Source of the DNA: Acidimicrobiia bacterium
GTDB lineage: Bacteria; Actinomycetota; Acidimicrobiia; IMCC26256; BP-133
Direction of reading: 5' to 3'
Length of the DNA stretch: 64,000 bases
NCBI GenBank assembly: GCA_044867425.1
Contig: JBIOUX010000164.1
Span: forward strand, 1,367-65,366
Shown: positions 1 to 64,000 of the stretch, piece by piece
How the letters are laid out: each line of letters opens with the position of its first letter
Numbering within the stretch: position 1 is the first letter of the stretch
The notes under the pieces: generated by a model
Database searches by the model: none
Seen by the model: the letters and a program-made list of their open reading frames with translations, nothing else
Told to the model about the DNA's origin: nothing
Made by a program: the position numbers and the translations under genes

Positions 1-1695
1 CTCCTGGGTGACGAAGGCCACGGGCGCTGGCTGGTGGCGCCGGCGGGCGGAATCCGCCGCACCCGACGCCGCTACCGCGGGCATTCCCTGGTGCTGGAGA
101 CGGAGTTCGAAACCGATGCCGGCGTCGTCCGGGTCGTTGACTGCATGCCCCATCGCCACCAGTACGCCGACGTGGCCCGCCTGGTGGAGGGCGTGTCCGG
201 CCGGGTGCCCATGCGGATGCAGCTGGTGATGCGATTCGACTATGGCTCGATCATCCCCTGGGTGCGGCGTCAGGGCGACGCTCTGCTGGCGGTGGCGGGA
301 CCGGACGCCCTCACGCTGCGGGCAGGAGTTCCCGTGCGGGGTGAGGACATGACCACGGTGGCCGACTTCACGGTGGAGGCGGGTCACCGTGTCCCCTTCT
401 CACTCACCTGGCATTCCCCCACGGACCCGCCGCCGGTCCCCATCGACGTCGAACGGTTGATCGCCGACACCGAGGAGTGGTGGGCGCAGTGGGCGTCGCG
501 CGGTACCTACACCGGGCGGTGGGCCGACGCCGTGACCCGATCCCTGGTCACCCTCAAAGCCCTGACCTTCGAGCCGACGGGCGGGATCGTGGCTGCCGCT
601 ACCACCTCCTTGCCCGAGGCGCTGGGCGGTGTCCGCAACTGGGACTACCGCTACTGCTGGCTTCGGGACGCCACCTTCACCCTCTACTCCCTCATGGTGG
701 CGGGGTATTCCGAGGAGGCCACTGCCTGGCGGGACTGGCTCTTGCGGGCGGTGGCGGGTGACCCGGCCGACCTCCAGATCATGTACGGACCGGCGGGCGA
801 GCGTCGCCTGACGGAGATCGAGCTCGATTGGCTGCCCGGCTATGAAGGGTCTCGCCCGGTCCGGATCGGGAACGCCGCCTCCCGCCAGTTCCAGCTCGAC
901 GTCTACGGCGAGCTGATGGACGCCCTGCACCAGGCTCGGCGGAGCGACCTCGAACCCGACGTGACCGCTTGGCAGCTCCAGCGCACCCTCGTCGAGTTCC
1001 TGGAGTCGGCCTGGCGGGAACCGGATGAGGGCATCTGGGAGGTGCGCGGCCCCCGACGGCACTTCACCCACTCCAAGGTGATGGCGTGGGTGGCCCTCGA
1101 CCGCTCGGTGAAGGCGGTGGAGCGCTTCGGGCTCGAAGGGCCCGCTGGCCGGTGGCGGGCGCTGCGAGCCGAGATCCACGACGAGGTGTGCCGGGAAGGG
1201 TTCGACCCCGAGCGCCAGACGTTCACCCAGTACTACGGCTCGACCGAGCTTGACGCCGCCCTGCTCATGATTCCCCTGGTCGGGTTCCTGCCCGGCAACG
1301 ATCCCCGGGTGGCGGGGACGGCCGCGGCCATCGAGCGTCACCTCTGCCAGGACGGTTTGGTGATGCGCTACTCACAGCCCGGCACCGGGCCGACGGCGGA
1401 CACCGGGCTCGGCGCGGTTGATGGGCTCCCGCCCGGTGAAGGCGCCTTCTTGGCCTGTTCCTTCTGGCTGGCCGACAACTTCATCCTCTCCGGGCGTAGG
1501 CGGGAGGCGGAGGCCCTCTTCGAGCGGCTCCTCGACCTGCGCAACGACGTGGGACTGCTGGCCGAGCAGTACGACACCGTCGCCCGCCGGCTGGTGGGCA
1601 ATTTCCCGCAGGCGTTCTCCCATGTGGGGCTGGTGAACACGGCCCAGAATCTGTCCCGGCGGCACGGCCCCGCCCGGCATCGTCAGGCCCGGTGA
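1..1695 (+). CDS. Glycoside hydrolase family 15 (glucoamylase/trehalase-like), 5' end cut by window edge
   Basis: Frame 1 is open from base 1 (LLGDEGHGRWLVAP...), so the ORF track start at 34 is internal. The (alpha/alpha)6-barrel-type sequence includes WDYRYCWLRDA and QFQLDVYGE. Confidence 0.85.
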   Translation, partial: LLGDEGHGRWLVAPAGGIRRTRRRYRGHSLVLETEFETDAGVVRVVDCMPHRHQYADVARLVEGVSGRVPMRMQLVMRFDYGSIIPWVRRQGDALLAVAGPDALTLRAGVPVRGEDMTTVADFTVEAGHRVPFSLTWHSPTDPPPVPIDVERLIADTEEWWAQWASRGTYTGRWADAVTRSLVTLKALTFEPTGGIVAAATTSLPEALGGVRNWDYRYCWLRDATFTLYSLMVAGYSEEATAWRDWLLRAVAGDPADLQIMYGPAGERRLTEIELDWLPGYEGSRPVRIGNAASRQFQLDVYGELMDALHQARRSDLEPDVTAWQLQRTLVEFLESAWREPDEGIWEVRGPRRHFTHSKVMAWVALDRSVKAVERFGLEGPAGRWRALRAEIHDEVCREGFDPERQTFTQYYGSTELDAALLMIPLVGFLPGNDPRVAGTAAAIERHLCQDGLVMRYSQPGTGPTADTGLGAVDGLPPGEGAFLACSFWLADNFILSGRRREAEALFERLLDLRNDVGLLAEQYDTVARRLVGNFPQAFSHVGLVNTAQNLSRRHGPARHRQAR

Positions 1696-1717
1696 GCCGG
1701 CCTCGTCGGCCTCGCCG

Positions 1718-4030
1718 TCAGCGTCTGGGCACCGGGAAGATGTCGGGGACGGGCGAGTTGTCCGGCGGCGGGCGCGTCGTACTGGTCGTCGGGGGCGGCT
1801 GGGATCTGTCGGGCGGCGCCGTGGTCGGCGTCGTCGACGATGACGGGGCCGGGGCGGTCGACGTGGTGCTCGCCGGCGCCGGCGGGGCCTTGGCCTTGGG
1901 CGGCGGCACCGGGGTCCACCACTTGGGTTCCGGACCCAGGTCCTCCGGCATCCGGGGGTCGCCGATCTCGAAGCCGCCTCGTTCCTTCTTGCGCTCCTGC
2001 TCCTTCTTGACGGCCTCGGCCGTCTTCTTGGCCACGCTGGCGAGCGTGCCCGGCTGGGCGAAGGGGATGGGCTCGACGTCCTTCACCGCCTCGGCCATGA
2101 AGTCGTGCCACATCATGGCCGGCAGCGTCCCGCCGGTGACGCTGGCCACGCCGTGGACGTTGTGCATGGCGACGTTGGCGTGGGGTTGGCCCATCCACAC
2201 GGCGGTGGAGAGCGTGGGGGTGTAACCGACGAACCAGGCGTTCTCCCAGTTCTGCGACGTACCCGTCTTGCCCGCCGCCGGACGCCCGATGTCAGCCCGG
2301 CGGGCGGTGCCCTTGGCGATCACGCCCTCCAGCACGTTGGTGACGTTGTCGGCCACCACCTCGTCCAGGATCCGCTCCCCGTCGCGCTCCCGGTTGTCCT
2401 CGACCGTCTTGCCCTTGGGGTCGCTGATCTTGAGCACCGGCGTGGCGTCCACCTTGACGCCCCGGTTGGCGAAGACCCCGTAGGCCGAGGCCATCTCCAG
2501 GGCCGAGGTCTCCTGGGTGCCGATGGCCATGACCCCGTAGAGCTTCTGGTCGAGATCGATCCCGTTGATGCCGAGGCGCTTGGCCAGCTCGGCCGTCTCC
2601 CGGATGCCCACGTCCACGATGAGCTGGACGAAGACGGTGTTGATCGACTTCTGAGTGGCCGTCCGCAGATCGGCGGAGCCGTAGGACGCCCCGCCGTAGT
2701 TGCGGACCGGCTTGTCGAAGCCCCGGGGCCGGATGGAGGACGGGGCCCGGTAGCGCTTGTCGGGGCCGAAGCCGGCCTGGAAGGCCCGGGCCAGGACGAA
2801 GGTCTTGAACGCGGAGCCGGCCTGGCGCCCGCTGCCGCCCCCCAGCCGGCCGAGGGCCAGGTTCACCTGGGAGGCCTTCCAGTCCCGCCCGCCCACCAGC
2901 GCCCGCACGAAGCCGGTCTGGGGCTCGAGGGCGACCAGCGTCGCCTCGGGATCGTTGGGCTGGTCGAGGCGGGCCACGGCCGCTTCGGCGGCGGCCTGGA
3001 GCCGGGGATCAATGGTGGTCTCGATGCGCAACCCCCCCTGGTAGACGAGGTCGGCGGGGTAGCCCTTCACGTGCAGGAGGTAGACCCGCAGGTAGTCCAT
3101 GAAGTAGGGGAAGCGGCTCTCGGGCTTGGGCGGGGGATGGACGGCGGGGATCTCGGCCCGGGCCTGGGCCACCTCGGCCGGGGTGGCCATGCCGTAGCGC
3201 TCGAGCTTGTCCAGCGTCAGCTGCCGGCGCTGCTCGGACAGCTCGGGATTGGCCCGGGGCGAGTACAGGCTGGGAGCGGGGATGACGCCGGCCAGAAGGG
3301 CGGCCTCGGACAGGGTCAGCTCCTTGGCCGGCTTGCGGAAGTAGCTCTGGCTGGCCGCCTCCACCCCGAAAGTGGAATCACCCAGGTACACGGTGTTGAG
3401 GTAGCGGGCCAGGATCTCCTCCTTGGGGTAGGCCCGCTCCAGGCGGATGGCCAGCGCCGCCTCCCGGCCCTTGCGCCCGAAGCTGCGCTCGCCCCCCGTG
3501 TAGAGGCTCTTGACCAGCTGTTGGGTGATGGTGGACCCGCCCTGGACGATCTCGCCGGCCTGCACGTCGGCCACCGCGGCCCGGCCGACGGCCCACCAGT
3601 CGATGCCCCGGTGGGAGAAGAAGCGCCGGTCCTCGGCCGCTACCACCGCCCGCCGGATGGTGTCGGGGATGTTCTCGGGCGTCACCGACACCTGCTGCTC
3701 CGCCCCCCGGAACTGGCCGATGGGGGTGCCGTCGATGGCGAAGACGGTCGACGCCCGGGCCTCGGGCTGGGATCGTTCCTCGGGCAGGGTGGCGGGAAGC
3801 GGCATGACCACGTAGGTGGCCAGGGCCGTCGCTACCGTGACGACCACCACCACGGGAGTGACGAAGAGCGCCGTCAACAGCCGGCGCACCGTGCGTCCGA
3901 TGATCCGCCAGGGCGAGCGTCGCGTGTGGGGCGGAGCGGGTTCGGCCGGGTCGGTGGGGGCGGCCGGGCGCGGCAGAGTCTCCGTTGGCGAAGAGACCTT
4001 GCCCCCCAGCCTGAAGAAATGGATCTGCAT
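1718..4030 (-). CDS. Class A penicillin-binding protein (transglycosylase + transpeptidase) with Pro-rich C-terminal tail
   Basis: 770-aa ORF with an N-terminal TM helix. GT51 motifs EDRRFFSHRGID and GGSTITQQLVK are present, as are the transpeptidase motifs SAFK, SIN and KTGT. Confidence 0.92.
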   Translation of the reverse strand: MQIHFFRLGGKVSSPTETLPRPAAPTDPAEPAPPHTRRSPWRIIGRTVRRLLTALFVTPVVVVVTVATALATYVVMPLPATLPEERSQPEARASTVFAIDGTPIGQFRGAEQQVSVTPENIPDTIRRAVVAAEDRRFFSHRGIDWWAVGRAAVADVQAGEIVQGGSTITQQLVKSLYTGGERSFGRKGREAALAIRLERAYPKEEILARYLNTVYLGDSTFGVEAASQSYFRKPAKELTLSEAALLAGVIPAPSLYSPRANPELSEQRRQLTLDKLERYGMATPAEVAQARAEIPAVHPPPKPESRFPYFMDYLRVYLLHVKGYPADLVYQGGLRIETTIDPRLQAAAEAAVARLDQPNDPEATLVALEPQTGFVRALVGGRDWKASQVNLALGRLGGGSGRQAGSAFKTFVLARAFQAGFGPDKRYRAPSSIRPRGFDKPVRNYGGASYGSADLRTATQKSINTVFVQLIVDVGIRETAELAKRLGINGIDLDQKLYGVMAIGTQETSALEMASAYGVFANRGVKVDATPVLKISDPKGKTVEDNRERDGERILDEVVADNVTNVLEGVIAKGTARRADIGRPAAGKTGTSQNWENAWFVGYTPTLSTAVWMGQPHANVAMHNVHGVASVTGGTLPAMMWHDFMAEAVKDVEPIPFAQPGTLASVAKKTAEAVKKEQERKKERGGFEIGDPRMPEDLGPEPKWWTPVPPPKAKAPPAPASTTSTAPAPSSSTTPTTAPPDRSQPPPTTSTTRPPPDNSPVPDIFPVPRR

Positions 4031-4191
4031 GCTTTTCGGGCGGTCGGCGCTGACGGCCCTCCCCCTAGCAACTCATTTGTACCCCGCCGGCCCCCCTTCT
4101 TGATCGCGGATCCGGAAAAAAAGCCTGGTCGGGCGGGATTTCTGCCGACCTGGCGGCTTGACATCCCTGCCGGCGGGGAATGCTCCGTCAC

Positions 4192-4350
4192 ATGGAACTA
4201 CTCATCCTGTTCATCGTCCTGGCCGCCATCTTCGGGATCGGCGGCCTGATCAAGGGTGCGCTCTGGGCTGTCCTGATCGCGGTCATCCTCTTGCTCGTCG
4301 GGGCCTTCAACGGCTACCGGGCGGCCGGGGATCGGCGCACCACCACCTAG
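4192..4350 (+). CDS. Small hydrophobic membrane protein (52 aa)
   Basis: ATG at 4192 gives MELLILFIVLAAIFGIGGLIKGALWAVLIAVILLLVGAFNGYRAAGDRRTTT, which is two predicted TM helices. It is below the ORF-track size cut-off and was read directly from the sequence. Confidence 0.4.
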   Translation: MELLILFIVLAAIFGIGGLIKGALWAVLIAVILLLVGAFNGYRAAGDRRTTT

Positions 4351-4359
4351 GCGCCGGCC

Positions 4360-6228
4360 TCAGGGCGCCAGCTTCAACCGGTAGCTCTTCTTCAATTCGT
4401 CGAGAAAGACCATCTCCCGGTTGGACGAGAACTCGCCCGACTCCACGTTCCCATCAGGGAAGGCCATCAGCTCGCAGTCGGGCAAGCGGCCGAGGAAGCT
4501 CTTGAGCAACCCGGAGCCGTCCTTGGACCGGTAGAGATGGACCACCTGGTGGGACGAGGTGATGAGCAGCTTCCCGTCCGGAGACTGGCGCACCACCGAC
4601 ACGTCCTTGCTGTTGCCCAGTTCGCCGATGTAGGTGGGGACGTTGGTCACGCCCGGCGTCAGCGACGCGAAGCGGTAGAGGCGGGCGTGGGGTGTCATCT
4701 TGGCCACCAGCACCAGGTAACCCTGGTGGATGAACGACGCCTCGGTGTTGTGGCTGCTGTCGGGGAAGGCGTAGTGGTACTTGTTCAGCAGCTTGGCTTC
4801 GGTGGCCGTGTCGGGGTCGGGCTCGAGCACCTCGTAGATGTCGGTGTAGACGCCCGTGGATGTGGGCTGGCCACTCTCCACGATCCACAGATGGCCCTTG
4901 CCGTCGGGCCCCACGTTGTAGCTGACCTCTTCCCAGTCGCCGTTGAAGGCACCCGGGATCGGGATCTCCTTCGAGGTGACGTTGCCCGCCGAGTCGATGC
5001 GCACGGCGTAGACCGCCGTCCGCGGCGGGTTGGCCGAGTCCCGGATCATCCAGTACACGCCGGGGTACTTGGCCGAGGCGGCCATGCCCGAGGCCTCGCC
5101 GACGTTGTCGATGCTGTCGGGCAGCTCGGTCTTCTGAGGCGCCGACGGCAGGCCGCAGGTGGTCCCCGTGGTGGAGAGGTCGGCCGTGTGGTCACCGCCG
5201 TTGGGTGATTCCATCGGCGGGCTGATCTGCTCCATGCCGTAGTTGGTGGGGGGCGGGCCGTCCGGGTCGTCGACGGCCGGCGTGGTCGGGCCGGGGCCCG
5301 GGCCGGTGGGCACGGGGTCACGGCCGGAGCTCCCCGAGGCCACCGGGGAGCGGGGGACCCCCAGACCGACGATGGGTTGGTTGAGCTTGATGGCGCCGGT
5401 GGAGCCGAAGAAGCGGGCATCGCCGAAACTGAAGATGCCGCCGTCGCCCGCCACCAGCCAGAAGCCGGTACCGCCCGGGGTGCGGGCCATGCCCACCACC
5501 GGGATGTTCACCCGGGCCGAGCCGAGGTCGGGAGCGTCGCCGAAGGCCAGCACCTCGCCGGTGGCGGCGGCCTGCCAGTATCCCCGCCCGGTGGCGGTGG
5601 GAGTCATGGCCACGATGGTCTTGCCCGAGGACTGGCCCGACCCGAAGAAGCCGGCGTCGCCGAAGGCGAAGATGCCGCCGTCGGAGGCCACCAGCCAGTA
5701 GCCCCGGCCCGATTCGGTGGGGGCCATGGCCAGGATGGGCTTGTTCAGCTTGAGGGCGCCCGTGGACCCGAAGAAGCCGGCGTCGCCGAAGGCGAAGATG
5801 CCGCCGTCGGAGGCCACCAGCCAGTAGCCCTTGCCCGAGGCGGTGGGGGCCATCCCCACGATGGGCTTGTTGAGGCGCATGGCGCCGGTAGAGCCGTAGA
5901 AGGGGGCGTCGCCGAAGGCGAAGATGCCGCCGTCGGAGGCGACCAGCCAGTAGCCCTTGCCCGAGGCGGTGGGGGCCATCCCGACGATGGGCTTGTTGAG
6001 GCGCATGGCGCCGGTGGAGCCGTAGAAGGGGGCGTCGCCGAAGGCGAAGATGCCGCCGTCGGAGGCGACGAGCCAGTAGCCGGACGCGGGAGCAGCCGGC
6101 GCCGCCGCCTCGGCCCGGCGGACCGACGGCACCCCGGCGGCCACGGATACGAGCAGCGCGGTGAGCAGCGCCGCCAGCAGCGCGAAGCGGCGCCGCTGGG
6201 GCAAGGCGGGGGGATATGGCTGCGACAC
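4360..6228 (-). CDS. Secreted repeat protein: signal peptide, six ~42-aa GYWLVASDGGIFAFGDA repeats (beta-propeller-like), Pro-rich linker, ~300-aa C-terminal domain of unknown function
   Basis: 622-aa ORF. The N-terminal signal is RRRFALLAALLTALLVSVAAG. Six tandem repeats are visible in the translation. Confidence 0.8.
   Translation of the reverse strand: MSQPYPPALPQRRRFALLAALLTALLVSVAAGVPSVRRAEAAAPAAPASGYWLVASDGGIFAFGDAPFYGSTGAMRLNKPIVGMAPTASGKGYWLVASDGGIFAFGDAPFYGSTGAMRLNKPIVGMAPTASGKGYWLVASDGGIFAFGDAGFFGSTGALKLNKPILAMAPTESGRGYWLVASDGGIFAFGDAGFFGSGQSSGKTIVAMTPTATGRGYWQAAATGEVLAFGDAPDLGSARVNIPVVGMARTPGGTGFWLVAGDGGIFSFGDARFFGSTGAIKLNQPIVGLGVPRSPVASGSSGRDPVPTGPGPGPTTPAVDDPDGPPPTNYGMEQISPPMESPNGGDHTADLSTTGTTCGLPSAPQKTELPDSIDNVGEASGMAASAKYPGVYWMIRDSANPPRTAVYAVRIDSAGNVTSKEIPIPGAFNGDWEEVSYNVGPDGKGHLWIVESGQPTSTGVYTDIYEVLEPDPDTATEAKLLNKYHYAFPDSSHNTEASFIHQGYLVLVAKMTPHARLYRFASLTPGVTNVPTYIGELGNSKDVSVVRQSPDGKLLITSSHQVVHLYRSKDGSGLLKSFLGRLPDCELMAFPDGNVESGEFSSNREMVFLDELKKSYRLKLAP
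5353..6081 (-). repeat. Tandem coding repeats, period 126 bp for the first three units, inside the 4360-6228 gene
   Basis: GGGCTTGTTGAGGCGCATGGCGCCGGT... recurs at 5863 and 5989 (126-bp spacing) with only a few substitutions. The protein repeat units are 42, 42, 42, 40, 39 and 38 aa. Confidence 0.85.
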
Positions 6229-6363
6229 GGGGCCCTCCGGTGAACGCGGCAGGTCGGGGACGTGAACTTCAGCTCGCGAACAGGTACGAGGCAGCTATGC
6301 CCGAATCCTGCCCACAGCCCCGAATTGCAACGTGGTCTTGACCTTTCCCGTCCGGGTGGCCAA

Positions 6364-6591
6364 GTGGTGGCCTTTGTATGCTCGGGTTCCGTGGGGCCGA
6401 TCGCCTTCGTGCTCGTGTTTCTGGCGCTGCCCATCGGCACCGCCCTGTTCCTGGCCGGCTACACCGTGGCCACGCTGGCCTGGCGGGGCCTGGATGGCGC
6501 CCCGCTGGCCGTGTGGGTCCTCATCGCCGTGGGGCTGGGCGCCTTCTTCGGTCTCCTGATTGGCCGGCGCCTCAGCCGGCGCTGTTCTTGA
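6364..6591 (+). CDS. Possible small two-TM membrane protein
   Basis: This is the hydrophobic part of ORF 6262-6591 (VVAFVCSGSVGPIAFVLVFLALPIGTALFLAGY...AVWVLIAVGLGAFFGLLIG). GTG candidates lie at 6364 and 6367. The start is uncertain and alternative frames overlap. Confidence 0.3.
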   Translation: MVAFVCSGSVGPIAFVLVFLALPIGTALFLAGYTVATLAWRGLDGAPLAVWVLIAVGLGAFFGLLIGRRLSRRCS

Positions 6592-6653
6592 CGGCTCTTC
6601 GCCTGGCGGCTCATCGCAGCGTCGGTGGGGGCCCCTCCCCACCTCCTGCGCCA

Positions 6654-8681
6654 CTACGTGGCGCGATTCGCCACCATGGTGAGCACGTCGTAGGCGGCCA
6701 CCACCGCCCCCTCCTGGTTGACCACCTCGGTGTCCCAGCGCACCTCGCCGTAGCCCGCTCCCTCCCGGGGTGACTTGGCCTTGCAGGTGAAGACCACGTG
6801 GAGGGTGTCGCCGGGGTACACGGGGGTGGTGAAGCGCAGCCGGTCCAGGCCGTAGTTGGCCAGCACCGGGCCCGGATCGGGCCAGACGAACAGGCCGGCG
6901 GCGGCCGAGATCACGAAGTAGCCGTGGGCCACACGCCCCTTGAAGATGGGGCTCTGCTGGGCCGCCTCCTCGTCCATGTGGGCGTAGAAGTTGTCGCCCG
7001 TCAGGTCGGCGAAGCGCTCGATGTCCTCCAGGGTGATGGTGCGCTCCCCGCTGACCAGGGTGTCGCCCACGGCCAAGTCCTCGAAGTGCCGGGTGAAGGG
7101 GTGGGCTTCGCCCTCGTTGCGGGCGGCGCCGGGCATGAACTGCCCGGTGATGGCGGTGAGCACGTCGGGGCCACCCTGGACGGCGGTGCGCTGCAGATGG
7201 TGGTGCACCGCCCGCACGCCGCCCAGCTCCTCGCCGCCGCCGGCCCGCCCCGGCCCGCCGTGCACCAGGTGGGGCATGGGTGAGCCGTGGCCGGTCTGGG
7301 TCTTGCCGCTGCGCTCGTCGACCACCAGCACCCGGCCGTGGTGGGCGGCCAGCCCGAGGGTGAGGGTACGGGCCTCGCCGGGGTCGGGGGTGAACACCGA
7401 CGCCACCAGGCTGCCGCCCCCGAGACGGGCCAGGTCGATGGCCTCGTCCAGGTCTGCGTAGCCGATGACCGTCGACACGGGCCCGAACGCCTCCACGTCG
7501 TGGATGGCGGGATGGGCGGGGTCGCGGGCCACGAGCAACGTGGGGGCCAGGAAGGCACCCCGCTCGGCGTCGGCCCCCACCGGCTCCACCTTGGTGTCGG
7601 TGACGATCTCAGCTCCGTCGGTCAGCTTGGATACCGCCCGGCCGACCTCGTCGCGCTGGTCGAGGCTGGCCAGGGGTCCCATCCGGACCTCCTCGTTGCG
7701 GGGGTCACCGATGGTGGTCCTGGCCAGGCGGGCGGTGAGGGCGTCGATGACGGCGTCGACATGGCCGGCGGGGACGAGAGCCCGGCGGATGGCGGTGCAA
7801 CGCTGCCCCGCCTTGGTCGTCATCTCCCGGGCCACCTCGTTGACGTAGAGGTCGAACTCGGGCGTCCCCGGGGCCGCCGCCGGGCCGAGGATGGAGGCGT
7901 TGAGCGAGTCGGCCTCGGCGTTGAAGCGCACCGAGTGGGCCAGGACGGTGGGGTGCGACCGCAGGCGCGAGGCGGTGGAGGCCGAGCCGGTGAAGCCCAC
8001 CGAGTCCTGGCCGTCGAGATGGTCGAAGAGATCGCCCACCCCGCCGCAGAGGAACTGGAAGGTGCCCTCGGGGAGGATGCCCGAGTCGATCATCAGCCGG
8101 GCCGCCCCCTCGGCGACGTAGGACGTCTGGGTGGCCGGCTTGGACAGGACCGGAACCCCGGCCAGGATGGCGGGCGCCAGCTTCTCGAGCATGCCCCAGC
8201 ATGGGAAGTTGAAGGCGTTGATGAGCACGGCCACGCCCTCCCGGGGCACGGCCACGTGCACGGCGGCGAAGGAGCCGTCCTTGGCCAGCACCTCGGGCTC
8301 CCCGTCGAGCAGGAACGTCTCGTTGGGCAGCTCCTTCAGGCCCTTGGAGGCATAGACCATCAGCGTGCCGATGCCGCCCTCGATGTCGAGCCAGGCGTCG
8401 GCCTTGGTGGCGCCCGACGGCGTGGAGAGGGCGTACAGCCCGTCCTTGTGCTCCATGAGGTGCTTGCCCAGCGCCTTGAGCATCTGGGCCCGCTGGTGGA
8501 AGGTCAGCCTCCGCAGCGCCGGCCCGCCCACCCGGCGGGCGTGGTCGAGGGCGGCGGCCAGGTCGGCGCCCTCGCTCGACACCCGGCCCACGTCGTCGCC
8601 GGTGGTGGCGTCGCGCACCACCGCGCCGCCTTCGGCAGGCGCGTACCAGCTTCCGGCCAGGTAGCTCTCCAGCGTCCTCAT
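6654..8681 (-). CDS. paaZ: Bifunctional aldehyde dehydrogenase / MaoC hot-dog hydratase, PaaZ-type
   Basis: 675 aa. The N-terminal ~500 aa is ALDH-like and the C-terminal ~150 aa is MaoC-like (GDNFYAHMDEEAA, RVAHGYF). The length and fusion architecture match PaaZ. Confidence 0.88.
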   Translation of the reverse strand: MRTLESYLAGSWYAPAEGGAVVRDATTGDDVGRVSSEGADLAAALDHARRVGGPALRRLTFHQRAQMLKALGKHLMEHKDGLYALSTPSGATKADAWLDIEGGIGTLMVYASKGLKELPNETFLLDGEPEVLAKDGSFAAVHVAVPREGVAVLINAFNFPCWGMLEKLAPAILAGVPVLSKPATQTSYVAEGAARLMIDSGILPEGTFQFLCGGVGDLFDHLDGQDSVGFTGSASTASRLRSHPTVLAHSVRFNAEADSLNASILGPAAAPGTPEFDLYVNEVAREMTTKAGQRCTAIRRALVPAGHVDAVIDALTARLARTTIGDPRNEEVRMGPLASLDQRDEVGRAVSKLTDGAEIVTDTKVEPVGADAERGAFLAPTLLVARDPAHPAIHDVEAFGPVSTVIGYADLDEAIDLARLGGGSLVASVFTPDPGEARTLTLGLAAHHGRVLVVDERSGKTQTGHGSPMPHLVHGGPGRAGGGEELGGVRAVHHHLQRTAVQGGPDVLTAITGQFMPGAARNEGEAHPFTRHFEDLAVGDTLVSGERTITLEDIERFADLTGDNFYAHMDEEAAQQSPIFKGRVAHGYFVISAAAGLFVWPDPGPVLANYGLDRLRFTTPVYPGDTLHVVFTCKAKSPREGAGYGEVRWDTEVVNQEGAVVAAYDVLTMVANRAT

Positions 8682-8857
8682 GACACGCCTCCTTCGACGG
8701 TCGACGGGTCGTCGAGCCTAACGTGCCCTGTTCATGGCTCTTCGCCTGGCGGCTCATCCGCCTCCGGAGGTGGGTGTTGTCGCGAGACGCGTGCGTGGCA
8801 CCGGTCGTGCGGGCGGGGGCCCCAGCCCCGCCTCCGGCGCCGCTAGCGTGGCGCCCC

Positions 8858-9622
8858 ATGGACCTCGGACTGGCCGGACAGGTCGTGCTCGTCACCGGGG
8901 CGGGGCAGGGCATCGGCCGCCACATCGGCCTGGCCTTCGCCGCCGAGGGAGCCCACGTCGCCTTCCACTACCACTCCTCGGCGGAGGGCGCCGAGGCGGC
9001 GGCCAAGGAGGCGGAAGCCCTCGGGGTCCGGTCGCTGGCCGTCCGGGCCGACATCTCCGACGCCGGTGCCGCCCGGGAGCTGGTGACCAGGGTCGAGGAC
9101 GGCCTCGGCCCCCTCGACGTCCTGGTCAACAACGCCGCCGTGGGCGTCCGCCAGCGGTTCCTGGAGTCGAGCCCCGACGACTGGCGCCCCCAGCTCGACG
9201 TCACCGTCTTCGGCATGCTGGCCGTGAGCCACGCCGCCCTGGCGGGCATGGCCGAGCGTCGCCGGGGCGTGGTGGTGGGGATCATGGGTGACTCCGGCCG
9301 GGTGGGCGAGTCGGGCCTCACCGTCACCGCCACCGCCCGGGCCGCCATGACGGGCTTCACCCGGTCCATCGCCAAGGAGCTGGCCCGGTTCAACATCCGG
9401 GCCAACGCCGTCTCGCTCGGGCTGGTGGAGTCCGAGCGCTTCGACGCCCACGCCGGCGGCACCGATCCGGAGCGCCTGGCCAAGCTGACCGCCGCCTACC
9501 CACTGCGCCGCCTGGGCCGGCCCGACGACGTGCCTCCCGTCGTCCTCCTGCTGGCCTCGCCGCTCACCAGCTGGGTCACCGGCCAGGTGCTGAGCGTCAA
9601 CGGCGGCTACGCGATGGTGTAG
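8858..9622 (+). CDS. Short-chain dehydrogenase/reductase (FabG-like)
   Basis: The internal ATG at 8858 gives MDLGLAGQVVLVTGAGQGIGRHIG (TGxxxGIG Rossmann motif) and NNAA. The upstream part of ORF 8723-9622 is Arg/Pro junk. Confidence 0.85.
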   Translation: MDLGLAGQVVLVTGAGQGIGRHIGLAFAAEGAHVAFHYHSSAEGAEAAAKEAEALGVRSLAVRADISDAGAARELVTRVEDGLGPLDVLVNNAAVGVRQRFLESSPDDWRPQLDVTVFGMLAVSHAALAGMAERRRGVVVGIMGDSGRVGESGLTVTATARAAMTGFTRSIAKELARFNIRANAVSLGLVESERFDAHAGGTDPERLAKLTAAYPLRRLGRPDDVPPVVLLLASPLTSWVTGQVLSVNGGYAMV

Positions 9623-9626
9623 GGGC

Positions 9627-11954
9627 GTGCCCGAACCGCCCGGGAACCCCCTCATCGGTGCACCGGTCCTCCGCCGGGAGGACGGCCGGCTCCTGACCGG
9701 GCGGGGTGAGTACGTGAGCGACATGGTGCTCCCCCGCATGGTCCATGCCGTGTTTGTCCGCAGTCCCTGGCCCTCGGCCTCGGTGGTGGAGGTGGACGGA
9801 ACCGCGGCCGCCGCCTGCCCCGGAGTTGTGGCCGTGGTCGACGGCCGGGATCCCCTCTTCGCCCCGGTGGCCCTCGAGGCCCGCTCCTCGGTTTCGTCCT
9901 ATGACGCCTATCCCCAGCCGGTGCTGGCCCAGCGGGTGCGCTTCGCCGGTGAGGCGGTGGCGGTGGTGGTGGCCGAGTCGCAGGCCCAGGCGGTCGACGG
10001 CGCCGCCGCCGTCGAGGTGGCCTACGAGCCATTGACCGCCGACGTCGACCCGCGGGCCGGCGGCCACGCCTTCCTCCGCCGGACCTTCGAGGCCGGCGAC
10101 GTGGATGGTGCCCTGGCCGGCGCCGCCCTGGTGGTGCGGCGCACCTTCACCACCAACCGCCAGTGCGCCGCGCCCATCGAGGGCCGGGCCACGATGGCCA
10201 GGTGGGACTCGGCGGCCGGCCGGCTGATGGTGTGGACCGGCTCCCAGGCGCCGCACATCACCCGCCATGGCCTCTCCGAGTTCCTGAGCTTGGCCGAGCA
10301 CCGCATCCGGGTGGTGGCCCCGGATGTGGGCGGCGGGTTCGGGCAGAAGGCGGGGCTGTACCCGGAGGACGTGGCCGTCTGCCTGCTGGCCCGCCGGCTC
10401 GGCCGGCCGGTGAAGTGGGTCGAGACCCGCAGCGAGAACCTGGCCGCCGCCGCCCATGCCCGTGACCATCACTACGACGTGGCTGCCGCCTTCGACGCCG
10501 GCGGGGTGCTGGTGGCCATCGACGCCACCATCCACTGCGACACCGGCGCCTACTCGATGTTCCCCTGGACCGCCGCGCTGGAGCCGCTCATGGCCGGCGG
10601 GCTGCTGCCCGGTCCCTACCGGGTGGCCAACTACCGGGCCGAGGTGGTGGCCGCCGCCACCAACAAGGCGCCCGCCGGGCCCTACCGGGGGGTGGCCCGG
10701 CCCGCCACCGTGTTCGTCATGGAGCGCCTCATGGACCTGGCCGCCGCCGGACTCGGCGTGGACCGGGCCGAGGTCCGCCGGCGCAACCTGGTCGGTCCCG
10801 ACGACCTTCCCTACGTGGCCGCCACCCGCCTGGTGCACGACAGTCCCAGCTACCCGGTGGTGCTCGAACGGGTGCTGGAGGCGGTCGACTACGACGGCTT
10901 CGCCAAGGTGCAGGAGGCGGCCCGGGCCGAGGGCCGTCACCTCGGTCTGGGCTTCGCCGTCTACAACGAGTTGACCGGGATGGGCCGGGCCGCCTCGGCC
11001 GGCCCCGGCATCGTCTACCGGACCGGTCACGAGGGGGCCACCGTCCGGGTCGACCCCTCGGGAGGAGTGACGGTGCTGGCCGGGACGACCTCCCAGGGGC
11101 AGGGCACCGAGACCACCCTGGCCCAGGTGGTGGCGGGGGAGCTGGGTGTGGACCTCGACGACGTGGACGTGCGCCAGGGCGACACCGACGCCGCCCTGTT
11201 CGGCTTCGGGGCCTTCGCCAGCCGCCAGGGGGTGATCGGCGCCGGGGCGGTGGCGTCGGCCGCCCGGGAGGTGCGGGACAAGGTGCTCGTCGTCGCCGCC
11301 CACCTCCTGGAGGCGGCACCCGCCGACCTGGACGTGGTGGACGGGGTGGTGGTGGTCCGGGGCACACCCACCCGGGGGGTGCCGGTGGCCGAGGTGGCGC
11401 GGGTCGCCTACCACGAGGCCCACCGGCTCCCGCCCGGGGTGGAAGCGGGGCTGGAGTCGACCCGGTTCTTCGACCCCGAGCAGGGCACGTTCGCCGCCGG
11501 CGCTCTGGCCGTGGTGGTGGAGGTCGACGCCGAGACGGGGGCGGTGGCGGTGCGCCGGGTGGTCTGCGCCGAGGACGCCGGCCGGGCCCTCAACCCGGTG
11601 GTGGTGGAAGGCCAGATCCACGGGGCCGTGGCCCAGGGGCTGGCCGGCGCCCTCTACGAGCATCTGTGCTACGACGGGGACGGCCAGCTGGTGACCGCCA
11701 CCTTCATGGACTACCTGATGCCTTCGGCCGCCGACCTGCCGGCCTACGAGGTCCACCACTGCGACGTCCCCTCGACCACCAACCCCTACGGGGTGCGGGG
11801 GGTGGGGGAGGGTGGGACCCTGGGGCCGGGAGCGGCGGTGGCCAACGCCGTGGCCGACGCCCTCGGCATCGAGGTCAACCACCTGCCGGTCACGCCCGAG
11901 CGGGTGCACCGGTGGCTTGTCGAGCACGAGACAGGAAGAGAGGCGAGCCCATGA
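9627..11954 (+). CDS. Molybdopterin-binding subunit of the xanthine dehydrogenase / aldehyde oxidase / CoxL family
   Basis: 775 aa. The N-terminus GAPVLRREDGRLLTGRGEYVSDM is typical of CoxL-like large subunits. The GTG start lies 4 nt after the SDR stop. Confidence 0.9.
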   Translation: MPEPPGNPLIGAPVLRREDGRLLTGRGEYVSDMVLPRMVHAVFVRSPWPSASVVEVDGTAAAACPGVVAVVDGRDPLFAPVALEARSSVSSYDAYPQPVLAQRVRFAGEAVAVVVAESQAQAVDGAAAVEVAYEPLTADVDPRAGGHAFLRRTFEAGDVDGALAGAALVVRRTFTTNRQCAAPIEGRATMARWDSAAGRLMVWTGSQAPHITRHGLSEFLSLAEHRIRVVAPDVGGGFGQKAGLYPEDVAVCLLARRLGRPVKWVETRSENLAAAAHARDHHYDVAAAFDAGGVLVAIDATIHCDTGAYSMFPWTAALEPLMAGGLLPGPYRVANYRAEVVAAATNKAPAGPYRGVARPATVFVMERLMDLAAAGLGVDRAEVRRRNLVGPDDLPYVAATRLVHDSPSYPVVLERVLEAVDYDGFAKVQEAARAEGRHLGLGFAVYNELTGMGRAASAGPGIVYRTGHEGATVRVDPSGGVTVLAGTTSQGQGTETTLAQVVAGELGVDLDDVDVRQGDTDAALFGFGAFASRQGVIGAGAVASAAREVRDKVLVVAAHLLEAAPADLDVVDGVVVVRGTPTRGVPVAEVARVAYHEAHRLPPGVEAGLESTRFFDPEQGTFAAGALAVVVEVDAETGAVAVRRVVCAEDAGRALNPVVVEGQIHGAVAQGLAGALYEHLCYDGDGQLVTATFMDYLMPSAADLPAYEVHHCDVPSTTNPYGVRGVGEGGTLGPGAAVANAVADALGIEVNHLPVTPERVHRWLVEHETGREASP

Positions 11955-12748
11955 AGGTCGGCCGGCTGGAGGTCGTGCCGCTGCCGGATGGCGGGGCCCG
12001 CCTGCCCGCCGGCCAGCTGCTGCGCTTCACCGGTTCCCGGGACGACCCCTGGGGACCGCACCAGGGCCTCCTCGAGCCCGACGGGAGCCTCGAGTTGGCC
12101 ATGGGCGGCTTCCTGGTGCGCACCGGCGACCGGGTCGTGCTGATCGACACCGGGGTGGGCCGCATCGACAACGGCGTCTACTGGGGCGGGCGCTTCCTGG
12201 AGTCGCTGGCCGCCGCCGGCGTCACTCCGCCCGAGGTGACCGACGTGGTCCTCACCCACCTCCACTTCGACCATGTGGGATGGGCCACCCAGCAGGGGAC
12301 GGTGGTCTTCGAGCGGGCCACCTACCGCTGCCACCCCGCCGACTGGGATCATTTCGTGTCCGGTCCCAATCCCGAGGCGGGCGCGGTGCGCAAGCTGTCT
12401 CCCATCGCCGGGCGCCTGGAGCCCTTCGCCGGTGACACCGAGGTGGCTCCGGGCGTGAGTGTCCGCCACGCGCCCGGCCACACCCCCGGCTCGGCCGTGG
12501 TCGTCATCTCCGACGGGGACTACCGGGCCGTGCTCCTGGGCGACGCCGTCCACTGTCCGGTGGAGCTGGTGGAGGACGACTGGGAGGCGGTCATGGACGT
12601 GGACCCGGCCCTGGCCGCCCGCACCCGGGAGGCCCTGGCCCGGGAGCTGGAAGGCACCGACGTGCCCGTGGTCGCGGCCCACTTCCCCGGGCTGCGCTTC
12701 GGCCGCCTGCTGCCGGGCAAGGGCCGGCGCCGGTGGGTGTTCTCGTGA
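11951..12748 (+). CDS. MBL-fold metallo-hydrolase
   Basis: The ATG at 11951 overlaps the upstream stop (ATGA). The HxHxDH motif is present as LTHLHFDHVGW. Confidence 0.85.
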   Translation: MKVGRLEVVPLPDGGARLPAGQLLRFTGSRDDPWGPHQGLLEPDGSLELAMGGFLVRTGDRVVLIDTGVGRIDNGVYWGGRFLESLAAAGVTPPEVTDVVLTHLHFDHVGWATQQGTVVFERATYRCHPADWDHFVSGPNPEAGAVRKLSPIAGRLEPFAGDTEVAPGVSVRHAPGHTPGSAVVVISDGDYRAVLLGDAVHCPVELVEDDWEAVMDVDPALAARTREALARELEGTDVPVVAAHFPGLRFGRLLPGKGRRRWVFS

Positions 12749-12769
12749 GCGCGGCGAATCGGCCCTGGC

Positions 12770-12787
12770 CGAATGAGCGCTCGTTCA
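12770..12787. promoter_or_regulatory. Operator-like motif CGAATGAGCGCTCGTTCA (variant half-site)
   Basis: It ends 19 bp (12788-12806) upstream of the MaoC-like gene start. It contains TGAGCG-CT-CGTTCA, which matches the 16938 palindrome at 5 of 6 positions per half. Confidence 0.4.
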
Positions 12788-12806
12788 GCTACCATCGGGC
12801 CGGCTC

Positions 12807-13580
12807 ATGAACCCGCCACTGACCCCCTTGGAGATCCTCCGCCAGCCGGCCCTGACCGTCGAGGCGCCCCTGCAGCTGTCCGGGGCCTGGTTCAACGAGC
12901 TGTGCCTGTGGTTGCAGTGCCGGATCGGCGCCCTGGGCGCCATCGGATGGCCCATGGTGCTCATTCCCGAGGTGATCGACCGTCGCTTCCGGGCCTGGGA
13001 GGACGCGCTCCAGATCTATCTGCGGGCGACCTGGTCGGCTCCCGTCCCCAGCGAGCCCTTCACCGTAGGAGCGGAAGTGGCCTGGGTGTCGTCCAAGGAA
13101 GGCTCCCTGGAAGTCGGGGTGCGCAGCCGGGCGGTCGCCGACACCGGCAAAGAGCTGGCCACCAGTCTCCTGGTGATGCGCACCCGGGGCGACGCCGGCT
13201 CGTGGGGGGAGCGGGACGTCCCCGCCGTCCCCGACGTGGGGACGCTGTCACGCCGGCGCTCGCTGGTCATCGACGAGGGCCAGGTGCGCACCTTCGCCGA
13301 GCTGGCCGGGACCCGCTATCCGATGCACACCGACATCCACTACGCCTGGGAGCGGGGCTTCCCCAACATCCTGGTGCAGGGCCACGTCCTGGCCATCACC
13401 CAGCTGCACTTCGCCGGTGTGGGCCCGTCAGGGCGGGCCGAGACGTGGTTCCGCCGCCCGGTCCCGGCCGCCAGCCTGCTCGAGGTGTGCCGCTCGCAGG
13501 AGGACGAGTCCGTGTGGGCCTTCCGGCAGGTGAGCACGGGCGAGGTCGCCGCCGTCACCCGGATCACCTCCGGCCCCTGA
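12807..13580 (+). CDS. MaoC-like (R)-hydratase, probable double hot-dog protein
   Basis: 257 aa. The C-terminal half (RTFAELAGTRYPMHTDIHYAWERGFPNILVQGHVL) matches the MaoC dehydratase signature. Confidence 0.75.
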   Translation: MNPPLTPLEILRQPALTVEAPLQLSGAWFNELCLWLQCRIGALGAIGWPMVLIPEVIDRRFRAWEDALQIYLRATWSAPVPSEPFTVGAEVAWVSSKEGSLEVGVRSRAVADTGKELATSLLVMRTRGDAGSWGERDVPAVPDVGTLSRRRSLVIDEGQVRTFAELAGTRYPMHTDIHYAWERGFPNILVQGHVLAITQLHFAGVGPSGRAETWFRRPVPAASLLEVCRSQEDESVWAFRQVSTGEVAAVTRITSGP

Positions 13581-13600
13581 CCCCAGCCTCCCCGAGGGGC

Positions 13601-13628
13601 ACCACCTGACGAAGGTGGTCGCGTTTTA
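13601..13628 (+). terminator. Putative intrinsic terminator after the MaoC-like gene
   Basis: The stem pairs ACCACCT (13601-13607) with AGGTGGT (13613-13619) around the loop GACGA, followed by CGCGTTTTA. It sits between convergent genes. Confidence 0.4.
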
Positions 13629-13677
13629 CCCCGTGACAGGGGGTCAGGCGCAACCACCTTGGCGAGCAGCGCACACC

Positions 13678-14982
13678 TCAGGTGAGGTCGGAGGCCGGGG
13701 GCACGTCGACGGAGAACCAGTCGACATCGCCGGCCGGGGCGAGGGCGGCGCCGGCGGCGACGGCGGGGGACAGGCCCGAGGCCCGGTCGGGAGTGTTGTC
13801 CGGCTCGCCGCCGGCGGCGATGGGATCGAGGGACGGGGGCGTGGGCCGGGGTCCGCCCAGGGCGCCCAGGGCGTCGACGATCCCGTAGCCGAAGAGGTCG
13901 TCCCGGCCGATCAGGCCGGCGTCGCGGGCGCCGGCCTGCAGGCGCCGGGCGATGGTCGGGGCGTCATCGTCGGGGAAGCGGGCCCGGGCCAGCATGGCCA
14001 CCCCCGACACCAGGGGAGCGGCGAACGACGTCCCCTCCACCTTCCGGTAGGTGCCGTCGGCCCAGCCGGCCAGGACGTCCACGCCCGGGGCGGCGAGGTC
14101 GATCCAGGACCCGTAGTTGGAGAACGGGGCCAGGTCCCCATCGGGGGTCACGGCGGAGACGGCGAGCACCCCGTCGTAGGCCGCCGGGTACATCTTGGCC
14201 GAGCTGTGGTCGTTACCGGCGGCGGCGATGTCGGAGTCGCGCCCCGTCCCCCGGGAGTCGAGGACCTTGACGGGGAGGACCTTGCCCCGCCAGGCGATGC
14301 CGGCCATGCCGGCGCCGTTGTCGCCCGTGGCGGCGGCCACGGTCGCCACCTGGGTGCCATGGCCGTAGAAGTCGTCGGGGTCGTTGTCGTCGTTGGCCAC
14401 GTCGCGGCCGGGCAGCACCCGGCCGGCGAGCTCGGGATGGTCCAGGGTGACGCCGCTGTCGACTACGGCCAGGATCTGATCGTCGGCGCCGGTGGTCAGG
14501 TCCCAGGCGTCGGGGAGGTGGAGGGCCTCCAGATAGGCGGCCTGGTTGGCCACGTAGTGGGGATCGGAGGGGACGGCGGCCGCCCGGCGGAGGTAGTTGG
14601 GCTCGGCGCTCGCCACCCGGGGATCGGCGGCCAGCCCCCGGAGCACTGCGGTGGCCGCGCCCGGGGCGGTGGCCACGACGGCGAAGCCCGTTCCGTGCAC
14701 CGTCTCCTCGAGGCGGGCTCCGTGGCCGGCGGCGACGTCCCGGGCGCCGGCGGTGGAAAGGGGGGCGCGGAAGCGCACCAGCAGCGAGGACCCGTCCGCC
14801 GGGTCGGAGACCAGGGCCGGCGCCGGCAGGGTGACGTTCGCCCCGGCGGTGGGCGCGGCGAGGGACGGCGCGGCGAGGGCCAGCACCGCCACGGCCGGCG
14901 TCAACCGGCGCGACCAACCGCGGGACAAGGGGAGGGGGCACCTCTTTCGAGCGTCCAGGTTCCGGATCCGAACCTTCGACAT
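13678..14982 (-). CDS. Secreted subtilisin-family (S8) serine peptidase
   Basis: The catalytic triad motifs VVDSGV, HGTQVA and GTSFAAP are present. The start was chosen at MSKVRIRNL... (codon 14980-14982), ahead of the signal peptide LTPAVAVLALAAPSLAA. The longer ORF-track start would overlap the rhomboid gene. Confidence 0.85.
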   Translation of the reverse strand: MSKVRIRNLDARKRCPLPLSRGWSRRLTPAVAVLALAAPSLAAPTAGANVTLPAPALVSDPADGSSLLVRFRAPLSTAGARDVAAGHGARLEETVHGTGFAVVATAPGAATAVLRGLAADPRVASAEPNYLRRAAAVPSDPHYVANQAAYLEALHLPDAWDLTTGADDQILAVVDSGVTLDHPELAGRVLPGRDVANDDNDPDDFYGHGTQVATVAAATGDNGAGMAGIAWRGKVLPVKVLDSRGTGRDSDIAAAGNDHSSAKMYPAAYDGVLAVSAVTPDGDLAPFSNYGSWIDLAAPGVDVLAGWADGTYRKVEGTSFAAPLVSGVAMLARARFPDDDAPTIARRLQAGARDAGLIGRDDLFGYGIVDALGALGGPRPTPPSLDPIAAGGEPDNTPDRASGLSPAVAAGAALAPAGDVDWFSVDVPPASDLT

Positions 14983-15004
14983 CAGGTGCGGCAGTTCCCC
15001 TGCA

Positions 15005-15907
15005 ATGGGACCAACGTCGCGGAATGCGTCACCCCCGGATCGGACGGGCGAACCTGCCGGTGCACCGCCGGCCCGTATATTCGAACCCATCGAAACGACG
15101 ACGTGTTTCCACCACCGCGACCGGGAGACCGGCCGGTCGTGCACCCGCTGCGGGCGCCCGGCCTGCGCCGACTGCCTCCACGACGCGCCGGTGGGCTCCC
15201 ACTGCTGGGAGTGCATCCGGGCTGCCCGCCCTCCCGTGGCGGAGCGGGCCCGGCGCTGGAACGCCACCGCCGGCGCCCTGGTGACCAGGGTCATCATCAC
15301 CATCAACATCGGCGTGTTCCTGCTCACCGCCCTGACCGGCGGCGCCCTGGGGCGGGGTGGCAATCTGCAGCTGCGTCTGGCGCTCTTCGCCCCGGCGGTG
15401 AAGGCGGGCGAGTGGTACCGGCTCATCACCTCCGGCTTCGTCCACTACGGCATCCTCCACATCGCCTTCAACATGGTGATCCTGGCCCGGTTCGGCCAGA
15501 TGCTGGAGCCGGCCCTGGGCCGGGCCCGCATGGCCGCCCTCTACCTGGCCGCGCTGCTCACCGGGTCCTTGGGCGTCATGCTGATGGAGCCCAACGGCGT
15601 GACCGCCGGCGCCTCCGGAGCCGTCTTCGGCCTGGTGGGCGCGGCCGCCGTCGGCCTGCGCCAGCGGGGCATCAACGTGTGGCAGTCCGGGATCGGGCCG
15701 CTCCTGGCCATCAACCTGGTCTTCACCTTCGCCATCCCCGGGATCTCCATCGGCGGCCACCTGGGCGGCCTGATCGGCGGCGCCCTGGTGGGCGGGGTGA
15801 TGCTCCGCTCACCGACCGAGCCCCGCCCCGTGCTGGAAGGCCTGCTGTTCGCCGGCGCCGTCTCCGCCATCGCCTTCGCCGGCGCCCTGTGGGCCGCCGG
15901 CCGCTGA
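15005..15907 (+). CDS. Rhomboid-family intramembrane serine protease with N-terminal zinc-ribbon
   Basis: CxxC...CxxC is present as CTRCGRPACADCLHDAPVGSHCWEC. The catalytic motifs GASGAVFGL and HLGGLIGG are present. The start at the ATG 15005 is approximate. Confidence 0.85.
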   Translation: MGPTSRNASPPDRTGEPAGAPPARIFEPIETTTCFHHRDRETGRSCTRCGRPACADCLHDAPVGSHCWECIRAARPPVAERARRWNATAGALVTRVIITINIGVFLLTALTGGALGRGGNLQLRLALFAPAVKAGEWYRLITSGFVHYGILHIAFNMVILARFGQMLEPALGRARMAALYLAALLTGSLGVMLMEPNGVTAGASGAVFGLVGAAAVGLRQRGINVWQSGIGPLLAINLVFTFAIPGISIGGHLGGLIGGALVGGVMLRSPTEPRPVLEGLLFAGAVSAIAFAGALWAAGR

Positions 15908-16116
15908 CCCCGGACCGGAAGAGCCCTCGGACGCGGAAAAGACGCAATGAACAACGGCGTGTGAGTCGGGCGGGGGTCGTGTGTTGGCTGTTGCGCAGCC
16001 GGGGAATTCGTACGTCCCACGTACAAATTGCCCGTAACGACGGCGCAGCGTGCCGGGGCACCTGGGGCGGCCACTCCCCGCCTCCCTCCGATGCGTCTTT
16101 GTTTCTGCCGTTCCGC

Positions 16117-16884
16117 TTACTGCCGGTGGAGGAAGCGGGCCAACGCTTCGCGGTGGGCGGCGGTGCGGCCCAGGGCGGTGATGGCGGCCCGCTCCTCCTC
16201 CAGATGGGCCTCGAAGGTCGACGTCTCGGAGACGTCGAGCAGCCGTTTGGCGGCTGCGGCCACCTCCCCGGGCCAGTCGCCCAGCTTGGCGGCCAGGGCG
16301 ACGGCCGTGTCGAGCACCCGGTCGTCGTCCACCACCTCGTCCACCAGGCCGCAGGCCAGGGCCTCCTCGGCCCCCACATCGTCGTTCCGCAGGACCATCC
16401 GCACCGCCTGCTGGCGGCCCACCACCCGGGGGAGGAGCCAGGTCAGGCCGCCATCCGGCGTGAGGCCGGCCGTCAGGTAGGCCACCCGGAAGAAGGCGCT
16501 GCGGGCCGCCACCCGCAGATCGGCGCCCAGGGCCAGGCTGAGGCCACCGCCGGCCGCCACCCCGTTGACGGCCGCCACCACCGGCTTGGGCATCCGCCGC
16601 AGCTCGATCATGGCGGCGTGGAACGGCTTGGTGAGCTGGCGCATGGGCTCGCCACTGTCGGGCCCGGCGTAGCCCGCCATCCAGCGCAGGTCACCGCCGG
16701 CGCAGAAGGCCCGCCCCCGGCCGGTGAGGACGACGGCCCGCACCTCGGGGTCGCGCCCCACCCCTTCGATGGCGGCCAGGAGGTCGGTGATGTGGCGGTC
16801 ATCGAGGACGCACAGCGCCTCGGGGCGGCCCAGCCGGACCAGGGCCACCGACTTCTCGTGCCGCTCGACTTCAACCAGGCTCAT
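16117..16884 (-). CDS. Enoyl-CoA hydratase/isomerase (crotonase family)
   Basis: The internal start MSLVEVERHEKSVALVRLGRPEA is followed by FCAGGDL and AAVNGVAAGGG. The 638-aa ORF-track entry is an upstream read-through artefact. Confidence 0.9.
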   Translation of the reverse strand: MSLVEVERHEKSVALVRLGRPEALCVLDDRHITDLLAAIEGVGRDPEVRAVVLTGRGRAFCAGGDLRWMAGYAGPDSGEPMRQLTKPFHAAMIELRRMPKPVVAAVNGVAAGGGLSLALGADLRVAARSAFFRVAYLTAGLTPDGGLTWLLPRVVGRQQAVRMVLRNDDVGAEEALACGLVDEVVDDDRVLDTAVALAAKLGDWPGEVAAAAKRLLDVSETSTFEAHLEEERAAITALGRTAAHREALARFLHRQ

Positions 16885-16937
16885 GAGACCACGGTACTGG
16901 AGACCCGGCTTGACACGAGGGCCGTTGGATCGCAGAC

Positions 16938-16951
16938 TGAACGTTCGTTCA
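16938..16951. promoter_or_regulatory. Perfect 6-2-6 palindrome TGAACG-TT-CGTTCA
   Basis: It lies in the divergent region between the enoyl-CoA hydratase gene (-) and the DHSWG-motif protein gene (+). Confidence 0.45.
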
Positions 16952-16974
16952 ACGAACACCGGGAGGCCTTCACC

Positions 16975-17937
16975 ATGACCAGCACCTACCAGGAGAAGGA
17001 CGAGCTGTGCCACGAGGCGGAAGCCGGTGACGCCTGGTGGCAGGAGAGCGTCGTCCTCACCTTCTGGGACGAGCAGGCCGGGCTCGGCGCCTTGTTCCGT
17101 CTCGGCCACGAGGTGGGCCAGGGCACGTCGACGGTGTGGCTGGGGGCGGTGACGGAGGCCGGCGACCGGTACCGGTGCTACCGGGAGGCGCTGCCGCTCG
17201 AGGACTCCGATCGCACGGGAGACGGTGTCCGGACGGAGGCCGGCGGGGTGGCCGCTCAGCTCGAGGATGGCCGGCTCCGCTGGCGGGTCAGCCAGCCGGA
17301 GTTCGAATGCGACCTGGCCGTCACCGATTTCTATCCCATGACCAACCTGTGGCAGCTCGGGGCCGAGACCAGCCTGGCCAAGGAGTTCGCCCCCGAGCAC
17401 TGGGAGGCGTCGGGCCGGGTCGCCGGCACGGTCCGCCTCGGCGACCGCCGCTACGACATCGACGGGCTCCATCACCGGGACCACTCCTGGGGCACCCGGC
17501 GCTGGAACACCATCCGCAGCCACCGGTGGGTGGCCGGGACGGCCGGCCCCGACCTGTCGTTCATGGCCCTGTCCTGGCTGGCCAACGACGGCAGCCTGGT
17601 CACCGAGGGCTACGTCAACCGGGACGGGAGGACCGAGAAGGCCCGGGCCCTCGACGTCCTGGCCTACGTGGAGATCGATGGCCTGTCGTGCCGGGGCGGG
17701 CGGGTCCGGATGGAGCTGGAAGACGGCTCCGAGGTGGCCTTCGAGGCCGAGGGGGTGGACGGGCTCCTCACGCTGCACCGCAACGTCGCCTGCGTCGACA
17801 CCATCAGCCGCGTGCGACTGGCCGACGGCCGGACCGGCTTCTGCGACTTCGAGACCACCCACAACAGCCGCGACGGGTCGGCGCCCGTCACCGTCATGGT
17901 GGGCGCCGTCATGGACGACGGGCTCACGACCCGCTAG
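16975..17937 (+). CDS. Conserved hypothetical protein (DHSWG motif), paralogue of 22715-23623
   Basis: 320 aa starting MTSTYQEKDE, the last part of an artefactual 1440-aa ORF. It shares the WQES, H(W/Y)E(A/S)xGRVAGTV, DHSWG(T/P)R and HRW motifs with the 22715-23623 protein. Confidence 0.7.
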   Translation: MTSTYQEKDELCHEAEAGDAWWQESVVLTFWDEQAGLGALFRLGHEVGQGTSTVWLGAVTEAGDRYRCYREALPLEDSDRTGDGVRTEAGGVAAQLEDGRLRWRVSQPEFECDLAVTDFYPMTNLWQLGAETSLAKEFAPEHWEASGRVAGTVRLGDRRYDIDGLHHRDHSWGTRRWNTIRSHRWVAGTAGPDLSFMALSWLANDGSLVTEGYVNRDGRTEKARALDVLAYVEIDGLSCRGGRVRMELEDGSEVAFEAEGVDGLLTLHRNVACVDTISRVRLADGRTGFCDFETTHNSRDGSAPVTVMVGAVMDDGLTTR

Positions 17938-17947
17938 TCGTAAGGGC

Positions 17948-19540
17948 ATGCACGAGGGGCGGGCTCCGACCGACACGGTGTGGGATCTTGTCGCCCGCCG
18001 GGCCCGCCTTTCCGGTGACGAGCCGCTGGTCACCTTCGTGGAGGACGGCCGGCCCGACGACAGCTACTCCTGGGTGGAGATCGCCGGGCAGGCCCAGGCG
18101 CTCGCCGCCCGGCTGGCGGATCTCGGCGTGACCCCCCGCCGGCCGGTGGCGCTCTTCGGGCTCAACAGCGCCGATTACATCGTCGCCCTGGCCGGCCTGG
18201 CCCGCCTCGGCGCCGTGGCCGTACCGCTCAACGCCATGCTCATCCCCCGGGAGATCGCCTGGCAGCTGGCCGACGCCGGGGCGGTGGCCCTGGTGGCCGA
18301 GGTGGAGGGCACCAAGCGCATGGATGAGGCGGCCGCGGCCACGGGTTTCACCGGTCCCCGGCTCAGCCTGCGGGGCGAGGCCGACGGGTGGGAGCCGCGA
18401 CCCGTCAAGGGTACCCCGGACGGCCCCCCACCCGAGCCGGCCGACGTGTTCGAGATCCTCTACACGTCGGGCACCACCGGCCACCCCAAGGGGGTGATGC
18501 TCACCCACCGGTCCATGGCCGTGGAGGCCGACAACGTCGCCTCCTACTGGGCGGCCCGGCCTGACGACGTCTTCCTCGCCGTGCTCCCCCTCTTCCACGT
18601 GAACGCCCAACTGGTAACGCTGCTCCCCGCCCTGGCCACCGGCGCCCGCCTGGTCGTGACCCGGGGCTTCTCCGCCCGGTGCTGGATCGACGTGGTCCGG
18701 GCCCACGGGGTGACCGTCAGCTCGCTGGTCGGCACCCAGGTACGGGTGCTCATGGCCACTCCCGAGCGCCCCACCGACGCCGACAACCGGTTGCGCTGCA
18801 TCCCCTACGGGCTGAACGTCCCCCTCGACATGTGGGCCGCCTTCGAGCAGCGCTTCGGGGCTCCGCTGTGCAACATCTACGGCCTGACCGAGGCGGTGGC
18901 CATCGCCAGCGCCGTCCCCCTGTACGGCGACCGGCGGATCCCGAGCGTGGGCCGGCCCGGCCGGGGCAAGGCCATCGGCGTCTTCGCCGACGACGGCACA
19001 CCCTGCCCCCCCGGGGTGGAGGGCGAGATCCGGGTCCGGGGCGAGCCCGGCGTGTCGCTGATGCTGGGCTACCACAACCGGCCCCAGGAGACGGCCGAGG
19101 CTCTCCGGGGCGTGTGGCTGCACACCGGCGACATCGGACGGCTGGACGAGGACGGCTATCTGACGTTCGTGGACCGGCGCAAGGAGGTGATCAAGCGCTC
19201 GGGGGAGAACGTGTCCGCCTCCGAGGTGGAGATGGTGGTGGGCGAGTTCCCGGGCGTGGCCGAGGCGGCCGTGGTGGGCCGGCCCGACCCGGTGCGCGAC
19301 GAGGCCGTCGTCGCCTTCGTGGTGCCGGCGCCGGGGGCCGCCGTGGACGTCGCCGCCCTCGACGCCCACTGCCGGGCCGCACTGGCCCGATTCAAGGTGC
19401 CCGAGGAGTACCGGGTCATGGAGGCGCTGCCCCGGACCTCGATCGGCAAGGTGGAGAAGAAGACGCTGAGGGCGCTGCTGGAAACGGAGCCGGGACCTGC
19501 CCAGGGTTCCGGCGTGTCCCGGGAAACCGATGGAGGCTGA
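17948..19540 (+). CDS. AMP-dependent acyl-CoA synthetase/ligase
   Basis: The ATG at 17948 (MHEGRAPTD) is followed by the AMP-binding motif YTSGTTGHPKGV, then GYLTFVDRRKEVIKRSGENV and the C-terminal IGKVEKK. Confidence 0.9.
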   Translation: MHEGRAPTDTVWDLVARRARLSGDEPLVTFVEDGRPDDSYSWVEIAGQAQALAARLADLGVTPRRPVALFGLNSADYIVALAGLARLGAVAVPLNAMLIPREIAWQLADAGAVALVAEVEGTKRMDEAAAATGFTGPRLSLRGEADGWEPRPVKGTPDGPPPEPADVFEILYTSGTTGHPKGVMLTHRSMAVEADNVASYWAARPDDVFLAVLPLFHVNAQLVTLLPALATGARLVVTRGFSARCWIDVVRAHGVTVSSLVGTQVRVLMATPERPTDADNRLRCIPYGLNVPLDMWAAFEQRFGAPLCNIYGLTEAVAIASAVPLYGDRRIPSVGRPGRGKAIGVFADDGTPCPPGVEGEIRVRGEPGVSLMLGYHNRPQETAEALRGVWLHTGDIGRLDEDGYLTFVDRRKEVIKRSGENVSASEVEMVVGEFPGVAEAAVVGRPDPVRDEAVVAFVVPAPGAAVDVAALDAHCRAALARFKVPEEYRVMEALPRTSIGKVEKKTLRALLETEPGPAQGSGVSRETDGG

Positions 19541-19543
19541 ATC

Positions 19544-21265
19544 GTGACCGAATCGCTGGTGCACTGGGACTACTGGCTCAACACCTGGCCGAAGGCGCCG
19601 GTGGCCTGCACCCGGGCCAACGCCGCCGATGGCTATCCCCGGGCGCTGACCCCGATCAGCCAGGACCTGATCCTCACCTACGAGGAGGCGGCCGTCCGGC
19701 GCTTCTACTTCAAGGGCCTGGGGGTGCTCACGCAGGAGCAGGTGCCCGAGCCGTTCATGAACGCCCTCTATGGACTCGTATACCTCAACGCCGACCACAT
19801 GGGCACCCTGGGAGAGGTCACCCCGGGCAGCTCCCGCCAGGCCATGTACCAGCAGTTCTTCGGGCTCGACGCCGACCCCGCCTATCTCGCCCCCCGGCTC
19901 GGGCCGCAGGCGCAGCTGGCCCAGGGCGTCACCGGTCTGAAGGTCCTGCCCCGCATGCTGCGCCTGGCCGGCGGCACCGCCGCCAACATCGGGCGCCAGT
20001 CGGCCCGGGTCGCGGCCGCCCGCCCACCGGAAGGTGACCTCTCCGCCCTCACCGAGGCGGAGCTGGGCGCCTGGCTGCGCCGCCTGGACGACCTCCAGGT
20101 CGACTGCTGGTACACCCTCATGACCGGTGCCGGCCTGGCCAGCGCCTCCTTCGAGGTGGTCCGCAAGCTGCTGGCCGCCTGGGCCGGCGATGCCAACGGT
20201 GATCTCACCAACCGCCTCCACGTCGGCCTGGGGGGCAACGAGAGCGCCGAGTCGGGCCGGGCCGTGCGCCGGCTGGCGGACGTGGTCCGCCGGGAGGGCG
20301 CCGGCGCCGCCCTGGAGGAGGACGACCCCGAAGCCGCCCTCCGCGCCGCCAGCCCGGCGGCCGCCGCCGAGCTGGACAGCGTGCTCTTCCGATTCGGCCA
20401 CCGGGGCCCGGCCGAGCTCGAGCTGGCCAACCCCAGCTTCCGGGCCGATCCCCGCCAGCTGCTCGACATCGTCCGGGCCGAGCTTGGCCGCCCGGCGAAG
20501 GGCGAGGAATCGCCGACCGTCCGCCGGGAGGCGGAAGCCGAGCTGGCCCAGCGGCTCGGGCCGGTCAAGCGCCGGGTGGCGTTGCCCCTGCTGCGCCGCT
20601 CGCAGAACCAGATGGCCCTGCGCGAGAACGGCAAGATCCCCGCCACCCGGCTCTTCGACGAGATCCGGCGCCTCCTTTCCGTGGCGGCGCCGCTCCTTAC
20701 CGCCCGGGGCGTGCTCCCAGCGCCGGAGCGGGTGTTCTACCTGCGCCACACCGAGCTCCACGCCGCCCTGGCCGGCGGGGAGGGGCCAGGGACGGACGAG
20801 ATCGAGCGCCGCCACCGGGCCCACCAGGACTGCCTGGCCCTGGACCTGCCCGAGCTCGTGGAGGTGGGCCCCGGCTGGATGCACCCCCTCGACGACGCCT
20901 TCATCCGGGAGCGGGGCCTGCTGCCGCCCGAGAAGGTGGAGGCCGGCACCACCCGGCTGCACGGCATCGCCGCCGCCCCCGGCACCCTGACCGGCACCGC
21001 CCGGGTGCTCGACGATCCCTATGGCGACTTCGACGCCGGCGACATCCTCTTCGCCCGGACCGTCGATCCCGGCTGGGCTCCGATCCTGGCCTGCGCCGGC
21101 GCCGTCGTGCTCGACATCGGCGGCGTGCTCTCCCACGGGGCGGTGGTGGCCCGCGAGCTGGGCATCCCCTGTGTGGTCAACGTCAAGGTGGGCACGGAGA
21201 TGGCCGTGAGCGGGTCGACCGTCACCGTCGACGGCTCCGCCGGCGAGGTTCAGCTCGATGGCTGA
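19544..21265 (+). CDS. PEP-utilising-enzyme mobile (swivel) domain protein with large helical N-terminal region
   Basis: The GTG start is preceded by GGAGG. The C-terminus carries GGVLSHGAVVARELGIPCVV, a phospho-His swivel motif. There is no ATP-grasp region. A paralogous N-terminal region is encoded at 27943-29076. Confidence 0.8.
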   Translation: MTESLVHWDYWLNTWPKAPVACTRANAADGYPRALTPISQDLILTYEEAAVRRFYFKGLGVLTQEQVPEPFMNALYGLVYLNADHMGTLGEVTPGSSRQAMYQQFFGLDADPAYLAPRLGPQAQLAQGVTGLKVLPRMLRLAGGTAANIGRQSARVAAARPPEGDLSALTEAELGAWLRRLDDLQVDCWYTLMTGAGLASASFEVVRKLLAAWAGDANGDLTNRLHVGLGGNESAESGRAVRRLADVVRREGAGAALEEDDPEAALRAASPAAAAELDSVLFRFGHRGPAELELANPSFRADPRQLLDIVRAELGRPAKGEESPTVRREAEAELAQRLGPVKRRVALPLLRRSQNQMALRENGKIPATRLFDEIRRLLSVAAPLLTARGVLPAPERVFYLRHTELHAALAGGEGPGTDEIERRHRAHQDCLALDLPELVEVGPGWMHPLDDAFIRERGLLPPEKVEAGTTRLHGIAAAPGTLTGTARVLDDPYGDFDAGDILFARTVDPGWAPILACAGAVVLDIGGVLSHGAVVARELGIPCVVNVKVGTEMAVSGSTVTVDGSAGEVQLDG

Positions 21266-21287
21266 CCGTCGGTAATCTGGCCCGTCA

Positions 21288-21584
21288 GTGTCGCTTATGG
21301 CGTTTTTCATCTGGCTGCGGGAGGAGTGGGACCGGGCCCTCGGCTTCGGTCTGACGGCCCTGGGCGGGGTCCTGATCCTGGCCGGCTGGTCGGGCGCCAG
21401 CGGCTCGCCCTTCGTGGTCGACCAGCTCTCCTATCTGATGTCGGGAGGCATCGGCGGCCTGTTCCTCCTGGGGACGGGGACCACCTTCATCCTCCTGGCC
21501 GACCTGCACGACGAGTGGCGCAAGCTCGACCGGGTGGAGACGCACTTGCGGCGGGCGCCGGGCTCGGCCCGCCGGGATGAGTAA
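21288..21584 (+). CDS. Small membrane protein, DEWRKLDR family (copy 1 of 3)
   Basis: 98 aa with two TM helices. It has SYLMSGGIGGLFLLG and LHDEWRKLDRVE and is clearly paralogous to the proteins at 25737 and 41569. Confidence 0.65.
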   Translation: MSLMAFFIWLREEWDRALGFGLTALGGVLILAGWSGASGSPFVVDQLSYLMSGGIGGLFLLGTGTTFILLADLHDEWRKLDRVETHLRRAPGSARRDE

Positions 21585-22710
21585 CCGCCGCCGGACCGGG
21601 ACCGGCCGTCCGGCATCCCCTGCTCATCGGGGGCGCAGCAACGGGAGCAGGGCCAAGCTGGTGGCCGCCGTCGGCCTGCCGCTGCTGGTGGCCGTCGGCC
21701 TCATCGGCTTGATCCCGAGCTCCGACTCGAATGACGACAACCCGGTGGTGGAATCGACCACGACCACCACGAAGCCGGTGTCGGCCGAAGCCAAGGCGTT
21801 CCAGACCCGGGTGGACGACGCCCTGCGAGCGTTCGCCGAGCGCCTGCCCCCCGTCATCAAGGCGGCGGGAGCGTGGATTGAAGGCACGGCGCCGCCGGAG
21901 AACCTGACCGGCGAGCTCTCTCTCTTCCTGCCCGAGGCGGTGAAGGCCCGCCAGGCCGTCGGCGCCATCCCGGTGTTGAAGGAGTCGCCCGGCGTGCGGG
22001 ATCTCTACCGGGACGCCGTGGGTCTCTACATCGACTTCGGCCGGGTCTACCTGACCGCCGTCGACCCGGCCGCCGAACCGCTGAAAACTCAGCTCGACCT
22101 CGCCGCCCGGCGGCTCCGCGTGCTGGCCGACCGGATCTACGACCAGGGCCGGACGCTGATCGACCCGGCCAGCCAGTCCCTGGGCGACGAGAGCGTGGAG
22201 ATCCGCCGGGCCCCGGAGGTGCCGGACTGGGAGGCGGAGGGCCTGGCCGCCGGGCCGCCCCTGGCCGAGGCGCCTCCGCCGCCGCCGGAGGCGCCGCCCG
22301 AGCGGGAAGGCGCCCGGGAGGAGGAGCCGGAGAAGGAGTGGCTGAACCGGCTGCGCAAGGCGAGGTTCCCCTCCGGAGCCGACCTGGCCGCCGCCATCAC
22401 GGCCGGCGACGCCCCGCGTCTGGGCGGGCTGGCCGAGACCTACCTGGCGTCGGTGGCCGCCCTGCGCGTCGCCCCCGACCCCGAAGGCGGCCGGGTACGG
22501 GGGGCGGTGGTGGCGCTCAGCTTCCTGGTCGACGCCGAATCGGCCCGGGTGGCACAGATGGCCGCCCTGCTGCCCGACGGGCCGGCCCGAGACCGCCTGG
22601 CGACCGTCGCCCGGCGGCTGGCCCTCATCGGAGAGAACCTGCTCGAGCCCGACCTGCGGGGCCGCCCGTCAGGCTTGGACGCCGGGCTCCTCGAGGACAC
22701 CGCCCCCTGA
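21577..22710 (+). CDS. Membrane-anchored helical protein with central Pro-rich segment, unknown function
   Basis: 377 aa. It overlaps the upstream gene by 8 nt, has the TM helix LVAAVGLPLLVAVGLIGLI, and contains PPPPPEAPPE. Confidence 0.6.
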   Translation: MSNRRRTGTGRPASPAHRGRSNGSRAKLVAAVGLPLLVAVGLIGLIPSSDSNDDNPVVESTTTTTKPVSAEAKAFQTRVDDALRAFAERLPPVIKAAGAWIEGTAPPENLTGELSLFLPEAVKARQAVGAIPVLKESPGVRDLYRDAVGLYIDFGRVYLTAVDPAAEPLKTQLDLAARRLRVLADRIYDQGRTLIDPASQSLGDESVEIRRAPEVPDWEAEGLAAGPPLAEAPPPPPEAPPEREGAREEEPEKEWLNRLRKARFPSGADLAAAITAGDAPRLGGLAETYLASVAALRVAPDPEGGRVRGAVVALSFLVDAESARVAQMAALLPDGPARDRLATVARRLALIGENLLEPDLRGRPSGLDAGLLEDTAP

Positions 22711-22714
22711 GGGA

Positions 22715-23623
22715 TCAGAGTCCCAGCGCGGCGCGATGCCAGGGCGCCGGCCCGGCCAGCTCGTGGACTTCGAAGATGCCCGTGCCGAGACGCCCACCGC
22801 ACTCGAAGACGCTGAACCCGTCGGTGAAGAAGAAGTCCCCGTGGCTGGTGACGCTGGCCACGTCCACGGTCCCCGTGATGCGGTACCCGCCACCGTCCTT
22901 TGTCCAGATGCGGGCGTCGCAGCCGGTGGGGGAGTGGCCGTCGTCGGCCACCCGGGCGCCGGTGTCGACCCGGGTGACGGGGTGGAAGCGACCGCCGTCG
23001 TAGACGTAGCCGAAGTCCTGGCGGCCCGCGGCGGTGGTGAAGCTGAAGACCGAGCAGAACAGGTCCTCGGAGAACGTGGCCCACAACCAGCGGTGGGTGA
23101 GGATGGCGCCGTAGTGGCGGGGCCCCCAGGAATGGTCCTGGTAGGCGAAGCCGGCCACCGTCGCCTCCCGGTCACCCGCCGACACGGTGCCCGCCACCCG
23201 CCCCATCGACTCGTAATGGCCCTTGCCCACGTCGGCGCCGGGGACGTCGAGGGTGAAGGAGAACGGGTCGGAGAACGCCTCGTAGACGACCTCCGCCCGC
23301 ACGCCCGGGTACTCGGCGGTGAGGGCGAGCGACCGCAGCGGCGTTTTGGTGACGACGCGCATGCCGCCGATGGCGATGTCGGGGAAGTCCTCGTCCGGCA
23401 GGGGCAGGTCGTGGGACTGGAACTTGCCCACCACCCGGCCGTCGAGCACCAACCAGCTCCACACGTCGGCCCGTCCGGCGAGGCGCTGCAGGCCCAGATG
23501 GTGGAAGCCGCCGGCGCGGGCGGCGGGGTCGTACCAACCCAGGAACCAGCTCTCCTGCCAGCGATCGTCCGCCTCGGGCCCGGGCCGGTGGGCGTCGTTG
23601 TCCTCAGGCCTGATCGTCTCCAT
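22715..23623 (-). CDS. Conserved hypothetical protein (DHSWG motif), paralogue of 16975-17937
   Basis: 302 aa with the WQES, HYESMGRVAGTV, DHSWGPR and HRW motifs. Confidence 0.7.
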   Translation of the reverse strand: METIRPEDNDAHRPGPEADDRWQESWFLGWYDPAARAGGFHHLGLQRLAGRADVWSWLVLDGRVVGKFQSHDLPLPDEDFPDIAIGGMRVVTKTPLRSLALTAEYPGVRAEVVYEAFSDPFSFTLDVPGADVGKGHYESMGRVAGTVSAGDREATVAGFAYQDHSWGPRHYGAILTHRWLWATFSEDLFCSVFSFTTAAGRQDFGYVYDGGRFHPVTRVDTGARVADDGHSPTGCDARIWTKDGGGYRITGTVDVASVTSHGDFFFTDGFSVFECGGRLGTGIFEVHELAGPAPWHRAALGL

Positions 23624-23645
23624 GCGGCTATGCTACCACCTCTTG

Positions 23646-23663
23646 CGAATGACGGTTCAGTCA
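23646..23663. promoter_or_regulatory. Operator-like 18-bp imperfect palindrome CGAATGA-CGGT-TCAGTCA
   Basis: It lies in the divergent intergenic region between 22715-23623 (-) and 23701-24282 (+). It is a member of the recurring motif family. Confidence 0.5.
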
Positions 23664-23700
23664 GCTAGGCTCCCGTGCACGGAGGATCGACGGGGGACTC

Positions 23701-24282
23701 ATGACGCCTGATCTCACTGACAAGGCCTGTGATCTGCTGCACCAGCTGCGGCTGCGCGGTTTCCTGGCCGCCACGGGCAACGCCATCGAAGCCGAACTGG
23801 CCGACGCCGGGTGTGTGGCGCTGCGGGGTTCCAACCTGGCGCTGACGCCGGCCGGGCGGGAGGGGCACGCCGCCTGGGCCCGCCTGCCCGAAGGATCACC
23901 GGCGGAGGAAGCCGGTCGCACCGCCTACCAGCGGTTCATGCCGCTGAACACCGAGTTGCTCAAGATCTGTACCGCCTGGCAGCTCCGGGACGACGGCAGC
24001 CCCAACGACCACTCCGACCGGGCCTACGACTTCGGTGTCCTGGAGCGCCTCGACCGGCTCCACGAGCGGATCGCCCCGCTCGTCGCCCGCCTGGCTGAAA
24101 CGGTGCCCCGTTTCGCCGCCTACCCGGAGCGCCTCGTCGCCGCCCTGGACCGGATCGCCGACGACCGCCAGTGGATGGCCTCACCCCGGTGCGACTCCTA
24201 CCACACCGTCTGGATGCAGATGCACGAGGACCTCCTCTGTGCCATCGGGGCGTCGCGGGCCGACGAACCCGAACCTACCTAG
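23701..24282 (+). CDS. Hypothetical protein, possible N-terminal winged-helix
   Basis: 193-aa ORF with protein-like composition. No motif was recognised. Confidence 0.55.
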   Translation: MTPDLTDKACDLLHQLRLRGFLAATGNAIEAELADAGCVALRGSNLALTPAGREGHAAWARLPEGSPAEEAGRTAYQRFMPLNTELLKICTAWQLRDDGSPNDHSDRAYDFGVLERLDRLHERIAPLVARLAETVPRFAAYPERLVAALDRIADDRQWMASPRCDSYHTVWMQMHEDLLCAIGASRADEPEPT

Positions 24283-24312
24283 ACCGACCCGAGGACCAAG
24301 GGGGACCGACAC

Positions 24313-25740
24313 ATGGCTGGACGGACCATCAAGCGGCACCGGCGCTGGGGACGCGGTGCCGGCGCCCTGGCCCTCCTGATGGGTGGTGCGATCTCGGTCT
24401 GGCCCGGGGCCCGGGTCTCGGCCCAGACCGGCGATTCCGGCGCCGCCCGCAGCCTGGTGGCCGCCGCCTCGGCCCAGGGCATCCGGATGACCTACACCGT
24501 CCCCGACCTCTTCGTGGTGACCGAGTTCATGGACGGCGGCGGGCCCGTGGCCCAGGCCACCGTCGACTCCACCGGCCGGGCCATCAGCTTCGCCTCCCTG
24601 CCCTACCCGGGGGAGAACGCCGTCACCGCCCCCGGCCTGGCCTCATTCGCCACGGGCGTCCCGGTGCCCAACTACCCCTTCTACGCCCGGGCCGACCATC
24701 CGGTGCAGCCCAGCTCGGAGGTGAAGGACCCGAGCGGTACCTATTCCATGGTGGCCACCGCCGACCAGGGCAAGGCGGCCGGGTCGGCCGACTTCCTCTT
24801 CGGCGGGGCCGAGGCGCCGGTGTCGGGATCGGCCGCCGACGCCTCCGGGCTCCTCGAGGGCAACGGGGTGAAGGTGGAGGCGGTCTCGGTGAGCAAGGGT
24901 CTGGATCTCGGGCAGGGGGCGCTGCGGATCGCCTCCGTCACCAGCCGCTCGGTCACGACCTACACGGCCGGGGCGGAGAAGCCGGAGACGAAGACCGAGC
25001 TCGTCATCGAAGGGGCCAAAGTCGGCGACCAGCCCGTGACCATCGGGCCCGACGGTGTGCACCCCGGCGGCCAGACGGTGCCCGTCCCCATCGGGAGCGG
25101 GACGGACAGCCTCAACCAGGCGCTCGCCCAGGCCGGCATCAGGGTCAAGACCATCGAGTTCTCCGAATTCGAGGGCGGCGCCGCCGGCGACGCGCTCGAG
25201 ATCACCGTGAAGCACCCCATTCCGGGGGCGGAGAACGTCCAGGGCACCTTCGTCTACCAGATGGGTGGAGCCACCTCCTATGTCGCCTTCGGCGAGGGCG
25301 GGATGCCGGGTCTCCCGGTCGACGACGTCCCGCTGCCGGACGGAGGTTCCGGGAACGGTCCGGTGAGCGCGGAGTCTCCGCCGGCGTCGTCGACGACGTC
25401 GGGTGGGGACGCGACCGGCGCCGCTCTGGATGTGTCGCTGCCCGCCGGCGTGGCCGGGGAGCCCTTCCCGCTGGCCCTCAGCAACGGGTCGCTGACGCTG
25501 GGCGCCGGCACCTCCTCCCAGCTGGCCGCCCCCGGTGGGGCCGGCTCCGGGGTGACGTCGGGGTCGGGGTCGTACGCCGCGCCAGCCGTGGGCGGCAACG
25601 CCCAACCGGTGGTGCTGGCCCGGGACTTCTCCGACACCACCAAGGCGCTGTTCGCCATCCTGGCGATAGCCGGGGCCGTGCTGGTGTCGTCCTCCGCGCT
25701 GTGGCGCTTCCGGGGGGTGTCGGCCCTGTGGAAGGGGTGA
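24313..25740 (+). CDS. Secreted protein with C-terminal TM anchor, unknown function
   Basis: 475 aa. It has the signal peptide GAGALALLMGGAISVWPGARVSAQ, a Gly/Ser/Ala-rich distal region, and the C-terminal helix ALFAILAIAGAVLVSSSALW. Confidence 0.65.
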   Translation: MAGRTIKRHRRWGRGAGALALLMGGAISVWPGARVSAQTGDSGAARSLVAAASAQGIRMTYTVPDLFVVTEFMDGGGPVAQATVDSTGRAISFASLPYPGENAVTAPGLASFATGVPVPNYPFYARADHPVQPSSEVKDPSGTYSMVATADQGKAAGSADFLFGGAEAPVSGSAADASGLLEGNGVKVEAVSVSKGLDLGQGALRIASVTSRSVTTYTAGAEKPETKTELVIEGAKVGDQPVTIGPDGVHPGGQTVPVPIGSGTDSLNQALAQAGIRVKTIEFSEFEGGAAGDALEITVKHPIPGAENVQGTFVYQMGGATSYVAFGEGGMPGLPVDDVPLPDGGSGNGPVSAESPPASSTTSGGDATGAALDVSLPAGVAGEPFPLALSNGSLTLGAGTSSQLAAPGGAGSGVTSGSGSYAAPAVGGNAQPVVLARDFSDTTKALFAILAIAGAVLVSSSALWRFRGVSALWKG

Positions 25741-26426
25741 GCCGGCTGCGGGCCCAGTGGGACTGGGTCGCCGGGTTCGTTCTCATGGGCCTGGGCGCGG
25801 TCCTGGTGGTGGTCAGCACCATCAGCGTGAGCGGTTCCCGCTACGCCAGCGACCAGCTCTCCTACATCGTGTCCGGCGGGCTCGGCGGTCTCCTGCTGCT
25901 CGGCGCCGGGGCCACCCTGGTCATCACCGCCGGGCTGTCGGACGAATGGCGCAAGCTGGACCGGCTGGAAGACGCCCTGCCCTACCCCAAGATCCCGGTA
26001 CCGAGCGTGCGGGTGCTCGTCCGGCGCGGCCGTCTGATCGCCGGCGCCGGGATGCTGCTGACGGCCATCTTCCTGGCCATCGCCTGGAGCCGGGCGTCGG
26101 GCGAGGCCGACCCCGAACCGGGGCTGCAGGCTCTGGGGACCGGCGTCATCGGCCTGCTCATCGGGAGCCTCATGGCGGCCTTCGCCACGCTGGGACTGAA
26201 GCGCCGCATCCAGCTCCGCAAGAACCGCCTGTTCGCGCCCTGGCTCGTGGAGAAGCTCGTGTCCGCGCCATCTCCGGCGCGGAACGGACGCGTCCTCGTG
26301 GCCACCGGCCTGACCCGATACCACCACTCCGGCTGCCCGGCCATCACCGGGCTGGCCACCCGCGAGGTGAACCGGAGCCAGATTCCCAAGGAGCTGGAGC
26401 CATGCGAACTCTGCGAGGTGGAATAG
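25737..26426 (+). CDS. Membrane protein, DEWRKLDR family (copy 2 of 3), extended with two further TM helices and a C-terminal Cys/His motif
   Basis: The GTG at 25737 overlaps the upstream stop (GTGA). It has SYIVSGGLGGLLLLG and LSDEWRKLDRLE, and a C-terminal YHHSGCP...CELC. Confidence 0.65.
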   Translation: MSRLRAQWDWVAGFVLMGLGAVLVVVSTISVSGSRYASDQLSYIVSGGLGGLLLLGAGATLVITAGLSDEWRKLDRLEDALPYPKIPVPSVRVLVRRGRLIAGAGMLLTAIFLAIAWSRASGEADPEPGLQALGTGVIGLLIGSLMAAFATLGLKRRIQLRKNRLFAPWLVEKLVSAPSPARNGRVLVATGLTRYHHSGCPAITGLATREVNRSQIPKELEPCELCEVE

Positions 26427-27976
26427 CACTGGACCGGAGCTTCTTCCGCACGGCCTCGGCTGTGCTGGCCGGGCTGGCGCTGACCTCCGGCGCGGCCTGC
26501 GGGTCACGCCTCGACACCCAGGCGCTCGAGAAGTCCAACGGCGCCTTCACGCGCGTGGCGGACACCGGCGGTGCGCCCGCCGTCCCGGGTCAGAGCCAGC
26601 TGACGCTCGAGGACGCCGCCGGTGCCGCTTCCTCCGAGCCGGGCTCCACCCCGGCCGCCGCCTCTACCGCCGTGGCGGTGGGGAGTCCGGCCGCGGGCCG
26701 GGTGCCGGCCGCCTCGGCCAGCCAGTCAGCGGGTGCCACCGGCGCCGTACCCTCAGCCGGGGGACAGCGAGCGGCCACGTCAGCCGCGGCGGCGTCGGGT
26801 GGGCCGGCCACGCCCACGCCCAGTGCGCCCGTCCCCGGGACGCCGGCGCCGGCCGCGCCGGGGGCCACCAAGTCCGAGATCCTCCTCGGCTCCTTCGGCT
26901 CCGAGTCCGGCATCCTGGGGGCGGTGAGCGGGCCGGCCCCGCCCGCCATCCGGGCCTGGGCCGCCTACATCAACACACAGGGGGGCGTGAACGGCCACCC
27001 GGTCAAGGTCATCCTGGGTGACGACAACGCCAACCCTTCCCGGAGCCAGGCGATCGTCCGCCAGATGGTCGAGCAGGACAAGGTCATTGCCTTCCTCAAC
27101 GAGTACTCCTTCGCGCTCGACTCGGTAATGCCCTACCTGGAGCAGAAGAAGATTCCCATCGTCGGCAGCATCGGCGGCCACCCCATCGGGGACCACTCCC
27201 CCATGATGTTCAACCCCCTGCTCGGCCCTGACGTGGGCCAGGCCTGGGGCTTCATCCTCAACACCCTCACCCAGGCGCCGGGCAAGAAGAAGATCGGGAT
27301 CCTGTACTGCCGGGAGGCCAGCATCTGCGCCGTCCTGAAGGACGGCTTCAAGAAGCTCCTGCCCTACGAGGGACTGGAGGTCGTCTACGAGGCGTTCGTG
27401 TCGCTGGCCCAGCCCGACTACACGGGCGAGGTCCTCCAGGCCCAGCGGGCCGGGGCGGACGTCATCCTTCCCCTCATCGACACGGCGGCCCTGAACCGGG
27501 TGGTGGCGTCGGCCCGGCGCCAGAACTACGAGCCCGCCTTTGTGGGGACCTACAACCTCAACCAGGACCTGATCTACAACTTCTCGGAGAACCTGGAGGG
27601 GATCTTCCTCACTTCCCGGATGGGGCCGTGGGACACATCGCCGCTCAACCAGACGTACCGAGACGCCATGGCCCGCTACCAGCCCAAGGCCGCCCGCGGC
27701 GACCTCGGTGCGGGCGTGTTCGTGGCCGGGAAGCTGCTCTCCGACAAGATCGGGCCCTTCATTCAGGAACCGCCCAGGACCGAGCAGATCCTCGAGGGCC
27801 TGTACGCGCTCCACAACGAGACCCTCGGCGGGCTCCTGCCCGGAGTGGGCTTCAAGCGCGACTCCGAGCACGTGGACACCAACCAGTGCATCATCCCGGT
27901 GAAGTTCACGGGCGGGAAGTTCGTGGCCCATCCGAAGTTCGTGTGCGCCCCGAATTGGAAGCCGGTCGGCACCTGA
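26402..27976 (+). CDS. ABC transporter substrate-binding lipoprotein (Leu/Ile/Val-type, type 1 periplasmic-binding fold), copy 1
   Basis: ATG at 26402. The lipobox is LALTSGAACGS, followed by ~130 aa of Ala/Pro/Ser/Gly-rich linker and then a LivJ-like core. It is highly similar to the protein starting at 62766. Confidence 0.85.
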   Translation: MRTLRGGIALDRSFFRTASAVLAGLALTSGAACGSRLDTQALEKSNGAFTRVADTGGAPAVPGQSQLTLEDAAGAASSEPGSTPAAASTAVAVGSPAAGRVPAASASQSAGATGAVPSAGGQRAATSAAAASGGPATPTPSAPVPGTPAPAAPGATKSEILLGSFGSESGILGAVSGPAPPAIRAWAAYINTQGGVNGHPVKVILGDDNANPSRSQAIVRQMVEQDKVIAFLNEYSFALDSVMPYLEQKKIPIVGSIGGHPIGDHSPMMFNPLLGPDVGQAWGFILNTLTQAPGKKKIGILYCREASICAVLKDGFKKLLPYEGLEVVYEAFVSLAQPDYTGEVLQAQRAGADVILPLIDTAALNRVVASARRQNYEPAFVGTYNLNQDLIYNFSENLEGIFLTSRMGPWDTSPLNQTYRDAMARYQPKAARGDLGAGVFVAGKLLSDKIGPFIQEPPRTEQILEGLYALHNETLGGLLPGVGFKRDSEHVDTNQCIIPVKFTGGKFVAHPKFVCAPNWKPVGT

Positions 27977-29076
27977 GCCTTTCGCTGGTCGACCCCACGC
28001 ACGACCAGAGCGGGCCGTCCACCTTCTGGACGACGGTCAACGCCGCCGAGGCACTGCCCGGCGTGTCCACCCCGCTCAACTGGACCGTGTTCGGGGCGCG
28101 GGTGGAGCGGGCCTTCCGGGGCACATTCGCCAACATGGGGGTCATCCCGCGGGCGGCCGTGGGTGTCCCGGCGTCGCTTGACGACCGGCTCTGGGGTGTG
28201 TTCTTCGGCCGGGCGGCGGCGAACCTCGATACCTTCCGCCGCCTGGCCGACCTGACCCCGGGCACCTCCGGCGACGCGCTGGAGGAGCAGATCTTCGGCA
28301 CCCTGCGGCCCGGCGTGACCAGCCACCCGTCGAAGCGCCGCTACCCGGCGGCGGCGGTGCGGATGCCGGTGGCGGCGCTGCGCCTGCCCCGGGTCCTGGC
28401 CCGGCACCGGGCGGACATCGAAGCCTTCTGGCGCCAGCCGGGGCCAGCCGGCACCGCCGACGCCCGGGCCCGTTTCACCGAGGCGCTCGTCCGGTTCGAG
28501 GCGGTCATGCAGCCCCACACGCTGGCCGCCATGCTGGCCCAGGGCATCTACGAGCAGCTGCGCAGGCTGTGCTCGGCGGCGGGCCGGCCCGGCCTCGAGA
28601 CCCGGCTGATGACCGGCTACGGCGCCTCCTTCGAGGAAACCTGCCTGATGGCCGACCTGTGGGCGGTGTCCCGCAACGTCCTGCCCCTGTCCGCATTTCT
28701 GGCCGCCCACGGCTACCACGGCCCAGCCGAGGGCGAGATCTCGAGCCGGTCGTGGCGGGAGGACCCCTCGCCGCTCACCGGCCTGGTGGAGACCTACCGG
28801 GGGATGGAGGAGTCCGCTTCCCCGGCGGCCGTGGAGGGTAGGCAGCGCCGGGGGCGGGACAGGGCGACGGCCGAGCTGCTCGGCGCCGTGGGCGGACGCC
28901 GGCGGACCGGAGCCCGGCTGCTGGTCAACGTGGCCAGCCGGTACATCCCCCTGCGAGAGGTGGGCAAGACCGCCTTCCTTCAAGCCGTCGATGCCGCCCG
29001 GGCGGCCGCCCGGGTCATGGGCGAGGACCTCGCCCGCCGGGGTGTGCTGGGCGACCCGGCCGACGTCTTCTATCTC
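27943..29076 (+). pseudogene. 5' part of a gene paralogous to the N-terminal region of 19544-21265, interrupted by the transposon
   Basis: The frame reads ...LVDPTHDQSGPSTFWTTVNAAEALPGVSTPLNW...DPADVFYL and then runs into the transposon IR. The start is uncertain (GTG 27943 or TTG 27955). The paralogue reads RVFYLRHTELHAAL at the equivalent point. Confidence 0.7.
29072..29076. repeat. Left copy of 5-bp target-site duplication (ATCTC)
   Basis: ATCTC lies immediately outside IR-L and is identical to 40138-40142, immediately outside IR-R. Confidence 0.8.
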
Positions 29077-29100
29077 GGGGTCTCCGGGGTAAAGGCGCCA
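29077..29100 (+). repeat. Left terminal inverted repeat (IR-L); may extend inward to about 29126
   Basis: GGGGTCTCCGGGGTAAAGGCGCCA matches the reverse complement of 40114-40137 at 23 of 24 positions. The inner part ends ...CCACTAACGG and contains the tnpA stop, as in Tn3-family IRs. Confidence 0.8.
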
Positions 29101-29121
29101 AAACGGCGGAGAATGGTTCCA

Positions 29122-29790
29122 CTAACGGCGCTTCGCTGACCTGAGGGGGCGGCGACCGCGTCGGTTGAGGACGCCGGCGACGTCGATGGTGTGGGTGCCG
29201 TAGGGATTGATCGCCTCAAAATGGCCGGGGCTGGTATGGGCGATGGCTTCTTCGCTGATCTCGTGGCCGTCGGCCCGTTCGGCATCGATGGCGTCTTGGA
29301 TGTAGCCGGTGGTGGAGAGGATGCAGGCGTTGGTCACCAGGGTGAGGCAGAGGGCCTGGGCGGTCTGGTCGTCGTGGTGGTGGTAGCGGAGGTCTCCGGA
29401 GTGGGCGAAGGCGAGGAAGCGGCGGAGGTCGTTGAGGGACTCGCCCTTGTTGAGCTGCCGGCCGATCCGCCGGCGGAAGGCCTCGTCGGTGAACCAGCGC
29501 AGGGCGTGGACGGTGCGCAACAGCTTGCCGTGTTCGAGGAGCGCCTTGGCGAGGGGTGCTGGCGGGACCCGGCCTGAAGCTTGGCCACGAGCAGGGAGGC
29601 CGAGACGTAGCCGAGTTTGAGCGAGCCGGCGATGCGCAGGAGTTCGTCCCAGTGCTCGGCGATGAGATCGATCTGGGCGTGGTGGTCGAGGAGCGGGCCT
29701 GCCCGGGGCCAGCCGGTGTAGCGACCCGGCGGATGGGGGCGCCAGAGCTGCCGCTCGGTGAGTTTGGCGATCCGGGGAGCCGATGCGTCG
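29122..29790 (-). pseudogene. tnpA: Tn3-family transposase, C-terminal ~220 codons only, with a frameshift
   Basis: Frame B covers 29122-29556 (AKALLEHGKLLRTVHALRWFTDEAFRRRIGRQLNKGESLNDLRRFLAFAHSGDLRYHHHDDQTAQALCLTLVTNACILSTTGY...). Frame A covers 29557-29790 (APRIAKLTERQLW...IAEHWDELLRIAGSLKLGYVSASLLVAKLQAGSRQHP). The shift is at the G-run 29553-29556. There is no homology upstream of about 29790. Confidence 0.8.
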
Positions 29791-30004
29791 CCAGGATGCA
29801 GGCATCCTTCTCATCTCACCCTTTGGTCACGCCCGCGATCGTTGCGGCACCTGATGGAATCCGGTGCGCTACGTCATCCGTGCGCCGTCTCGGTGGTGTG
29901 GTATTCGATGCCGCACCAGGACCGGCCTTCGACAGCAAAATGGAGCTCCGAAGGTTTACCCCTGGTAGGGGGAATCGCGACACCTGAACGACCCCAGAGG
30001 AGGA

Positions 30005-30870
30005 GTGGGTTCCCCGGTCATGAAAGAGGCTCCCGGTCCTAATCAGGCTGACGGTGTGGACGGCGAGCAGAAACACGCAAGGGTTCCTCAACGCCGCAAG
30101 TGGCCGTTCGTCGTCGGCAGTGGCGTTCTCCTCGCCACCGTCGCTGCCTGGGGCTGGGATGTCTGGCTCCCTAACTTTCGTCCGGGCCTCCGGGCGGGTG
30201 AGGAGTATGGGATTGACGTCTCCAACCACCAGGGAAGCATCGATTGGGGTCGTGTAGCCCGGGACGGCATCTCGTTCGCGTACATCAAGGCCAGTGAAGG
30301 CGGGGATTTCATCGACCGCCGCTTCGCCGACAACTGGGCTGGGCCAGCGAGGCGGGGATCGCACGTGGCGCCTACCACTTCTACACCCTCTGCACGCCAG
30401 GGAACCTCCAGGCCTGGAACTTCCTCCGGACCGTGCCGGTTGACTCCAACTCACTGGCGCCCGCGGTGGACTTGGAACTCAAGGGCAACTGTCGGGAGCG
30501 ACCTGACGGCGTCACTGTGGAACGTGAACTCACGACATTCCTGCGTAGCGTCGAGTCCACGATGGGCAAGGTGATGGTCCTCTACGTCGGTGACGACTTT
30601 GAGGACCGGTACCCCGTCCGCACATCGTTCCAGCGGCCCCTCTGGCACCGACGCTTCCTACGCCGGCCCGATGTCGACGACTGGGTCATCTGGCAGGTAC
30701 ACGGTTCCGCGCGTGTCGACGGCGTGAAAGGTCGTGTGGATTTCAACGTGATGCGCCAACCCCCAAGACGCCGAACTGCCCCACCAAGTAGGCCTCGCGC
30801 TCGTGTATCGTCCCTCCAACCCCTCCTCAACAGAAAAGCACGCTCGCAACCACGACTGTCGACGAGCTGA
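30005..30870 (+). pseudogene. GH25 muramidase (lysozyme) with N-terminal TM anchor, disrupted by a -1 frameshift
   Basis: Frame 2 reads GIDVSNHQGSIDWGRVARDGISFAYIKASEGGDFIDRRFADNWAG. The continuation EAGIARGAYHFYTLC...APAVDLELKG...WVIWQVHGSARVDGVKGRVDFNV is in frame 1. The junction is at GGG 30341-30343. Confidence 0.75.
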
Positions 30871-31342
30871 CCTTTCGTGACGCAGCTCTGATCAGTCGTT
30901 TCTCTTCAGAGTCTCGAGAATCATCAACGAAGAACCCGGACGCGGAATCCAAAGAAATACAGGCACCGCTCTTCGAATCGATGGCAGCGTTGCGACTCGT
31001 GACCTTCCATCCTTGGGCACGAAGGGGCTCAAGGATGGCTGCCATACCTTCTTCAGCGCTCCTGAGCCCCTTGAATGAGAGAACGACCAACCGAGTCTTT
31101 TGCTCAGCTGAGCCGCCCCCTTGGACGCTCTCGTTAAGAACGATCTCCGCCGAAGAAGGAAGAGGGCCGAGGATGCTGAGCTTCGGCGCTGGGTGCGTAC
31201 GATTCCACAGCCCCATGGCCACCACAAAGAAGACAAGAGACAGTGTGACGACGGCTAGGATCATCCATAATATTCGACGGGCAGCACTGCCCCGCCTCGC
31301 CTTACGACCCTCGGTGTGGTGCGCGACCGCCGAACTGTTCAC
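30827..31342 (-). CDS. Membrane-anchored hypothetical protein (171 aa) in lower-GC block
   Basis: The ORF has the N-terminal TM helix ILWMILAVVTLSLVFFVVAMGLW. It is last in the Rhs-strand gene string. One 60-nt line here counts only 28 G+C. Confidence 0.5.
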   Translation of the reverse strand: MNSSAVAHHTEGRKARRGSAARRILWMILAVVTLSLVFFVVAMGLWNRTHPAPKLSILGPLPSSAEIVLNESVQGGGSAEQKTRLVVLSFKGLRSAEEGMAAILEPLRAQGWKVTSRNAAIDSKSGACISLDSASGFFVDDSRDSEEKRLIRAASRKVSSSTVVVASVLFC

Positions 31343-31629
31343 GACTTGTACTCCTTACTCCGCGAGATCTGGTTGGATAGGCGGTCATAGCTCTTGCCTC
31401 GGGGTTTGGCGGCCTTCCCGTTGAATTTGGTGGCCCGCAGATCCGAAATCCTGCCCTCACCAAAGCCATAGGCGATGAATGCCTCGCGGTCAGACAAGCC
31501 ATACTTGTTCTGGAACTCCGCGAGGTACTCAGCGGCCATAGCGATGGCGAAGCCGGTGTCATAAACAAGCTTCTTACGCGCTGTCCTCGTGTCTATGCCT
31601 GCGAGACGGGCAGCGACGTCGGGACGCAT
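31339..31629 (-). CDS. Hypothetical protein (96 aa)
   Basis: The ORF stop overlaps the next gene's start (ATGA-type overlap at 31339-31342). No motif was recognised. It conflicts with the 31574-31771 ORF over 56 nt. Confidence 0.4.
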   Translation of the reverse strand: MRPDVAARLAGIDTRTARKKLVYDTGFAIAMAAEYLAEFQNKYGLSDREAFIAYGFGEGRISDLRATKFNGKAAKPRGKSYDRLSNQISRSKEYKS

Positions 31630-31771
31630 CTGACCGATTTGCCGCCCAAGAGAGAAGGGGCGTGGTGAGCGCCATTTCGCTGTCAGGCAGAGCGATGAGA
31701 GCTAGGGCGTAGGCAAGAAGACCACCCAATGCGGACAGCAGCACACCGCCTAGATCGCGTTTAGTTGCCAA
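31574..31771 (-). CDS. Possible small TM protein (65 aa)
   Basis: The N-terminal 30 aa are hydrophobic (GGVLLSALGGLLAYALALIAL) and the rest is Arg-rich. It overlaps the neighbouring ORF, so at most one of the two is likely to be real as drawn. Confidence 0.25.
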   Translation of the reverse strand: MATKRDLGGVLLSALGGLLAYALALIALPDSEMALTTPLLSWAANRSDASRRRCPSRRHRHEDSA

Positions 31772-31829
31772 GCTTCACGCGTACTTTCGGTCGAAGGCTG
31801 TTCTGGTTGAATGTGAACCGTAAGCTCAC

Positions 31830-32195
31830 CTAGCCCTTGGCGCAGCTCGGCCCTCTGATGTCGAACGTCCGGCGGTCATCGTCCGAATGTGGAACAGGGA
31901 GCAATTGCCCGATGGCACCATCGACTGCTGTCGCCGACAAGGTCAGACCGTCGGCATCGTTGTCGAAAACCGAGAAAGCAACCGCTCTGCCTGGAGCAAT
32001 ACGCTCACCCCGTGTAGTGGCCATGTCCTCCGGCTGCGCCGAACCGGATTCTCGAACTCTGACCCAGACCTCATGACTGCACTGGTTCGAGACGATCAAT
32101 GTCTTCGCACGATCCCCCGGAAGGCAGGCCGCCAGGGCCGCGCTCGAACACAGACAAAGCGCTATCCGAAACAAGAGCCTCGAGGGTCGAGACAT
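31830..32195 (-). CDS. Lipoprotein (121 aa), candidate immunity protein for the Rhs toxin tip
   Basis: The start MSRPSRLLFRIALCLCSSAALAAC carries the lipobox LAAC. The start codon at 32193-32195 lies 13 nt downstream of the Rhs stop (32209-32211), on the same strand. Confidence 0.55.
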   Translation of the reverse strand: MSRPSRLLFRIALCLCSSAALAACLPGDRAKTLIVSNQCSHEVWVRVRESGSAQPEDMATTRGERIAPGRAVAFSVFDNDADGLTLSATAVDGAIGQLLPVPHSDDDRRTFDIRGPSCAKG

Positions 32196-32208
32196 CAAGG
32201 GAATAGGC

Positions 32209-35200
32209 TCACGCCGAGCTAGTGCCATATCGACGGTTGACGCTGTAGTTCGGTTCGGTTGTCTCGCCTCGGACCTCTGGACAACCACCGCCGCCTCGTG
32301 CTGTGTACGCTTCCCGCTCATACTTGTTCCGGCACCCTGTCCCGCGCTTAGCCGCCTCGATCAGGTACTTGATCCCGAATTTGTCCCCGTACTTCTCCCA
32401 TTGTCCTACGTGAACGAGTTCGTGAGCCAGCAGGGAATCGCACGATCCCCCGCAGAAAATGAAGTGGCCATAGGTGACGGCACCAGCGCCGGGATCGGCA
32501 CTGGGAAGCCGCTTGACGTTTTGCACACAGAACACCGGTTGGCCGCTCTTGCTCCGTGCGCACTCGGTGACGACGCCTCCCGAGTTCGCCACGAGTCGGT
32601 TCCTGGCAAGATTGTCCGTGATGTTTGGTCCCTTCGAGTTGACAGGTTTGCAGGCCTCCCAGATTCCGAAGGGACCTCGCACCTTCCTATACCCGGGGCC
32701 ACATCCGTTCTTGCCCTTGCCTTTGGGGGCGTGGCCGTCGTCGTAGTAGCCGACGGGGTTGGCGGCTGCGTAGAGGTAGCGGTTGCCGGTGAGGGCATCG
32801 ACGCCGAGAGCGAGGTCCAGGCCGCCGGCGACGAAGCTGTCTTCGGTGGTGAATCGGCGGATGCTGGGGTCGTATTGGCGGTCTTTGAGGATGAGCGCTC
32901 TGGTTGTACCAGCGGAGCCGGGTGTGCGGTCGGTGAGGGCGTGCTGGTAGCCGAGGGAGGAGCGACCGTAGCTGGAGCTGGTGGTCTTGCCGGCGCCGCC
33001 GGTCTTGGGTTGGCCGTAGGGGTCGAAGGCGGCCTGTTCGAGCACCACCCCCGTATCGTCGCAGACGGTGCCGACGTTGCCGGCCAGGTCGCCGAGGAGC
33101 CAGTTCCAGGTGGCGGTGGCGTTGCGGTCGCCGGTGGAGGTGCGGTGGGATTCCTGGGCTACTGCTTGGCCGGTGTCGTCGGTGAGGTAGCGGACCATGG
33201 TTTGGCCGGTGCCGTCGGTTTCTTCGGCGAGGGTGTCGCCAGAACCCCAGTAGAAGTAGAGGGTGGTCTTGGCCGAGCCGCTCTCGAACGGGTCCGTGCG
33301 GGCGATGAGCCCACCATCGGCGTCGTAGACGTAGTTGATGTCGTATTGGTTGAGGGTCTTGTCGTCGTGGCCGGCGGCGTGGCCGGCCGGGTCGTAGCTG
33401 GTGCTTCGAGTGGCCGACGGGTTCGAGGGGCAGCTGAAGACGCTGGTGTAGCCGAAGTAGCGGCTGGTCTCTTCGCCGAGGGCGTCGTACCAGAACTTTT
33501 CGCAGTCGGCCTCGTAGATGAGGCTGGAGTAGACGGTCACTCGGCTGGTGAGCCGCCCATCGGTGAATGTCGAGGTGGCGGTGGTCCGGGTGGAGCCGCT
33601 GCCGGCGGTGGCGCCGGTGCGGGCGATTTCCTGGGTGATGTTGCCGCCGTCGTCGAGGGTGTAGACGGTGTTCTGGGAGCTGTCGGACGTCTCGGCGAAG
33701 GGCGCCACCCAGCTGGTGAGCCGGTTGAGGGCGTCGTAGGCGAACTTGGCCGTCCCGCTGGTGGTCGAGCTGGCCCCGGGCTGACGGAGGGCGACGGCCT
33801 CTTGGGTGCGCTGGCCGCCGTCGTCGTAGAGCACCCCGGTGTGGGAGCGCAGCACGTTGGCGCCCGCATTCCAGGTCAGCGAGGTGGGGGCGCCGTTGCG
33901 CTGGTAGTCCCACGTCCCGGTGAGGGCATTGTTGTTCCGCTGGGCGGTCTTGAGCGCCCCGGAGGGGAAGTAGGCGTTGGTCGATGCCCGGCTACGCCAG
34001 TCCGTCATGGAGGTGAGCCACCCGGCCGGGGAATGGTCGTAGCTGGTGAGCCGCCCGTCCCAGGTGGCGGAGTCGAGGGCGCCGTCGGCTTCGTAGGCGA
34101 AGCTCTGGGTGCGGCTGTAGGAGGTGCCGTTGTCGGGGGAGCGCAGCGTCTGGGTTGAGCTGGTCATCCAGTTGTTGGCCGCCGCGTAGGCGAATGTCTG
34201 GGTCTTCAGGGTGGTGCCGCCGGCGGTGCAGCCGGTCGTGCCGGAGACGGTGCGGGTCACGAGGGGGTTGCCGTCGGCGTCGTAGCCGCTGGTCAGGTCG
34301 CCGGCGCCGTCGGCGTAGTTGCAGGTGGCCAGGGTGGTGCCGGCGGTCTCGTTCTTGGCGACCTCGGACTGGAGGGTGCCGTCGGGATTGTAGACGGAGG
34401 CGACCCGGCGCACGTTGGTGGCGCCGTCCTTGTCGAGCCGTTCGGTCTGCCGTCCCTCGCCGTCGTAGCTGTAGGCCACGGTGTGGCTGGGGTTCTCCGG
34501 GTCCTTGGTCTGGGCGGAGAGCCGGCCGAGGGCGTCGTAGCGGTAGAGCGACTCCAAGGTGGCGCCGGCCCCGGTGGGTTGGGCGGTGCGCACCTGGTTG
34601 CCAGCCTGGTCGTAGCCGACCTCGGCGTCGACCCAGGTGGTGGCCGTCTTGTAGCGGCGGGTGCGGGTCACCTCGGCGAAGGGGCTGTAGGTCTGTTCGG
34701 TGGTGTGGGAGAAGGTGCCGACCTTGCCCGGCCCCTTGGTCTGGAGCGGCTCGCCGTGGGCGTTGTAGGCGTACAGGGTGGTCTGGGTCTGGGTGGCGTT
34801 GGCGATCACCTGCTGCTGGGCCACCGCCCCGGAGGGGGTGTAGGTGAAGGTGGTGCGGGCTCGTTCGTTGGTGGTGTTGCCGGCGGGGGCGTCCACCTGG
34901 GTGACCCGTCCGGCGGTGTCGTAGCCATAGTCGGTCACGGCCCGGTCGATGCTGTTGGCGGTCTGGCCGGGGGCGTCGATCTGCTTGAGCGTCCGGTTGG
35001 GGGTGTAGGCGAAGTTGATCTGGCTACTCGATCGAGGGGTCGTCTCGGCGGTCTTGGCGCCGTCGTCGGCGTAGGTGACGGTGGCGACTCGCCTCGGGTC
35101 GGTGGGGTTGGCGCCGGGCCAGGAGGCTTGGGTCTGCCAGTCGTTGTTGTCGTAGGTCCAGATGGTGGTGAAGTCGTCGGCGACGCTCGGGGTGAGCTGG

Positions 35201-38200
35201 CCCCGGGGGGTCGTGTCCCTGGTCTTGTTGTCGTTGGCGTCGAAGGCCGACGTGATCCGGTTCCCCTTGGGATCGACCATCTCGACGAGGTTGTCGCGGT
35301 CGTCGTAGCGCCACTTGGTGATCCGGTTGTCCCGGTCGGTTTCCTTCACCGTGGGGCCGTAGGGGCTGTACTGGAACGTTTTGGTCTTGGCGGCGGCGTC
35401 GGTGATCCGAGTGGGGGCTCCGGTGCGGTCGTAGGCGCCGTTGGCGGCATCGGCTGTGTCGCCGTAGGTGGTCAGGTCGTCGGCGGGGTAGAGGCCGTCG
35501 TTGGCGGTTTCGCCCCGGGGGCCGTCGACGGTCTTGAGGGCTCCGGAGGTGTAGTAGGCGAAGGTGGTCGTGCGGTCGCCGGTGCACACGCCGGTGCTGC
35601 TGGAACAGGAGGGGGCCTGCGCGGCGCCGTCCGAGCGGTAGCGCTCGATGACGCTGCGGAGGTTGCCGGTGGCCGCGTCGGGGTCGAAGTCCACTACCCG
35701 CTGGGCGGTGTCACCGGAGGCGTAGGTGGCCTTGAGGAGGTCGGCGACCATGTAGCAGTAGCCTTCCTCGGTGACGTTGGCGTTGCCGGGGGCGGGATCG
35801 GTGCAGCCCGACGGGTGGCGCCAGGCGGCGTCGTAGCGGTAGGCGAGCTTGTGGGTCACGGCCACCTTGGGGGCCCCGGTGGGCAGGTCGTTGCGGCCGG
35901 GGTCGTTGGGGGCGGGTTCGGTGATCTCCACCAGGAGACCCAAGTCGTTGTACTTCATCTTCGTCTCGTTGCCGAGCCCGTCCTTCTTGGAGTAGAGGCG
36001 GTTCTCCTCCCAGGAGAACTGGCGGGTCACCGCCCCGGCGCCGAAGCCGGCGTCGATGATGGCGATGATGTTGCCGCCGGCGATGCGCCGGTCTGCCCCC
36101 GTGGGTTGGATCGCCCCCCGGCCCGAGGTGCGGTAGGTGACCTGGTCGGCCGCCGGGGAGGTCACCACCGTGTCCTGCTGGCCGGTGGTCGGATCCGGGG
36201 TGCCGTAGGCGAAGGCCCACGTCTTGGGGGTGGGCTGGGGGCTCTGGCGCCGGTCGGTCAGCGTGGTCATCTGGGCGGAATAGCCGCTGCCCGTGTAGGC
36301 GAAGCGGGTGGTGTTGCCCCGCCCGTCCTTGACCGAGGTGAGCTGCCCGCTGGTGTAGGCGAACTCGGTGGTGCGGGCGGCGTCACTGCCGCTCTGAGCG
36401 TTTTCGTTCACCTTCCACAGGCGGCCGTTGGCGTCGTAGACGAAGTCCACCCACCGCTCGTAAGAGCGGGTGGCGCCGCTCACCGGCTCCACGTCGGTCA
36501 CCCCCTGCAGGGTGGTGATCCGCGACAGGCGCCCTGTCGTGGCGTCCCAGGTCAGGCTGGCCACCACGCCGTTGCGGTTGTGGCTGATCGAGCTCAGGCG
36601 CACCTGGCCGGCGGCCAGGTTGTAGTCGAAGGTCAACGTGTCGCCGCGGCGGTCCCGGATCGAGGTGACCCGCCACGTATTGGTGGTCAGTCCCAGGGCG
36701 GGCTTGACCACCTTGAGGTTCTCCGCCTTGTAGATCACCCCGTCGGGTCGGACGAGCTCGTAGGCCGTGACCACCCCGCCGCTGACGACCTCCCGAACTC
36801 GCAGGCTCACCCCCGGCGGGGAGTCCCACCGTGATCCGATGCCGCCCTTGCGGATGAACCGCTGGGTGGTCCCGTCGCCGTCGGTGAACTCCAGCAGGTA
36901 GCCGGCGATGGTCCCTGCCCCGTCGACCACGGTGGCCGACGCCGCGGTCATCGGCGCGGCCACGTCGAAGTCCTCCAAGGCGCCTTCCACGCCGTCGAGG
37001 CCGGCGTCGAGGTCACTCACCGACAGCGACCAGCCCTGGCTCAGCCCGTTGTCGTGCAGCACGCTCGACTGGCGCTGGGAGTTGTAGACGTGGCGGATCA
37101 CCGTATTCAGCCCCTGGTTGGGGATCGTGGCGTCGTCGAAGCTGGCCGTCAGGTTGCCCGAACGCAGCTGCACGTAGCCCGTTCCCGACGAGCCGAGGGG
37201 GAACGACTTGTAGGGGGCGAACTGCTCCAGGCCGACCTGGTCGGACTGGGCCACCATGTCGGGCAGCAGGGTGGGGGAGAGCGTGACCGGATCGGCGGTG
37301 GAGTCGATGCAGATCGGCCCGTAGACCTGATCGGTGGTGTTCTTGTTGCCGGCCTTGTCGACGGTGGCGACGTGGAACCAGTAGGTGCCGTCGGCGTTGA
37401 CCGGCACCGTGTAGGTGGCGCTGAGCCCGGTGGTGTCCACCGTGTTGTCGGGAGCGGCCGCCTGGTCGTTGTTGAACACCCACGAGTAGCCCAGCACCCC
37501 CGAGGTGACGTCCGCGCCGGCGAGCCAGTTCATGCTGATCGTCCGGATCGAGGTGCACAAGTACTTGGCGTGGCTACTGGTGGTGATGGTCGGCGCGGTC
37601 GGCGGGGTGCTGTCCACCCAGATCCCGTAGTGGCGGGCAGAATCGGACCACCAGCCGGCGTTGTCCTTGGCCCGGGCGTGGACGTACCACTGCCCGTCGG
37701 CCGTGATCGAGGTGCTGTTGGTGTAGCTACCGGTGCTGTTCACCGTCGCGCCGGGGAGCGTGGAGGAGGACTGGTCGACTGATGCCGAGTACCCGGCGAT
37801 GCCGCTGGTGTCGCCCGACGGACCGCTGATGGCGGCGGCAACCGTCCGGCTCGAGTACCACTGCGCGCCCGGGGGGCTCTCCACTCCATGGCTGGAGCTC
37901 GTCAGGGTCGGTGTCCCCGGTTTGACGGTGTCGACGGTGAAGCTGGCCCAGACCGGTCCGCTGCGCTGGCGGAAGTCGTCGGCTTCTGCCGACCAGCTGT
38001 GGTAGCCCTGGCCGAGGGCGCCGGTGGTGACGCAGCCCCGGCCGTTGTTGCCCAGCGTGGCGCTGTTCCCGGACCAGACCTGGGTGCCGCCGCTGTTGTA
38101 GACCCGGAAGACGACGTAGCCGGTGTCGGCGCTGCCGGGGTTGCCCAGGTTGGGGTCCGTCCATGTCGCGCACAGCTGCGGCGTGGTGGTCGTCTGGTAG

Positions 38201-39726
38201 CCGCCGTTGGGGGCGAGGGCGCTGGCGGTGGGGGGCAGGTTGTAGACGACCCGGATGTAGGAGAGGTTGAGGAGGTCCTCGTCGGAGATGAAGGTGAAGA
38301 AGCTGTAGGGCTCCCCGCCGCTGTCGACCACGATGCCCCGGTTGTTCCAGCCGCTCTGGGAGTAGTGGGTCCAGTTGTGCACCCAGGGTTGGATGTCATG
38401 GGCGACGTACCCGCTGGCGCCCGGCCCGTAGCACTTGGAGTAGTTTCCGTCGCACAGCCCGCTCGAGAAGTGGTTCGGGCGGGTGTTGAATGTCACCGTG
38501 TTCGGGTCGTAGGGGTCGGCCACCGGCCAGAGGACGTAGCGGCTGGTGGGGTTCTGCCCCTGGATGTAGCGGTACGCGACCCATTGGCCAGTGAGGATGT
38601 TCTGGTTGTTCGCCGCGCTGAGGTCGTAGAGGAAGTAGCTGTCGTACTCCACGGTGCAGCAGGGGTAGCCGGTGTAGCCGGCCTTGGTGACGAAGCCGCC
38701 GTTGGCGGGGTCGTACTGGCCGCCCAGCGACTCGGCCCAGGTGCCTTGCTGGGTCCAGGTGGGCTGGTTGCTGCGGACGTACGAGTCCCACGAGTCGCCC
38801 CAGTCCTTGGGGAAGCGCACGTCGGGGTCGATCTTGACCGGCCACACGGTGGCCGGGTCGTCCAGCAGGCTCCGGGGGGCCTCCACCTCCACGACCAGAC
38901 CGGCGCCGTCGTCGACCAGGCGCACCGCCACCGGCGCCTGGCGGGGCTGTTGTCCGGTGGCCGGGTCGCCGCTGGAGTCCCAGGCCGCCCCTTGGTTGGG
39001 GATGGACGCGACCCGGATCCCGGCGGCGTCGTAGAAGCCGAAGCTGCCGTCGGCGCCCTGGTGGGCGGCGACGCCGGAGAGCTCGAGCGGGAAACGGAAC
39101 ACGCCGCTGCCCGCTGCGGCTGCGTTGGGCAGGCTGAGGATTTCCTTCACGACGTCGCGGCCCACCGTGTACTCCACGTCGGCGCCGCCCAGCAGACCGG
39201 GGTAGCGGACGGTGTTGCGGTCGGTCGCCGCCGCCACCGATGGCAGCATCCCCTCCAGGGTGAACCCGACGGACCAGGCGTCGGTGCCGACCTGGACCAG
39301 CGGGCCGCCGCCGGAGACGCCGGCGAAGCTCGCCGTGATCGGGCCGGAGCGGTTTCTGAATCGGCCGAGCCCGTCGGAGATGACAGTGGCGTCGAGTGGC
39401 ACCCAGCGCCCGTCCGGCGCCTGCCAGTTGACCGGCCCGGCATAGGCGAACAGCTCCCCGTTGCCGTCGGGGCGGCGGAACACGTTCGTGGTGTCCGTAC
39501 GCTGCAGCAGTTCCAGATCGGGCGGGTCCAGCGGTCCCACGTCCAGCAGGGTGGCTGTCGCCCACGGCCCCGGCGGCGGGGGGAGCGGCGGCGGTTCCTC
39601 CGCTGCTGCCGGACGCACCGGCAGACCGGTGGCCAGCACAGCCACCAGCAGGCTGAGGGTCAGCGCCCGAACGCTTCGCCCGCCCTGCCCCGAGCGCCCG
39701 CGCGTGAGGATCTTCGACAGCTTCAT
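32209..39726 (-). CDS. Rhs/YD-repeat polymorphic toxin, Sec signal peptide, WapA-like architecture
   Basis: 2505 aa.
- Signal peptide: RALTLSLLVAVLATGLPVRPAAA.
- N-terminal DNRLRE-like carbohydrate-binding-type domain (LWPVADPYDPNTVTFNTRP).
- Two Ig-like modules (VDTVKPGTPT, VDSTPPTAPT).
- Dozens of YD repeats (YDANGRL, YDALGRL, YDGEGRQ, YDADGNP).
- Core end: DRQYDPSIRRFTTED...NRYLYAAANPVGYY.
- A 171-aa C-terminal tip containing HELVH. Confidence 0.92.
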   Translation of the reverse strand: MKLSKILTRGRSGQGGRSVRALTLSLLVAVLATGLPVRPAAAEEPPPLPPPPGPWATATLLDVGPLDPPDLELLQRTDTTNVFRRPDGNGELFAYAGPVNWQAPDGRWVPLDATVISDGLGRFRNRSGPITASFAGVSGGGPLVQVGTDAWSVGFTLEGMLPSVAAATDRNTVRYPGLLGGADVEYTVGRDVVKEILSLPNAAAAGSGVFRFPLELSGVAAHQGADGSFGFYDAAGIRVASIPNQGAAWDSSGDPATGQQPRQAPVAVRLVDDGAGLVVEVEAPRSLLDDPATVWPVKIDPDVRFPKDWGDSWDSYVRSNQPTWTQQGTWAESLGGQYDPANGGFVTKAGYTGYPCCTVEYDSYFLYDLSAANNQNILTGQWVAYRYIQGQNPTSRYVLWPVADPYDPNTVTFNTRPNHFSSGLCDGNYSKCYGPGASGYVAHDIQPWVHNWTHYSQSGWNNRGIVVDSGGEPYSFFTFISDEDLLNLSYIRVVYNLPPTASALAPNGGYQTTTTPQLCATWTDPNLGNPGSADTGYVVFRVYNSGGTQVWSGNSATLGNNGRGCVTTGALGQGYHSWSAEADDFRQRSGPVWASFTVDTVKPGTPTLTSSSHGVESPPGAQWYSSRTVAAAISGPSGDTSGIAGYSASVDQSSSTLPGATVNSTGSYTNSTSITADGQWYVHARAKDNAGWWSDSARHYGIWVDSTPPTAPTITTSSHAKYLCTSIRTISMNWLAGADVTSGVLGYSWVFNNDQAAAPDNTVDTTGLSATYTVPVNADGTYWFHVATVDKAGNKNTTDQVYGPICIDSTADPVTLSPTLLPDMVAQSDQVGLEQFAPYKSFPLGSSGTGYVQLRSGNLTASFDDATIPNQGLNTVIRHVYNSQRQSSVLHDNGLSQGWSLSVSDLDAGLDGVEGALEDFDVAAPMTAASATVVDGAGTIAGYLLEFTDGDGTTQRFIRKGGIGSRWDSPPGVSLRVREVVSGGVVTAYELVRPDGVIYKAENLKVVKPALGLTTNTWRVTSIRDRRGDTLTFDYNLAAGQVRLSSISHNRNGVVASLTWDATTGRLSRITTLQGVTDVEPVSGATRSYERWVDFVYDANGRLWKVNENAQSGSDAARTTEFAYTSGQLTSVKDGRGNTTRFAYTGSGYSAQMTTLTDRRQSPQPTPKTWAFAYGTPDPTTGQQDTVVTSPAADQVTYRTSGRGAIQPTGADRRIAGGNIIAIIDAGFGAGAVTRQFSWEENRLYSKKDGLGNETKMKYNDLGLLVEITEPAPNDPGRNDLPTGAPKVAVTHKLAYRYDAAWRHPSGCTDPAPGNANVTEEGYCYMVADLLKATYASGDTAQRVVDFDPDAATGNLRSVIERYRSDGAAQAPSCSSSTGVCTGDRTTTFAYYTSGALKTVDGPRGETANDGLYPADDLTTYGDTADAANGAYDRTGAPTRITDAAAKTKTFQYSPYGPTVKETDRDNRITKWRYDDRDNLVEMVDPKGNRITSAFDANDNKTRDTTPRGQLTPSVADDFTTIWTYDNNDWQTQASWPGANPTDPRRVATVTYADDGAKTAETTPRSSSQINFAYTPNRTLKQIDAPGQTANSIDRAVTDYGYDTAGRVTQVDAPAGNTTNERARTTFTYTPSGAVAQQQVIANATQTQTTLYAYNAHGEPLQTKGPGKVGTFSHTTEQTYSPFAEVTRTRRYKTATTWVDAEVGYDQAGNQVRTAQPTGAGATLESLYRYDALGRLSAQTKDPENPSHTVAYSYDGEGRQTERLDKDGATNVRRVASVYNPDGTLQSEVAKNETAGTTLATCNYADGAGDLTSGYDADGNPLVTRTVSGTTGCTAGGTTLKTQTFAYAAANNWMTSSTQTLRSPDNGTSYSRTQSFAYEADGALDSATWDGRLTSYDHSPAGWLTSMTDWRSRASTNAYFPSGALKTAQRNNNALTGTWDYQRNGAPTSLTWNAGANVLRSHTGVLYDDGGQRTQEAVALRQPGASSTTSGTAKFAYDALNRLTSWVAPFAETSDSSQNTVYTLDDGGNITQEIARTGATAGSGSTRTTATSTFTDGRLTSRVTVYSSLIYEADCEKFWYDALGEETSRYFGYTSVFSCPSNPSATRSTSYDPAGHAAGHDDKTLNQYDINYVYDADGGLIARTDPFESGSAKTTLYFYWGSGDTLAEETDGTGQTMVRYLTDDTGQAVAQESHRTSTGDRNATATWNWLLGDLAGNVGTVCDDTGVVLEQAAFDPYGQPKTGGAGKTTSSSYGRSSLGYQHALTDRTPGSAGTTRALILKDRQYDPSIRRFTTEDSFVAGGLDLALGVDALTGNRYLYAAANPVGYYDDGHAPKGKGKNGCGPGYRKVRGPFGIWEACKPVNSKGPNITDNLARNRLVANSGGVVTECARSKSGQPVFCVQNVKRLPSADPGAGAVTYGHFIFCGGSCDSLLAHELVHVGQWEKYGDKFGIKYLIEAAKRGTGCRNKYEREAYTARGGGGCPEVRGETTEPNYSVNRRYGTSSA

Positions 39727-39907
39727 GTCGCAACTCGCCCTTCGTCAGAAATACCGCCGATGACGTCGGCGCAGGCGAAGGGCGCACTTGAAAACGCCCC
39801 GAAGATTCAGGGCCGACTGCTGGACTTCGAGGCGGTTCTCAAGTCGCCGGCGGGTCGTGCCGATGGGTCGGCTTCTGCAGCGGTCAGCTGAGCGGCGGAA
39901 CCGGCTG

Positions 39908-39934
39908 CCTTACGTCCTTACGTCCTTACGTCCT
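39908..39934. repeat. 8-bp tandem repeat CCTTACGT x3 (+CCT)
   Basis: Read directly from the sequence at 39908-39915, 39916-39923 and 39924-39931. It lies about 180 bp upstream of the Rhs start codon. Confidence 0.9.
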
Positions 39935-40004
39935 GTGGGCTGGGCCAACCCGTCTCGCCGTCCGCGACTCACTCCTCAGCGGGCCGACGAAATGCGGCGC
40001 TTCC

Positions 40005-40112
40005 CCCCTCTTCGCGATGATCACGCACTACCGCCACCGCGACGACCAGACCGCCCAGGTCCGCTGCCTCACCCTGGTGACCAACGCCTGCATCCTCTCC
40101 ACCACCGGCTAC
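40005..40112 (+). pseudogene. tnpA: Internal ~100-bp fragment of Tn3-family transposase fused to IR-R
   Basis: It translates as PLFAMITHYRHRDDQTAQVRCLTLVTNACILSTTGY. Bases 40040-40112 match the reverse complement of 29302-29374 at 71 of 73 positions. Confidence 0.8.
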
Positions 40113-40113
40113 G

Positions 40114-40137
40114 TGGCGCCGTTACCCCGGAGACCCC
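40114..40137 (-). repeat. Right terminal inverted repeat (IR-R), inner part deleted
   Basis: The reverse complement is GGGGTCTCCGGGGTAACGGCGCCA, which matches IR-L at 23/24 positions. Confidence 0.8.
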
Positions 40138-40142
40138 ATCTC
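40138..40142. repeat. Right copy of 5-bp target-site duplication (ATCTC)
   Basis: Identical to 29072-29076. Confidence 0.8.
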
Positions 40143-40367
40143 ACCGTGGACGAGCTGCTGGGCCAGCCTCCATCAGAGGCGAAGGAGGTGGTGGCCTTCC
40201 GCCGCGACCGCCGGGAGGAGTACCTGGGCCTGCGCCTGCCCGACTCCTGGACGGGCCAGCCGGTTCCTGTTCCCATCGAGGTGGGCACCGCCCGGCTCCG
40301 CACCGGCGACTTCCTCCGGGTCGACGGCGACGCCGGGGTGGTCTCCGTCCTGGCCTGCGCCGGGTAG
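40143..40367 (+). pseudogene. 3' part of the transposon-interrupted gene
   Basis: It reads TVDELLGQPPSEAKEVVAFRRDRREEYLGLRLPDSW...IEVGTARLRTGDFLRVDGDAGVVSVL, which is collinear with ...HTELHAALAGGEGPGTDEIERRHRAHQDCLALDLPE...VKVGTEMAVSGSTVTVDGSAGEVQL of the 19544 paralogue. It is in frame with 29076. Confidence 0.7.
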
Positions 40368-40371
40368 CGCG

Positions 40372-40986
40372 TCAGCGCAGCCAGGGCTCCTTCAGGTCGA
40401 GGTATTCATCGATCGTGCTGGCGGACGTCCACTCGCTGAACAGGGCCTGGGCCTCGGCGGGCATCTCCTTGGCCTCGCCCCGGCGGGCGTCGGCCTCGGA
40501 GGTGAAGTAGACGAAGTCGGTGTAGGACCCGTCGGCGTGCAGGGCGACGACGTCGCCCAGGACGTCGGGCCGGTGCCGGGCCATGATCGCCTCGGCCTCT
40601 CCCAGGCGCTTCTCCAACTCGGCCATCTTCTCCGGGTCGGTCACCCGGCCCCGCATCACCTGCACGAACTTTGCGTCGTTCGAGCCACCCCCGCGCATGG
40701 TCGTGACCTGAACGCTCTCCTGGAACATCGGGCTCTCGATGCACTTCTCCGTCTCGGCCCACCAGGCGCCCTGTTCGTCACGGCTGCTGTTGCGCTGAGC
40801 GGCGTCCTCGGACTCGAAGCGGGCCATGAGGACGAACCGACCGTCGCCGGTGATGCCTCCCGTGCTCCCGAGAAAGCCGATGGCGCCAGGACGCAGCTCG
40901 GCCTCCCACCGGTCAGCCTGGCGGAGGAGGCCTTCTCGATCGACGACGTTTCCCGTAATCACCTGGATGAACAAGGTCGCCTCCAT
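40372..40986 (-). CDS. Hypothetical protein, two tandem ~100-aa alpha+beta (ABM/Dabb-like) halves
   Basis: ORF with the start chosen at MEATLFIQV. There is internal similarity between the two halves (FIQVITGNV...RFESEDAAQ and FVQVMRGRV...FTSEADARR). Confidence 0.55.
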   Translation of the reverse strand: MEATLFIQVITGNVVDREGLLRQADRWEAELRPGAIGFLGSTGGITGDGRFVLMARFESEDAAQRNSSRDEQGAWWAETEKCIESPMFQESVQVTTMRGGGSNDAKFVQVMRGRVTDPEKMAELEKRLGEAEAIMARHRPDVLGDVVALHADGSYTDFVYFTSEADARRGEAKEMPAEAQALFSEWTSASTIDEYLDLKEPWLR

Positions 40987-41095
40987 GTCTCGCAGAGATC
41001 TCGCCGTGGACGGCTCGAACATCGTGGCGAGTCTTCGTCACCGCCGCCACCGTCCGGCATCGAAATGCCCGAATTGGTCGAGAACAGATTCCGGG

Positions 41096-41485
41096 TCACC
41101 ACACCTGGGTGCCGTCCACCTGGCCGGCTCCGGCCACGGCCGCCAGGAAGGGGCCGGCGACTCCTTCCTCGACGATCACCGCTCGCCCGGCGCGGCCCAG
41201 GGCCACGTGGTCGCCCCCGGCGCAGCCCCACCAGCGGCCGGGCGTCCAGGCCAGGTGCGTGGCGTCGCCCAGCACGGGGAGGAGGGCATTGAGGAGCTCC
41301 CACCAGGTCTCGGTGAAGTGGGCCACGACCTCGCGGGTGTCGTCGTCGTCCACCCCGGAGTGGCCGACCACCCGATCCTCCTCCACGTCCACGACCGCCA
41401 CGACCCCGGCGAGGGCGGCCACCGCCTCGACCACCGCCCGGTTCCCGGACGGCCCCCGTTCGACATGAGCATCGAGAAAGCTCAC
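41096..41485 (-). CDS. Hypothetical acidic protein (129 aa)
   Basis: This is the best-looking frame in the interval. No motif was recognised. Confidence 0.35.
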   Translation of the reverse strand: MSFLDAHVERGPSGNRAVVEAVAALAGVVAVVDVEEDRVVGHSGVDDDDTREVVAHFTETWWELLNALLPVLGDATHLAWTPGRWWGCAGGDHVALGRAGRAVIVEEGVAGPFLAAVAGAGQVDGTQVW

Positions 41486-41534
41486 CGGTTCCTCCCTTGG
41501 TACGGATTGACCCCATTTTGCCGGTTCCCTATAC

Positions 41535-41552
41535 TGAATGACGGATCAGTCA
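41535..41552. promoter_or_regulatory. Operator-like 18-bp palindrome TGAATGA-CGGA-TCAGTCA
   Basis: It lies 17-29 bp upstream of the start of the small-membrane-protein/ABC permease operon. Confidence 0.5.
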
Positions 41553-41568
41553 GACAGTCGCGGCGAGG

Positions 41569-41940
41569 GTGGGGTGCCAGATGGACGGAAAGAGCTGGCT
41601 ACGGGCGGAGTGGGACCGTGTCGCAGGATTCTGCCTCATCGCCCTGGGGGCGTTGCTGCTCGTCCTCGGCTACACGGGCGTGAGCGGTTCGCCGTATGTG
41701 GCCGAGGCGCTCTCCTACATCATGTCCGGGGGGATCGGGGGCCTCTTCCTGCTGGGCGCGGGGGCGACACTGCTCATCTCCGCCGATATCCATGACGAGT
41801 GGCGCAAGCTCGACCGGGTCGAAGACGCGCTGCGCTCGGGTGAGCCGATTCCCATGCCGGTGACGCCCGCTGTCGCCGACGCGCCCGAGGTCACCACCCC
41901 CAGCCGGGAGCCGGCCCCGTCCGAGTTGGCCACGGCGTGA
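41569..41940 (+). CDS. Small membrane protein, DEWRKLDR family (copy 3 of 3)
   Basis: It has SYIMSGGIGGLFLLG and IHDEWRKLDRVE. The start is GTG 41569 or ATG 41581. The stop overlaps the permease start. Confidence 0.65.
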   Translation: MGCQMDGKSWLRAEWDRVAGFCLIALGALLLVLGYTGVSGSPYVAEALSYIMSGGIGGLFLLGAGATLLISADIHDEWRKLDRVEDALRSGEPIPMPVTPAVADAPEVTTPSREPAPSELATA

Positions 41941-43859
41941 GCGACTACCTGCCGTTCCTCGTCATCGGCCTGGCCACCGGGTCGGTGTACGCCATCGCGG
42001 CCATGGGCCTCACCGTGACCTACACCACGTCGGGCGTGTTCAACTTCGCCCACGGGGCGGTGGGCATGATCGCCACCTTCATCTTCTACACCCTGCGGGT
42101 CGACCTCGGGGTCCCCACCGTCCTGGCCATGGCCATCGCCGTGCTGGGCGTGGGGCCGGGCATCGGCATCATCATCGACCGGGTCCTGCTGCGGCGCCTC
42201 CACGGGGCCACCGCGGCCACCTACGTGGTGGTCTCCCTCGGACTCCTGGTCGGCCTCCAGGGGCTGGCCATCTACATCTACGGGCCCGTCACCCGCAGCC
42301 TCGACCCCATCTTCCCCCGGAGCACGTTCCGGCTCCCCGGCGTCAACGTGGGCTACGACCAGGTGATCCTGGTCGGCATCGCCCTGCTGTCCGGTCTCGT
42401 CCTGGCCGGCTTCTTCCGCTTCACCCGGCTCGGGATCAAGACCCGGGCGGTGGTGGACGACCCCGGCCTGACCGAGCTGGAGGGCCTTGATTCCGGGCGC
42501 ATCACCACCTTTTCCTGGATGCTGGGCTGCGGGTTCGCCGCCCTGGCCGGTGTCCTTCTCGGGCCCGTCCTCGGCGTCGACGCCGTCCTGCTCACCCTGC
42601 TCGCCATCCAGGTGTTCGGGGCGGCCGTGGTCGGCCGCCTCACCAGCCTGCCCCTCACCTACGCCGGCGCCATGCTCATCGGCATCGGGCAGGCCCTGGC
42701 CACCAAGCTGGTGGCGGGCAAGCTCAGCCTGGCCGGCCTGCCCACCAGCCTCCCCTTCATCATCCTCTTCGCCGTGCTGGTGTTCTCCCCCAAGGGCCGC
42801 TTCGTCGAGGTGGTGCGGTCCACCGCCGCCATGCGCACCGGACGGCAGACCGGAGCCCGCCGGCTCCCGCTGCCCACCCTCGCCATCCTCACCGCCGTGG
42901 CCGTGGTCCTCCCGGCCAAGCTCAACGGCTCCCAGCTCCTCACGGCCACGTCGACGCTGGGCTTCGTGCTCGTCTTCGCCAGCCTGTCGCTGCTCATCGG
43001 GACATCGCGGCAGGTGTCTCTGTGCCACGCCGTGTTCGTGGTCTTCGGGGCCACCACCCTGTCCCAGCTCCAGGAGGCCGGGGTCCCGTATCTCCCCGCT
43101 CTGCTGCTGGCCGGGCTGATCCTGGTCCCGGTCGGGGCCCTCCTGGCCATTCCCGCCATCCGCCTCTCGGGGCTGTTCCTGGCCCTCGCCACCTTCGGCT
43201 TCGGCATCCTGGCCCAGAACCTGCTCTTCGGTACCTCGATCGTGTTCGGGGCCGACGCCCTGGCCCGCATCAGCCGGCCCGAGCTGTTCGGGATCTCGCT
43301 TTCGGGCGACAAGACCTTCTATTACTTCGTCCTGGCGGTGGTGGTCGTCGGGGTGCTCGCCATCGAGGCGGTGCGGGTGACCCGCCTGGGCCGGGTGCTC
43401 CGCGCCCTGGCCGACTCGCCCACCGCCACCGAGAGCCTGGGCATCAACCCGACGGCGGCCCGGGTCATCGTCTTCTGCATCGGCGGGTTCATGGCCGCCA
43501 TCGCCGGCGGGCTGCTGGGGACGCTCACCCAGGTCGTCAACCCGGAGAGCTTCGGGTTCTTCTTCTCGCTGCTGTGGGTCACCGTCCTGGTGACGGCCGG
43601 ACCGGCCACCCTGGGCGGCGCCGTGCTGGCTGCCGTCCTGCTCGTCAGCGTGCCGGCCGTGTTCACCTCCCGGACGGTCATCGAGCTCCAGCCGGTGTTC
43701 TTCGGGGCGGCCGCCATCATCCTGGCCCAGGCACCCAACGGGCTGGTGGGGCTCTTCCGGATGCCGGACTTCTCCGCTCTGGCCCGGGAGAGCGCCTGGC
43801 GGGCGGGCAGCCGCCGGCTCGAAGAGAGGATGCTGCTCGAGGAGAGGATGGCGGGCTGA
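41937..43859 (+). CDS. Branched-chain-amino-acid-type ABC transporter permease, fused LivH-like + LivM-like halves
   Basis: 640 aa and polytopic. The N-terminal half starts DYLPFLVIGLATGSVYAIAAMGL (LivH-like) and the second half is LivM-like. The GTG start overlaps the upstream stop (GTGA). Confidence 0.88.
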   Translation: MSDYLPFLVIGLATGSVYAIAAMGLTVTYTTSGVFNFAHGAVGMIATFIFYTLRVDLGVPTVLAMAIAVLGVGPGIGIIIDRVLLRRLHGATAATYVVVSLGLLVGLQGLAIYIYGPVTRSLDPIFPRSTFRLPGVNVGYDQVILVGIALLSGLVLAGFFRFTRLGIKTRAVVDDPGLTELEGLDSGRITTFSWMLGCGFAALAGVLLGPVLGVDAVLLTLLAIQVFGAAVVGRLTSLPLTYAGAMLIGIGQALATKLVAGKLSLAGLPTSLPFIILFAVLVFSPKGRFVEVVRSTAAMRTGRQTGARRLPLPTLAILTAVAVVLPAKLNGSQLLTATSTLGFVLVFASLSLLIGTSRQVSLCHAVFVVFGATTLSQLQEAGVPYLPALLLAGLILVPVGALLAIPAIRLSGLFLALATFGFGILAQNLLFGTSIVFGADALARISRPELFGISLSGDKTFYYFVLAVVVVGVLAIEAVRVTRLGRVLRALADSPTATESLGINPTAARVIVFCIGGFMAAIAGGLLGTLTQVVNPESFGFFFSLLWVTVLVTAGPATLGGAVLAAVLLVSVPAVFTSRTVIELQPVFFGAAAIILAQAPNGLVGLFRMPDFSALARESAWRAGSRRLEERMLLEERMAG

Positions 43860-44560
43860 TGCTGACCCTCGACGTCTCCAGACTGCGCTCGGGATACGGC
43901 CGTACCGAGGTTCTCCACGGGGTCGACGTGCGTGTGCCCGCCGGCAAGGCGGTCGTGCTCCTCGGACCCAACGGGGCCGGGAAGTCGACGCTGCTGCGCA
44001 CCATCGCCGGCCTGGTACCGACGCGGGCGGGCACCATCACGCTCAAGGGCGAGTCGATGGAACGCCGCCCCGCCCACCGGCGGGCCCAGCACGGAATCTG
44101 CCTCATCCCCGAGGGCCGGGGGATCTTCCGCCGGCTCACGGTGCGGGAGAACCTGCTCATGCACGCCGGGCGGCGCAGCCTCAACGAGGCCATCGACCGG
44201 TCCGTGGGGCGTTTCCCCAAGCTCGGCCAGCGGCTGTCCCAGCAGGCCGGGACCCTGTCGGGCGGCGAGCAGCAGATGCTGGCTCTGGCCCGGGCCCTCA
44301 TCCAGGACCCGCAGGTGGTGCTGGCCGATGAGCTCTCGGTCGGGCTCGCCCCGGTGGTGGTGGACGAGATCCTCGAGGCCATCGCCGTGCTCGAGTCCGA
44401 GGGGCGCTCGATGCTCCTGGTGGAGCAGTACGTGGAGCGGGCGGTGGAGCTGGCCGACTACGTCTACATCATGAACAAGGGCACCGTGGTGTTCGTGGGG
44501 GAGCCCGCCCAGTGCGCCTCGGGTGCGGTGTTCGAGCGCTACCTCGGCAGCGCCGCCTGA
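43859..44560 (+). CDS. ABC transporter ATP-binding protein (LivF-like)
   Basis: Walker A is GPNGAGKST, the signature is LSGGEQQ, and Walker B is VVLADE. The ATG overlaps the permease stop. Confidence 0.9.
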   Translation: MLTLDVSRLRSGYGRTEVLHGVDVRVPAGKAVVLLGPNGAGKSTLLRTIAGLVPTRAGTITLKGESMERRPAHRRAQHGICLIPEGRGIFRRLTVRENLLMHAGRRSLNEAIDRSVGRFPKLGQRLSQQAGTLSGGEQQMLALARALIQDPQVVLADELSVGLAPVVVDEILEAIAVLESEGRSMLLVEQYVERAVELADYVYIMNKGTVVFVGEPAQCASGAVFERYLGSAA

Positions 44561-44570
44561 GCTGGTGCCG

Positions 44571-44939
44571 ATGAGCGCTGACCGCAGAACTGTCGTGTTC
44601 GTCGCCGACGAGAATGACGTCCCCGATCTCGTGCGGGCCGCCCAGGTCAGCGCCGAGGCGGTGGACGAGGTCATCGTGGACCGCGGCGAGGAGGCACTCG
44701 ACGAACTCCAGGACGCCGTCTACGACGGCACGGTGGGCCGCATCATCCTGCCCAGTTTGGAGCTCCTCGGGCCCGATCTCATGGCCCAGGAGATGATCCT
44801 GGCCGGCTGGCGGGAGAAGGGGATCGCCGTGTTCTCCTTGAAGGAGCCGGACCTCGGCGACGGCGATCCCGCCCGGCGCGATGCCCGTGGCGTCCTGGGC
44901 GAGATCGACGACTACGGCAAGATCCCCTGGGTGCCCTGA
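44571..44939 (+). CDS. Hypothetical acidic protein (122 aa)
   Basis: ORF from the ATG at 44571. There is a weak resemblance to a resolvase-type alpha/beta fold (GRIILPSLELLGPD) but no catalytic Ser motif. Confidence 0.5.
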   Translation: MSADRRTVVFVADENDVPDLVRAAQVSAEAVDEVIVDRGEEALDELQDAVYDGTVGRIILPSLELLGPDLMAQEMILAGWREKGIAVFSLKEPDLGDGDPARRDARGVLGEIDDYGKIPWVP

Positions 44940-45166
44940 TGACGACGCTCTCCGCTCACATCGACCGCGATGCCTGCAGCGGGACGGGCACCTGCGCCCG
45001 TCTCCTGCCCCAGGTGTTCCGGCTCGTCTCGGAGGGGCAGGAGGAGTTCGCCGAGGTCATCCCCGGAGGGCAGGCCACCGACGATCAGTTGTGGGACGCC
45101 GCCCGGGCCTGTCCGTGGGCGGCCATCATCCTCGAGCGCGAGGATGGTCAGGTTGTGTACCCGTGA
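44939..45166 (+). CDS. Small single-cluster ferredoxin
   Basis: 75 aa with the cluster ligand patterns CSGTGTC and ACP. The ATG overlaps the upstream stop. Confidence 0.8.
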   Translation: MTTLSAHIDRDACSGTGTCARLLPQVFRLVSEGQEEFAEVIPGGQATDDQLWDAARACPWAAIILEREDGQVVYP

Positions 45167-45194
45167 GGCCGACGATCGCGACACAGGAGGGCCC

Positions 45195-45980
45195 ATGAGC
45201 ACGCCGGTATCGACGATCGAGCCGCCCGAGGGCATCTGGTTCGGCAGTGAGCTGGAGCGCCTGGGGGTCGACGGCTACGACGAGGGCGACGACCTGCCCG
45301 ACGAGTACCGCCAGCTCGTCATCCAGGTGGTCATGGTCCAGGCCGACCTGGAGAGTGAGCTCGTCTTCGACTCGAGCCTGCTCCGCTCCCACATCCTGGC
45401 CGCCCCGGACCCCCGGGGGCGGATGCGGATGGCCAAGTTCTTCGCCGAGGAGGTCAACCACGGCTACACGTTCTGGCGCATCGCCAAGGGTCTGGGCGTG
45501 GAGCTCACGCCCCGGTACTTCCGGGAGGCGAAGCGCAAGCGCCAGGAGGTCTTCGAGCACATCGGTTCCGTCCAGGACTGGACCGAGCTGGCCATCGTCA
45601 ACACCCTGACCGACCGGATGGGCGTGTTCGTGTTCAAGGACATGGAGGAGTGCTCCTACCGTCCCTGGGCCTCCGTGTCCGCTTCGGTGGCTCGCGATGA
45701 GGTGGGTCACACCGCCCTCGGCTACTCGAACCTCCGGGACCAGGTCCTCAACCACGGTCGGCTCGAGGAGGCCCAGCGCTGTCTCGACAAGTGGTACCCG
45801 ATGTCGCTGGACATGTTCGGGCGGTCGGAGTCGGAGCGGCAGTGGCGCTACGTGGCCTGGGGGATCAAGCGCTCGGGGAACGAGGAGCTGCGCCGCAACT
45901 ACGTGGCCGAGGTCAACCCCCTGCTCACCCAGCTCGGCCTGGAGCCGCCCGACTACCTCTACAACCGCCATTTCGTCTGA
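45195..45980 (+). CDS. Ferritin-like diiron oxygenase subunit, PaaA/PaaC family (catalytic-type)
   Basis: The RBS AGGAGG lies at 45186-45191. Two ExxH motifs are present (AEEVNHG and RDEVGHT). Confidence 0.75.
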   Translation: MSTPVSTIEPPEGIWFGSELERLGVDGYDEGDDLPDEYRQLVIQVVMVQADLESELVFDSSLLRSHILAAPDPRGRMRMAKFFAEEVNHGYTFWRIAKGLGVELTPRYFREAKRKRQEVFEHIGSVQDWTELAIVNTLTDRMGVFVFKDMEECSYRPWASVSASVARDEVGHTALGYSNLRDQVLNHGRLEEAQRCLDKWYPMSLDMFGRSESERQWRYVAWGIKRSGNEELRRNYVAEVNPLLTQLGLEPPDYLYNRHFV

Positions 45981-46015
45981 GGGCCGGCGGGCGGGGACAT
46001 GATCGGAGACAAGCG

Positions 46016-46213
46016 ATGACCGTCGGATGGCAGGACCTCGACTCCCTGGTGGACGCCCTGCGGGACGCCAACCCCCGGGTCGACCCGAGGGCGCTGGACG
46101 ACCACCAGTTGAAGGAGCTGGCCGAGCAGCTCGAGGGCTTCGACCCCGGGAGCACCACGCCGGGCCCAGGCGATTTCGAGGCCATGCGGGCCATGTGGCA
46201 CTGGGGTGTCTGA
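46016..46213 (+). CDS. IscX/YfhJ-like small acidic protein (65 aa)
   Basis: MTVGWQDLDSLVDALRDANPRVDPRALDDHQLKELAEQLEGFDP...MW is collinear with the remembered E. coli IscX pattern (W-x-D, AL-x-DA-x-P-x-x-DP, LE-x-FD, C-terminal W). Confidence 0.55.
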   Translation: MTVGWQDLDSLVDALRDANPRVDPRALDDHQLKELAEQLEGFDPGSTTPGPGDFEAMRAMWHWGV

Positions 46214-46790
46214 GGAGATGGCGGTGGTGACGAGGGCTGTTCCCGGCATCGACGAGGGCTGGATCCGGGCCGTCCTCTTCGACCACGGCATTGACGACTG
46301 GGTGGATCTGGGGCCGGACCCCCTGCGTCGGCGCTACGCCGGGGACGTCTACGCCCAGCAGGTGGCGGCGACCTACCAGTGCTGGAAGTGGCTGTCCGAC
46401 CGGATGGGGACCGACCTTGACCAGCCGCCCGCTCTGGCCGAGCCCGCCGAGCCGCTGGCCGCGGCGCTGGCCGCCGGCGACTGGACCGAGCTGATGGCCG
46501 TCCTGTTGACGGTGGGCCGGGCCCAGTCGCTGCTCTTCGCCGAGATCGCCCGCCAGGGGGACGACACCACCCGCCGGGGGTTCGACCGCCCGGCCCGGGA
46601 CTGCGCCGGCCATGCCGCCCTGGGGTACCTGGAGCTGCGCCGGGGTGCCTTCACCGACGCCGCCCGGGCCGGCGAGTGCCTCGCCCGGCTGGTGCCGGCC
46701 ACCCGTCGCTGGCTGGAGACCCTCGACCCCGCCGTGGCCGACCGCTGGACAACCGGCGTCCAGCCCCTGCTCCACAGCCTCGGCCTGTAA
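46206..46790 (+). CDS. PaaC-like degenerate partner of the diiron subunit
   Basis: ARDCAGHAALGYLELR aligns with ARDEVGHTALGYSNLR of the 45195 protein, but the Glu ligand is replaced. The protein is helical, and the start overlaps the upstream stop. Confidence 0.55.
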   Translation: MSEEMAVVTRAVPGIDEGWIRAVLFDHGIDDWVDLGPDPLRRRYAGDVYAQQVAATYQCWKWLSDRMGTDLDQPPALAEPAEPLAAALAAGDWTELMAVLLTVGRAQSLLFAEIARQGDDTTRRGFDRPARDCAGHAALGYLELRRGAFTDAARAGECLARLVPATRRWLETLDPAVADRWTTGVQPLLHSLGL

Positions 46791-46795
46791 ACGGG

Positions 46796-47323
46796 CTAGA
46801 GCTCCAGCTCCATGAAGTAGGTCACGCCCTCCAGGCCGGACAGGGCTGCCTCCGCGCCGTCGAACACCTTGATGTCGACGAAGCCGAAGGACCGGTAGAG
46901 GGCGTGAGCCTCGGTCATGAAGGGCAGCGACTCCAGCCGGACCGTCCGGTAGCCCTCGGCCCGGGCGTCCTCCACCAGGCGCTGCAGCAGGGCCCGGGCC
47001 ACTCCCCGCCCCCGGGCCTGGGGCCGGACGTACATCCGCTTGATCTCGGCCGTGGCCGCGTCGACCGGCTTGAGGGCGGCGACCCCGACGGCCTCCTTGC
47101 CCGCCCGGGCCAGGAGCAGCCGCCCGCCCGGTCCGACCAGCTTGGGCAGCTCGACCCGGAACTCCTTGTGGTGCCGCTCGAGGTCCGCCTCGCCGAACCG
47201 GAGACCGAGGTCGACCTCGAGGCGCCCCAACACCCACAGCCCGTACTCCCGGAACAGCGGCTCCACCCAGGGGGCGAAGTCCGCTTCGGTCAGCTGCTCG
47301 ATCGAGAATCCGTCGGAGAACAT
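46796..47323 (-). CDS. GNAT-family N-acetyltransferase
   Basis: 175 aa with the acetyl-CoA motif RMYVRPQARGRGVARALL. Confidence 0.85.
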   Translation of the reverse strand: MFSDGFSIEQLTEADFAPWVEPLFREYGLWVLGRLEVDLGLRFGEADLERHHKEFRVELPKLVGPGGRLLLARAGKEAVGVAALKPVDAATAEIKRMYVRPQARGRGVARALLQRLVEDARAEGYRTVRLESLPFMTEAHALYRSFGFVDIKVFDGAEAALSGLEGVTYFMELEL

Positions 47324-47425
47324 GGCGCCAGCATGCCGGGTGCCGGAGGGTCCGGTCCATCACCCCTTCCTGGAACTTGTGGGTTTTGTGCCAGCAATTC
47401 CTGGCAGAAAACCCACAGAAACGAG

Positions 47426-48136
47426 TCAGGCGGTGAGGCCGCGGGCGATGGCGAGGACGCTGCCGGTCGCGGCCAGGGCGAGCGTCGCCGGGCGGACGGC
47501 GGCGGCCGGCAGCCGGCCCGCGAGCAGGACTCCGGCGACGACACCGGCGGCGAGGGCAGCCACGATCCCGAGGGGGAGGCGGGCCGGCCACCCGAGCGTG
47601 GCCAGAGTCACCAGGTTGAGGCCGAGGAAGAAGAGCTGGATCGTCGGGCGGGCCCGCTCGGACGGCCAGCCGGCGTTGACGGCGAACCACACCACGGGCG
47701 GGCCGCTGATCCCGGCGGTGACGTTCATGCCGCCGCTGACCGCGCCCACCGCCACCGTGCCCGCCCGGCCAGTCACGCTGCGGAACTCACGGCCGCGGGC
47801 CAGGGCCGCCACCCCCGTCAGACAGATCAGGCCGGCGACGACCGTGAGGGGCCCGGGCCGGGAGTGGCGGACGACGTATCCCACCGGAACGGTGGCCACC
47901 ATGGCCGGCACCAGCAGCAGCCCGGCAGCCCGGAAATCGATCCCGCGGTGCTCGCGCGCCAGCAGGGCCACGTTGATGACCACCGACAGGACCATGTTCA
48001 GCTGCACGCCGGTGGGCGCCCGGTAGGCGGCGATCAGGAACGGCGCGCACACCAGGGAGAACCCGAAGCCGGTGGCGAACTGGGCCACGGCCCCGAGGGC
48101 CACGGCCACTCCCGCCAGCAGAGCCGGCACCGTCAC
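47426..48136 (-). CDS. TauE/SafE-family anion exporter membrane protein
   Basis: The GTG start at 48134-48136 gives VTVPALLAGVAVALGAVAQFATGFGFS. The protein is polytopic. Confidence 0.75.
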   Translation of the reverse strand: MTVPALLAGVAVALGAVAQFATGFGFSLVCAPFLIAAYRAPTGVQLNMVLSVVINVALLAREHRGIDFRAAGLLLVPAMVATVPVGYVVRHSRPGPLTVVAGLICLTGVAALARGREFRSVTGRAGTVAVGAVSGGMNVTAGISGPPVVWFAVNAGWPSERARPTIQLFFLGLNLVTLATLGWPARLPLGIVAALAAGVVAGVLLAGRLPAAAVRPATLALAATGSVLAIARGLTA

Positions 48137-48387
48137 ACCCGCCCATCGAGATCCAGCTGACGTCCTTCGTCGCGCATGCGCTCGCTGGCGACCGCCAGGA
48201 TGAAGGCGCGGCCAGAGCGAGAGCCCAGGGTGACGGCCGTGGCAGCATCGGCTTGGAGGTGCACGTGCTGCTGGCCCATCGGCTGCAATCCGTGGGAGAG
48301 GACGTCGGGCAAGGAGCTCCAAGCCGTGGCGTGATACAGGACCGCCGGCGGCGGGACGGGCACCAGGCCCTCCTCAGGGATGGTCAT
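48133..48387 (-). CDS. RNA 2'-phosphotransferase (KptA/Tpt1) catalytic-domain-only protein, 84 aa
   Basis: LYHATAWSSLPDVLSHGLQPMGQQHVHLQADAATAVTLGSRSGRAFIL resembles the Tpt1 C-terminal ADP-ribosyltransferase-like lobe. The N-terminal winged-helix lobe is absent. The stop overlaps the TauE start (GTGA). Confidence 0.55.
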   Translation of the reverse strand: MTIPEEGLVPVPPPAVLYHATAWSSLPDVLSHGLQPMGQQHVHLQADAATAVTLGSRSGRAFILAVASERMRDEGRQLDLDGRV

Positions 48388-48432
48388 CCGGGAGAGCCTA
48401 GGAGGACACGCCAGCGACGGCGACGGCGAGTC

Positions 48433-50370
48433 TCAGGGTGCGCTGCGGTGGGTGCCGGGCCCGATGTGGTCCACCGTCGCCGTACGGTCGTGGGTCGGGT
48501 TGGGCTCGACGCCGGGACCCTTGCCGGCCTGGATCTTCCACGGGGTCATCTCGTCGGCCACCACCGGCACGCCGGCCAGGTCCGCCGCCCGCCGGGAGTG
48601 CCGGTAGGCGGACCGGGCGTTGGTGAAAGCCGCCGGATAGTCGTGAATGGAGAGCGATGCCTGTGCTGCCCCCGCGTCCCGGTCGGCCAGGGTCAGCTCC
48701 GCCATCCCGGCCGCGGCCGCGTCGCTGCCGAGCACAAGAGCGGCGATGGCGTTCGTGCTCCGGAGCAGACCGGCGGCCTGGAACCGGTCCATGTTGTCGC
48801 GGTCGAAGACGCTGAAATCCCAGTTGAGGTCGATGTAGCTCATCACCGAGTTGACCTCATCGGCCACCCAGGCGAAGTAGAACTTGCCGTCGGGCACGAT
48901 TTCGATTGCCTCGCCCGGGTCATAGCCGTCGTGCGGATGGCCCAGTCCCAGGTGGTGTCCCATCTCGTGGATGTGCGTCACGGTGGTCCCGTTGCCCTCG
49001 GCCACGCTCGCCGGAGTGAGGGCGTTGATCATCAGACTCTGGGTGCCGTCGAACCAGTTGTGATCCGCCATACCCAGGAAATCGGTGTTGTCCTGGGCGA
49101 TGTAGTAGGCCACCACCGCTTCGTACTCGCCGCCCCCGTCGCGCACCTCGTCGAGATGCTGGGCGTGGCGGAGGAAGAAGTTGGCGGGCCACGGATAGGC
49201 CGAGAGCTCGGGGTAGCAGGGCGCCTTCCGGATGTACTGGTGGAAGCAGACCTCGGCGTCGTTCTGGAGCGGTTGCTCCTGGCGGTCGAACGTGAGCGGG
49301 GTGCGGACCAGCTTGCGAAGCTCCTTGAGCATGTACCCGGGTTGCAGGTAGGCGCCGGACAGGCTGGGCCCGCGATGGCGGTAGATGTTCACGTCGATGT
49401 TGATGGAGGACGGCAGGCGGTGCGGAGTCAGGTACGGCGGGTAGACCGGCGAGGCGGCGAAGAGGAGATCGATGGCGGCGTAACGCGCCACCCGAGCGAG
49501 GTCGCCGGTGAGATCCCCCCGGTGCCGGTCCCCACCGGGGGTCAGGTACTCCCAGACCGGCGGAAAACGGCGATCGGCCTTCTTGTCACCGTCGATATCT
49601 GCGTCGTCGACGTTCCAGCCGCCGGTCGCGTGGTCCGGACCGGCCGAGAGGTCGTGGAACCACACCCGGTGCGCCGGGCCGCCGGTGCCGGTTTCCTCGT
49701 CGTCGGGCGGAGTGCCACCCCAGGCGATCAGCTTGCGGCTCTGGCGGTTGAACCCGAAGTCATAGCCGGTATCGGGATCGGGCTCCCCGAACTTGGTGTA
49801 GGTGTGGAACCGGAAGTCGCTCCGCCCCCACCAGTTCACGAACACGACCGTGTTGCGGGTGAGATCGACGCCGGGCGGCGGATGCTGGATCAGCCAGCGT
49901 TCCACGCTGGGCGCATCGATGAAGTGGTTCACCCCCACGTCGAGGACATTGCCCGCCTGGCTGTTGTACAGGTCCTGGTACAGCGTCCGGGGCCGGCCGT
50001 CCACGCCCTGCTGGGGAACAGCCAGAGCCGACAACGCCCCGAAGAAGGCGTTGGTGTAGGCCCCGCCGGCGAACACCAGCCGGTAGTCGAAGGTGTAATC
50101 AAGGCCGACAGGCTCCGTCTTCTTGAACCAGAGACGGGATCGCACGACCGGCGCCGACCCCTTCGGCAGGCGGCCGAGGAACCCCGTCCGCCGTACGAGG
50201 CGGTCGTCGTAGCCCACGAAAACGAACTGGACCGGGAGCCGCTCGGTGAGATGGGCGGGGCCGCCGGGGTCCAGGTGGGCGAACCCCTTCTTGGGGTGGG
50301 GCCCGGCCGCCGCGCCGGTCGCCCCCGCGAGCATCACAGCCGCCAATGCAAGCACCGGCCACCGTCGCAT
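48433..50370 (-). CDS. Secreted zinc metalloprotease, metzincin-type motif
   Basis: 645 aa with the signal peptide WPVLALAAVMLAGATGAAAG. HEMGHHLGLGHPHDG fits HExxHxxGxxH. Confidence 0.75.
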   Translation of the reverse strand: MRRWPVLALAAVMLAGATGAAAGPHPKKGFAHLDPGGPAHLTERLPVQFVFVGYDDRLVRRTGFLGRLPKGSAPVVRSRLWFKKTEPVGLDYTFDYRLVFAGGAYTNAFFGALSALAVPQQGVDGRPRTLYQDLYNSQAGNVLDVGVNHFIDAPSVERWLIQHPPPGVDLTRNTVVFVNWWGRSDFRFHTYTKFGEPDPDTGYDFGFNRQSRKLIAWGGTPPDDEETGTGGPAHRVWFHDLSAGPDHATGGWNVDDADIDGDKKADRRFPPVWEYLTPGGDRHRGDLTGDLARVARYAAIDLLFAASPVYPPYLTPHRLPSSINIDVNIYRHRGPSLSGAYLQPGYMLKELRKLVRTPLTFDRQEQPLQNDAEVCFHQYIRKAPCYPELSAYPWPANFFLRHAQHLDEVRDGGGEYEAVVAYYIAQDNTDFLGMADHNWFDGTQSLMINALTPASVAEGNGTTVTHIHEMGHHLGLGHPHDGYDPGEAIEIVPDGKFYFAWVADEVNSVMSYIDLNWDFSVFDRDNMDRFQAAGLLRSTNAIAALVLGSDAAAAGMAELTLADRDAGAAQASLSIHDYPAAFTNARSAYRHSRRAADLAGVPVVADEMTPWKIQAGKGPGVEPNPTHDRTATVDHIGPGTHRSAP

Positions 50371-50462
50371 GGCTCCCCCTCATCGCCCTCGATACCCACG
50401 CGTAGGTGCGCCAGCCACGGTAGTCCGTTCCTGGAACAACGGCCACAGGTGGAGAGGGCGGC

Positions 50463-51230
50463 TCAGGAGGGGACGGGGATCCAGTCGTAGAGGTAGAGGC
50501 CGACCATGGTGGCCGCCGTGAAGGCAGCCTGGGGGAGGGCCAGGCCGACGACGAAGATGGCCGTGCGGATGCGGCGGGGCACTACCCGGGCCTCGGCGGC
50601 GGCGATACCGGCACCGTCGGCCTGCGCCTCCACTCCCGAGGGAGACACCAGCACCCGCTCCCGGGGAGCCGCGGCTGGCGCCGGCTCCAGCTCCCGCCAG
50701 CCGAAGTGCTCGAGGACCTTCATGGCTTCGACGGTGAAGAAGATGATGCCGGCCAGCATCACGCCGGTGGTCACCAGGTGCAGCCAGGGGATGTTGAACA
50801 CGAGCCAGTTCCCGGCCTGGTGGTAGCGGTTGGTGTGGGCCCATTCGATGATGGCGCCTTCGACGGCGACGTTGCCGGCGAAGACGGCGGGGAAGATGAC
50901 CAGGTAGCGCCAGGCGCCGAGCTTCTGGCGCAGGGGAGCCTCCAGGTACCTGAGCCATACGAAGGCGCCGATCCCGAAGAAGGCGCCGTAGGACAGCGGG
51001 GCCCACAGGCCTTCGTTGCGGCTGCCCCAGCTGGCGATCCAGATGGTGTCGGGGTGGAAGTCCATGCGCCAGATCTCGGGGCTGGCCAGCACCCAGTCGT
51101 GCGTCCACGACAGCGTGCAGCCGAGATGGACCCCGAGCAGGAGGGTGTGGCGGGTGTGCTTCCACACCAGCCGGAGCCCGCCCAGCCACGAGGCCAGGAA
51201 GAACAGCTCCACCAGCCGGACGGCCACCAT
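50463..51230 (-). CDS. Trp-rich integral membrane protein, unknown function
   Basis: 255 aa with several TM helices. No motif was recognised. Confidence 0.6.
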   Translation of the reverse strand: MVAVRLVELFFLASWLGGLRLVWKHTRHTLLLGVHLGCTLSWTHDWVLASPEIWRMDFHPDTIWIASWGSRNEGLWAPLSYGAFFGIGAFVWLRYLEAPLRQKLGAWRYLVIFPAVFAGNVAVEGAIIEWAHTNRYHQAGNWLVFNIPWLHLVTTGVMLAGIIFFTVEAMKVLEHFGWRELEPAPAAAPRERVLVSPSGVEAQADGAGIAAAEARVVPRRIRTAIFVVGLALPQAAFTAATMVGLYLYDWIPVPS

Positions 51231-51251
51231 GTCACCCTTCCCTGCTCGCCG

Positions 51252-52796
51252 CTAGCTGCGGGCGCAGACGAACCGGTCGTTGCCCAGCGGGGCCACGATG
51301 GCGCCCTGGGCGATCTTGATGGGCACCATGCAGCGGTTGACGCGGCCGTGGGCACCCTGGTTGAAGGTGATGGGGGGGACCAGGCCGCCCAGCGTCTCGT
51401 CCCGCAGCGAGTAGAGAGCTTCGATGATGTCGGCGGGCCCGGGGTTGGGTTTGTCGCCAAACACGTCGGCCAGGCGCTCCACGAGCTTGCCCTGCACCCA
51501 GGCGGTGGAGCCGTAGCCGGCCAGGCGGGCGCCGGGGACGAAGCGGGCCACCGCCTCCCGGTAGGGCTTGAGCAGCGGCGAGCTGCCGTAGGGAGCGGTG
51601 GCGGAGAAGCCGAGGATCCCCACCGCGTCCTCGCCGGCGTTGAGCAACACGTCGTTGTTGACGGTGTAGCTGCCGGCCAGCACCGGGTTGTAGCCCTGGC
51701 GCTTGGCCGAGCGGGCGATGCGCACGATGCTGGCCTCGTCGACGGTGGTGATGATGGCGTCGGCGCCGGCGTTGCGGGCGGCCAGCACCTCGCCGGTGTA
51801 GTCGGGCTGGGCGATGGACACCTGCGCCTCGAAGACCACCTCGACGCCGTACTGGCCGGCGAACTCCCGCACCCGCTTGGCCTGGGCGCCACAGGAGGAG
51901 GCCTCCCGGCAGTAGAGGGTGGCGACCTTGCGGGCGTCCGACTGGACCACGATGTTGTGGAGGAGGCCGTGGCCGAGCGCCTCATCCGCCCCCATCTGGG
52001 GGTTGAACACCATGGGGCTGACATCCTCGACCTCGTTGCCGCCCGGCCCCCCGATCATGGGCACCTGCACCTGGTCCAGGTACTGGGTGACGGCGGCGGT
52101 GGTGATGACGAGGTAGGTGCCGACAAAGGCGATGACCTTGTCCTGCTCCACCATCTTGCGGGCCAGGGTGGCGGCCCGGGCCGGGTCGCCGCCGTCGTCG
52201 CCGAAGACCACCCGCACCGGATGGCCCCGCAGGCCGCCCCGGGCGTTGACGTCGGCCGCCCATGCCTTGGTGGCGGCCACGATGGACTGGGTGGCGGCGC
52301 CGATGACCCCGCTGGCCGTGCCCAGCGACCCGAAGACGAGTGGCGACCGTTCGCCCGCCACCGGTGCCGCCGGCGTCGCCGGCCCCGGGACGGGGCCGGC
52401 GGCACTGGCCGGTCCCGGCCGGGAGGCAGCGGCCGAGGACGTGGCGGGCGCCGCTCCCAACGGGGTGGTCCCGGACGCGGGGTCGCCGGCGGTTCCTCCG
52501 GCTGCCGCCGTGCTCCTGCCCGGGCCGCCGGTAGCCGGTCCCGAGGCCGTCAGTGCGCCCGAAGGTGCGGTGACGACTCCGGCGTTCGAGCCGGAACCGG
52601 TGGCCCCCGCGCCGGCGGAGGTCGGATCGGCGGCGGCGGAGGCGAGCGCCGGGGAAGCATCGGGACCGGGCGCGGTCAGCGAGCCGTTCACCTGCTGGAG
52701 GGCGGCTCGCTCCAACCGGGAGCCACAGCCGGACCCGGCCACCAGCGCCAGCAGGCAGGCGGCGCCGGAACGACGAAGCGCGGACCCCCGGCTCAT
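51252..52796 (-). CDS. ABC transporter substrate-binding lipoprotein (Leu/Ile/Val-type), copy 2 (more divergent)
   Basis: The start MSRGSALRRSGAACLLALVAGSGCGS carries a lipobox and overlaps the upstream stop (ATGA). A long Ala/Pro/Ser/Gly linker is followed by a LivJ-like core. Confidence 0.85.
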   Translation of the reverse strand: MSRGSALRRSGAACLLALVAGSGCGSRLERAALQQVNGSLTAPGPDASPALASAAADPTSAGAGATGSGSNAGVVTAPSGALTASGPATGGPGRSTAAAGGTAGDPASGTTPLGAAPATSSAAASRPGPASAAGPVPGPATPAAPVAGERSPLVFGSLGTASGVIGAATQSIVAATKAWAADVNARGGLRGHPVRVVFGDDGGDPARAATLARKMVEQDKVIAFVGTYLVITTAAVTQYLDQVQVPMIGGPGGNEVEDVSPMVFNPQMGADEALGHGLLHNIVVQSDARKVATLYCREASSCGAQAKRVREFAGQYGVEVVFEAQVSIAQPDYTGEVLAARNAGADAIITTVDEASIVRIARSAKRQGYNPVLAGSYTVNNDVLLNAGEDAVGILGFSATAPYGSSPLLKPYREAVARFVPGARLAGYGSTAWVQGKLVERLADVFGDKPNPGPADIIEALYSLRDETLGGLVPPITFNQGAHGRVNRCMVPIKIAQGAIVAPLGNDRFVCARS

Positions 52797-54418
52797 CCCT
52801 CGGCGCGGAGGATCTCCGCGATCCGGTCGCGCAAGATCCGTTTGAGGATCTTGCCCGTGGGGTTGAGGGGCATGGCGTCGATGGCCTCCAGGCGTTCCGG
52901 GCACTTGATCCGGGCCAGCCCGGCGGCCGTCAGGTGCTGCTCGACCTCGGCCAGATCGGGGAGGCTCTGGCCCTCCCGGAGCACGAGGAAGGCGCACATG
53001 CGCTCCCCGAGGCGCTCGTCGGGCATGCCCACGCAGGCCGCCTCGGCCACCGCCGGGTGCGTGAGGAGGGCGGCCTCCGTCTCGGCCGGGCTGATGTTGT
53101 AGCCGCCCCGGATGATGATGTCCTTCTTGCGGCCGGCGATGCGCAGGTACCCGTCGGCGTCGATGACCCCGAGGTCGCCGGTTCGGACCCAGCCGTCGCC
53201 GAAGCGGTAGCGGGCGTCGAGCTCGGGGCTGTTGAAGTAGCGCAAGGGGGTCATGGGGCCCCGGGAGCAGACCTCGCCCACCTCACCCCCAGGGAGCTCG
53301 GAACCGTCGTCGTCGAGGATGCGGATGTGGCTGAGGGCCGGCGAGGGCCGCCCCACGGTGGCGGCGATCTTCTCCGGCGGGTCATCCCAGCCGGTCATGC
53401 AGATGGCCCCGTCGGAGCAGCCGTAGCCGTTGACGAACCGCGCTCCGAACACCTCGATGGTGCGCCGGACCCGGTCCTCGCTCATGGCCGCCCCGAAGCT
53501 GCCCACCGCCCGCAGCGAAGACAGGTCGACGCCCTCGGGCCTGGCCTCGAGCATCATGCCCAGCATGGTGGGCACTCCGAAGAGGTGCGTGATCCGCTCC
53601 CGCTCGATCAGCTTGAACATTCCCGCCGGATCGAACATCGAGGTGACCACCAGGGTGACGCCGAAGCGGGAAATGGCGGCGTAGGTGCCGAGGGCCCCGA
53701 AGCCGGTGGAGAGGGGCGGCAGGAGGAGGAAGCGGGTGTCGTTGTCGGGCCGGATGGCGCCCAGGACGTTGGCGATCCCGCCGCCGATCCCGTCGTGGGA
53801 GTAGAGCACCATCTTGGGCTCGCCCTCTGTCCCCGAGGTGACGATGATGCGGGCCGGGTCGGCGGGGCGCACCTTGACCGGTGGGCGGGTGCCCGGGTCG
53901 GGGCCGGCCAGGACCTCGTCGAGGGAGTCGCAGCCCGGGGCGGGATCGCCCAGGACGGCGAGGTGGCGCAGGGCGGGGAGCTCGCCCTGGAGCTCGACCA
54001 TCATCTGCGCGAAGTCGAAGTCCCGGAACCGCCGGGCGAACAGGCAGGCTACCGCGCCGGAGCGGGTGAGGAGGGATCGGACCTCCCGGTGCCGGTAGAG
54101 GATGGGGTAGGCCAGGCAGGTGGCGCCGACGCTGGCCACGGCCAGGTCGGCGGCGCACGCATGATGGGTGTTGGCGAACTGGATGGCGACCACGTCACCG
54201 GCGCCGACGCCGGCTTGGTGGAGGTAGGCGCCGATGCGGCGCGCCTCGGCCGCCAGCTCGGTGTAGGTCACGGCGCCGTCGTCGTCGATGAGCGCGGTCT
54301 TGTCGGGATGGCGGTCCACCTGCCGGGAGAAGAGCGTCATGAGGTCGACACCGGGACAGTGCCCGTCCGCCACCCACTGAGCCCGTAACTCGGCCGGTAC
54401 GAGATCCGTGGTCTCCAT
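52793..54418 (-). CDS. AMP-dependent acyl-CoA synthetase/ligase
   Basis: TSGTEGEPKMV, GYLRIAGRKKDIIIRGGYNI and the C-terminal PTGKILK are present. The start was chosen at METTDLV (54416-54418), after a G-rich RBS. Confidence 0.88.
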   Translation of the reverse strand: METTDLVPAELRAQWVADGHCPGVDLMTLFSRQVDRHPDKTALIDDDGAVTYTELAAEARRIGAYLHQAGVGAGDVVAIQFANTHHACAADLAVASVGATCLAYPILYRHREVRSLLTRSGAVACLFARRFRDFDFAQMMVELQGELPALRHLAVLGDPAPGCDSLDEVLAGPDPGTRPPVKVRPADPARIIVTSGTEGEPKMVLYSHDGIGGGIANVLGAIRPDNDTRFLLLPPLSTGFGALGTYAAISRFGVTLVVTSMFDPAGMFKLIERERITHLFGVPTMLGMMLEARPEGVDLSSLRAVGSFGAAMSEDRVRRTIEVFGARFVNGYGCSDGAICMTGWDDPPEKIAATVGRPSPALSHIRILDDDGSELPGGEVGEVCSRGPMTPLRYFNSPELDARYRFGDGWVRTGDLGVIDADGYLRIAGRKKDIIIRGGYNISPAETEAALLTHPAVAEAACVGMPDERLGERMCAFLVLREGQSLPDLAEVEQHLTAAGLARIKCPERLEAIDAMPLNPTGKILKRILRDRIAEILRAEG

Positions 54419-54456
54419 GTTGCCCCCCGACCCCCCGACATTTGACCCCAAAATTC

Positions 54457-54480
54457 CGAATGAGCAGTCAGTCGGTCAGT
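54457..54480. promoter_or_regulatory. Operator-like motif CGAATGA-GCAG-TCAGTC(GGTCAGT), with a 4-nt reiteration relative to the 61015 site
   Basis: It lies between the P450 stop (54511) and the acyl-CoA synthetase start (54418). Confidence 0.5.
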
Positions 54481-54510
54481 TTAGGGCACCGGCCGGCCGT
54501 CTGCCACCCG

Positions 54511-55704
54511 TCACCACACCACGGGGAGGTGCTTGACCCACCGGGTGATGACCCCGCTCATCACCACGGCCTCCGGATCCTCGAGGTGGAACGTGGGGAG
54601 GCGGTTCAGGATCTCTTCCAGGGCGACCCGCATCTCGAGCCGGGCCAGATGGGCGCCGATGCAGCGGTGGGGTCCCGACCCGAAGGCGAGGTGCCGGTTG
54701 TTGGGGCGGTCGTAGACGAATTCGTCGGGGTCGGCGAAGGCATCTGGGTCGCGGTTGGCGGAGGCCCAGGACAGGATCACCTTTTCACCTTCCGCCAGGG
54801 CCGTGCCGGCGAAGGTGGTGGGGTGGGTGATGGTGCGGGAGAAGTACTGGACGGGGGCGTCGAGGCGCAGCGACTCCTCCATGGCGCTGAACCGCAGGGC
54901 GGGGTCGTCACGCAGCCGGTCCTGGATCTCCGGGTGACGGGCCAGTTGCAGCAGCAGGGAGCCGATGGCGCCGGTGGTCGTCTCGTGCCCGGCCACCACC
55001 AGCAGGAAGGTGATGCCGAGGACCTCCTCCTCGGTCAGCTCCCGCCCCTCGTAGCGCAGCTGGACGATCTTGGTGAGGAGGTCGTCGATGGGGTGCTCCC
55101 GCCGGTCCTCCAGGAGGTTGTAGAGGTAGCTGAAGAGCTGGAGGGCCTGTTCGGCGTTGACCTGGCTGTCCTCGGCGGCGGCGGCCTGGAGCATCATCTC
55201 GGTCAACTCCCGGTAGTACGACCAGTCTTCTTCGGGCAGACCGATCATGTGGGCGATGACCATGGGGGGCGCCGGCACGGCCAGCTCCTGGGCCAGGTCG
55301 GCCCGGCGGTGGCCGGCGAAGTTGTCGATGAGCCCACCGACGATGGAGCGGATGGCCGGCTCCAGCCCCGCGCAGTACTGGGGCGAGAACCAGGCCTGGA
55401 TCAGGTGGCGCCACTTGGTGTGCTCCGGCGGGTCGACCTCGAGGGGGATGGCGTTCAGGGGGTTCCCGAAGTCGGGCAGGCTGACACCCTCGGCCGAGCT
55501 GAACGCCCCGGTGTCGTGCGCCGCCTCGCAGACGTCGGCGAAGCGGGAGATCACATGGAAGCCCCCGAATCGGCTGCCGTGACCGATCGGACACTTCTCG
55601 CGCATGACGGCGTAGGCCGGGTACGGGTCATGCACCACCCGCGGGTCGGTGGGGTCGAAGTCCTGGGCCAGTTCGACCGGGTCGTAGCGCTCGGTGGGTG
55701 TCAT
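54511..55704 (-). CDS. Cytochrome P450
   Basis: The heme-thiolate loop is FGSGPHRCIGAHLA and the I-helix is AGHETT. The start MTPTERYD overlaps the upstream ACAD stop. Confidence 0.92.
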   Translation of the reverse strand: MTPTERYDPVELAQDFDPTDPRVVHDPYPAYAVMREKCPIGHGSRFGGFHVISRFADVCEAAHDTGAFSSAEGVSLPDFGNPLNAIPLEVDPPEHTKWRHLIQAWFSPQYCAGLEPAIRSIVGGLIDNFAGHRRADLAQELAVPAPPMVIAHMIGLPEEDWSYYRELTEMMLQAAAAEDSQVNAEQALQLFSYLYNLLEDRREHPIDDLLTKIVQLRYEGRELTEEEVLGITFLLVVAGHETTTGAIGSLLLQLARHPEIQDRLRDDPALRFSAMEESLRLDAPVQYFSRTITHPTTFAGTALAEGEKVILSWASANRDPDAFADPDEFVYDRPNNRHLAFGSGPHRCIGAHLARLEMRVALEEILNRLPTFHLEDPEAVVMSGVITRWVKHLPVVW

Positions 55705-56846
55705 CTCGTCCCCCTTGACTTCTTGGCCAGCAACCGGCTGAGGATGACCCGCTGGATCTGGTTGGTGCCCTCGTAGATCTGGAGCACCTTGGCGTCGCGC
55801 ATCATCCGCTCGACGGGGTGGTCGGCCAGGTAGCCGTGGCCCCCCAGGCACTGCACGGCGTCCGTCGCCACTTTCATGGCCGTATCGGTGCACAACGTCT
55901 TGGCCATGGCCGAGAGCTCGCCCGCCCGCGGGCCGCCGCGGTCGACCTCGGCCGCCGCCGCGTAGAGAAGCTCGCGGGCGGCCTCGATCTGGATGGCCAT
56001 GTCGGCGATCATGAACGACACGCCCTGGAACTCGTAGACGGGCCTCCCGAACGCCTTGCGCTCCAGGGTGTAGGCGAGGGCGTACTCCATGGCTGCGGTG
56101 GCCAGGCCGACGCCCTGGGCGGCCACGTTGGGGCGGGCGAAGACGAACATGGCCATGAGCGCCGAAAAGCCGTGGTCGCCGCCGATCAGGTTCTCGGCCG
56201 GGACCTCGACGTTGTCGAAGGACAGGCCGACGATGGTGGAGCCCCGGAGGCCCATCTTCCGCTCCCGCCCGGTGACGGTCACCCCCGGGGACTCCCGGCC
56301 GTCGATGAGCAGGAGACGCACGCCCGCCGGGCCTGAGCCCGGGTCGAGCGTCACCAGTGTCGTGTAGAAGTCGGACACGTCCCCGTTGGTGATGAAGCAC
56401 TTCGTCCCGTTGACCACGTAGGAGCCGCCCTTGTCCACCGCGTGGGTGCGGATCGCCCCGAGGTCGCTGCCCGCCTCGGGCTCGGTGCTGGCCAGGCAGG
56501 ACACCCGCTCCTCCAGGCGGGGGAAGAGCCGGTCCTGCTGCTCGGCGGTGCCGGCGAAGCGCAGGGTGAGGACGGCCCCGAAGTGCTGGAACAGCTGGCA
56601 GGCGGCAGTCGAGACCTTGGCGATCTCCTCGGCCAGGATGACCCACTCGGTGGAGCCGGCCTCGGCGCCGCCGTAGGTGGCGGGGGTGAGGATCGACAGC
56701 CAGCCCTGGTCCCGGTAGAGCTGGAGGAGGTCGTGGGGGAACTCGTCGTCGGCTTCCATGCGGGCCCCGATGGGGGCGATCCGCTCCGTCGCCACCCGCC
56801 GCACGGTGTCGGCGAACAGCTCCTGGTCGGGCGTCAGGGTCGGCAT
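55701..56846 (-). CDS. Acyl-CoA dehydrogenase (canonical YEGT catalytic Glu present)
   Basis: 381 aa with QIYEGTNQIQ near the C-terminus. It is a close paralogue of 59859-61007. Confidence 0.92.
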   Translation of the reverse strand: MPTLTPDQELFADTVRRVATERIAPIGARMEADDEFPHDLLQLYRDQGWLSILTPATYGGAEAGSTEWVILAEEIAKVSTAACQLFQHFGAVLTLRFAGTAEQQDRLFPRLEERVSCLASTEPEAGSDLGAIRTHAVDKGGSYVVNGTKCFITNGDVSDFYTTLVTLDPGSGPAGVRLLLIDGRESPGVTVTGRERKMGLRGSTIVGLSFDNVEVPAENLIGGDHGFSALMAMFVFARPNVAAQGVGLATAAMEYALAYTLERKAFGRPVYEFQGVSFMIADMAIQIEAARELLYAAAAEVDRGGPRAGELSAMAKTLCTDTAMKVATDAVQCLGGHGYLADHPVERMMRDAKVLQIYEGTNQIQRVILSRLLAKKSRGTR

Positions 56847-57997
56847 CAGCCGGGGGTCACGCCGAAGAGGTCGCGGGCGATGAGCATGCGCTGGGTGTTG
56901 GCCGGGCCCTCACCCAGCTCGGTGGCGAGGATGTCGCGCAGGCGAACCTGGGCGGGATGCTCCCGGCTGTAGGCCACATGCCCGATGGTCAGGATCGACT
57001 CGTGGCACACCCAGGCGGCCAGCCGGGGGATCCACGACTTGGCCATGGCCGCCTCCTGGCGGAAGTCCTCCGCCCGGTCGGCCTTCCACAGCGCCCGCTG
57101 CGCCAGCAGCCGGGCTGCCTCGAGTTGCGTGACGGCGTCGGCCAGCGGGAAGGCGATCCCCTGGCGGGTGGCCAGCGGCGCCCCGAAGGTCACCCGGTCC
57201 TTGGCCCAGGCCACGGCGTCGTCCACGGCTGCCCGGGCCACGCCGAGGCACACGCAGCAGACGAGCACCTTGGAGGAGGCCAGCGAGCCGAGGGCGCTGC
57301 GCAGCCCGCTGCCGGGCTCGCCGAGGAGGGCGTCGGCGGGGACCTCGACGTCGTCGAAGGTCACCACCGCCCGTCCCAGGGGCCGGCTGCCCATGTCGTC
57401 GAAGGGCGCCACCGTGACCCCGGGGGCGTCCATCGGAACGAAGAACATCGCCGGGCCTGACATCTCGGGGGCACCCCGGGCCCCGGGCTCGGTGCGGGCA
57501 AGCACGAAGGCCACCGGGGACTCGGAGAAGCTCATGGACGACTTCTCGCCTCGAAGGACGAATCCACCGTCCGTGGGTTTGGCCGTGGCCGCCAGGGCGG
57601 CGATGTCGGATCCGGTGCCGGGCTCGGTGAAGGCGAGGCCGAAGGTCGTGTCGCCGGTCGTCGCCCGGGGCAACCACTGCGCCTTCAAGCGGTCGGAACC
57701 CAGGCGCCACAACAGCTTCCCGGCTGTCCCGGCCTGGATGATCATAAGGGCGGTGGTGTAGTCGGCCCGGCCCAGTTCCTCGCACACCAGACCGGCGGCC
57801 AGCTCGCCGGCGCCCTGCCCGCCCGCCTCGGCGGGGACGTGGACCCCCAGGAGCCCCGAGGTGGCGAGCAGCTTCAGCGTCTCCCAGGGGAAGACGCCGG
57901 CCCGGTCCCGCTCCACGTATCCGGGGGCGAGCTCGCGAGCGACCCGGCGGGCCACGGCGACGAGCTCTTCGTGTTCGGGCAGATGGGCGAAGTCCAT
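56846..57997 (-). CDS. Acyl-CoA dehydrogenase
   Basis: 383 aa ACAD-fold sequence. Its stop overlaps the start of the downstream ACAD by 1 nt. Confidence 0.9.
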   Translation of the reverse strand: MDFAHLPEHEELVAVARRVARELAPGYVERDRAGVFPWETLKLLATSGLLGVHVPAEAGGQGAGELAAGLVCEELGRADYTTALMIIQAGTAGKLLWRLGSDRLKAQWLPRATTGDTTFGLAFTEPGTGSDIAALAATAKPTDGGFVLRGEKSSMSFSESPVAFVLARTEPGARGAPEMSGPAMFFVPMDAPGVTVAPFDDMGSRPLGRAVVTFDDVEVPADALLGEPGSGLRSALGSLASSKVLVCCVCLGVARAAVDDAVAWAKDRVTFGAPLATRQGIAFPLADAVTQLEAARLLAQRALWKADRAEDFRQEAAMAKSWIPRLAAWVCHESILTIGHVAYSREHPAQVRLRDILATELGEGPANTQRMLIARDLFGVTPG

Positions 57998-58015
57998 TCG
58001 GCAGGTCTCCTCGGG

Positions 58016-58993
58016 CTACTTGGCCGGCTCGTGCGGGTGGAACTGTGGGACCCACTTGCGCACGGCCTGGTAGGGGCCGGCCTCCTCGGGCACGAAGGGC
58101 GGGCGCTCCTGGTAGCGCAGGTTCTCCCAGATGGGGAAGTCCTCCTGGGCCAGCTTGTACTGGAGGGCGTAGAGCATGTCCCGCTGCTTCTCGGGCAGCG
58201 TGCGGGGCACGAAGACGGTGAAGTGGAAGTCGCTCCGGTCCCCGTCGATCGGCGTGATGCAGGCCGATTGTGAGGTGTCCCCCAGGCCCTTGATGTTGGT
58301 GAGCAGGAGGCCGAGCCCCTGGACGAAGACGTCGAACTCCCCCTGGGCGGCGGTGAGGGGGATCTCCTCGTCCTGGGCGTCGAGCGGCTCGGTGAAGCGC
58401 TGGACGCTGTGGATCCTGTGGCCGTCGGTGGAGAACTCGAGGAAGGCCGGGACCCGTACCGTCCCGTGCACGTAGCGGAAGTGGAAGATGTCGGGGAGGT
58501 TCTCGATCAGCAGCTGGGGCTGCATGGCCACGCCCTCCCAGCGCCGGGCGCCGTCGGGCCACACGGGGTAGTAGTCGTCGAGGGGGAAGGGCAGCTGCAG
58601 CTTCTCCGGCTCCCACGACGGTGGGTTGCCGGCGGCGTCGTGCCACACCAGCACGAAGGGCTCGACCTCCCGGACCTGCCAGGTCGGAATGCGCTTGGCC
58701 TGCGTCTTGCGCTTGGAATAGGGGATGTCGACGGTGCAGCCCTCGCAGCTCCAGCGCCAGTGGTGGAAGGGGCAGATGATGTCGTCGCCGGCCACTTCGC
58801 CGCCGAAGCCCAGGTGGGCACCGAGATGGGCGCAGTGGGCGTCGAGGACGTGGACCTGGCCTGACTCACCCCGGTAGGCGACCAGGTCGCGGTCGAAATA
58901 GTGCATGGGCTTCACGTTGCCCACCGCCAGCTCGTCGCTCCAGGCGATCTGGAACCAGCCCGTGGGCATGGTGGTCCACGGAAAACCTTTCAT
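58016..58993 (-). CDS. Rieske [2Fe-2S] non-heme-iron oxygenase, KshA-like
   Basis: CAHLGAHL...CPFHHWRW is the Rieske motif. The N-terminus MPTGWFQIAWSDEL resembles the ketosteroid 9-alpha-hydroxylase-type family. The start at 58991-58993 overlaps the LLM stop. Confidence 0.85.
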   Translation of the reverse strand: MKGFPWTTMPTGWFQIAWSDELAVGNVKPMHYFDRDLVAYRGESGQVHVLDAHCAHLGAHLGFGGEVAGDDIICPFHHWRWSCEGCTVDIPYSKRKTQAKRIPTWQVREVEPFVLVWHDAAGNPPSWEPEKLQLPFPLDDYYPVWPDGARRWEGVAMQPQLLIENLPDIFHFRYVHGTVRVPAFLEFSTDGHRIHSVQRFTEPLDAQDEEIPLTAAQGEFDVFVQGLGLLLTNIKGLGDTSQSACITPIDGDRSDFHFTVFVPRTLPEKQRDMLYALQYKLAQEDFPIWENLRYQERPPFVPEEAGPYQAVRKWVPQFHPHEPAK

Positions 58994-59856
58994 GTGTACT
59001 CCTGGAAGACGTTCCACAGGGCGTCGACCGAAGCCAGCCATCCGTCCAGCATCCGTTGGGTGGGGGAGGAGAGGACGTGGTCGACTCCGGCCTCGACAGA
59101 GGCGTCGAGGTGGCGGCGGAGCTCGTCGAGGTCACCCGACAGGCCGTCGACATCAAGCCGCATGGAAATCGTGAATTGCGGCTCCGGCCGCTCCTCCCGG
59201 AGCCGCTTCGCCGTGGTCGTGAGGTCGTCGAGGGTGACGTAGCGACGCTGGTCCGGGTTGGCCAGCTGGCGGAGGGGGACACCGACGCCCTGCCACCCGT
59301 CGCCCTTCTCCACCGCCCGGCGGAGCGCCCGCTCGCTCGTGCCGCCGACCCAGATGGGGATGGGCCGGGTGGGCAGAGGCTTCACCTTCATGTCGCGGAA
59401 GCGGACGGTGGGACCGTCGAAGCTGGTCGGGGCCTCGGCCCAACAGGTGCGGAGCACGTCGACGGCTTCGTCGGTCAGGTCACCCCGGCGCCCGAAGGGG
59501 ACGCCGCAGGCGTCGAACTCGGCCTCCAGCCACCCGGCGCCGATGCCGAGTACGAGCCGGCCGCCGGAGAGGACGTCGATGGTGGCCAGCTGCTTGGCCG
59601 CCACCACCGGCCGGCGCAGGGGCAGGACGAGGACGCTGGTGCCCAGACCGACCCGGCTGGTCACGGCGCTGACGAAGGCCAGGGTGGACATGGCCTCCAG
59701 CAGAAACGACGGGGGATAGGGCACACCCTCGGGGACGGCGATGTGGTCGGCCACCCACACGTCGTCGAAGCCGAGGTCCTCGGCCTGGCGGGCCGTCCGG
59801 GTCAGGCTCTCGGGGCTGGCCGGACCGTACTGAGGGAGGGCGATCCCGAAGCGCAT
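58990..59856 (-). CDS. Luciferase-like (LLM class) flavin/F420-dependent oxidoreductase
   Basis: MRFGIALPQYG...DDVWVADHI...GGRLVLGIGAGW is present. The 605-aa ORF-track entry is a read-through into the upstream ACAD frame. Confidence 0.85.
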   Translation of the reverse strand: MRFGIALPQYGPASPESLTRTARQAEDLGFDDVWVADHIAVPEGVPYPPSFLLEAMSTLAFVSAVTSRVGLGTSVLVLPLRRPVVAAKQLATIDVLSGGRLVLGIGAGWLEAEFDACGVPFGRRGDLTDEAVDVLRTCWAEAPTSFDGPTVRFRDMKVKPLPTRPIPIWVGGTSERALRRAVEKGDGWQGVGVPLRQLANPDQRRYVTLDDLTTTAKRLREERPEPQFTISMRLDVDGLSGDLDELRRHLDASVEAGVDHVLSSPTQRMLDGWLASVDALWNVFQEYT

Positions 59857-59858
59857 GC

Positions 59859-61007
59859 CTAGCGGTCTCCAGCCCGCACCCGGCGAGCCAGGGATTCGGA
59901 GATCAGCATCCGCTGGATCTGATTGGTGCCGATGTAGATCTGCATGACCTTGGCGTCGCGCATCATGCGCTCGACGGGGTGGTCCTTGAGGTAGCCGTGG
60001 CCGCCCAGGCACTGGACGGCGTCGGTGGTCACGGCCATGGCCGTGTCGGTGCAGAACACCTTGGCCATCGAGGCCAGCTCGCTCGCCCTGGGATCCCCGG
60101 TGTCCACCGCCGCGGCCGCCTTGTAGGCCAGCTCCCGGCCGGCCTCGATGCGGATGGCCATGTCGGCGATGGGAAACGACACGCCCTGGAACTCGTAGAC
60201 CGGTTTCCCGAAGGCCCTGCGTTCCAGGGTGTAGGCGAGGGCGTACTCCATGGCGCCGGCGGCCAGCCCGCAGGCCATGCCCGCCACATTCGGGCGGGCG
60301 AAGTCGAGGAGGCGCTGGGCGGCCCGCAGGCCGGTGTCGCCGCCGATCATGTTCTCGGCCGGGACCTCCACGTTCTCGAAGGCCAGGGCGGCCAGCGAGC
60401 TGCCTCGCAGCCCCATCTTGCGCTCCTCCCGGAGCACGCTGACCCCGGGCGACTCCACGGTGTCGACCATGAACATGCGCAGGCCGCTCCAGCCCGAGCC
60501 GGGCTCGACGGTGGCCACCAGGGCGAAGAAGTTGGCGTGGCCGCCGTTGGTGATGAAGCACTTCTCGCCGTTGATGAGATAGGAGCCGCCCTTGTCCACG
60601 GCGTGGGTGCGGATCCCGCCCAGGTCGCTGCCCGCCTCCGGTTCGGTGGCGGCGAAGCAGCCGATGCGCTCGTCGAGGAGCGGGAAGAGCCGGTCCTGCT
60701 GCTCGGGGGTGCCCAGGAAGCGCAGGGGGATGGCGGGACCGAAGTTCTCGAACATCTGGGCGGCGGCGGCGTTCACCTTGGCGATGCCCTCGGCCAGGAT
60801 GACCCACTCGGTCGAGCCGGCCTCGGCGCCCCCATACCTCTCGGGGGTCATGAGCGACAGCCAGCCCAGCTCCCGGTAGAGATCGAGGAGGTCGTGGGGG
60901 AACTTGTCCTCCTCTTCCATGCGGGCGCCGATGGGGGCGATGCGCTCCTCCGCCACCCGGGCCACCGTCACCGCGAAGAGCTCCTGCTCCGGGGTGAGCG
61001 TGGGCAT
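59859..61007 (-). CDS. Acyl-CoA dehydrogenase paralogue lacking the canonical catalytic Glu (YIGT instead of YEGT)
   Basis: 382 aa. By eye, roughly 70% of positions are identical to the 55701-56846 product. Codon 59931-59933 encodes Ile where the paralogue has Glu. Confidence 0.9.
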   Translation of the reverse strand: MPTLTPEQELFAVTVARVAEERIAPIGARMEEEDKFPHDLLDLYRELGWLSLMTPERYGGAEAGSTEWVILAEGIAKVNAAAAQMFENFGPAIPLRFLGTPEQQDRLFPLLDERIGCFAATEPEAGSDLGGIRTHAVDKGGSYLINGEKCFITNGGHANFFALVATVEPGSGWSGLRMFMVDTVESPGVSVLREERKMGLRGSSLAALAFENVEVPAENMIGGDTGLRAAQRLLDFARPNVAGMACGLAAGAMEYALAYTLERRAFGKPVYEFQGVSFPIADMAIRIEAGRELAYKAAAAVDTGDPRASELASMAKVFCTDTAMAVTTDAVQCLGGHGYLKDHPVERMMRDAKVMQIYIGTNQIQRMLISESLARRVRAGDR

Positions 61008-61014
61008 GGCGCCT

Positions 61015-61032
61015 CCGAATGAGCAGTCGGTC
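61015..61032. promoter_or_regulatory. Operator-like motif CGAATGA-GCAG-TCGGTCA
   Basis: It lies between the TetR stop (61059) and the ACAD start (61007). On the coding strand it abuts the GGAGG ribosome-binding site. Confidence 0.5.
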
Positions 61033-61058
61033 AGTTTCCGGGCCAGACTCTAACGGTG

Positions 61059-61706
61059 TTAGGGAAGGGCGTCAACGCCTTCGATCCGGGCCGCCAGCCC
61101 CTCCAGCAGGGCCCGGCAGGCCAGCTCGAAGCGCTCGTCCTCGTCGACGGCGTCGCGCTCGAGGGCGAGCCGCAGGTCGTCATACCCCTCGGCGGGCAGC
61201 TCGGCCCTCCACGCCGCCGCCGGAGCGTTGAGGCCATAGAGCACCGAGCCGGTGCAGAAGGCCTCCAGGGCGTTGATGAGGGTGATCTGGTAGGCCGGGG
61301 ACACGCCGGCGGCCGTGAGCCGCCGCGTGGCGTAGTCGTAGGTGGCCGACCCGGCCCGGCGGTTGTAGCGGCCGAAGACCAGAGGCAGCAGGTTGGGGTG
61401 GGCCAGCAGGGCCTGCCGGTAGGAGCGGGCCATCTCCATCAACCAGTCGACCCAGCCGGCCGTGTCGTCCTCCAGGGGCCGCAATTCGGCGAAGGCCAGC
61501 GTGGCCACCCCGTCGAGGATCTCCTCCTTGTCGCGGAAGTGGTGGTAGAGCGAGGCCCCCCGCAGGCCAAGGGCGTCAGCCAGGCGCCGGATGCTGAAGG
61601 CTTCCAGCCCTTCGGCGTCGATGATGGCCAGGGCCTCCTCGACCGCCCGGCGCTGGAAGCTGGTGAACCGCTTGGGTCGCTCCACGACGGGCATTCTCCC
61701 TCTCAT
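61059..61706 (-). CDS. TetR-family transcriptional regulator
   Basis: The N-terminal HTH is FSIRRLADALGLRGASLYHHFRDKEEIL. 215 aa. Confidence 0.9.
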   Translation of the reverse strand: MRGRMPVVERPKRFTSFQRRAVEEALAIIDAEGLEAFSIRRLADALGLRGASLYHHFRDKEEILDGVATLAFAELRPLEDDTAGWVDWLMEMARSYRQALLAHPNLLPLVFGRYNRRAGSATYDYATRRLTAAGVSPAYQITLINALEAFCTGSVLYGLNAPAAAWRAELPAEGYDDLRLALERDAVDEDERFELACRALLEGLAARIEGVDALP

Positions 61707-61725
61707 GGTGCCCGCGCACTGCTAT

Positions 61726-62571
61726 TCACCGGGTGGCGGTGGCCAGCAGGTGCCCGGTGGAACCGAGCATGGAGGGCTCAGACTCCAGCAGGCGCAGCAC
61801 CTCGAGCAGGTGGGACCAGCGTCTGGGGGCGGCCGCCCTGGCCTCGAGGTCGCCGAGCAGGAGCCCCGGGCCCTCTACGGCGACGACGGACACGCCGGCG
61901 AACCCCGCTTCGGCCACCTCGGAGGCAAGCTCGTCGGGATGGTGGAAGAAGGCAGTGGTGAACAGCCCCGCCTGCCGTTCCGGGTTGACGTGGGTGCCCG
62001 CCGCCATGGTGTGGCGGATGGCCGTCCACCGCTGATACCACTGGTCGTCATCCATGCGGCGCCCGAGGTTGTCGAGCACGGCGGCGAAGCGGCTGATGCC
62101 GGCGGCGACCAACACGCCGTCCGGGCGGAGTACCCGGCGGGCCTCCTGCAGGCACCGCAACCGGTCGGCCCGGCCGGTGAGGTGGTAGAGGGGTCCGAGC
62201 AGCACGACGGCGTCGGCGTAACGGTCGGGACGCTCGATGGCCCGGGCATCACCGACGTCGGCTCGTAGGGAGACTCCCCGTTCGGCGGCCAGCTCGGCGG
62301 CCTGGTGCACATGAAGCTCCACCGCGTCGAACAGCTCGACGTCGTAGCCCTGCTCCGCCAGCCAGACCGCATACCGCCCCGGACCGCCGCCCACGTCGAG
62401 CACTCGCCCCGACCCCGGTAGGTGGCGGGCGAGCACATCGACGGTCCGCTCGAACTCCAGCCGGCCGACGGCGGGGCCGACGAGGCGGTCGGCCTCGCGC
62501 CGGGCGCCGTAGTAGTGGGCGATCTCAGGGTCCAGCTGATACTCGGGAGGCATGACCCGCGATGGTGGCAT
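61726..62571 (-). CDS. Class I SAM-dependent methyltransferase
   Basis: VLDVGGGPGRYAVWLAEQGYDVELFD is SAM motif I. The start is uncertain; the Met at 62569-62571 was chosen. Confidence 0.8.
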   Translation of the reverse strand: MPPSRVMPPEYQLDPEIAHYYGARREADRLVGPAVGRLEFERTVDVLARHLPGSGRVLDVGGGPGRYAVWLAEQGYDVELFDAVELHVHQAAELAAERGVSLRADVGDARAIERPDRYADAVVLLGPLYHLTGRADRLRCLQEARRVLRPDGVLVAAGISRFAAVLDNLGRRMDDDQWYQRWTAIRHTMAAGTHVNPERQAGLFTTAFFHHPDELASEVAEAGFAGVSVVAVEGPGLLLGDLEARAAAPRRWSHLLEVLRLLESEPSMLGSTGHLLATATR

Positions 62572-62688
62572 GCCGGCGAACGGACGGGCCCGGGAATTTC
62601 CCGGGGTTCGGGCGCTACGGCGGAGCGATCCCCAGCGCATCTTTACGCGTACAGAAAAAGTGGTTGACATTCTCATGGTGGGCGCGGT

Positions 62689-62706
62689 TGACTGAGGATT
62701 CAGTCA
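62689..62706. promoter_or_regulatory. Perfect 7-4-7 palindrome TGACTGA-GGAT-TCAGTCA
   Basis: It lies in the divergent region between the methyltransferase/TetR genes (-) and the SBP copy 3 gene (+). Confidence 0.55.
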
Positions 62707-62765
62707 GCCACGGGAACTCTCCACCACGTGTCCCTGTCGCCGCCGCGACGCGCCCGTTCGAAAGG

Positions 62766-64000
62766 ATGTCGATGCACCGGAGCCTGCCCTCACGCCTGAC
62801 CCTGGCGGCCGTGGTCGCCGCTGTCGCCCTGACCACAGGAGCGTGCGGGTCCCGTCTCGACCAGGCGGGGTTGACGGCGGCCAATGGGCCGTTCATGCAG
62901 GCCGGGGGCGTCGCCCCAGGATTCGGCGGCGAGGCGGTCCCCGGCGCCGAACCGGCCTCCGGCGACGCCGGCACCGTGGCCGGGACCGCGACCGATCCCG
63001 GGACGGGCTCCTCCGGCGCCGTCAGCGGCGACACCGGAGGAGTGAGCTCGGGAATCGCCGCGCCGGCGCTCCGGTCCGGCGGCGGCCCAGGGTCGGGAGC
63101 CTCATCGGCGGCCTCGCCCCCGAGGGCGACAGGCAGCGCCACCACTGGCGGCTCCCCGGGCGCATCCAGCACTTCGGCAGCAGCCGCCCAGGGCCTGCCC
63201 GGCGGACCACAGCCCGCGGCTCCCGCCCCGGGTGGGAAGAAGTCCGAGATCCTGCTCGGCTCCTGGGGCGCCGAGTCCGGCATCCTCGGAGCCGTCAGCG
63301 GTCCCGCCCCGCCCGCCATCCGGGCGTGGGCGGCGTCCATCAACGCTCAGGGGGGCATCAATGGGCACCCCGTCCGGGTGATCCTGGGCGACGACAACGC
63401 CGACCCGTCCCGGAGTCAGGCTGTCGTCCGCAAGATGGTGGAGCAGGACAAGGTCATCGGCTTCTTCAACGACTACTCCTTCACGCTCCCGGCGGTCCTC
63501 CCCTACCTGGAGCAGAAGGGGATACCGGTGATCGGCAGCATCGGTGGTGACGCCTCCGGGGACCACTCACCCATGATGTTCAATCCCATGGTGGGGGCCG
63601 ACGTCGGCCAGAGCTGGGGCTTCATCAACAACGCCCTGACCCAGGTTGCCGGAAAGAAGAAGGTGGGCATCGTCTACTGCCGGGAAGCCAGCACCTGCTC
63701 CGCCCTGAAGGAAGGGTTCAAGAAGCTCCTGCCCTACAACGGGCTCGAGGTCGTCTACGAAGCCTTCGTCTCCCTGGCCCAGCCTGACTACACCGGGGAG
63801 ATGATCCAGGCCCAGAGGGCGGGCGCGGAGATCATCCTGCCTCTCGTCGACACGTCCTCTCTCAACCGCCTGGGCCAAGCGGCCCACCGCCAGAGCTACG
63901 ACCCCGCCTTCGTCGGCACCTACAACCTCAACCAGGATCTTCTCGGCGCCTTCGCCAAGGAGCTCGAAGGCCTCTTCCTCAACTCCCGGGTACCGCCGTG
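62766..64000 (+). CDS. ABC transporter substrate-binding lipoprotein (Leu/Ile/Val-type), copy 3, 3' end cut by window edge
   Basis: MSMHRSLPSRLTLAAVVAAVALTTGACGS carries a lipobox and is followed by a Gly/Ser/Ala/Pro linker. The core is then very similar to 26402-27976 (KSEILLGS.G.ESGILGAVSGPAPPAIRAWAA.IN.QGG.NGHPV.VILGDDNA.PSRSQA). It is absent from the ORF track because there is no stop in the window. Confidence 0.85.
   Translation, partial: MSMHRSLPSRLTLAAVVAAVALTTGACGSRLDQAGLTAANGPFMQAGGVAPGFGGEAVPGAEPASGDAGTVAGTATDPGTGSSGAVSGDTGGVSSGIAAPALRSGGGPGSGASSAASPPRATGSATTGGSPGASSTSAAAAQGLPGGPQPAAPAPGGKKSEILLGSWGAESGILGAVSGPAPPAIRAWAASINAQGGINGHPVRVILGDDNADPSRSQAVVRKMVEQDKVIGFFNDYSFTLPAVLPYLEQKGIPVIGSIGGDASGDHSPMMFNPMVGADVGQSWGFINNALTQVAGKKKVGIVYCREASTCSALKEGFKKLLPYNGLEVVYEAFVSLAQPDYTGEMIQAQRAGAEIILPLVDTSSLNRLGQAAHRQSYDPAFVGTYNLNQDLLGAFAKELEGLFLNSRVPP

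Follow-up and report, generated by a model that had tools for sequence, protein, structure and literature searches.

Polymorphic toxins move between genomes, and their vehicles are rarely resolved to the base pair. In Sec-dependent Rhs toxins of Gram-positive bacteria, exemplified by WapA of Bacillus subtilis, a signal peptide is combined with a YD shell and a variable C-terminal domain (CT), and an immunity gene lies downstream. WapA also has cell-wall-binding repeats, and its toxin is a tRNase paired with a cytosolic immunity protein. The usual core motif of Rhs proteins is PxxxxDPxGL. The VgrG2b-Cter/Tpe1 toxins, which are annotated as DUF4157, act in the periplasm; the proteins that confer immunity to them contain conserved cysteines and are either periplasmic, lipoproteins or anchored in the membrane (Wood et al. 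2019, PMC6899460). According to Zhang et al. (PMC3482391), secreted or transmembrane (TM) immunity proteins accompany surface-acting toxins. As to vehicles, the closest described systems are the mobile insertion cassettes (MICs) derived from Tn3 in Xanthomonas, together with the derivatives of TnXax1, in which secreted 'weapon' passengers are enclosed by Tn3-family inverted repeats (IRs) in elements of 3-19 kb with 5-bp target-site duplications (TSDs) (PMC4337579). These elements have no transposase of their own, and additional or degenerate IRs are frequent in them, as are leftovers of transposition genes; a murein lytic transglycosylase is part of the cargo of TnXax1 (Ferreira et al. 2015, PMC4337579).

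The locus described here lies in a 64-kb stretch of DNA, all of which was analysed (the window). It resembles the Xanthomonas MICs in that weapon cargo sits within Tn3-type IRs, with a 5-bp TSD and without a transposase. It differs from them in its host, an uncultured soil bacterium of the high-GC Gram-positive Actinomycetota, probably of the Acidimicrobiia, in its cargo, where an Rhs toxin and its immunity gene take the place of T3SS effectors, in the tip of the IR (GGGGTC instead of GAGGG), and in the tnpA-proximal nature of both arms, a pseudo-compound layout. Furthermore, one copy is known here, whereas the MICs recur many times. We consider it likely that a Sec-exported Rhs toxin-immunity operon with a putative envelope-acting metallopeptidase moved once inside a non-autonomous Tn3-ended cassette, which has since been immobilised.

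The IR-bounded segment (29077-40137) spans 11,061 bp, of which the Rhs open reading frame (ORF) fills 7,518 bp (68%), in agreement with the 7.5 of 11 kb given in the initial annotation of this DNA. The two IRs (29077-29100 and 40114-40137) pair over 24 nt with 1 mismatch, where chance would be expected to produce none, and the sequence ATCTC flanks both the left IR (29072-29076) and the right IR (40138-40142). The segment interrupts a PEP-utilizing/Rph_4th gene on the forward strand. The 5' part of this gene (27943-29076) is a called gene in L001 (PF27448), and the 3' part (40143-40367), delimited by alignment to an intact ortholog (P0015), also lacks about 80 aa, the PEP-utilizers mobile domain. 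When the segment and one ATCTC are removed, the joined PEP-utilizing ORF aligns with P0015 without gaps over the junction, at 86% identity. Because the target ORF is exactly restored, the Tn3-type IRs and the 5-bp TSD represent a true insertion, and the IR/TSD interpretation proposed initially stands. An empty site in the same species was not found, the best intact target ortholog being the 86%-identical P0015. Two MAGs that were assembled independently share this structure: it occurs on the 75.9-kb contig that contains the window and on JBIOTU010000279.1 (124 kb), and the two differ at 8 nt over 27.5 kb. The IR-truncated product of the target gene (P0016) occurs in two Logan contigs as well.

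The left terminal IR (GGGGTCTCCGGGGTAAAGGCGCCAAAACGGCGGAGAATGGTTCCACTAACG; 29077-29127, forward strand) has a full length of about 51 nt, as delimited by comparison with 29 further MAG and metagenome ends that share it, and its outer 24 nt are those that pair with 40114-40137. Tn3-family IRs characteristically begin with GGGG and measure about 38 bp or more. The left arm also keeps a tnpA remnant (29122-29779, reverse strand), the 3' fifth of the gene, which comprises the last ~219 codons of a Tn3-family transposase; it has lost 1 nt near 29553 and breaks off at 29779. This remnant matches positions 266-388 of the 389-position Pfam profile DDE_Tnp_Tn3 (1.5e-34) and, frameshifted, positions 829-951 of 954 in NCBIfam NF033527. 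The left arm is 96.3% identical over 704 nt to L034 and 96% identical over 704 nt to L013. L034, from a soil metagenome, is an intact relative of the transposon; its TnpA reading frame stays open for at least 1002 aa, and its end is 96% identical. The right arm retains an 85-nt tnpA fragment of ~28 codons (40028-40112, forward strand), which corresponds to 29302-29386 in inverted orientation at 95% identity, together with only the outer 24 of the ~51 nt of the terminal IR (40114-40137, reverse strand). Compared with the left arm, it has lost the inner ~27 nt of the IR and a further 174 nt, or 201 bp. Both arms are tnpA-proximal ends, mutually inverted. The right-arm fragment carries 4 private substitutions when compared to the left arm and L013 (5 when compared to L034), and with this many in 85 nt the two arms did not arise by a recent duplication.

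No intact TnpA, for which ~1000 aa would be expected of an autonomous Tn3, is encoded in the 64-kb window, and no resolvase or recombinase domain (tnpR/res, tnpI/irs, tnpS-tnpT) was found in any ORF between the IRs. The segment is a defective Tn3-derived cassette, defined by passenger genes, inverted ends, a TSD and the lack of its own transposase, and is not a working transposon. The label 'transposon' given to it earlier consequently fits its Tn3-type IRs and TSD but not its coding capacity, devoid of intact tnpA or resolvase, nor its right IR, of which 24 of ~51 nt are left.

Besides the toxin and immunity genes, the cassette encloses three other features. A pseudogene of an endolysin-like GH25 muramidase (30005-30870, forward strand) is frameshifted, with Glyco_hydro_25 matches in two overlapping frames and PHROG endolysin matches. 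A 171-aa ORF (30827-31342, reverse strand) has one N-terminal TM helix, overlaps the upstream ORF by ATGA, and matches no family in Pfam, NCBIfam or PHROG. Finally, a 96-aa ORF (31339-31629, reverse strand), which is a gene in the public record, shows weak similarity to lytic transglycosylases (Pfam SLT, E=6.5e-4, below cut-off) and had no match in NCBIfam and PHROG scans. The GC profile places the GH25 pseudogene in a 60% GC block, whereas the neighbouring Rhs gene is host-like, with a GC3 of 0.92. Given this mosaic composition, the interior was built up stepwise, and some of the steps may have followed insertion. At its two junctions with the arms (29779/29780 and 40027/40028) there were no repeats, recombination-site signatures, integrase, IS end or att-like repeat. 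A scan for promoters and terminators inside the cassette was uninformative.

ORF calling defines the Rhs gene as a frame of 2505 aa (7,518 bp; 32209-39726, reverse strand), and its GC3, at the level of host genes, supports a genuine gene. The product matches Pfam RHS_repeat (PF05593, E=1.6e-16) and the TIGR01643 YD repeat (E=7.8e-16), PF25023 TEN_YD-shell is annotated on an identical public protein, and the YD shell matches the PDB Rhs structures 8qja and 7q97. These matches and the GC3 bear out the 2505-aa Rhs/YD ORF of the initial annotation. With multiple YD/RHS repeats forming a shell, the ORF is, as judged from its sequence, an Rhs/YD polymorphic toxin. The shell (32737-37179, reverse strand) ends in a core-like motif, RQYDPSIRRF...NRYLYAAANPVGYYDDGH, which is recognisable but divergent, its NPVGYYDDGH departing from the usual Rhs motif. 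Not all of the domains anticipated earlier were recovered with equal strength. The RHS repeat was found, and the Rhs-associated core was seen at a score below its cut-off (TIGR03696, 25.2 bits, cut-off 32.5). The presumed DNRLRE and Ig-like domains were weakly borne out, also below cut-offs, by a DNRLRE-like domain at aa 314-483 (38278-38787, reverse strand; NF033679, DNRLRE_dom, E=1.1e-6, 28.8 bits, cut-off 34) and by Ig-like repeats of Big_13/OmpL47 type at aa ~600-830 (37237-37929, reverse strand). Like the Rhs effectors of the T6SS (7q97, 8qja, Tse5), the protein has a YD shell and a C-terminal core motif preceding the toxin; unlike them, it lacks PAAR, VgrG and chaperone and would be exported through a predicted signal peptide.

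The N-terminus of the Rhs protein displays six K/R residues, followed by a 15-residue hydrophobic core (ALTLSLLVAVLATGL) and then by PAAA/EE. These n-, h-, and c-regions and the AxA site are conserved across three homologs, those of the L002 and L003 loci included. The predicted signal peptide covers aa 1-42 (39601-39726, reverse strand), with cleavage at AAA/EE; the call is a heuristic one, made from charge and hydrophobicity rather than by a dedicated predictor. Together with the equivalent N-termini of the two homologs, it supports the classical signal peptide noted initially and suggests that the protein is Sec-exported. A Tat signal was considered and rejected, given the lack of a twin-arginine motif. 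A possible SD sequence (GAAGGG) is located upstream of the Rhs start.

Pfam annotation of the 64-kb window revealed no PAAR, VgrG, WXG100, LXG or Ecc components, confirming that no T6SS or T7SS element is present, and outside the cassette only metabolic and housekeeping genes were annotated. Within the Rhs protein there was no match to PAAR, LXG or WXG, and Pfam and NCBIfam scans found no wall-binding repeat, LysM, SLH or LPXTG in it. The analogy with WapA drawn in the initial annotation is consequently a partial one. It holds for export and scaffold, with a Sec signal, a YD/Rhs shell, a variable CT, an adjacent immunity gene and no dedicated T6SS or T7SS. It does not extend to the cell-wall-binding repeats, in place of which DNRLRE-like and Ig-like domains are found, nor to the toxin-immunity pair, which looks extracytoplasmic: the CT resembles an extracytoplasmic metallopeptidase and its predicted immunity protein is a lipoprotein.

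The CT (aa 2331-2505; 32212-32736, reverse strand) is a rare domain, rich in cysteine, that carries an HExxH...E motif. Identity between the Rhs ORF and its relative P0002 breaks exactly 3' of the core-like NPVGYYDDGH, and another relative, P0003, keeps the CT. Profile searches of 1.84 billion representative proteins gave 235 matches to the CT family, always C-terminal. Residues H105, E106, H109, Y124, E140 and A143 (counted from G2331) are invariant in 43 CT relatives, and three cysteines are near-invariant; E140, invariant alongside the HExxH residues (H105, E106, H109), is a candidate third ligand. The scaffolds that carry the domain include RHS_repeat in 15 of the 43, and PA14 and SpvB too. 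PF13699 (DUF4157/eCIS_core) was matched by 20 of 25 CT relatives at E<=0.1 (best 2.6e-6), and the window's own CT reached 17.1-17.5 bits, below the gathering cut-off of 22, which makes it a marginal, divergent relative of DUF4157/eCIS_core. NCBIfam and PHROG scans of the CT gave no match.

An AF2 model of the CT built from 4 sequences had a pLDDT of 60, and Foldseek returned nothing significant for it. With 43 sequences the pLDDT rose to 84, and this model again had no structural neighbour in the PDB (Foldseek best E 1.1). Sequence profile searches of the PDB with CT-only alignments found no match, and with the full Rhs alignment only Rhs shells were matched. Since a confident model has no significant PDB neighbour, the peptidase activity rests on the motif. 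The CT resembles VgrG2b-Cter and Tpe1, of the Tpe1-Tpi1 pair (Wood et al. 2019, PMC6899460), in being a small HExxH domain of DUF4157 type with predicted action beyond the cytoplasmic membrane. However, those toxins are fused to T6SS spikes in Proteobacteria, whereas this one occurs without a T6SS and has its own conserved cysteine pattern and a downstream Glu. We infer that the CT is an envelope-acting metallopeptidase that would operate outside the cytoplasmic membrane.

A candidate immunity gene (31830-32195, reverse strand) starts 13 nt past the Rhs stop codon and encodes a 121-aa lipoprotein with the lipobox LAAC and the mature N-terminus C-LPGD. The lipobox cysteine and two further cysteines are invariant among homologs, and the protein is 47% identical (E=2e-32) to the product of the ORF that follows the same toxin in L003; NCBIfam and PHROG scans found no match to it. 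A small lipoprotein comes directly after the toxin in 4 of 4 loci (L037 and L038 included). P0003 and its locus L003 have retained both CT and lipoprotein, and P0002 in L002 has an unrelated CT and a different downstream ORF, so that both were swapped together. The lipoprotein is the candidate cognate immunity protein, and the variable CT with this gene downstream supports the toxin-immunity locus proposed earlier.

The Rhs lineage is restricted to three proteins among 5.8 billion, the window's own included. The two relatives, with 75% (P0002) and 67% (P0003) identity, reside in other mobile-element-rich islands, where their loci adjoin integrases and IS21 and IS30 elements. No bracket was found around either of them, whether the IR was sought with as many as 3 mismatches allowed or inverted repeats were sought in general. 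The Tn3 fragment in L003 is unrelated, a remnant that an IS30-type element has split. In collections of genomes and metagenomes, scans for the IR yielded 29 further ends with the 51-nt IR; in L004 and L005 these are solitary ends beside unrelated genes, and none of the 29 contigs carries homologs of the Rhs, immunity or GH25 genes. The survey proposed in the initial annotation, for the same IR pair flanking Rhs genes elsewhere, thus returned no case among the 29 contigs or at the two loci of Rhs relatives. The same cassette was not found at a second site; it is known from a single site in two sister MAGs. With 0 of 29 IR contigs carrying Rhs and both Rhs relatives lacking IRs, passenger status comes down to a single inferred event. 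The earlier description of Rhs as a Tn3 passenger therefore holds for its position inside the IRs and TSD, and beyond that depends on this one event. The Rhs module had probably come to lie between the arms before the cassette moved. No description of Rhs as Tn3-family cargo was found in the literature searched.

A sequence of events can be proposed on these grounds. The cleavable signal peptide would take the Rhs protein over the membrane, and the DNRLRE-like and Ig-like N-terminal domains probably anchor it at, or target it to, a cell surface. The YD shell would enclose the 175-aa CT, to be released at the Rhs core motif by putative autoproteolysis. The disulfide-rich, zinc-metallopeptidase-like CT would then act on a cell-envelope substrate outside the cytoplasmic membrane, and the surface lipoprotein encoded 13 nt downstream would protect the producer. 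This operon and a decayed cell-wall-hydrolase block would have been carried in an 11-kb non-autonomous cassette with two inverted tnpA-proximal ends, which transposed once as a unit into the PEP-utilizing gene via its outer IRs, generating the 5-bp duplication. The transposase may have come from the then-intact arms or in trans, and later deletions and a frameshift would have immobilised the cassette.

The cassette offers a clean example of a resolved vehicle, with a whole 7.5-kb Rhs toxin-immunity operon in Tn3-type ends in a poorly studied soil lineage. The CT and the lipoprotein constitute an uncharacterised pair, whose features suggest that it kills from the outer side of the membrane. A wider proposition is that Tn3-family ends package Rhs toxin-immunity operons as trans-mobilisable cassettes in soil Actinomycetota, and that the CT represents a new family of disulfide-rich metallopeptidase toxins, delivered by Sec and Rhs, which would hit the Gram-positive envelope from outside and be countered by a lipoprotein. 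We hold this proposition to be quite doubtful. A single decayed copy leaves the general claim unproven. If true, trans-mobilisable Tn3 cassettes would be a previously unreported route for the spread of polymorphic toxins, and if the arrangement recurs, the 'effector cassette' concept of Xanthomonas would extend to Gram-positive interbacterial toxins.

Other explanations must be weighed against this history. The source is a MAG, and most metagenome contigs with the IR are short or break off at the repeat or close to it, as might be expected had assembly produced a chimera at a repeated transposon end. Such an artefact is extremely improbable when two separate assemblies share 27.5 kb with 8 SNPs, both junctions bear the same 5-bp duplication with one ORF restored, and the IR-truncated product recurs in Logan assemblies. 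It is also unlikely, on balance, that a Tn3-derived structure inserted without Rhs and that the space between its arms was filled only afterwards by the Rhs operon and the low-GC block, in which case Rhs would never have been transposed by Tn3. The mosaic composition of the interior would fit such late entry, as would the heavy deletion of the arms, which means that the interior was clearly remodelled after insertion, the location of Rhs relatives beside integrases, IS21 and IS30 rather than Tn3 IRs, and the lack of Rhs on all 29 IR-bearing contigs. However, late entry would require one more event of which there is no record, neither 29779/29780 nor 40027/40028 is marked by an integrase, IS end or att-like repeat, and any DNA enclosed by two transposon ends in inverted orientation is, by the very design of a compound element, its cargo. 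With late entry, the initial structure would have consisted of two transposon copies in inverted orientation or of a rearranged copy, and the same deletions would have removed tnpA. Movement of the operon within the cassette thus remains the history that we favour.

The role of the toxin invites similar scrutiny. PMC8213781 and PMC11297309 describe DUF4157/eCIS_core also in contractile-injection cargo that acts inside target cells, and the CT has no structural match to a characterised peptidase in the PDB. The HExxH domain could accordingly be imagined to act in the cytoplasm after translocation, as in WapA and CdiA, or to serve as an adaptor or in processing, in which case the lipoprotein would have another role, for example as a receptor or in assisting export. 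We judge this to be rather improbable, because several invariant or near-invariant cysteines of the toxin, and the lipobox and two invariant cysteines of its partner, suggest that both work in an oxidising environment outside the cytoplasm. Furthermore, toxin and lipoprotein are linked in 4 of 4 loci and were swapped together in P0002, and the CT is the last module, with nothing downstream to process. An envelope-directed CT is thus the reading we retain. That its target would be eukaryotic (insects, protists or fungi), the protein being a YD-shell relative of Tc toxins or teneurins, is very improbable. The Rhs core profile does match TcC, teneurin and SGS shells in the PDB too, and N-terminal domains of carbohydrate-binding type could bind eukaryotic surfaces; however, the window contains no TcA/TcB partner or SpvB domain, and the immunity gene is tightly linked to the toxin and co-varies with it, which indicates that the producer itself is susceptible.

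We identified an Rhs toxin-immunity operon that lies within a decayed Tn3-derived cassette. A 24-nt inverted repeat (IR), GGGGTCTCCGGGGTAA[A/C]GGCGCCA, occurs at 29077-29100 and again at 40114-40137, a pair of which none is expected by chance, and the sequence ATCTC is found directly outside each copy. Joining 27943-29076 to 40143-40367 produces a single reading frame that is 86% identical to an intact 538-aa ortholog (P0015) of a PEP-utilizing gene, with no gap over the junction between DVFYL and TVDELLG. The IR pair, the flanking ATCTC and the frame restored against the ortholog together establish that the 11,061-bp segment was inserted with a 5-bp duplication, which is a hallmark of the Tn3 family. 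The claim that Tn3-type IRs and a target duplication mark a true insertion is consequently upheld. The 398-aa IR-truncated product of the interrupted gene (P0016) was seen again in Logan assemblies. The PEP-utilizing/Rph-like host gene has been decaying since its inactivation; it also lacks about 80 aa by in-frame deletion, the PEP-utilizers mobile domain (P0015 residues ~429-509). Paralogs of this gene occur nearby at 19544-21265 and elsewhere on the same contig (P0089).

The Rhs protein matches exactly an NCBI entry (P0285) from a 75.9-kb contig, and differs by one residue from that of JBIOTU010000279.1 (P0001, assembly GCA_044866285.1). The latter record covers window positions 22209-49726 with 8 substitutions in 27.5 kb (28980, 29622, 29643, 31838, 36049, 36862, 41594 and 48173). 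Because both contigs match the window, the same structure is present in two assemblies, which are sister MAGs with an identical insertion. Relatives of the flanking gene come mainly from MAGs of Acidimicrobiia and other Actinomycetota.

The left arm of the cassette has a full IR of ~51 nt, a length delimited by what is conserved among 29 other ends, 2 from MAGs and 27 from metagenomes. Of the tnpA that follows this IR, no more than the final ~219 codons are kept (DDE_Tnp_Tn3 positions 266-388 of 389; NF033527 positions 829-951 of 954). Two soil contigs, L013 and L034, match this arm at 96% identity over 704 nt, and in L034 the TnpA frame is open for at least 1002 aa; relative to them this arm has lost 1 nt, and homology ends at 29779. 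In the right arm, the outermost 24 nt of the IR remain; the next 201 bp, as judged by the left arm, are missing, and 85 nt follow that correspond to 29302-29386 inverted (95%) and represent part of a second tnpA 3' end, with four private substitutions. Domain scans of the ORFs found no resolvase or other recombinase encoded between the IRs. Given tnpA remnants in both arms and no recombinase between them, the segment is a non-autonomous pseudo-compound cassette with both ends tnpA-proximal. The initial annotation spoke of a transposon; an intact one is ruled out by the frameshifted ~219-codon tnpA end, the 24-nt right IR and the lack of a recombinase. In Tn3, the transposase binds the inner part of the IR. 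Consequently, truncation of the right IR, which lacks this part, must have come later than insertion, and the cassette can no longer move. The vehicle is like Tn3-derived mobile insertion cassettes described in Xanthomonas. These are bounded by IRs, have no transposase, are flanked by 5-bp duplications, span 3-19 kb and carry effectors as cargo; additional or degenerate IRs are frequent (PMC4337579). At least five subterminal sequence types, in 27 soil-metagenome contigs and 2 MAGs, share the outermost 24-26 nt of the IR; sequence comparison suggests that a diverse Tn3 subfamily is present in soil Actinomycetota. Another IR-bearing contig (L017) has a tnpA end 76% identical and, in the same orientation, a further copy of the IR.

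The Rhs gene is a 2505-codon ORF on the minus strand (32209..39726). Within a window of ~71% G+C, its third-position GC of 0.92 is on par with that of surrounding genes, so that it is a genuine gene and a high-GC artefact is excluded. Profile searches matched the protein to RHS_repeat (1.6e-16) and to the YD repeat model TIGR01643 (7.8e-16), and TEN_YD-shell is found on a near-identical public protein. Its N-terminus runs from six Lys/Arg residues through a 15-residue hydrophobic core to PAAA/EE, has no twin-arginine motif, and has equivalents in both Rhs homologs once their ORFs are read from an upstream start. Domain scans of the protein found no PAAR, VgrG, LXG or WXG domain. The rest of the 64-kb window codes for metabolic and housekeeping functions (PBP, GH15, aldehyde and acyl-CoA dehydrogenases, P450s, ABC transporter parts and TetR). 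The description of an Rhs/YD protein with a signal-peptide-like N-terminus and no T6SS or T7SS element therefore stands. The proposed WapA-type architecture fits in part: the protein is like these Sec-dependent toxins in export and scaffold, but WapA's wall-binding repeats are not matched, nor is its cytoplasmic nuclease with cytosolic immunity. Note that acyl-CoA dehydrogenases, a Rieske KshA-like oxygenase, P450s, luciferase-like monooxygenases and TetR regulators cluster at 50000-64000, resembling a steroid or lipid catabolic locus with no bearing on the Rhs finding.

Identity between the window protein and its 75%-identity relative (P0002) stops directly after NRYLYAAANPVGYYDDGH, beyond which P0002 has an unrelated tail followed by a different, multi-TM ORF. 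The 67%-identity relative (P0003) keeps the same tail, followed by a homolog (47% identity, E=2e-32) of ORF 31830-32195. In the window this ORF begins 13 nt past the Rhs stop and encodes a 121-aa lipoprotein with lipobox LAAC. Two further metagenome loci likewise have a homologous lipoprotein behind the same toxin domain, which makes 4 of 4 loci; these lipoproteins have a C-LPG(D/E) N-terminus in common, and two additional Cys are invariant. The toxin domain also lies on short or truncated ORFs in L037 (2083-2924) and L038 (3-1138), each followed by a C-LPG(D/E) lipoprotein, and the L037 pair adjoins an HTH regulator and a primase-like gene; from these ORFs and that neighbourhood, both pairs may represent toxin-immunity modules that have been orphaned or displaced. 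Among these ORFs, the end of P0135 is of the DPINQFDLNGL type, and that of P0137 is an Rhs core.

The toxin domain (CT, aa 2331-2505) is rare: a word-indexed search gave 3 matches, and an exhaustive profile search gave 235 matches at E<=1e-3, C-terminal in every case, in proteins of up to ~2.5 kaa. RHS_repeat occurs in 15 of 43 relatives, others having PA14, CBM96, Laminin_G_3 or SpvB. Residues H105, E106, H109, Y124, E140 and A143, counted from G2331, are invariant, and several Cys are near-invariant. The window domain scores 17 bits against PF13699 (eCIS_core, formerly DUF4157), under the cut-off of 22, and 20 of 25 relatives match this family (best 2.6e-6). An AF2 model from 43 sequences was confident (pLDDT 84, pTM 0.72). 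Foldseek found no significant neighbour of the model in the PDB (best E=1.1), and the sequence profile matched no PDB sequence. The cassette carries an uncharacterised metallopeptidase-like toxin family.

Under the mechanism we propose, the protein would be exported by Sec, and DNRLRE-like (E=1e-6, below cut-off) and Ig-like domains would provide surface association or targeting. The YD shell would encapsulate the CT, to be released at the core motif; the CT may then act by zinc-dependent proteolysis of an envelope component, from which the surface lipoprotein would protect the producer. An extracytoplasmic site for both partners is suggested by their conserved Cys, the lipobox and the precedent of VgrG2b-Cter/Tpe1, characterised DUF4157-annotated toxins that act in the periplasm and whose immunity proteins are periplasmic, lipoprotein or membrane-anchored, with conserved Cys (PMC6899460). 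Surface-acting toxins go with secreted or TM immunity proteins, lipoprotein immunity being exceptional (Zhang et al. 2012, PMC3482391).

Could the Rhs gene be ancestral at this site and only coincidentally bracketed by IRs? This alternative is excluded because the gene sits inside an interrupted gene. The most economical reading is that it was already between the arms at transposition. No diagnostic repeats were found at the internal cassette junctions. Passenger status is inferred from a single insertion event. Homologs of the Rhs, immunity or GH25 genes are missing from all 29 other contigs with this IR, and a search of the loci of both Rhs relatives found no IRs of the cassette type. The lineage comprises only three proteins among 5.8 billion, that of the window included, and the islands where the two relatives reside are different ones, with many integrases, IS21 and IS30 elements and toxin-antitoxin genes. 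A full-text literature search found no description of Rhs as Tn3-family cargo, which is no proof of novelty. Since there is only one immobilised copy, Tn3-derived cassettes as a wider route of toxin spread are for now hypothesized. Overall, the observation made in the initial annotation is confirmed, and its interpretation, for a decayed single copy, only partly supported. In the locus of P0003 (L003), an IS30-type element with 39-nt IRs (17720-17758 and 20431-20469) has inserted beside or into a Tn3-family tnpA fragment (20413-20706), unrelated to that of the cassette and ~8 kb from Rhs; the neighbourhood also has HicAB and ParE/Phd pairs as well as an integrase of phage type.

A block of 60% GC (29780-32200) separates the left arm from the Rhs operon. 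It contains a frameshifted GH25 endolysin-like muramidase on the plus strand (30005-30870; domain and phage-family matches) and, on the minus strand, a 171-aa single-TM protein (30827-31342) and a 96-aa ORF with weak SLT-like similarity (31339-31629; Pfam), the last two being translationally coupled by an ATGA overlap. The block may represent a second, decayed cell-wall toxin/immunity pair or the remnant of a phage or conjugative element.

Follow-up and report, generated by a model that had tools for sequence, protein, structure and literature searches.

The Rhs gene and its surroundings

The window, by which we mean the whole stretch of 64,000 nucleotides analyzed here, comes from an Acidimicrobiia bacterium. 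It carries an Rhs/YD-repeat gene of the polymorphic toxin type, a lipoprotein gene directly behind it, and the remnant of another tip together with its probable partner gene. The features needed below are the following:

32209..39726, minus strand: Rhs/YD-repeat polymorphic toxin gene, 2505 aa (open reading frame and translation)
39601..39726, minus strand: predicted Sec-type signal peptide, aa 1-42 (translation read by eye)
32731..32883, minus strand: non-canonical end of the Rhs core, aa 2282-2332, reading DRQYDPSIRRF...NRYLYAAANPVGYYDDGH (alignment with canonical and clade termini)
32212..32730, minus strand: putative C-terminal toxin tip, A2333-A2505, 173 aa (homology break, AF2 model, GC3 of 0.69)
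32275..32703, minus strand: folded Cys-rich zincin-like domain, aa about 2342-2484 (AF2 models, 91 homologous cluster representatives, weak PF13699 match)
32401..32424, minus strand: HELVHVGQ (H2435, E2436, H2439, Q2442), predicted zinc-binding and catalytic HExxHxxQ motif (conservation in 86 sequences)
32317..32319, minus strand: E2470 in N.YE.EAY, predicted third zinc ligand of the gluzincin type (invariant in 86/86)
31830..32195, minus strand: candidate immunity gene encoding a 121-aa lipoprotein with the lipobox LAAC (translation; homologues behind related tips)
31345..31656, minus strand: remnant of an SLT (lytic transglycosylase)-like Rhs tip, truncated at its 5' end and either displaced or orphaned (tblastn to the related Rhs protein P0093)
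30827..31342, minus strand: probable immunity gene of the SLT-like remnant, 171 aa with an N-terminal membrane anchor (homology to the ORF behind P0093)

The body of the Rhs protein matched the solved Rhs proteins 8qja and 7q97. It carries RHS repeats (PF05593 RHS_repeat, nine stretches, E 1.6e-16 in a Pfam search) and YD repeats (TIGR01643, five stretches, E 7.8e-16 in an NCBIfam search). PDB sequence searches found no match for the N-terminal 960 aa or for the final 336 aa of the core. The predicted signal peptide consists of a basic n-region, the hydrophobic stretch ALTLSLLVAVLATGL, and a probable cleavage site between AAA and EE. A similar N-terminus is present in the orthologue at the closest locus found, L003, which lies on an Actinomycetota MAG113 contig. 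Such Sec-dependent export resembles that of WapA and the teneurin-like proteins of Gram-positive bacteria, and the producing organism is probably a monoderm.

The genes flanking the locus have transport and metabolic functions, and no T6SS, T7SS or eCIS genes were found in these flanks. Mobile-element debris adjoins the Rhs locus.

The core terminus and its exchangeable tips

Canonical Rhs cores end in the self-cleavage motif PxxxxDPxGL, which acts through two catalytic Asp residues and a conserved Arg (PMC8765631; PMC13018210). The sequence-only reading had noted that NPVGYYDDGH replaces this motif here, and our alignment agrees: NPVGYYDDGH (aa 2323-2332; 32731-32760) stands where PxxxxDPxGL is expected, with YYDDGH at the site of the second Asp. 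R2283 and D2296 of the RFxxxD motif are kept, and an 11-aa insertion, LDLALGVDALT, precedes the second motif, setting the two acidic residues further apart. The Rhs-associated core model TIGR03696 scored 25.2 bits against a cut-off of 32.5, matching profile positions 2-72 of 76 and leaving the last four unmatched. With the second DPxG replaced, the insertion present, and TIGR03696 below its cut-off, self-cleavage of this core is only putative.

The altered terminus is shared by a small clade comprising this protein, the L003 orthologue, P0093 and P0094. The related proteins end in NPVGFFEDGH, NPVGFYEDGH or NPVGFYENGY, so that the second motif across the clade reads [DE][DN]G[HY]. As this degenerate motif has Glu in three of the four clade members, release of the tip, which may still occur by cleavage at the junction, is uncertain. 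In P0093 the shared terminus is followed by an SLT-like tip (NPVGFYEDGH, then AP) and in P0094 by yet another tip, and past "DGH" the homology with P0093, P0094 and L003 is no longer core-like. Judging from these homologues, the junction lies after H2332, which makes the tip 173 aa long rather than the 171 aa proposed earlier. Tips can thus be exchanged at one fixed point of the core, and each has its cognate gene behind it. In this respect, and in its YD-repeat shell, the retained Arg and first Asp, and the immunity gene immediately downstream, the protein resembles canonical Rhs, TcC and bacterial teneurin-like proteins (PMC8765631; PMC13018210), from which it differs by the [DE][DN]G[HY] motif and the 11-aa insertion.

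Base composition changes near this junction. The GC3 value is 0.92 for the whole Rhs gene, 0.93 for the body and 0.69 for the tip, with the switch at about aa 2335-2350, and the low-GC stretch extends from about 29750 to 32750. The L003 orthologue shows the same break (0.91 in the body, 0.60 in the tip). Further downstream, the SLT-like remnant aligned with aa 201-312 of P0093 at 58% identity (tblastn, E 9e-33), its Pfam SLT match being weak (E 6.5e-4). In L083, the ORF immediately behind P0093 shares 31% identity over 116 aa (E 5e-13) with the 171-aa protein encoded after the remnant. A 65-aa ORF (31574-31771) that overlaps the remnant in another frame has no homologue and was rejected as spurious.

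A truncated SLT-like tip followed by its own probable immunity gene points to tip replacement, which the earlier reading had proposed from the lower GC content of the tip and which both the GC3 values and the displaced remnant now support. The GC3 break in two orthologues, together with the joining of the same core terminus to other tips in P0093 and P0094, suggests that the zincin-like tip arrived as a cassette. L003 has the same zincin tip at 60% identity, so the swap must be old, and unameliorated GC content is only weak evidence for a recent transfer.

A Cys-rich zincin-like tip

The tip contains the sole HExxH motif of the Rhs protein, HELVH at aa 2435-2439 (32410-32424), exactly where the sequence-only reading had placed it. 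The earlier count of eight Cys was likewise correct: in the 171 aa from K2335 they make up 4.7% of residues, as against 17 Cys (0.73%) in the 2334-aa body. Homology searches returned 91 cluster representatives at E<=1e-3, a family that carries no annotation, and in nearly all of the tip-family matches listed the match lies at the C-terminus, including those in proteins of 1840-2399 aa. Across 86 homologues the two His and the Glu of HExxH and the distal E2470, 31 residues past H2439, are invariant; conservation is 98% at Q2442 and 78-92% at six of the eight Cys. Such invariance of H, E, H and the distal E, combined with six conserved Cys, means that the pattern did not arise by chance.

AF2 models of the tip were confident, with pLDDT values of 93.6 for a 103-aa core and 85.4 for the full 173 aa. 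They show a beta-hairpin, a helix, four strands, the HExxH helix and a helix with the distal Glu, in that order; residues before about 2342 (mixed confidence) and a low-confidence tail after about 2484 lie outside these elements. In the core model, strands precede a helix at 47-63 that holds HExxH and a final helix at 85-92 that holds E87, the counterpart of E2470, and the full-tip model is concordant. Such a topology is small, alpha+beta and zincin-like: one helix carries the His residues, and another, further along the chain, carries the Glu.

The only Pfam match of the tip was PF13699, now called eCIS_core, at E 0.0085 and 16.7 bits (18.6 bits when trimmed), below the cut-off of 22 bits. 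Among the relatives it was the only recurrent Pfam family, matching 62 of 86 at E<=0.1 and about 11 of 86 at gathering level, with a best E of 2.4e-6. The DUF4157 or zincin resemblance noted in the earlier reading is therefore real, though weak for this tip taken singly. PF13699, DUF4157 and PVC-metallopeptidase denote one group of domains (Zhang et al. 2012, PMC3482391; Geller et al. 2021, PMC8213781), which is defined by an HExxHxxQ-E signature (PMC3482391). The tip family carries that signature, and the tip further agrees with the published domain in being small and alpha+beta and in its order of helices and strands. It differs by its six conserved Cys and by an extra N-terminal hairpin and helix. 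A dedicated lipoprotein partner also sets it apart, many PVC toxins having no immunity genes (PMC3482391). Moreover, it forms the very C-terminal end of an Rhs protein exported by Sec, away from any eCIS/PVC locus, whereas the eCIS cargo domain is N-terminal or central.

A tip-family profile found nothing among PDB sequences at E<=10. Foldseek likewise had no significant PDB match for either model, the 103-aa core or the 173-aa tip, whether to a solved zincin or to the C-terminal domain of VgrG2b. Because of this, the fold-level assignment to the zincins rests on motif, topology and Pfam rather than on structure comparison. A BFVD search gave SprT-like matches only, all non-significant, and a protein search of phage genomes gave only two weak matches to hypothetical proteins of Thermus phages, with no link to a lysis cassette. 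We regard the tip as a Cys-rich branch of the PVC-metallopeptidase/DUF4157 superfamily that would bind zinc, would act as a peptidase, and would be held together by disulfides.

For most of the published PVC-metallopeptidase domains, the role proposed is that of a processing peptidase and not that of a toxin (PMC3482391). The zincin-like domain might likewise be a releasing peptidase or maturation factor, perhaps one that compensates for the degenerate self-cleavage motif. The releasing role that Zhang et al. assign to most of the family (PMC3482391), the N-terminal or central position of DUF4157 in effectors described in the eCIS literature, and a core terminus without DPxGL would all fit this explanation. 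We consider it improbable, for several reasons. Past the zincin-like domain there is only the low-confidence tail of about 20 aa, so that no other toxin is left to be released. The odd terminus bears unrelated tips in P0093 (SLT-like) and P0094, and release must then be independent of a zincin tip. A dedicated, co-varying lipoprotein gene downstream, described below, is a hallmark of toxins. Finally, Zhang et al. had themselves noted that C-terminal copies behind RHS repeats are likely toxins (PMC3482391). This 2012 description, together with that of the VgrG2b C-terminal domain in 2019 (PMC6899460), also means that the novelty claimed for such a tip in the earlier reading was overstated.

The lipoprotein partner, with a proposed site of action and function

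The lipoprotein gene starts 13 nt past the Rhs stop codon, and the mature protein has a conserved Cys close to each end. No Pfam or NCBIfam family matches it. It is 47% identical to the product of the gene behind the orthologous Rhs gene in L003 and 35% identical (E 4e-28) to that behind the P0001 tip in L001, and a fragment of it is present behind P0003 in L002. This recurrence behind the three closest tips makes it the likely immunity protein of the tip. The genome scan was run with eight close sequences. Small ORFs with a lipobox or membrane anchor also follow more distant tips, and an HMM links the 121-aa lipoprotein weakly to the lipoproteins of L015/L016; for the downstream lipoproteins of L011, L013/14 and L017, HMM homology to the 121-aa lipoprotein was not shown, the architecture alone being common.

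An exported immunity protein suggests that the tip acts outside the cytoplasm. The cytoplasm is the site of action for most characterized Rhs tips, and a tip that worked there, with Cys residues binding structural zinc instead of forming disulfides and with the lipoprotein serving some purpose other than its immunity, would follow that pattern. The CxxxC pair directly before the HExxH helix could be read in the same way. Among relatives, though, Cys residues are lost pairwise (2425 with 2429; 2465 with 2482), not as a Cys4 unit; the one partner conserved behind the tip is an exported protein with a lipobox; stand-alone relatives of the tip carry Sec signals; and the Rhs protein itself would be Sec-exported from a probably monoderm organism. 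With these observations a cytoplasmic tip becomes highly improbable. The extracytoplasmic, disulfide-stabilized and envelope-directed character suggested earlier is supported indirectly by the lipobox of the partner, the paired loss of Cys, and the Sec signals on the Rhs protein and on stand-alone relatives; the SLT-like orphan tip with its membrane-anchored partner points in the same direction.

Numerous relatives stand alone as small proteins that are secreted or lie in the membrane, among them a large Rhodococcus/Nocardiaceae group. The stand-alone secreted relatives at L004-L010 and L012 have no obvious immunity gene, which indicates that members of the tip family are not always toxins. 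It might even be that no interbacterial weapon is involved here, the Rhs protein being a surface or secreted scaffold for a housekeeping or nutrient-scavenging protease and the lipoprotein a chaperone or inhibitor used in remodeling the producer's own wall. Besides the stand-alone relatives without immunity genes, a DUF4157 gene that adjoins the peptidoglycan hydrolase gene ripC in mycobacteria (PMC12067865) would favor this. Such a role seems quite unlikely, since the locus has the full syntax of a polymorphic toxin: a constant core with tips swappable at a fixed junction, a partner gene for each tip, a displaced tip remnant, and a cassette-like composition break with mobile-element debris adjoining.

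VgrG2b C-ter is to our knowledge the only tested domain of the DUF4157/PVC-metallopeptidase kind. Delivered by the H2-T6SS of Pseudomonas aeruginosa and countered by the immunity protein PA0261, it shows HExxH-dependent toxicity in the periplasm only (Wood et al. 2019, PMC6899460). VgrG2b orthologues are annotated as DUF4157, and the immunity protein is located in the envelope, as a lipoprotein in Enterobacteriaceae (PMC6899460). The tip resembles VgrG2b C-ter as an HExxH domain that ends a delivery protein and is matched by an envelope-located immunity protein, here encoded directly downstream and kept with the tip in L001, L002 and L003. By analogy, VgrG2b C-ter is the best functional model for the tip, even though neither the PDB profile search (E<=10) nor Foldseek showed relatedness to its solved domain. 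The two further differ in that VgrG2b rides a T6SS spike in diderms, whereas the tip rides a Sec-exported Rhs protein; the conserved Cys and the lipoprotein family of the tip are not reported for VgrG2b, and, as far as the tests went, the two immunity families are not related.

The explanation we favor, and think likely, is that: an uncultured high-GC bacterium of the Actinomycetota exports by Sec a polymorphic toxin with an Rhs/YD shell; its last 173 aa would form a compact zinc-metallopeptidase-like domain with HExxHxxQ, a distal Glu and three predicted disulfides; this tip would be toxic outside the cytoplasmic membrane of a neighboring cell, attacking an envelope protein or the peptide portion of the cell wall; and the membrane-anchored lipoprotein encoded 13 nt downstream would protect the producer. 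The tip and its immunity gene may have been recombined, as a lower-GC cassette, onto the end of a core from the clade with the [DE][DN]G[HY] motif and the 11-aa insertion, displacing an earlier SLT-like, presumably peptidoglycan-lytic tip of which a 3' remnant and the immunity gene would be what remains downstream. The locus defines a clean and compact subfamily that occurs in monoderm Actinomycetota. It has about 140 folded residues, predicted catalytic residues that do not vary, three predicted disulfides, and a lipoprotein as its matched partner. The substrate of such toxins could be sought with the tip and lipoprotein, which form a tractable pair. The practical payoff is modest, namely better annotation of a family now called "hypothetical" and possibly a new envelope-targeting enzyme.

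As the clade with its conserved yet degenerate motif still swaps tips at a fixed junction, the need for DPxGL in release is directly testable. A bolder and rather doubtful extension is that the clade with [DE][DN]G[HY] and the insertion has lost canonical aspartyl self-cleavage, in favor of a modified Glu/Asp cleavage or of a teneurin-like display of the uncleaved tip, and has specialized in toxins that work outside the target membrane, namely a zincin with disulfide bonds and a lytic transglycosylase of the SLT-like type, with the zincin cleaving a wall or lipoprotein substrate specific to Actinomycetota. If so, monoderm bacteria would possess an Rhs weapon free of any membrane translocation step.

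Tox-MPTase1-5 (Zhang et al. 2012) are, like the tip, small HExxH toxin domains found behind RHS repeats, whereas the tip has no Pfam match to any of these models. Membership in that group was rejected for the tip; among the relatives, a weak Tox-MPTase4 match was obtained in three of 86 (best E 0.014).

The Rhs protein and its cysteine-rich end

The gene under study and its immediate partner are:

32209..39726, minus strand: Rhs/YD-repeat gene, an ORF with a 2505-aa product
31830-32195, minus strand: partner gene with a 121-aa product, starting 13 nt past the Rhs stop codon; lipoprotein signal with lipobox LAAC

The 2505-aa protein carries RHS repeats in nine stretches (PF05593, E 1.6e-16, Pfam) and YD repeats (TIGR01643, E 7.8e-16, NCBIfam), and its body matched the solved Rhs shells 8qja and 7q97. 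By eye, its N-terminus consists of a basic n-region, the hydrophobic segment ALTLSLLVAVLATGL and a likely cleavage site within AAA/EE, and it reads as a Sec-type signal peptide. The N-terminal ~950 residues (aa ~43-1000; window 36700-39600, minus strand) gave weak matches to Ig-like and OmpL47-type beta-barrel domains, with no confident family in Pfam or NCBIfam and no sequence match in the PDB; presumably this region serves surface attachment or target binding.

The strings quoted in the sequence-only reading lie exactly where it had placed them, with DRQYDPS starting at 32883 and HELVH at 32410-32424 (aa 2435-2439), the latter being the sole HExxH of the protein. The core ends in NPVGYYDDGH (aa 2323-2332). 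The last 171 residues contain 8 Cys (4.7%), as compared with 17 (0.73%) in the 2334-aa body. GC3 is 0.93 over the body but 0.69 over the tip, the change falling at about aa 2335-2350, and a lower-GC stretch of the window extends from ~29750 to ~32750.

Affiliation of the tip

The only Pfam match to the tip was a weak one to PF13699, formerly DUF4157 and now eCIS_core (E 0.0085; 16.7 bits, below the gathering cut-off of 22 bits), and NCBIfam gave none. Searched exhaustively with phmmer, 1.84 billion representatives yielded 91 homologues at E<=1e-3; in nearly all matches listed, including proteins of 1840-2399 aa, the tip match is C-terminal. In an alignment of 86 tip sequences, on which our conservation figures are based, both His and the Glu of HExxH are invariant, as is a Glu 31 residues downstream in 'N.YE.EAY', and 98% of the sequences keep the Gln of HExxHxxQ. 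Exactly this HExxHxxQ-E pattern was used by Zhang et al. to define the PVC-metallopeptidase domain, for which they described three strands and three helices, the Glu lying on a helix that comes after the one bearing the His residues (PMC3482391). PF13699 was matched at E<=0.1 by 62 of the 86 members (about 11 at gathering level; best E 2.4e-6), and no second Pfam family recurred among them.

AlphaFold2 modelled the 103-aa tip core with pLDDT 93.6 and pTM 0.86, and the full tip with pLDDT 85.4. The order of elements is that published for PVC-metallopeptidase, with HExxH and E2470 on separate helices; the models add an N-terminal hairpin and helix, and the last ~20 residues are of low confidence. 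Foldseek matched neither model to a solved structure at E<=0.001, nor did the tip-family profile match PDB sequences. In BFVD, the core model matched two unnamed viral proteins of ~115 aa, A0A3T0IEK8 (E 1e-4) and A0A5Q2W6E3 (E 8e-3), at ~30% identity and TM up to 0.67, so phages carry small relatives of the domain; SprT-like matches were non-significant. A zincin fold is thus predicted from motif, model topology and profile matches, not from a structural match. On these grounds we place the tip in the PVC-metallopeptidase/DUF4157 superfamily, as a divergent and so far unannotated branch rich in Cys that falls under Pfam's own threshold.

Six of the eight Cys (C2389, C2400, C2425, C2429, C2465 and C2482) are 78-92% conserved, and relatives lose them pairwise (2425 with 2429; 2465 with 2482). 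Because Cys vanish in pairs, three disulfides, of inferred pairing, would fit better than a Cys4 metal site. The alternative that the tip acts in the cytoplasm, its Cys binding zinc, has some support, but it fits the locus syntax less well than does an envelope toxin.

The sequence-only reading regarded this domain as usually N-terminal and unusual as an Rhs tip. The first part agrees with the eCIS literature, where DUF4157 is an N-terminal or central marker whose role is not known; the second does not hold, as the Rhs-borne position is already known: Zhang et al. (2012) reported proteins with RHS repeats that end in a PVC-metallopeptidase domain, and regarded these domains as probable toxins (PMC3482391). 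What is new is the Cys-rich tip subfamily below the Pfam threshold, its cognate lipoprotein family, its occurrence mainly in uncultured Actinomycetota, and an Rhs clade whose self-cleavage motif is altered. The subfamily is almost entirely annotated as 'hypothetical', and more distant relatives occur in Planctomycetota and other phyla. A large unannotated group of ~105-140 aa proteins from Rhodococcus and other Nocardiaceae (P0115-P0200, also P0072, P0086 and P0090) has the HExxHxxQ-E core, and UniRef wrongly labels some of them 'Fe-S oxidoreductase'; none of the three members inspected (P0072, P0086, P0090) has the six-Cys pattern, and the N-terminus is hydrophobic in two of them.

Core end and probable tip replacement

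The non-canonical core terminus proposed earlier proved real and clade-wide. A contig of Actinomycetota MAG113 (L003) encodes a 2514-aa Rhs orthologue whose body is 68% identical and whose tip is 60% identical, with the terminus NPVGFFEDGH, a GC3 break from 0.91 to 0.60 and a homologous candidate immunity gene behind. A core-end search found P0093 (NPVGFYEDGH, then AP) and P0094 (NPVGFYENGY, then WP), in which the common terminus is followed by unrelated tips, that of P0093 being SLT (lytic transglycosylase)-like. P0094 (aa 110-331) has a third tip type, in which a Gly/Ala-rich, membrane-like segment precedes an uncharacterised domain at the C-terminus. All these termini align with [DE][DN]G[HY], and the tip junction is, as judged from them, fixed after G[HY].

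The Rhs self-cleavage apparatus comprises PxxxxDPxGL, two Asp and one Arg, and cleavage does not take place in teneurins, where the motif is missing (PMC8765631; PMC13018210). Compared with canonical self-cleaving Rhs proteins, the clade retains R2283, the conserved Arg, and, within RFxxxD, the first catalytic Asp, D2296, whereas the second motif is altered, with 11 residues inserted in the spacer and [DE][DN]G[HY] in place of DPxG[L]. That the zincin-like domain is a processing peptidase rather than a toxin has some support, and again the locus syntax suits an envelope toxin better.

Downstream of the partner gene lie:

31345-31656, minus strand: 5'-truncated SLT-like tip remnant (last 112 residues), 58% identical to P0093 aa 201-312 (E 9e-33)
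30827-31342, minus strand: adjoining ORF with N-terminal membrane anchor, 31% identical (E 5e-13) to the ORF that follows P0093 at locus L083
30005-30870, plus strand: frameshifted GH25 muramidase gene (PF01183 positions 1-51 in one ORF, 82-180 in the next)
29122-29814, minus strand: Tn3-family DDE transposase, C-terminal part only (PF01526 positions 266-388 of 389, E 1.5e-34)

The remnant, which also has a weak Pfam SLT match, and its neighbour probably form a displaced or orphan toxin-immunity pair. Recombination of the zincin-lipoprotein cassette onto the core end thus apparently displaced an older tip together with its immunity gene. The GH25 gene, convergent with the Rhs operon within the low-GC stretch, is probably a pseudogene, as its match is split over two frames. 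The transposase fragment is mobile-element debris adjoining the toxin cassettes at the edge of the low-GC region. In L083 (1-11054), P0093 is an orphan SLT-tip cassette among two integrase genes, adjoining an Rhs gene of 2485 aa that carries CBM96 and PA14 domains, a setting that points to tip cassettes moving together with integrative elements. The flanking genes encode transport and metabolic proteins, with no T6SS, T7SS or eCIS genes among them.

Partner lipoprotein and proposed action

The gene directly behind P0001, the closest stand-alone tip cassette, encodes a lipoprotein 35% identical to the 121-aa product (E 4e-28); the one behind the L003 Rhs gene is 47% identical, and a lipoprotein-gene fragment follows P0003 at a contig end (L002). 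An HMM of these three lipoproteins linked weakly (E 3e-4) to those that follow tips of more distant kinship in L015 and L016. At L011, L013/14 and L017, small lipobox or membrane-anchored ORFs behind tips share the 'N.C ... C' layout of the window's lipoprotein, to which the HMM showed no homology. The lipoprotein family matched nothing in Pfam or NCBIfam. An immunity protein that counters a toxin outside the cytoplasm would be expected to be just such a partner: specific to the toxin, exported and tethered to the membrane.

We consider it probable that the Rhs protein would leave the cell via Sec, that its C-terminal zincin-like domain would be the toxic module, acting on the envelope of a neighbouring cell, and that the tethered lipoprotein would shield the producer. 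This reading is favoured because the catalytic residues are invariant, the tip Cys are probably disulfide-bonded, the adjoining displaced SLT-like tip also targets the cell wall, and VgrG2b C-ter, with orthologues that bear the DUF4157 annotation, provides a characterised analogue: its toxicity is confined to the periplasm and depends on HExxH, and its immunity protein is located in the envelope (PMC6899460). Obvious substrate candidates would be the peptides of peptidoglycan or lipoprotein tethers.

Secreted stand-alone relatives (L004-L010, L012, P0006 and P0096) also point to an envelope toxin. At L004-L010 and L012 (match ~8001-8290 in each), these are 145-307-aa proteins with a signal peptide and the same zincin-like domain with its six Cys as in the tip, with no obvious downstream immunity gene. 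That the tip is itself a housekeeping protease rather than a weapon has some support, but it accords less well with the locus syntax than an envelope toxin does. The stand-alone proteins come from MAGs of Microthrixaceae, Paraconexibacteraceae and further Actinomycetota; each may be a housekeeping protease that is secreted, or a toxin against distant organisms.

Follow-up and report, generated by a model that had tools for sequence, protein, structure and literature searches.

An IscX-like gene conserved beside a PaaA-family diiron oxygenase gene in uncultured actinobacteria

Why should an uncultured actinobacterium encode a relative of IscX, a protein not previously known outside Fe-S cluster assembly, next to the gene for a diiron oxygenase, and what might such a protein do there? 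The question arises from a 64,000-nucleotide stretch of actinobacterial DNA (the window). A first-pass annotation, made from the sequence alone, had described positions 44939-46790 (+) as four packed genes for a ferredoxin, a PaaA-like diiron protein, an IscX-like protein and a degenerate PaaC-like paralogue, and all four open reading frames were found where it had placed them (Table 1). These genes are tightly coupled: gaps of 28 nt and 35 nt precede the PaaA-like and IscX-like genes, respectively, and the start of the partner gene overlaps or abuts the IscX-like stop at 46213. The gene directly upstream, overlooked in that annotation, encodes a 122-aa protein and is a fifth conserved component of the module, its stop codon overlapping the start of the ferredoxin gene in the sequence TGATG. 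A scan for promoters and terminators between 43.5 and 47.5 kb gave nothing exceeding shuffled expectation. In the literature searched, we found no description of IscX paired with a PaaA-type enzyme.

Table 1. Genes of the oxygenase module and the transporter genes that precede it (module starts at the 122-aa gene)
Gene product	Coordinates	Strand	Basis
Liv-type ABC permease, fused, 640 aa	41937..43859	+	PF02653 E 7e-44; context, not core
ABC transporter ATPase, 234 aa	43856..44560	+	PF00005 E 2.8e-31; context, not core
122-aa acidic alpha/beta protein (pI 4.1)	44571..44939	+	conservation beside module; fusion in L101
75-aa single-cluster ferredoxin, CxxTxxC...CP	44939..45166	+	Fer4_13 E 1.2e-10, Fer4_15 E 2.3e-9
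261-aa PaaA-family ferritin-like protein	45195..45980	+	PF05138 E 5.7e-20, 72 bits
65-aa acidic IscX-fold protein	46016..46213	+	PF04384, TIGR03412, AF2 fold, synteny
194-aa PaaC-like ligand-deficient paralogue	46206 (alternative start ATG 46218)..46790	+	hhalign

The 261-aa protein is, as judged from its predicted ligand set, the catalytic diiron subunit. Its PF05138 score lies well above the gathering score of 28.5, and the two ExxH motifs noted in the first pass (EEVNH at 85-89 and DEVGH at 168-172) belong to a complete set of six diiron ligands, Glu53, Glu86, His89, Asp140, Glu169 and His172, which are invariant in 21 homologues. These residues align with E42, E72, H75, D126, E155 and H158 of E. 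coli PaaA, the ligands listed for that enzyme (PMC4498308). The best matches in the PDB were PaaA (E 2e-23), 4mud (E 6e-20) and BoxB (E 1e-8). Membership of the family does not extend to orthology, and the equivalog scores ruled out PaaA, PaaC and BoxB orthologues: the catalytic subunit reached 68.7 bits against the PaaA model TIGR02156 (cut-off 280) and 14.6 bits against the BoxB model TIGR03225, and the 194-aa partner gave no match to the PaaC model TIGR02158.

Neither the 194-aa protein nor its alignment had a Pfam, NCBIfam or PDB sequence match. However, hhalign against the PaaA-like alignment identified it as a paralogue of the catalytic subunit (probability 98.9%, E 2.6e-17), which rules out an unrelated helical protein. 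The degenerate second motif that had been taken as the mark of a PaaC-type protein, DCAGH, lies at 132-136, and loss of the ligand set is more extensive than this one motif: Gln52, Ala55, Gly104 and Cys133 stand as replacements at ligand positions, and His136 is the sole survivor. We therefore describe the protein as a probable PaaC-like structural partner, encoded beside its catalytic subunit; in every relative with 63% identity or more, its gene comes after that of the IscX-like protein. Searches for the partner used a partner-only HMM rebuilt from A2, after an iterated search had drifted into the PaaA-like family.

The 65-aa protein is a true but divergent homologue of IscX, and sequence profiles, a reciprocal profile match and the predicted fold agree on this point. 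It matches PF04384 at E 3.7e-5 (24.7 bits; gathering score 25) and the IscX model TIGR03412 at E 3.4e-6 (27.7 bits; cut-off 40.4), precomputed PF04384 matches are present for several members of its subfamily, and the subfamily HMM aligns with E. coli IscX end-to-end and without gaps (29.3 bits). Its AF2 model (pLDDT 87) has the three-helix fold of IscX and was matched by Foldseek, with probability 1.0, to 1uj8 (E. coli IscX; TM 0.84) and 2bzt (TM 0.79), and to nothing except IscX structures above TM 0.4. The protein has in common with IscX (YfhJ) of the proteobacterial isc operon its fold, length and acidity, as well as the core residues W5, D7, L15, P20, D23-P24, L/F-E55-A and W61. It differs in scoring under the IscX equivalog cut-off and in its C-terminus, where IscX has an acidic tail and the oxygenase-linked subfamily instead has the signature E-x2-R-x2-W-x-W-[GE]; a DPR sequence and R58 are further distinguishing marks. 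The residues conserved specifically in this subfamily are Arg25, Arg58 and the C-terminal W-x-W, a pattern suggestive of a protein interface rather than of metal ligation. Asp7, Asp23 and Glu55, the acidic positions that do not vary, are common to all IscX proteins, and the alignment shows no subfamily-specific conserved His, Cys or carboxylate cluster.

With a Pfam score just below the gathering threshold, and with data that come entirely from metagenome assemblies (all module members are from metagenomes or MAGs), one could argue that the 65-aa frame is a passenger or an annotation artefact and its position functionally meaningless. However, its GC3 of 0.94 is of the coding type and its dN/dS of 0.13-0.37, against relatives down to ~50% identity, indicates purifying selection; these values and its conservation rule out a chance ORF in a GC-rich genome. 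The confident IscX fold is a further argument against the artefact, and the gene has been conserved through multiple independent rearrangements across orders of Actinomycetota. On the selection, GC3 and conservation data, we consider a passenger or artefact effectively refuted.

In Acidimicrobiia, Streptosporangiaceae and other metagenomic actinobacteria, the IscX-like gene (X) adjoins the PaaA-like gene (A) in at least seven gene orders. With C for the partner and Fdx for the ferredoxin gene, these are Fdx-A-X-C; P450-A-X-C-Fdx; X-C-A; A-CoA_binding-110aa-X; A-X-Fdx-CoA_binding; 110aa-like-X-Fdx-122aa, on a short contig that does not carry A; and A-X-(C+122aa fusion). Among distinct relatives the gene was present in 15 of 15 at 63% identity or above, in three of six at 45-55% and in effectively none of ~70 at 40% or below. 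Arrangements that lack the partner, 122-aa or ferredoxin gene still pair the IscX-like gene with the catalytic gene. Conversely, some members of the PaaA-like clade (L016, L018 and the P0031 contig) are without the IscX-like gene, which is therefore not universally required. Neither outcome that the first-pass annotation had named as refuting its reading, a 65-aa frame with no significant IscX similarity in profile searches or one not conserved beside the oxygenase genes of relatives, was observed. Two candidates from these neighbourhoods were set aside: the ~110-aa protein encoded before the IscX-like gene in L089 and L015 is not a truncated PaaC-like partner, as it gave no partner-HMM match, and the signal for P0067 as a fusion of the 110-aa family with an IscX-like domain was weak (12-13 bits) and was not counted as evidence.

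The setting of this IscX-like gene is also unusual. Canonical IscX is encoded with iscSUA-hscBA-fdx, and its phylogenetic occurrence has been tied to that of IscS (PMC5801593), whose surface it binds at a site used by CyaY too (PMC5801593, PMC2854127). The gene described here departs from this co-occurrence: it lies beside a diiron oxygenase gene, and no IscS, IscU, HscBA or Isc-type fdx was found in any module neighbourhood examined.

The 75-aa protein, annotated as a ferredoxin in the first pass and matched to both Fer4_13 and Fer4_15, has the cluster motif C13-S-G-T16-G-T-C19...C58-P59 as read from its sequence. This motif would place it in the [3Fe-4S]-type CXX?XXC(X)nCP class defined previously (PMC6237146). 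It is similar in motif class, size and acidity to actinobacterial [3Fe-4S] ferredoxins such as M. marinum Fdx2 (CXXTXXC). Those ferredoxins have been described as P450 partners, whereas the conserved neighbour here is a diiron oxygenase; one module relative, L004, does have a P450 gene in the same cluster. A ferredoxin gene accompanies the module in the window clade, L004, L094-97, L098 and L100, and its product is presumed to be the electron donor.

Might it be this ferredoxin, not the diiron protein, that the IscX-like protein serves, for instance by helping to assemble or repair the Fe-S cluster? In the isc operon of E. coli, iscX comes directly after fdx, and Isc ferredoxin is of the [2Fe-2S] type. 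The published gene list of that operon ends with iscX and includes fdx (PMC5801593), and the module would echo this adjacency: the two genes share an operon in the window clade, L004 and L094-97, and the ferredoxin gene is directly 3' of the IscX-like gene in L098 and L100. However, the pair of IscX-like and PaaA-like genes is kept in L089/L015 and L092/L101 with no ferredoxin gene nearby, the [3Fe-4S]-type ferredoxin of the module is unrelated to Isc ferredoxin, and no gene for a cysteine desulfurase or scaffold was found in the neighbourhood. We consider a service to the ferredoxin very unlikely.

The 122-aa protein has an invariant C-terminal tail, YGKIPWVP, and its gene lies beside the module in the window clade, L011/L012, L092/93 and L094-97. 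In L101 the PaaC-like partner carries it as a C-terminal fusion, both halves being recognized by their own models (partner HMM, E 7.6e-34; 122-aa HMM, E 2e-26). The AF2 model (pLDDT 76) has a generic resolvase-N/RecA-like fold (TM 0.55 or below), and 29 of 32 members of the family show a weak Pfam Resolvase match. An active serine recombinase was rejected, given the weakness of the Resolvase-N similarity and a catalytic Ser motif that was not evident by eye at the N-terminus. A divergent CoA_binding_2 protein was likewise rejected, as there was no similarity to the CoA_binding_2 proteins of L089 or L098.

Substrate class can be approached through the neighbours of the module. In relatives these include acyl-CoA dehydrogenase (ACAD) pairs, MaoC/hot-dog pairs, ECH, AMP-ligases, CoA_binding_2 and thiolase, as well as crotonase hydratases, CoA ligases and TetR/PadR regulators. 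In the window itself, by contrast, the closest CoA-metabolic genes are 6-15 kb from the module and none adjoins it. From the CoA-metabolic neighbourhoods of the relatives, the enzyme is most likely a ferredoxin-dependent oxygenase of a CoA thioester, and its nearest solved relatives, PaaA and BoxB, both act on CoA thioesters. The first-pass annotation had overlooked this catabolic context.

The closest parallel is the PaaABC(D)E system of E. coli, Pseudomonas and Klebsiella. Its PF05138 catalytic subunit uses the same set of six ligands (E, ExxH, D, ExxH), there is a homologous partner that is free of iron, and its CoA-thioester catabolic context recurs in relatives of the module. Both systems include an accessory from an Fe-S-assembly family: PaaD in the one, the IscX-like protein in the other. 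Unlike Paa, the module is without PaaB, PaaD and PaaE and has no adjacent paaGZJFHK genes. The absence of the first three, already claimed in the first pass, held up among the genes called within ~8 kb in near-identical relatives and among 20 further window proteins scanned. Where Paa uses a fused FNR/[2Fe-2S] reductase, the module has a separate [3Fe-4S]-type ferredoxin, and the IscX-fold and 122-aa proteins are extras relative to Paa. A second parallel is BoxAB, the benzoyl-CoA 2,3-epoxidase, whose diiron subunit is in the same superfamily (PDB 3per, E 1e-8) and which likewise has a CoA-thioester substrate and takes electrons from an Fe-S protein. However, BoxB is ~470 aa long, is without a PaaC-like partner and uses BoxA (2x[4Fe-4S] + FAD). 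Finally, MmoB, DmpM and T4moD are small cofactor-less proteins encoded in diiron oxygenase operons with a ferredoxin or reductase. They offer a functional analogy only: Pfam and Foldseek gave no similarity in sequence or fold between the 65-aa protein and these effectors, and an effector function for the IscX-like protein is hypothetical.

These observations suggest a working model. The five genes may form the operon core of a soluble, ferredoxin-dependent diiron oxygenase of the PaaA/BoxB family acting on CoA thioesters, with a docking or effector role favoured for the IscX-like protein; we give this model as a whole about an even chance of being correct. The 261-aa protein would catalyse the reaction in a complex with the 194-aa paralogue, which would lack iron and play the structural part that PaaC plays for PaaA, and the 122-aa acidic protein would bind the PaaC-like subunit. 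The part of PaaE would be taken by the CxxTxxC ferredoxin, which would pass on electrons from a reductase encoded elsewhere. The IscX homologue, originally a protein of Fe-S cluster assembly, would now be a small accessory protein dedicated to the catalytic subunit. Free of any cofactor, it would act in docking or as an effector: its conserved Arg residues, WxW C-terminus and acidic surface would contact the oxygenase, and it may govern the access of the equally acidic ferredoxin. The model draws on two analogies: canonical IscX competes with CyaY, and apparently with ferredoxin too, for one basic patch on IscS, and the effectors of multicomponent diiron monooxygenases compete with their own reductase or ferredoxin. 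A simple argument from charge complementarity is weak because all five module proteins are acidic (pI 4.1-4.3 for the ferredoxin, IscX-like and 122-aa proteins). Ferredoxin gating also fits less well with the L089 and L092 arrangements, which have no ferredoxin gene nearby. That the IscX-fold protein is a previously unrecognized accessory subunit of a diiron oxygenase in the broader sense, whether effector, gatekeeper or iron-handling factor, is a claim we hold tentatively, at a little short of even.

An alternative role is that of an iron chaperone or maturation factor, which would deliver Fe(II) to the PaaA-like diiron site or retain it there. Canonical IscX is a low-affinity iron binder (PMC5801593), and there is a precedent in PaaD, another protein with origins in Fe-S biogenesis: it is required in vivo, is dispensable in vitro, and has been proposed to load PaaA or PaaE with iron (PMC4498308). 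A gene for PaaD (DUF59/SufT-like) was not found near the module, the 65-aa protein is acidic (pI 4.26), and its gene is dispensable in some clade members, as would be expected of an accessory maturation factor. However, the conserved acidic residues are those of all IscX proteins, and what distinguishes the subfamily is Arg and Trp, with no His, Cys or carboxylate cluster of its own. A further, weak argument is that translational coupling and strict adjacency point to production in stoichiometric, not catalytic, amounts. We regard iron delivery as possible but unlikely.

The IscX-like protein could also have a structural function alone, as a small subunit bridging or stabilizing the oxygenase oligomer in functional replacement of PaaB. 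The bridging subunit PaaB, itself small, sits in the PaaA/PaaC interface cleft in PaaABC (PMC4498308) and is absent here. Most gene orders place the IscX-like gene between A and C or directly before C, and the conserved aromatic C-terminus is interface-like. However, the gene also occurs in lineages without a PaaC-like partner (L089, L015, L098), is missing from some PaaA-like clade members, and encodes a protein without similarity to PaaB. A solely structural role is improbable on this evidence. A docking or effector role remains our preferred reading.

The module provides a second, independent genomic context for the IscX fold, with no isc genes nearby, and with it a testable handle on the function of that fold. 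If the model is correct, the IscX fold would serve iron- or ferredoxin-dependent enzymes in general as an adaptor and would not be specific to IscS, and the catalytic subunit, its iron-free partner, the IscX-like and 122-aa proteins and the [3Fe-4S]-type ferredoxin would together make up a soluble diiron CoA-thioester oxygenase of new architecture. Diiron enzymology would gain a PaaA/BoxB-type system that differs in electron delivery and accessory proteins, with the [3Fe-4S]-type ferredoxin and the IscX-like and 122-aa acidic proteins instead of PaaB, PaaD and PaaE. In soil Acidimicrobiia and other actinobacteria, the module also points to an uncharacterized step in which CoA thioesters are oxidized. 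The genomes scanned included no cultured representative of the family, and this may be the reason why it has gone unstudied.

Finally, the ABC transporter genes upstream run straight into the module, an arrangement that the first-pass annotation had overlooked. The stop codon of the ATPase gene lies 10 nt 5' of the start of the 122-aa gene, as read from the junction sequence, and the ABC permease gene, upstream on the same strand, is probably co-transcribed with the module. The same permease arrangement is found in L007 and L008.

Reading of the open reading frames shows that five closely spaced genes, for an acidic 122-aa protein, a ferredoxin, a PaaA-like catalytic subunit, an IscX-like protein and an iron-free PaaC-like partner, make up one tightly coupled coding unit. 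The first-pass annotation had described the last four as a compact diiron oxygenase cluster at 44939-46790; ORF reading and profile comparisons bear out its coordinates and all four descriptions, but it left out the 122-aa gene. The composition of the region is unbroken (G+C about 69-72%), and on its 3' side the module faces convergent GNAT and TauE genes on the opposite strand.

Features of the five-gene module and other loci in the window
Feature	Position	Strand	Remark
Five-gene module	44571-46790	+	
122-aa gene	44571-44939	+	starts 10 nt past stop of ABC-transporter ATPase
Ferredoxin, 75 aa	44939-45166	+	ATG overlapped by stop of 122-aa gene (TGATG)
PaaA-like gene, 261 aa	45195-45980	+	28 nt gap and AGGAGG motif ahead of start
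Basic loop EAKRKRQE	45525-45548	+	PaaA-like residues 111-118
IscX-like gene, 65 aa	46016-46213	+	35 nt after PaaA-like gene
PaaC-like partner gene, 194 aa	46206-46790	+	start GTG 46206 or ATG 46218
Liv-type ABC permease (fused, 640 aa) and one ATPase	41937-44560	+	directly upstream of module
84-aa ORF	48133-48387	-	partial Tpt1/KptA match
Putative catabolic stretch, first part	52793-61706	-	
Putative catabolic stretch, second part	62562-64000	+	
2505-aa ORF	32209-39726	-	
Atypical GC1 > GC3 frames	13615-21310		crude codon-position caller

The 261-aa protein belongs to the PaaA_PaaC family (PF05138, 72 bits), and the closest solved structures are PaaA (E 2e-23), the PaaA-like protein 4mud (6e-20) and BoxB (1e-8). 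Six residues (Glu53, Glu86, His89, Asp140, Glu169 and His172, numbered from Met1) are invariant in an alignment of 21 homologues and, by profile-to-PDB comparison, align with E42, E72, H75, D126, E155 and H158 of E. coli PaaA, the diiron ligands listed for that enzyme (PMC4498308). Orthology with PaaA itself was ruled out (TIGR02156 score 68.7 bits, cut-off 280). The basic loop is kept in the PaaA-like clade that has a PaaC-like partner and its position is non-basic in the other PaaA-like clades; one of the acidic proteins (ferredoxin, IscX-like or 122-aa, each of pI 4.1-4.3) may dock there. The ferredoxin matches Fer4_13 (E 1e-10) and Fer4_15 (E 2e-9), and its motif, C13-x2-T16-x2-C19...C58-P59, in which Thr fills the variable position, places it in the CXX?XXC(X)nCP class; the ferredoxins of this class examined so far carry [3Fe-4S] clusters and are partners of actinobacterial P450s (PMC6237146).

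The 194-aa protein gave no family match in Pfam, NCBIfam or PDB sequence searches, and an alignment of 13 partner sequences matched the PaaA-like alignment with 98.9% probability in hhalign. Since its ligand set has been replaced (Gln52, Ala55, Gly104 and Cys133, the last being Cys, Leu or Phe among relatives) and His136 alone is retained, the protein is read as an iron-free paralogue of the PaaA-like subunit, which is the relation that PaaC bears to PaaA. In one metagenomic protein (P0056, 113 aa), IscX-like residues 1-33 run straight into the partner from residue 55 onward, a joint that is probably a deletion or assembly artefact and not a natural fusion. For the 122-aa protein (pI 4.1), Acidimicrobiia-type metagenomes supply over 140 homologues. 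Its similarity to Resolvase-N is weak (29/32 family members, best E 0.002), its predicted fold is a generic alpha/beta one (resolvase-N/RecA-like, pLDDT 76, best TM 0.55), and its C-terminal tail, YGKIPWVP, is invariant and modelled with low confidence. In the relative locus L101, a single gene (2230-3147) matches the partner HMM over residues 3-163 (E 7.6e-34) and the 122-aa HMM over 222-305 (E 2e-26), with the 122-aa part at the partner's C-terminus and ending in the same tail; this Rosetta-stone evidence suggests that the PaaC-like subunit is what the 122-aa protein acts on.

The 65-aa ORF is a real gene (GC3 0.94; dN/dS against relatives 0.13-0.37) encoding an acidic protein (pI 4.26) that is a true but divergent IscX homologue. 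Its likeness to IscX, first noticed as a sequence pattern, is upheld by matches to PF04384 (E 3.7e-5; 24.7 bits, the gathering score being 25) and TIGR03412 (E 3.4e-6, under the IscX equivalog threshold), by a subfamily profile covering E. coli IscX residues 1-61 without gaps (29.3 bits), and by an AF2 model (pLDDT 87) that matches two IscX structures (TM 0.84 and 0.79, rmsd 2.0-2.2 A), no other structure reaching TM 0.4. Conversely, E. coli IscX retrieved the subfamily member of locus L089 from all ORFs of the fetched loci at E 7e-8, although E-values of all the local HMM searches come from small ORF sets and should be taken as bit scores. The subfamily shares the core residues W5, D7, L15, P20, D23-P24, E55 and W61 with canonical IscX but differs in DPR, Arg58 and a C-terminal W-x-W-[G/E] that replaces the acidic tail. 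In the neighbourhoods inspected it also lacks the isc-operon context that defines IscX, the occurrence of which is reported to depend on IscS (PMC5801593).

Relatives of the IscX-like protein are few: a word-indexed search found 13, and scanning 1.84 billion cluster representatives exhaustively with HMMER gave 32 at E ≤1e-3, only four of them at ≤1e-10 and the tail being largely canonical-looking IscX sequences. All module members come from metagenomes or MAGs. A PaaA-like gene adjoins every subfamily member on contigs long enough to show neighbours (the short L100 contig ends before any such gene), so that the pairing seen in the window is kept through differing gene orders, and the module genes co-inherit across these rearrangements.

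Gene orders in relative loci (A, PaaA-like; X, IscX-like; C, PaaC-like partner; Fdx, ferredoxin)
Loci	Order	Remark
Window clade (L001-3, L007-9, L011-14)	122aa-Fdx-A-X-C	
L094-97	TetR / 122aa-MaoC-hotdog-Fdx-A-X-C	plus two divergent acyl-CoA dehydrogenases
L004-6	TetR-P450-A-X-C-Fdx-thiolase	
L092/93	PadR-X-C-A-TetR-122aa-SDR	Streptosporangiaceae
L089/90, L015	A-CoA_binding_2-110aa-X-PaaK-like ligase	Acidimicrobiales
L098	A-X-Fdx-CoA_binding_2-ECH-ligase-SBP	
L100	110aa-like-X-Fdx-122aa-like	
L101	A-X-(C fused to 122aa)-TetR	

When distinct PaaA-like sequences were counted by script across every fetched locus and grouped by identity to the window protein, the IscX-like gene and the partner both lay within 3.5 kb in 15/15 sequences at ≥63% identity. 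At 45-55% identity the IscX-like gene was present in 3/6 and the partner in 0/6, one contig being too short to judge. None of the 72 sequences at ≤40% identity, from Acidobacteria, Burkholderiales (including the cultured Polaromonas aquatica and Lacisediminimonas profundi) and Rokubacteria, has an IscX-like gene of its own, the sole positive being a second PaaA-like gene of L089 near the IscX-like gene of the first. The absence of the IscX-like gene in some members of the clade (L016, L018 and the contig of protein P0031) shows that it is an accessory and not indispensable for the fold. Lineages that lack the partner have an unannotated gene, some 110 aa long, overlapping the IscX-like start (L089 4745-5086, L015 about 9280-9606, L100 3-296), and another protein (P0067, 143 aa) may fuse this family with an IscX-like domain (weak similarity, 12-13 bits). 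Single PaaA-like genes encoding roughly 240 aa, at ≤40% identity, form a large sister clade (L019-L088; for example L026 7959-8693 and L033 7794-8693) in Burkholderiales, Rokubacteria/Methylomirabilota and Acidobacteria, which also appears to be uncharacterised. Its loci contain no IscX-like, partner or 122-aa gene, and in the few inspected, such as L026 and L033, the neighbours resemble MaoC/ECH and Liv-type ABC genes, as judged by crude gene calling alone.

We propose that the system would work like PaaABCE or BoxAB, with the PaaA-like and PaaC-like subunits paired as a PaaAC-like heterodimer, the ferredoxin standing in for PaaE with electrons from a reductase encoded elsewhere, the 122-aa protein docked on the PaaC-like subunit and the IscX-like protein bound to the PaaA-like one. 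There, the IscX-like protein might govern how the ferredoxin gains access, or the redox state in which the diiron site is held. We favour such a docking or effector role because its gene stays with the PaaA-like gene even where the partner, 122-aa or ferredoxin gene is missing, and because its subfamily-specific conserved residues, arginines and the Trp-x-Trp C-terminus, suggest an interface and not metal ligation. Two analogies are available, the first being the MmoB and T4moD effectors, which compete with reductase or ferredoxin. The second is canonical IscX, which shares one IscS surface with CyaY (PMC5801593, PMC2854127). The main rival, that the protein delivers iron or assists maturation, draws on a parallel with PaaD, which likewise derives from a family of Fe-S-assembly proteins, is required in vivo though not in vitro (PMC4498308), and has no gene near the module; the interface-like residues of the IscX-like protein fit docking better. 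Third, the protein could be a purely structural, PaaB-like subunit.

The substrates of PaaA and BoxB are CoA thioesters (PMC4498308), and this chemistry, together with the recurring neighbours in relatives (acyl-CoA dehydrogenases, MaoC and crotonase hydratases, AMP-forming CoA ligases, CoA_binding_2, thiolase and TetR/PadR regulators), points to a CoA-thioester substrate for the module. As the window proteins fall short of equivalog-level membership in PaaA and PaaC, PaaB, PaaD and PaaE have no counterpart among the genes scanned, and full-text literature searches returned nothing relevant on IscX with PaaA, PaaA-like proteins or diiron oxygenases, nor on IscX-like proteins, we infer a diiron oxygenase of the PaaA/BoxB type that acts on a CoA thioester and has a new set of accessory proteins, among them a recruited homologue of IscX. 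The upstream ATPase gene ends so close to the 122-aa gene that transporter and oxygenase module look co-transcribed, and the Liv-type transporter may take up the module's substrate. In L098, L026 and L033, too, PaaA-like genes have Liv-type binding-protein or permease genes beside them.

The stretch 6-15 kb downstream of the module encodes an acyl-CoA ligase, three acyl-CoA dehydrogenases, a KshA-like Rieske oxygenase (PF19298 and Rieske) and a TetR regulator, and after these a Peripla_BP_6 binding protein; it resembles a cluster for the catabolism of steroid-like or lipid CoA thioesters. The 84-aa ORF overlaps the longest TauE reading and matches the Tpt1/KptA RNA 2'-phosphotransferase model only at 99-164 of 177 positions; the matching gene is called at just 105 aa in relatives (L001), and the ORF represents a truncated domain, or else its start was mis-called. 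The GC1 > GC3 frames elsewhere in the window probably reflect the caller picking the wrong frame in large genes.
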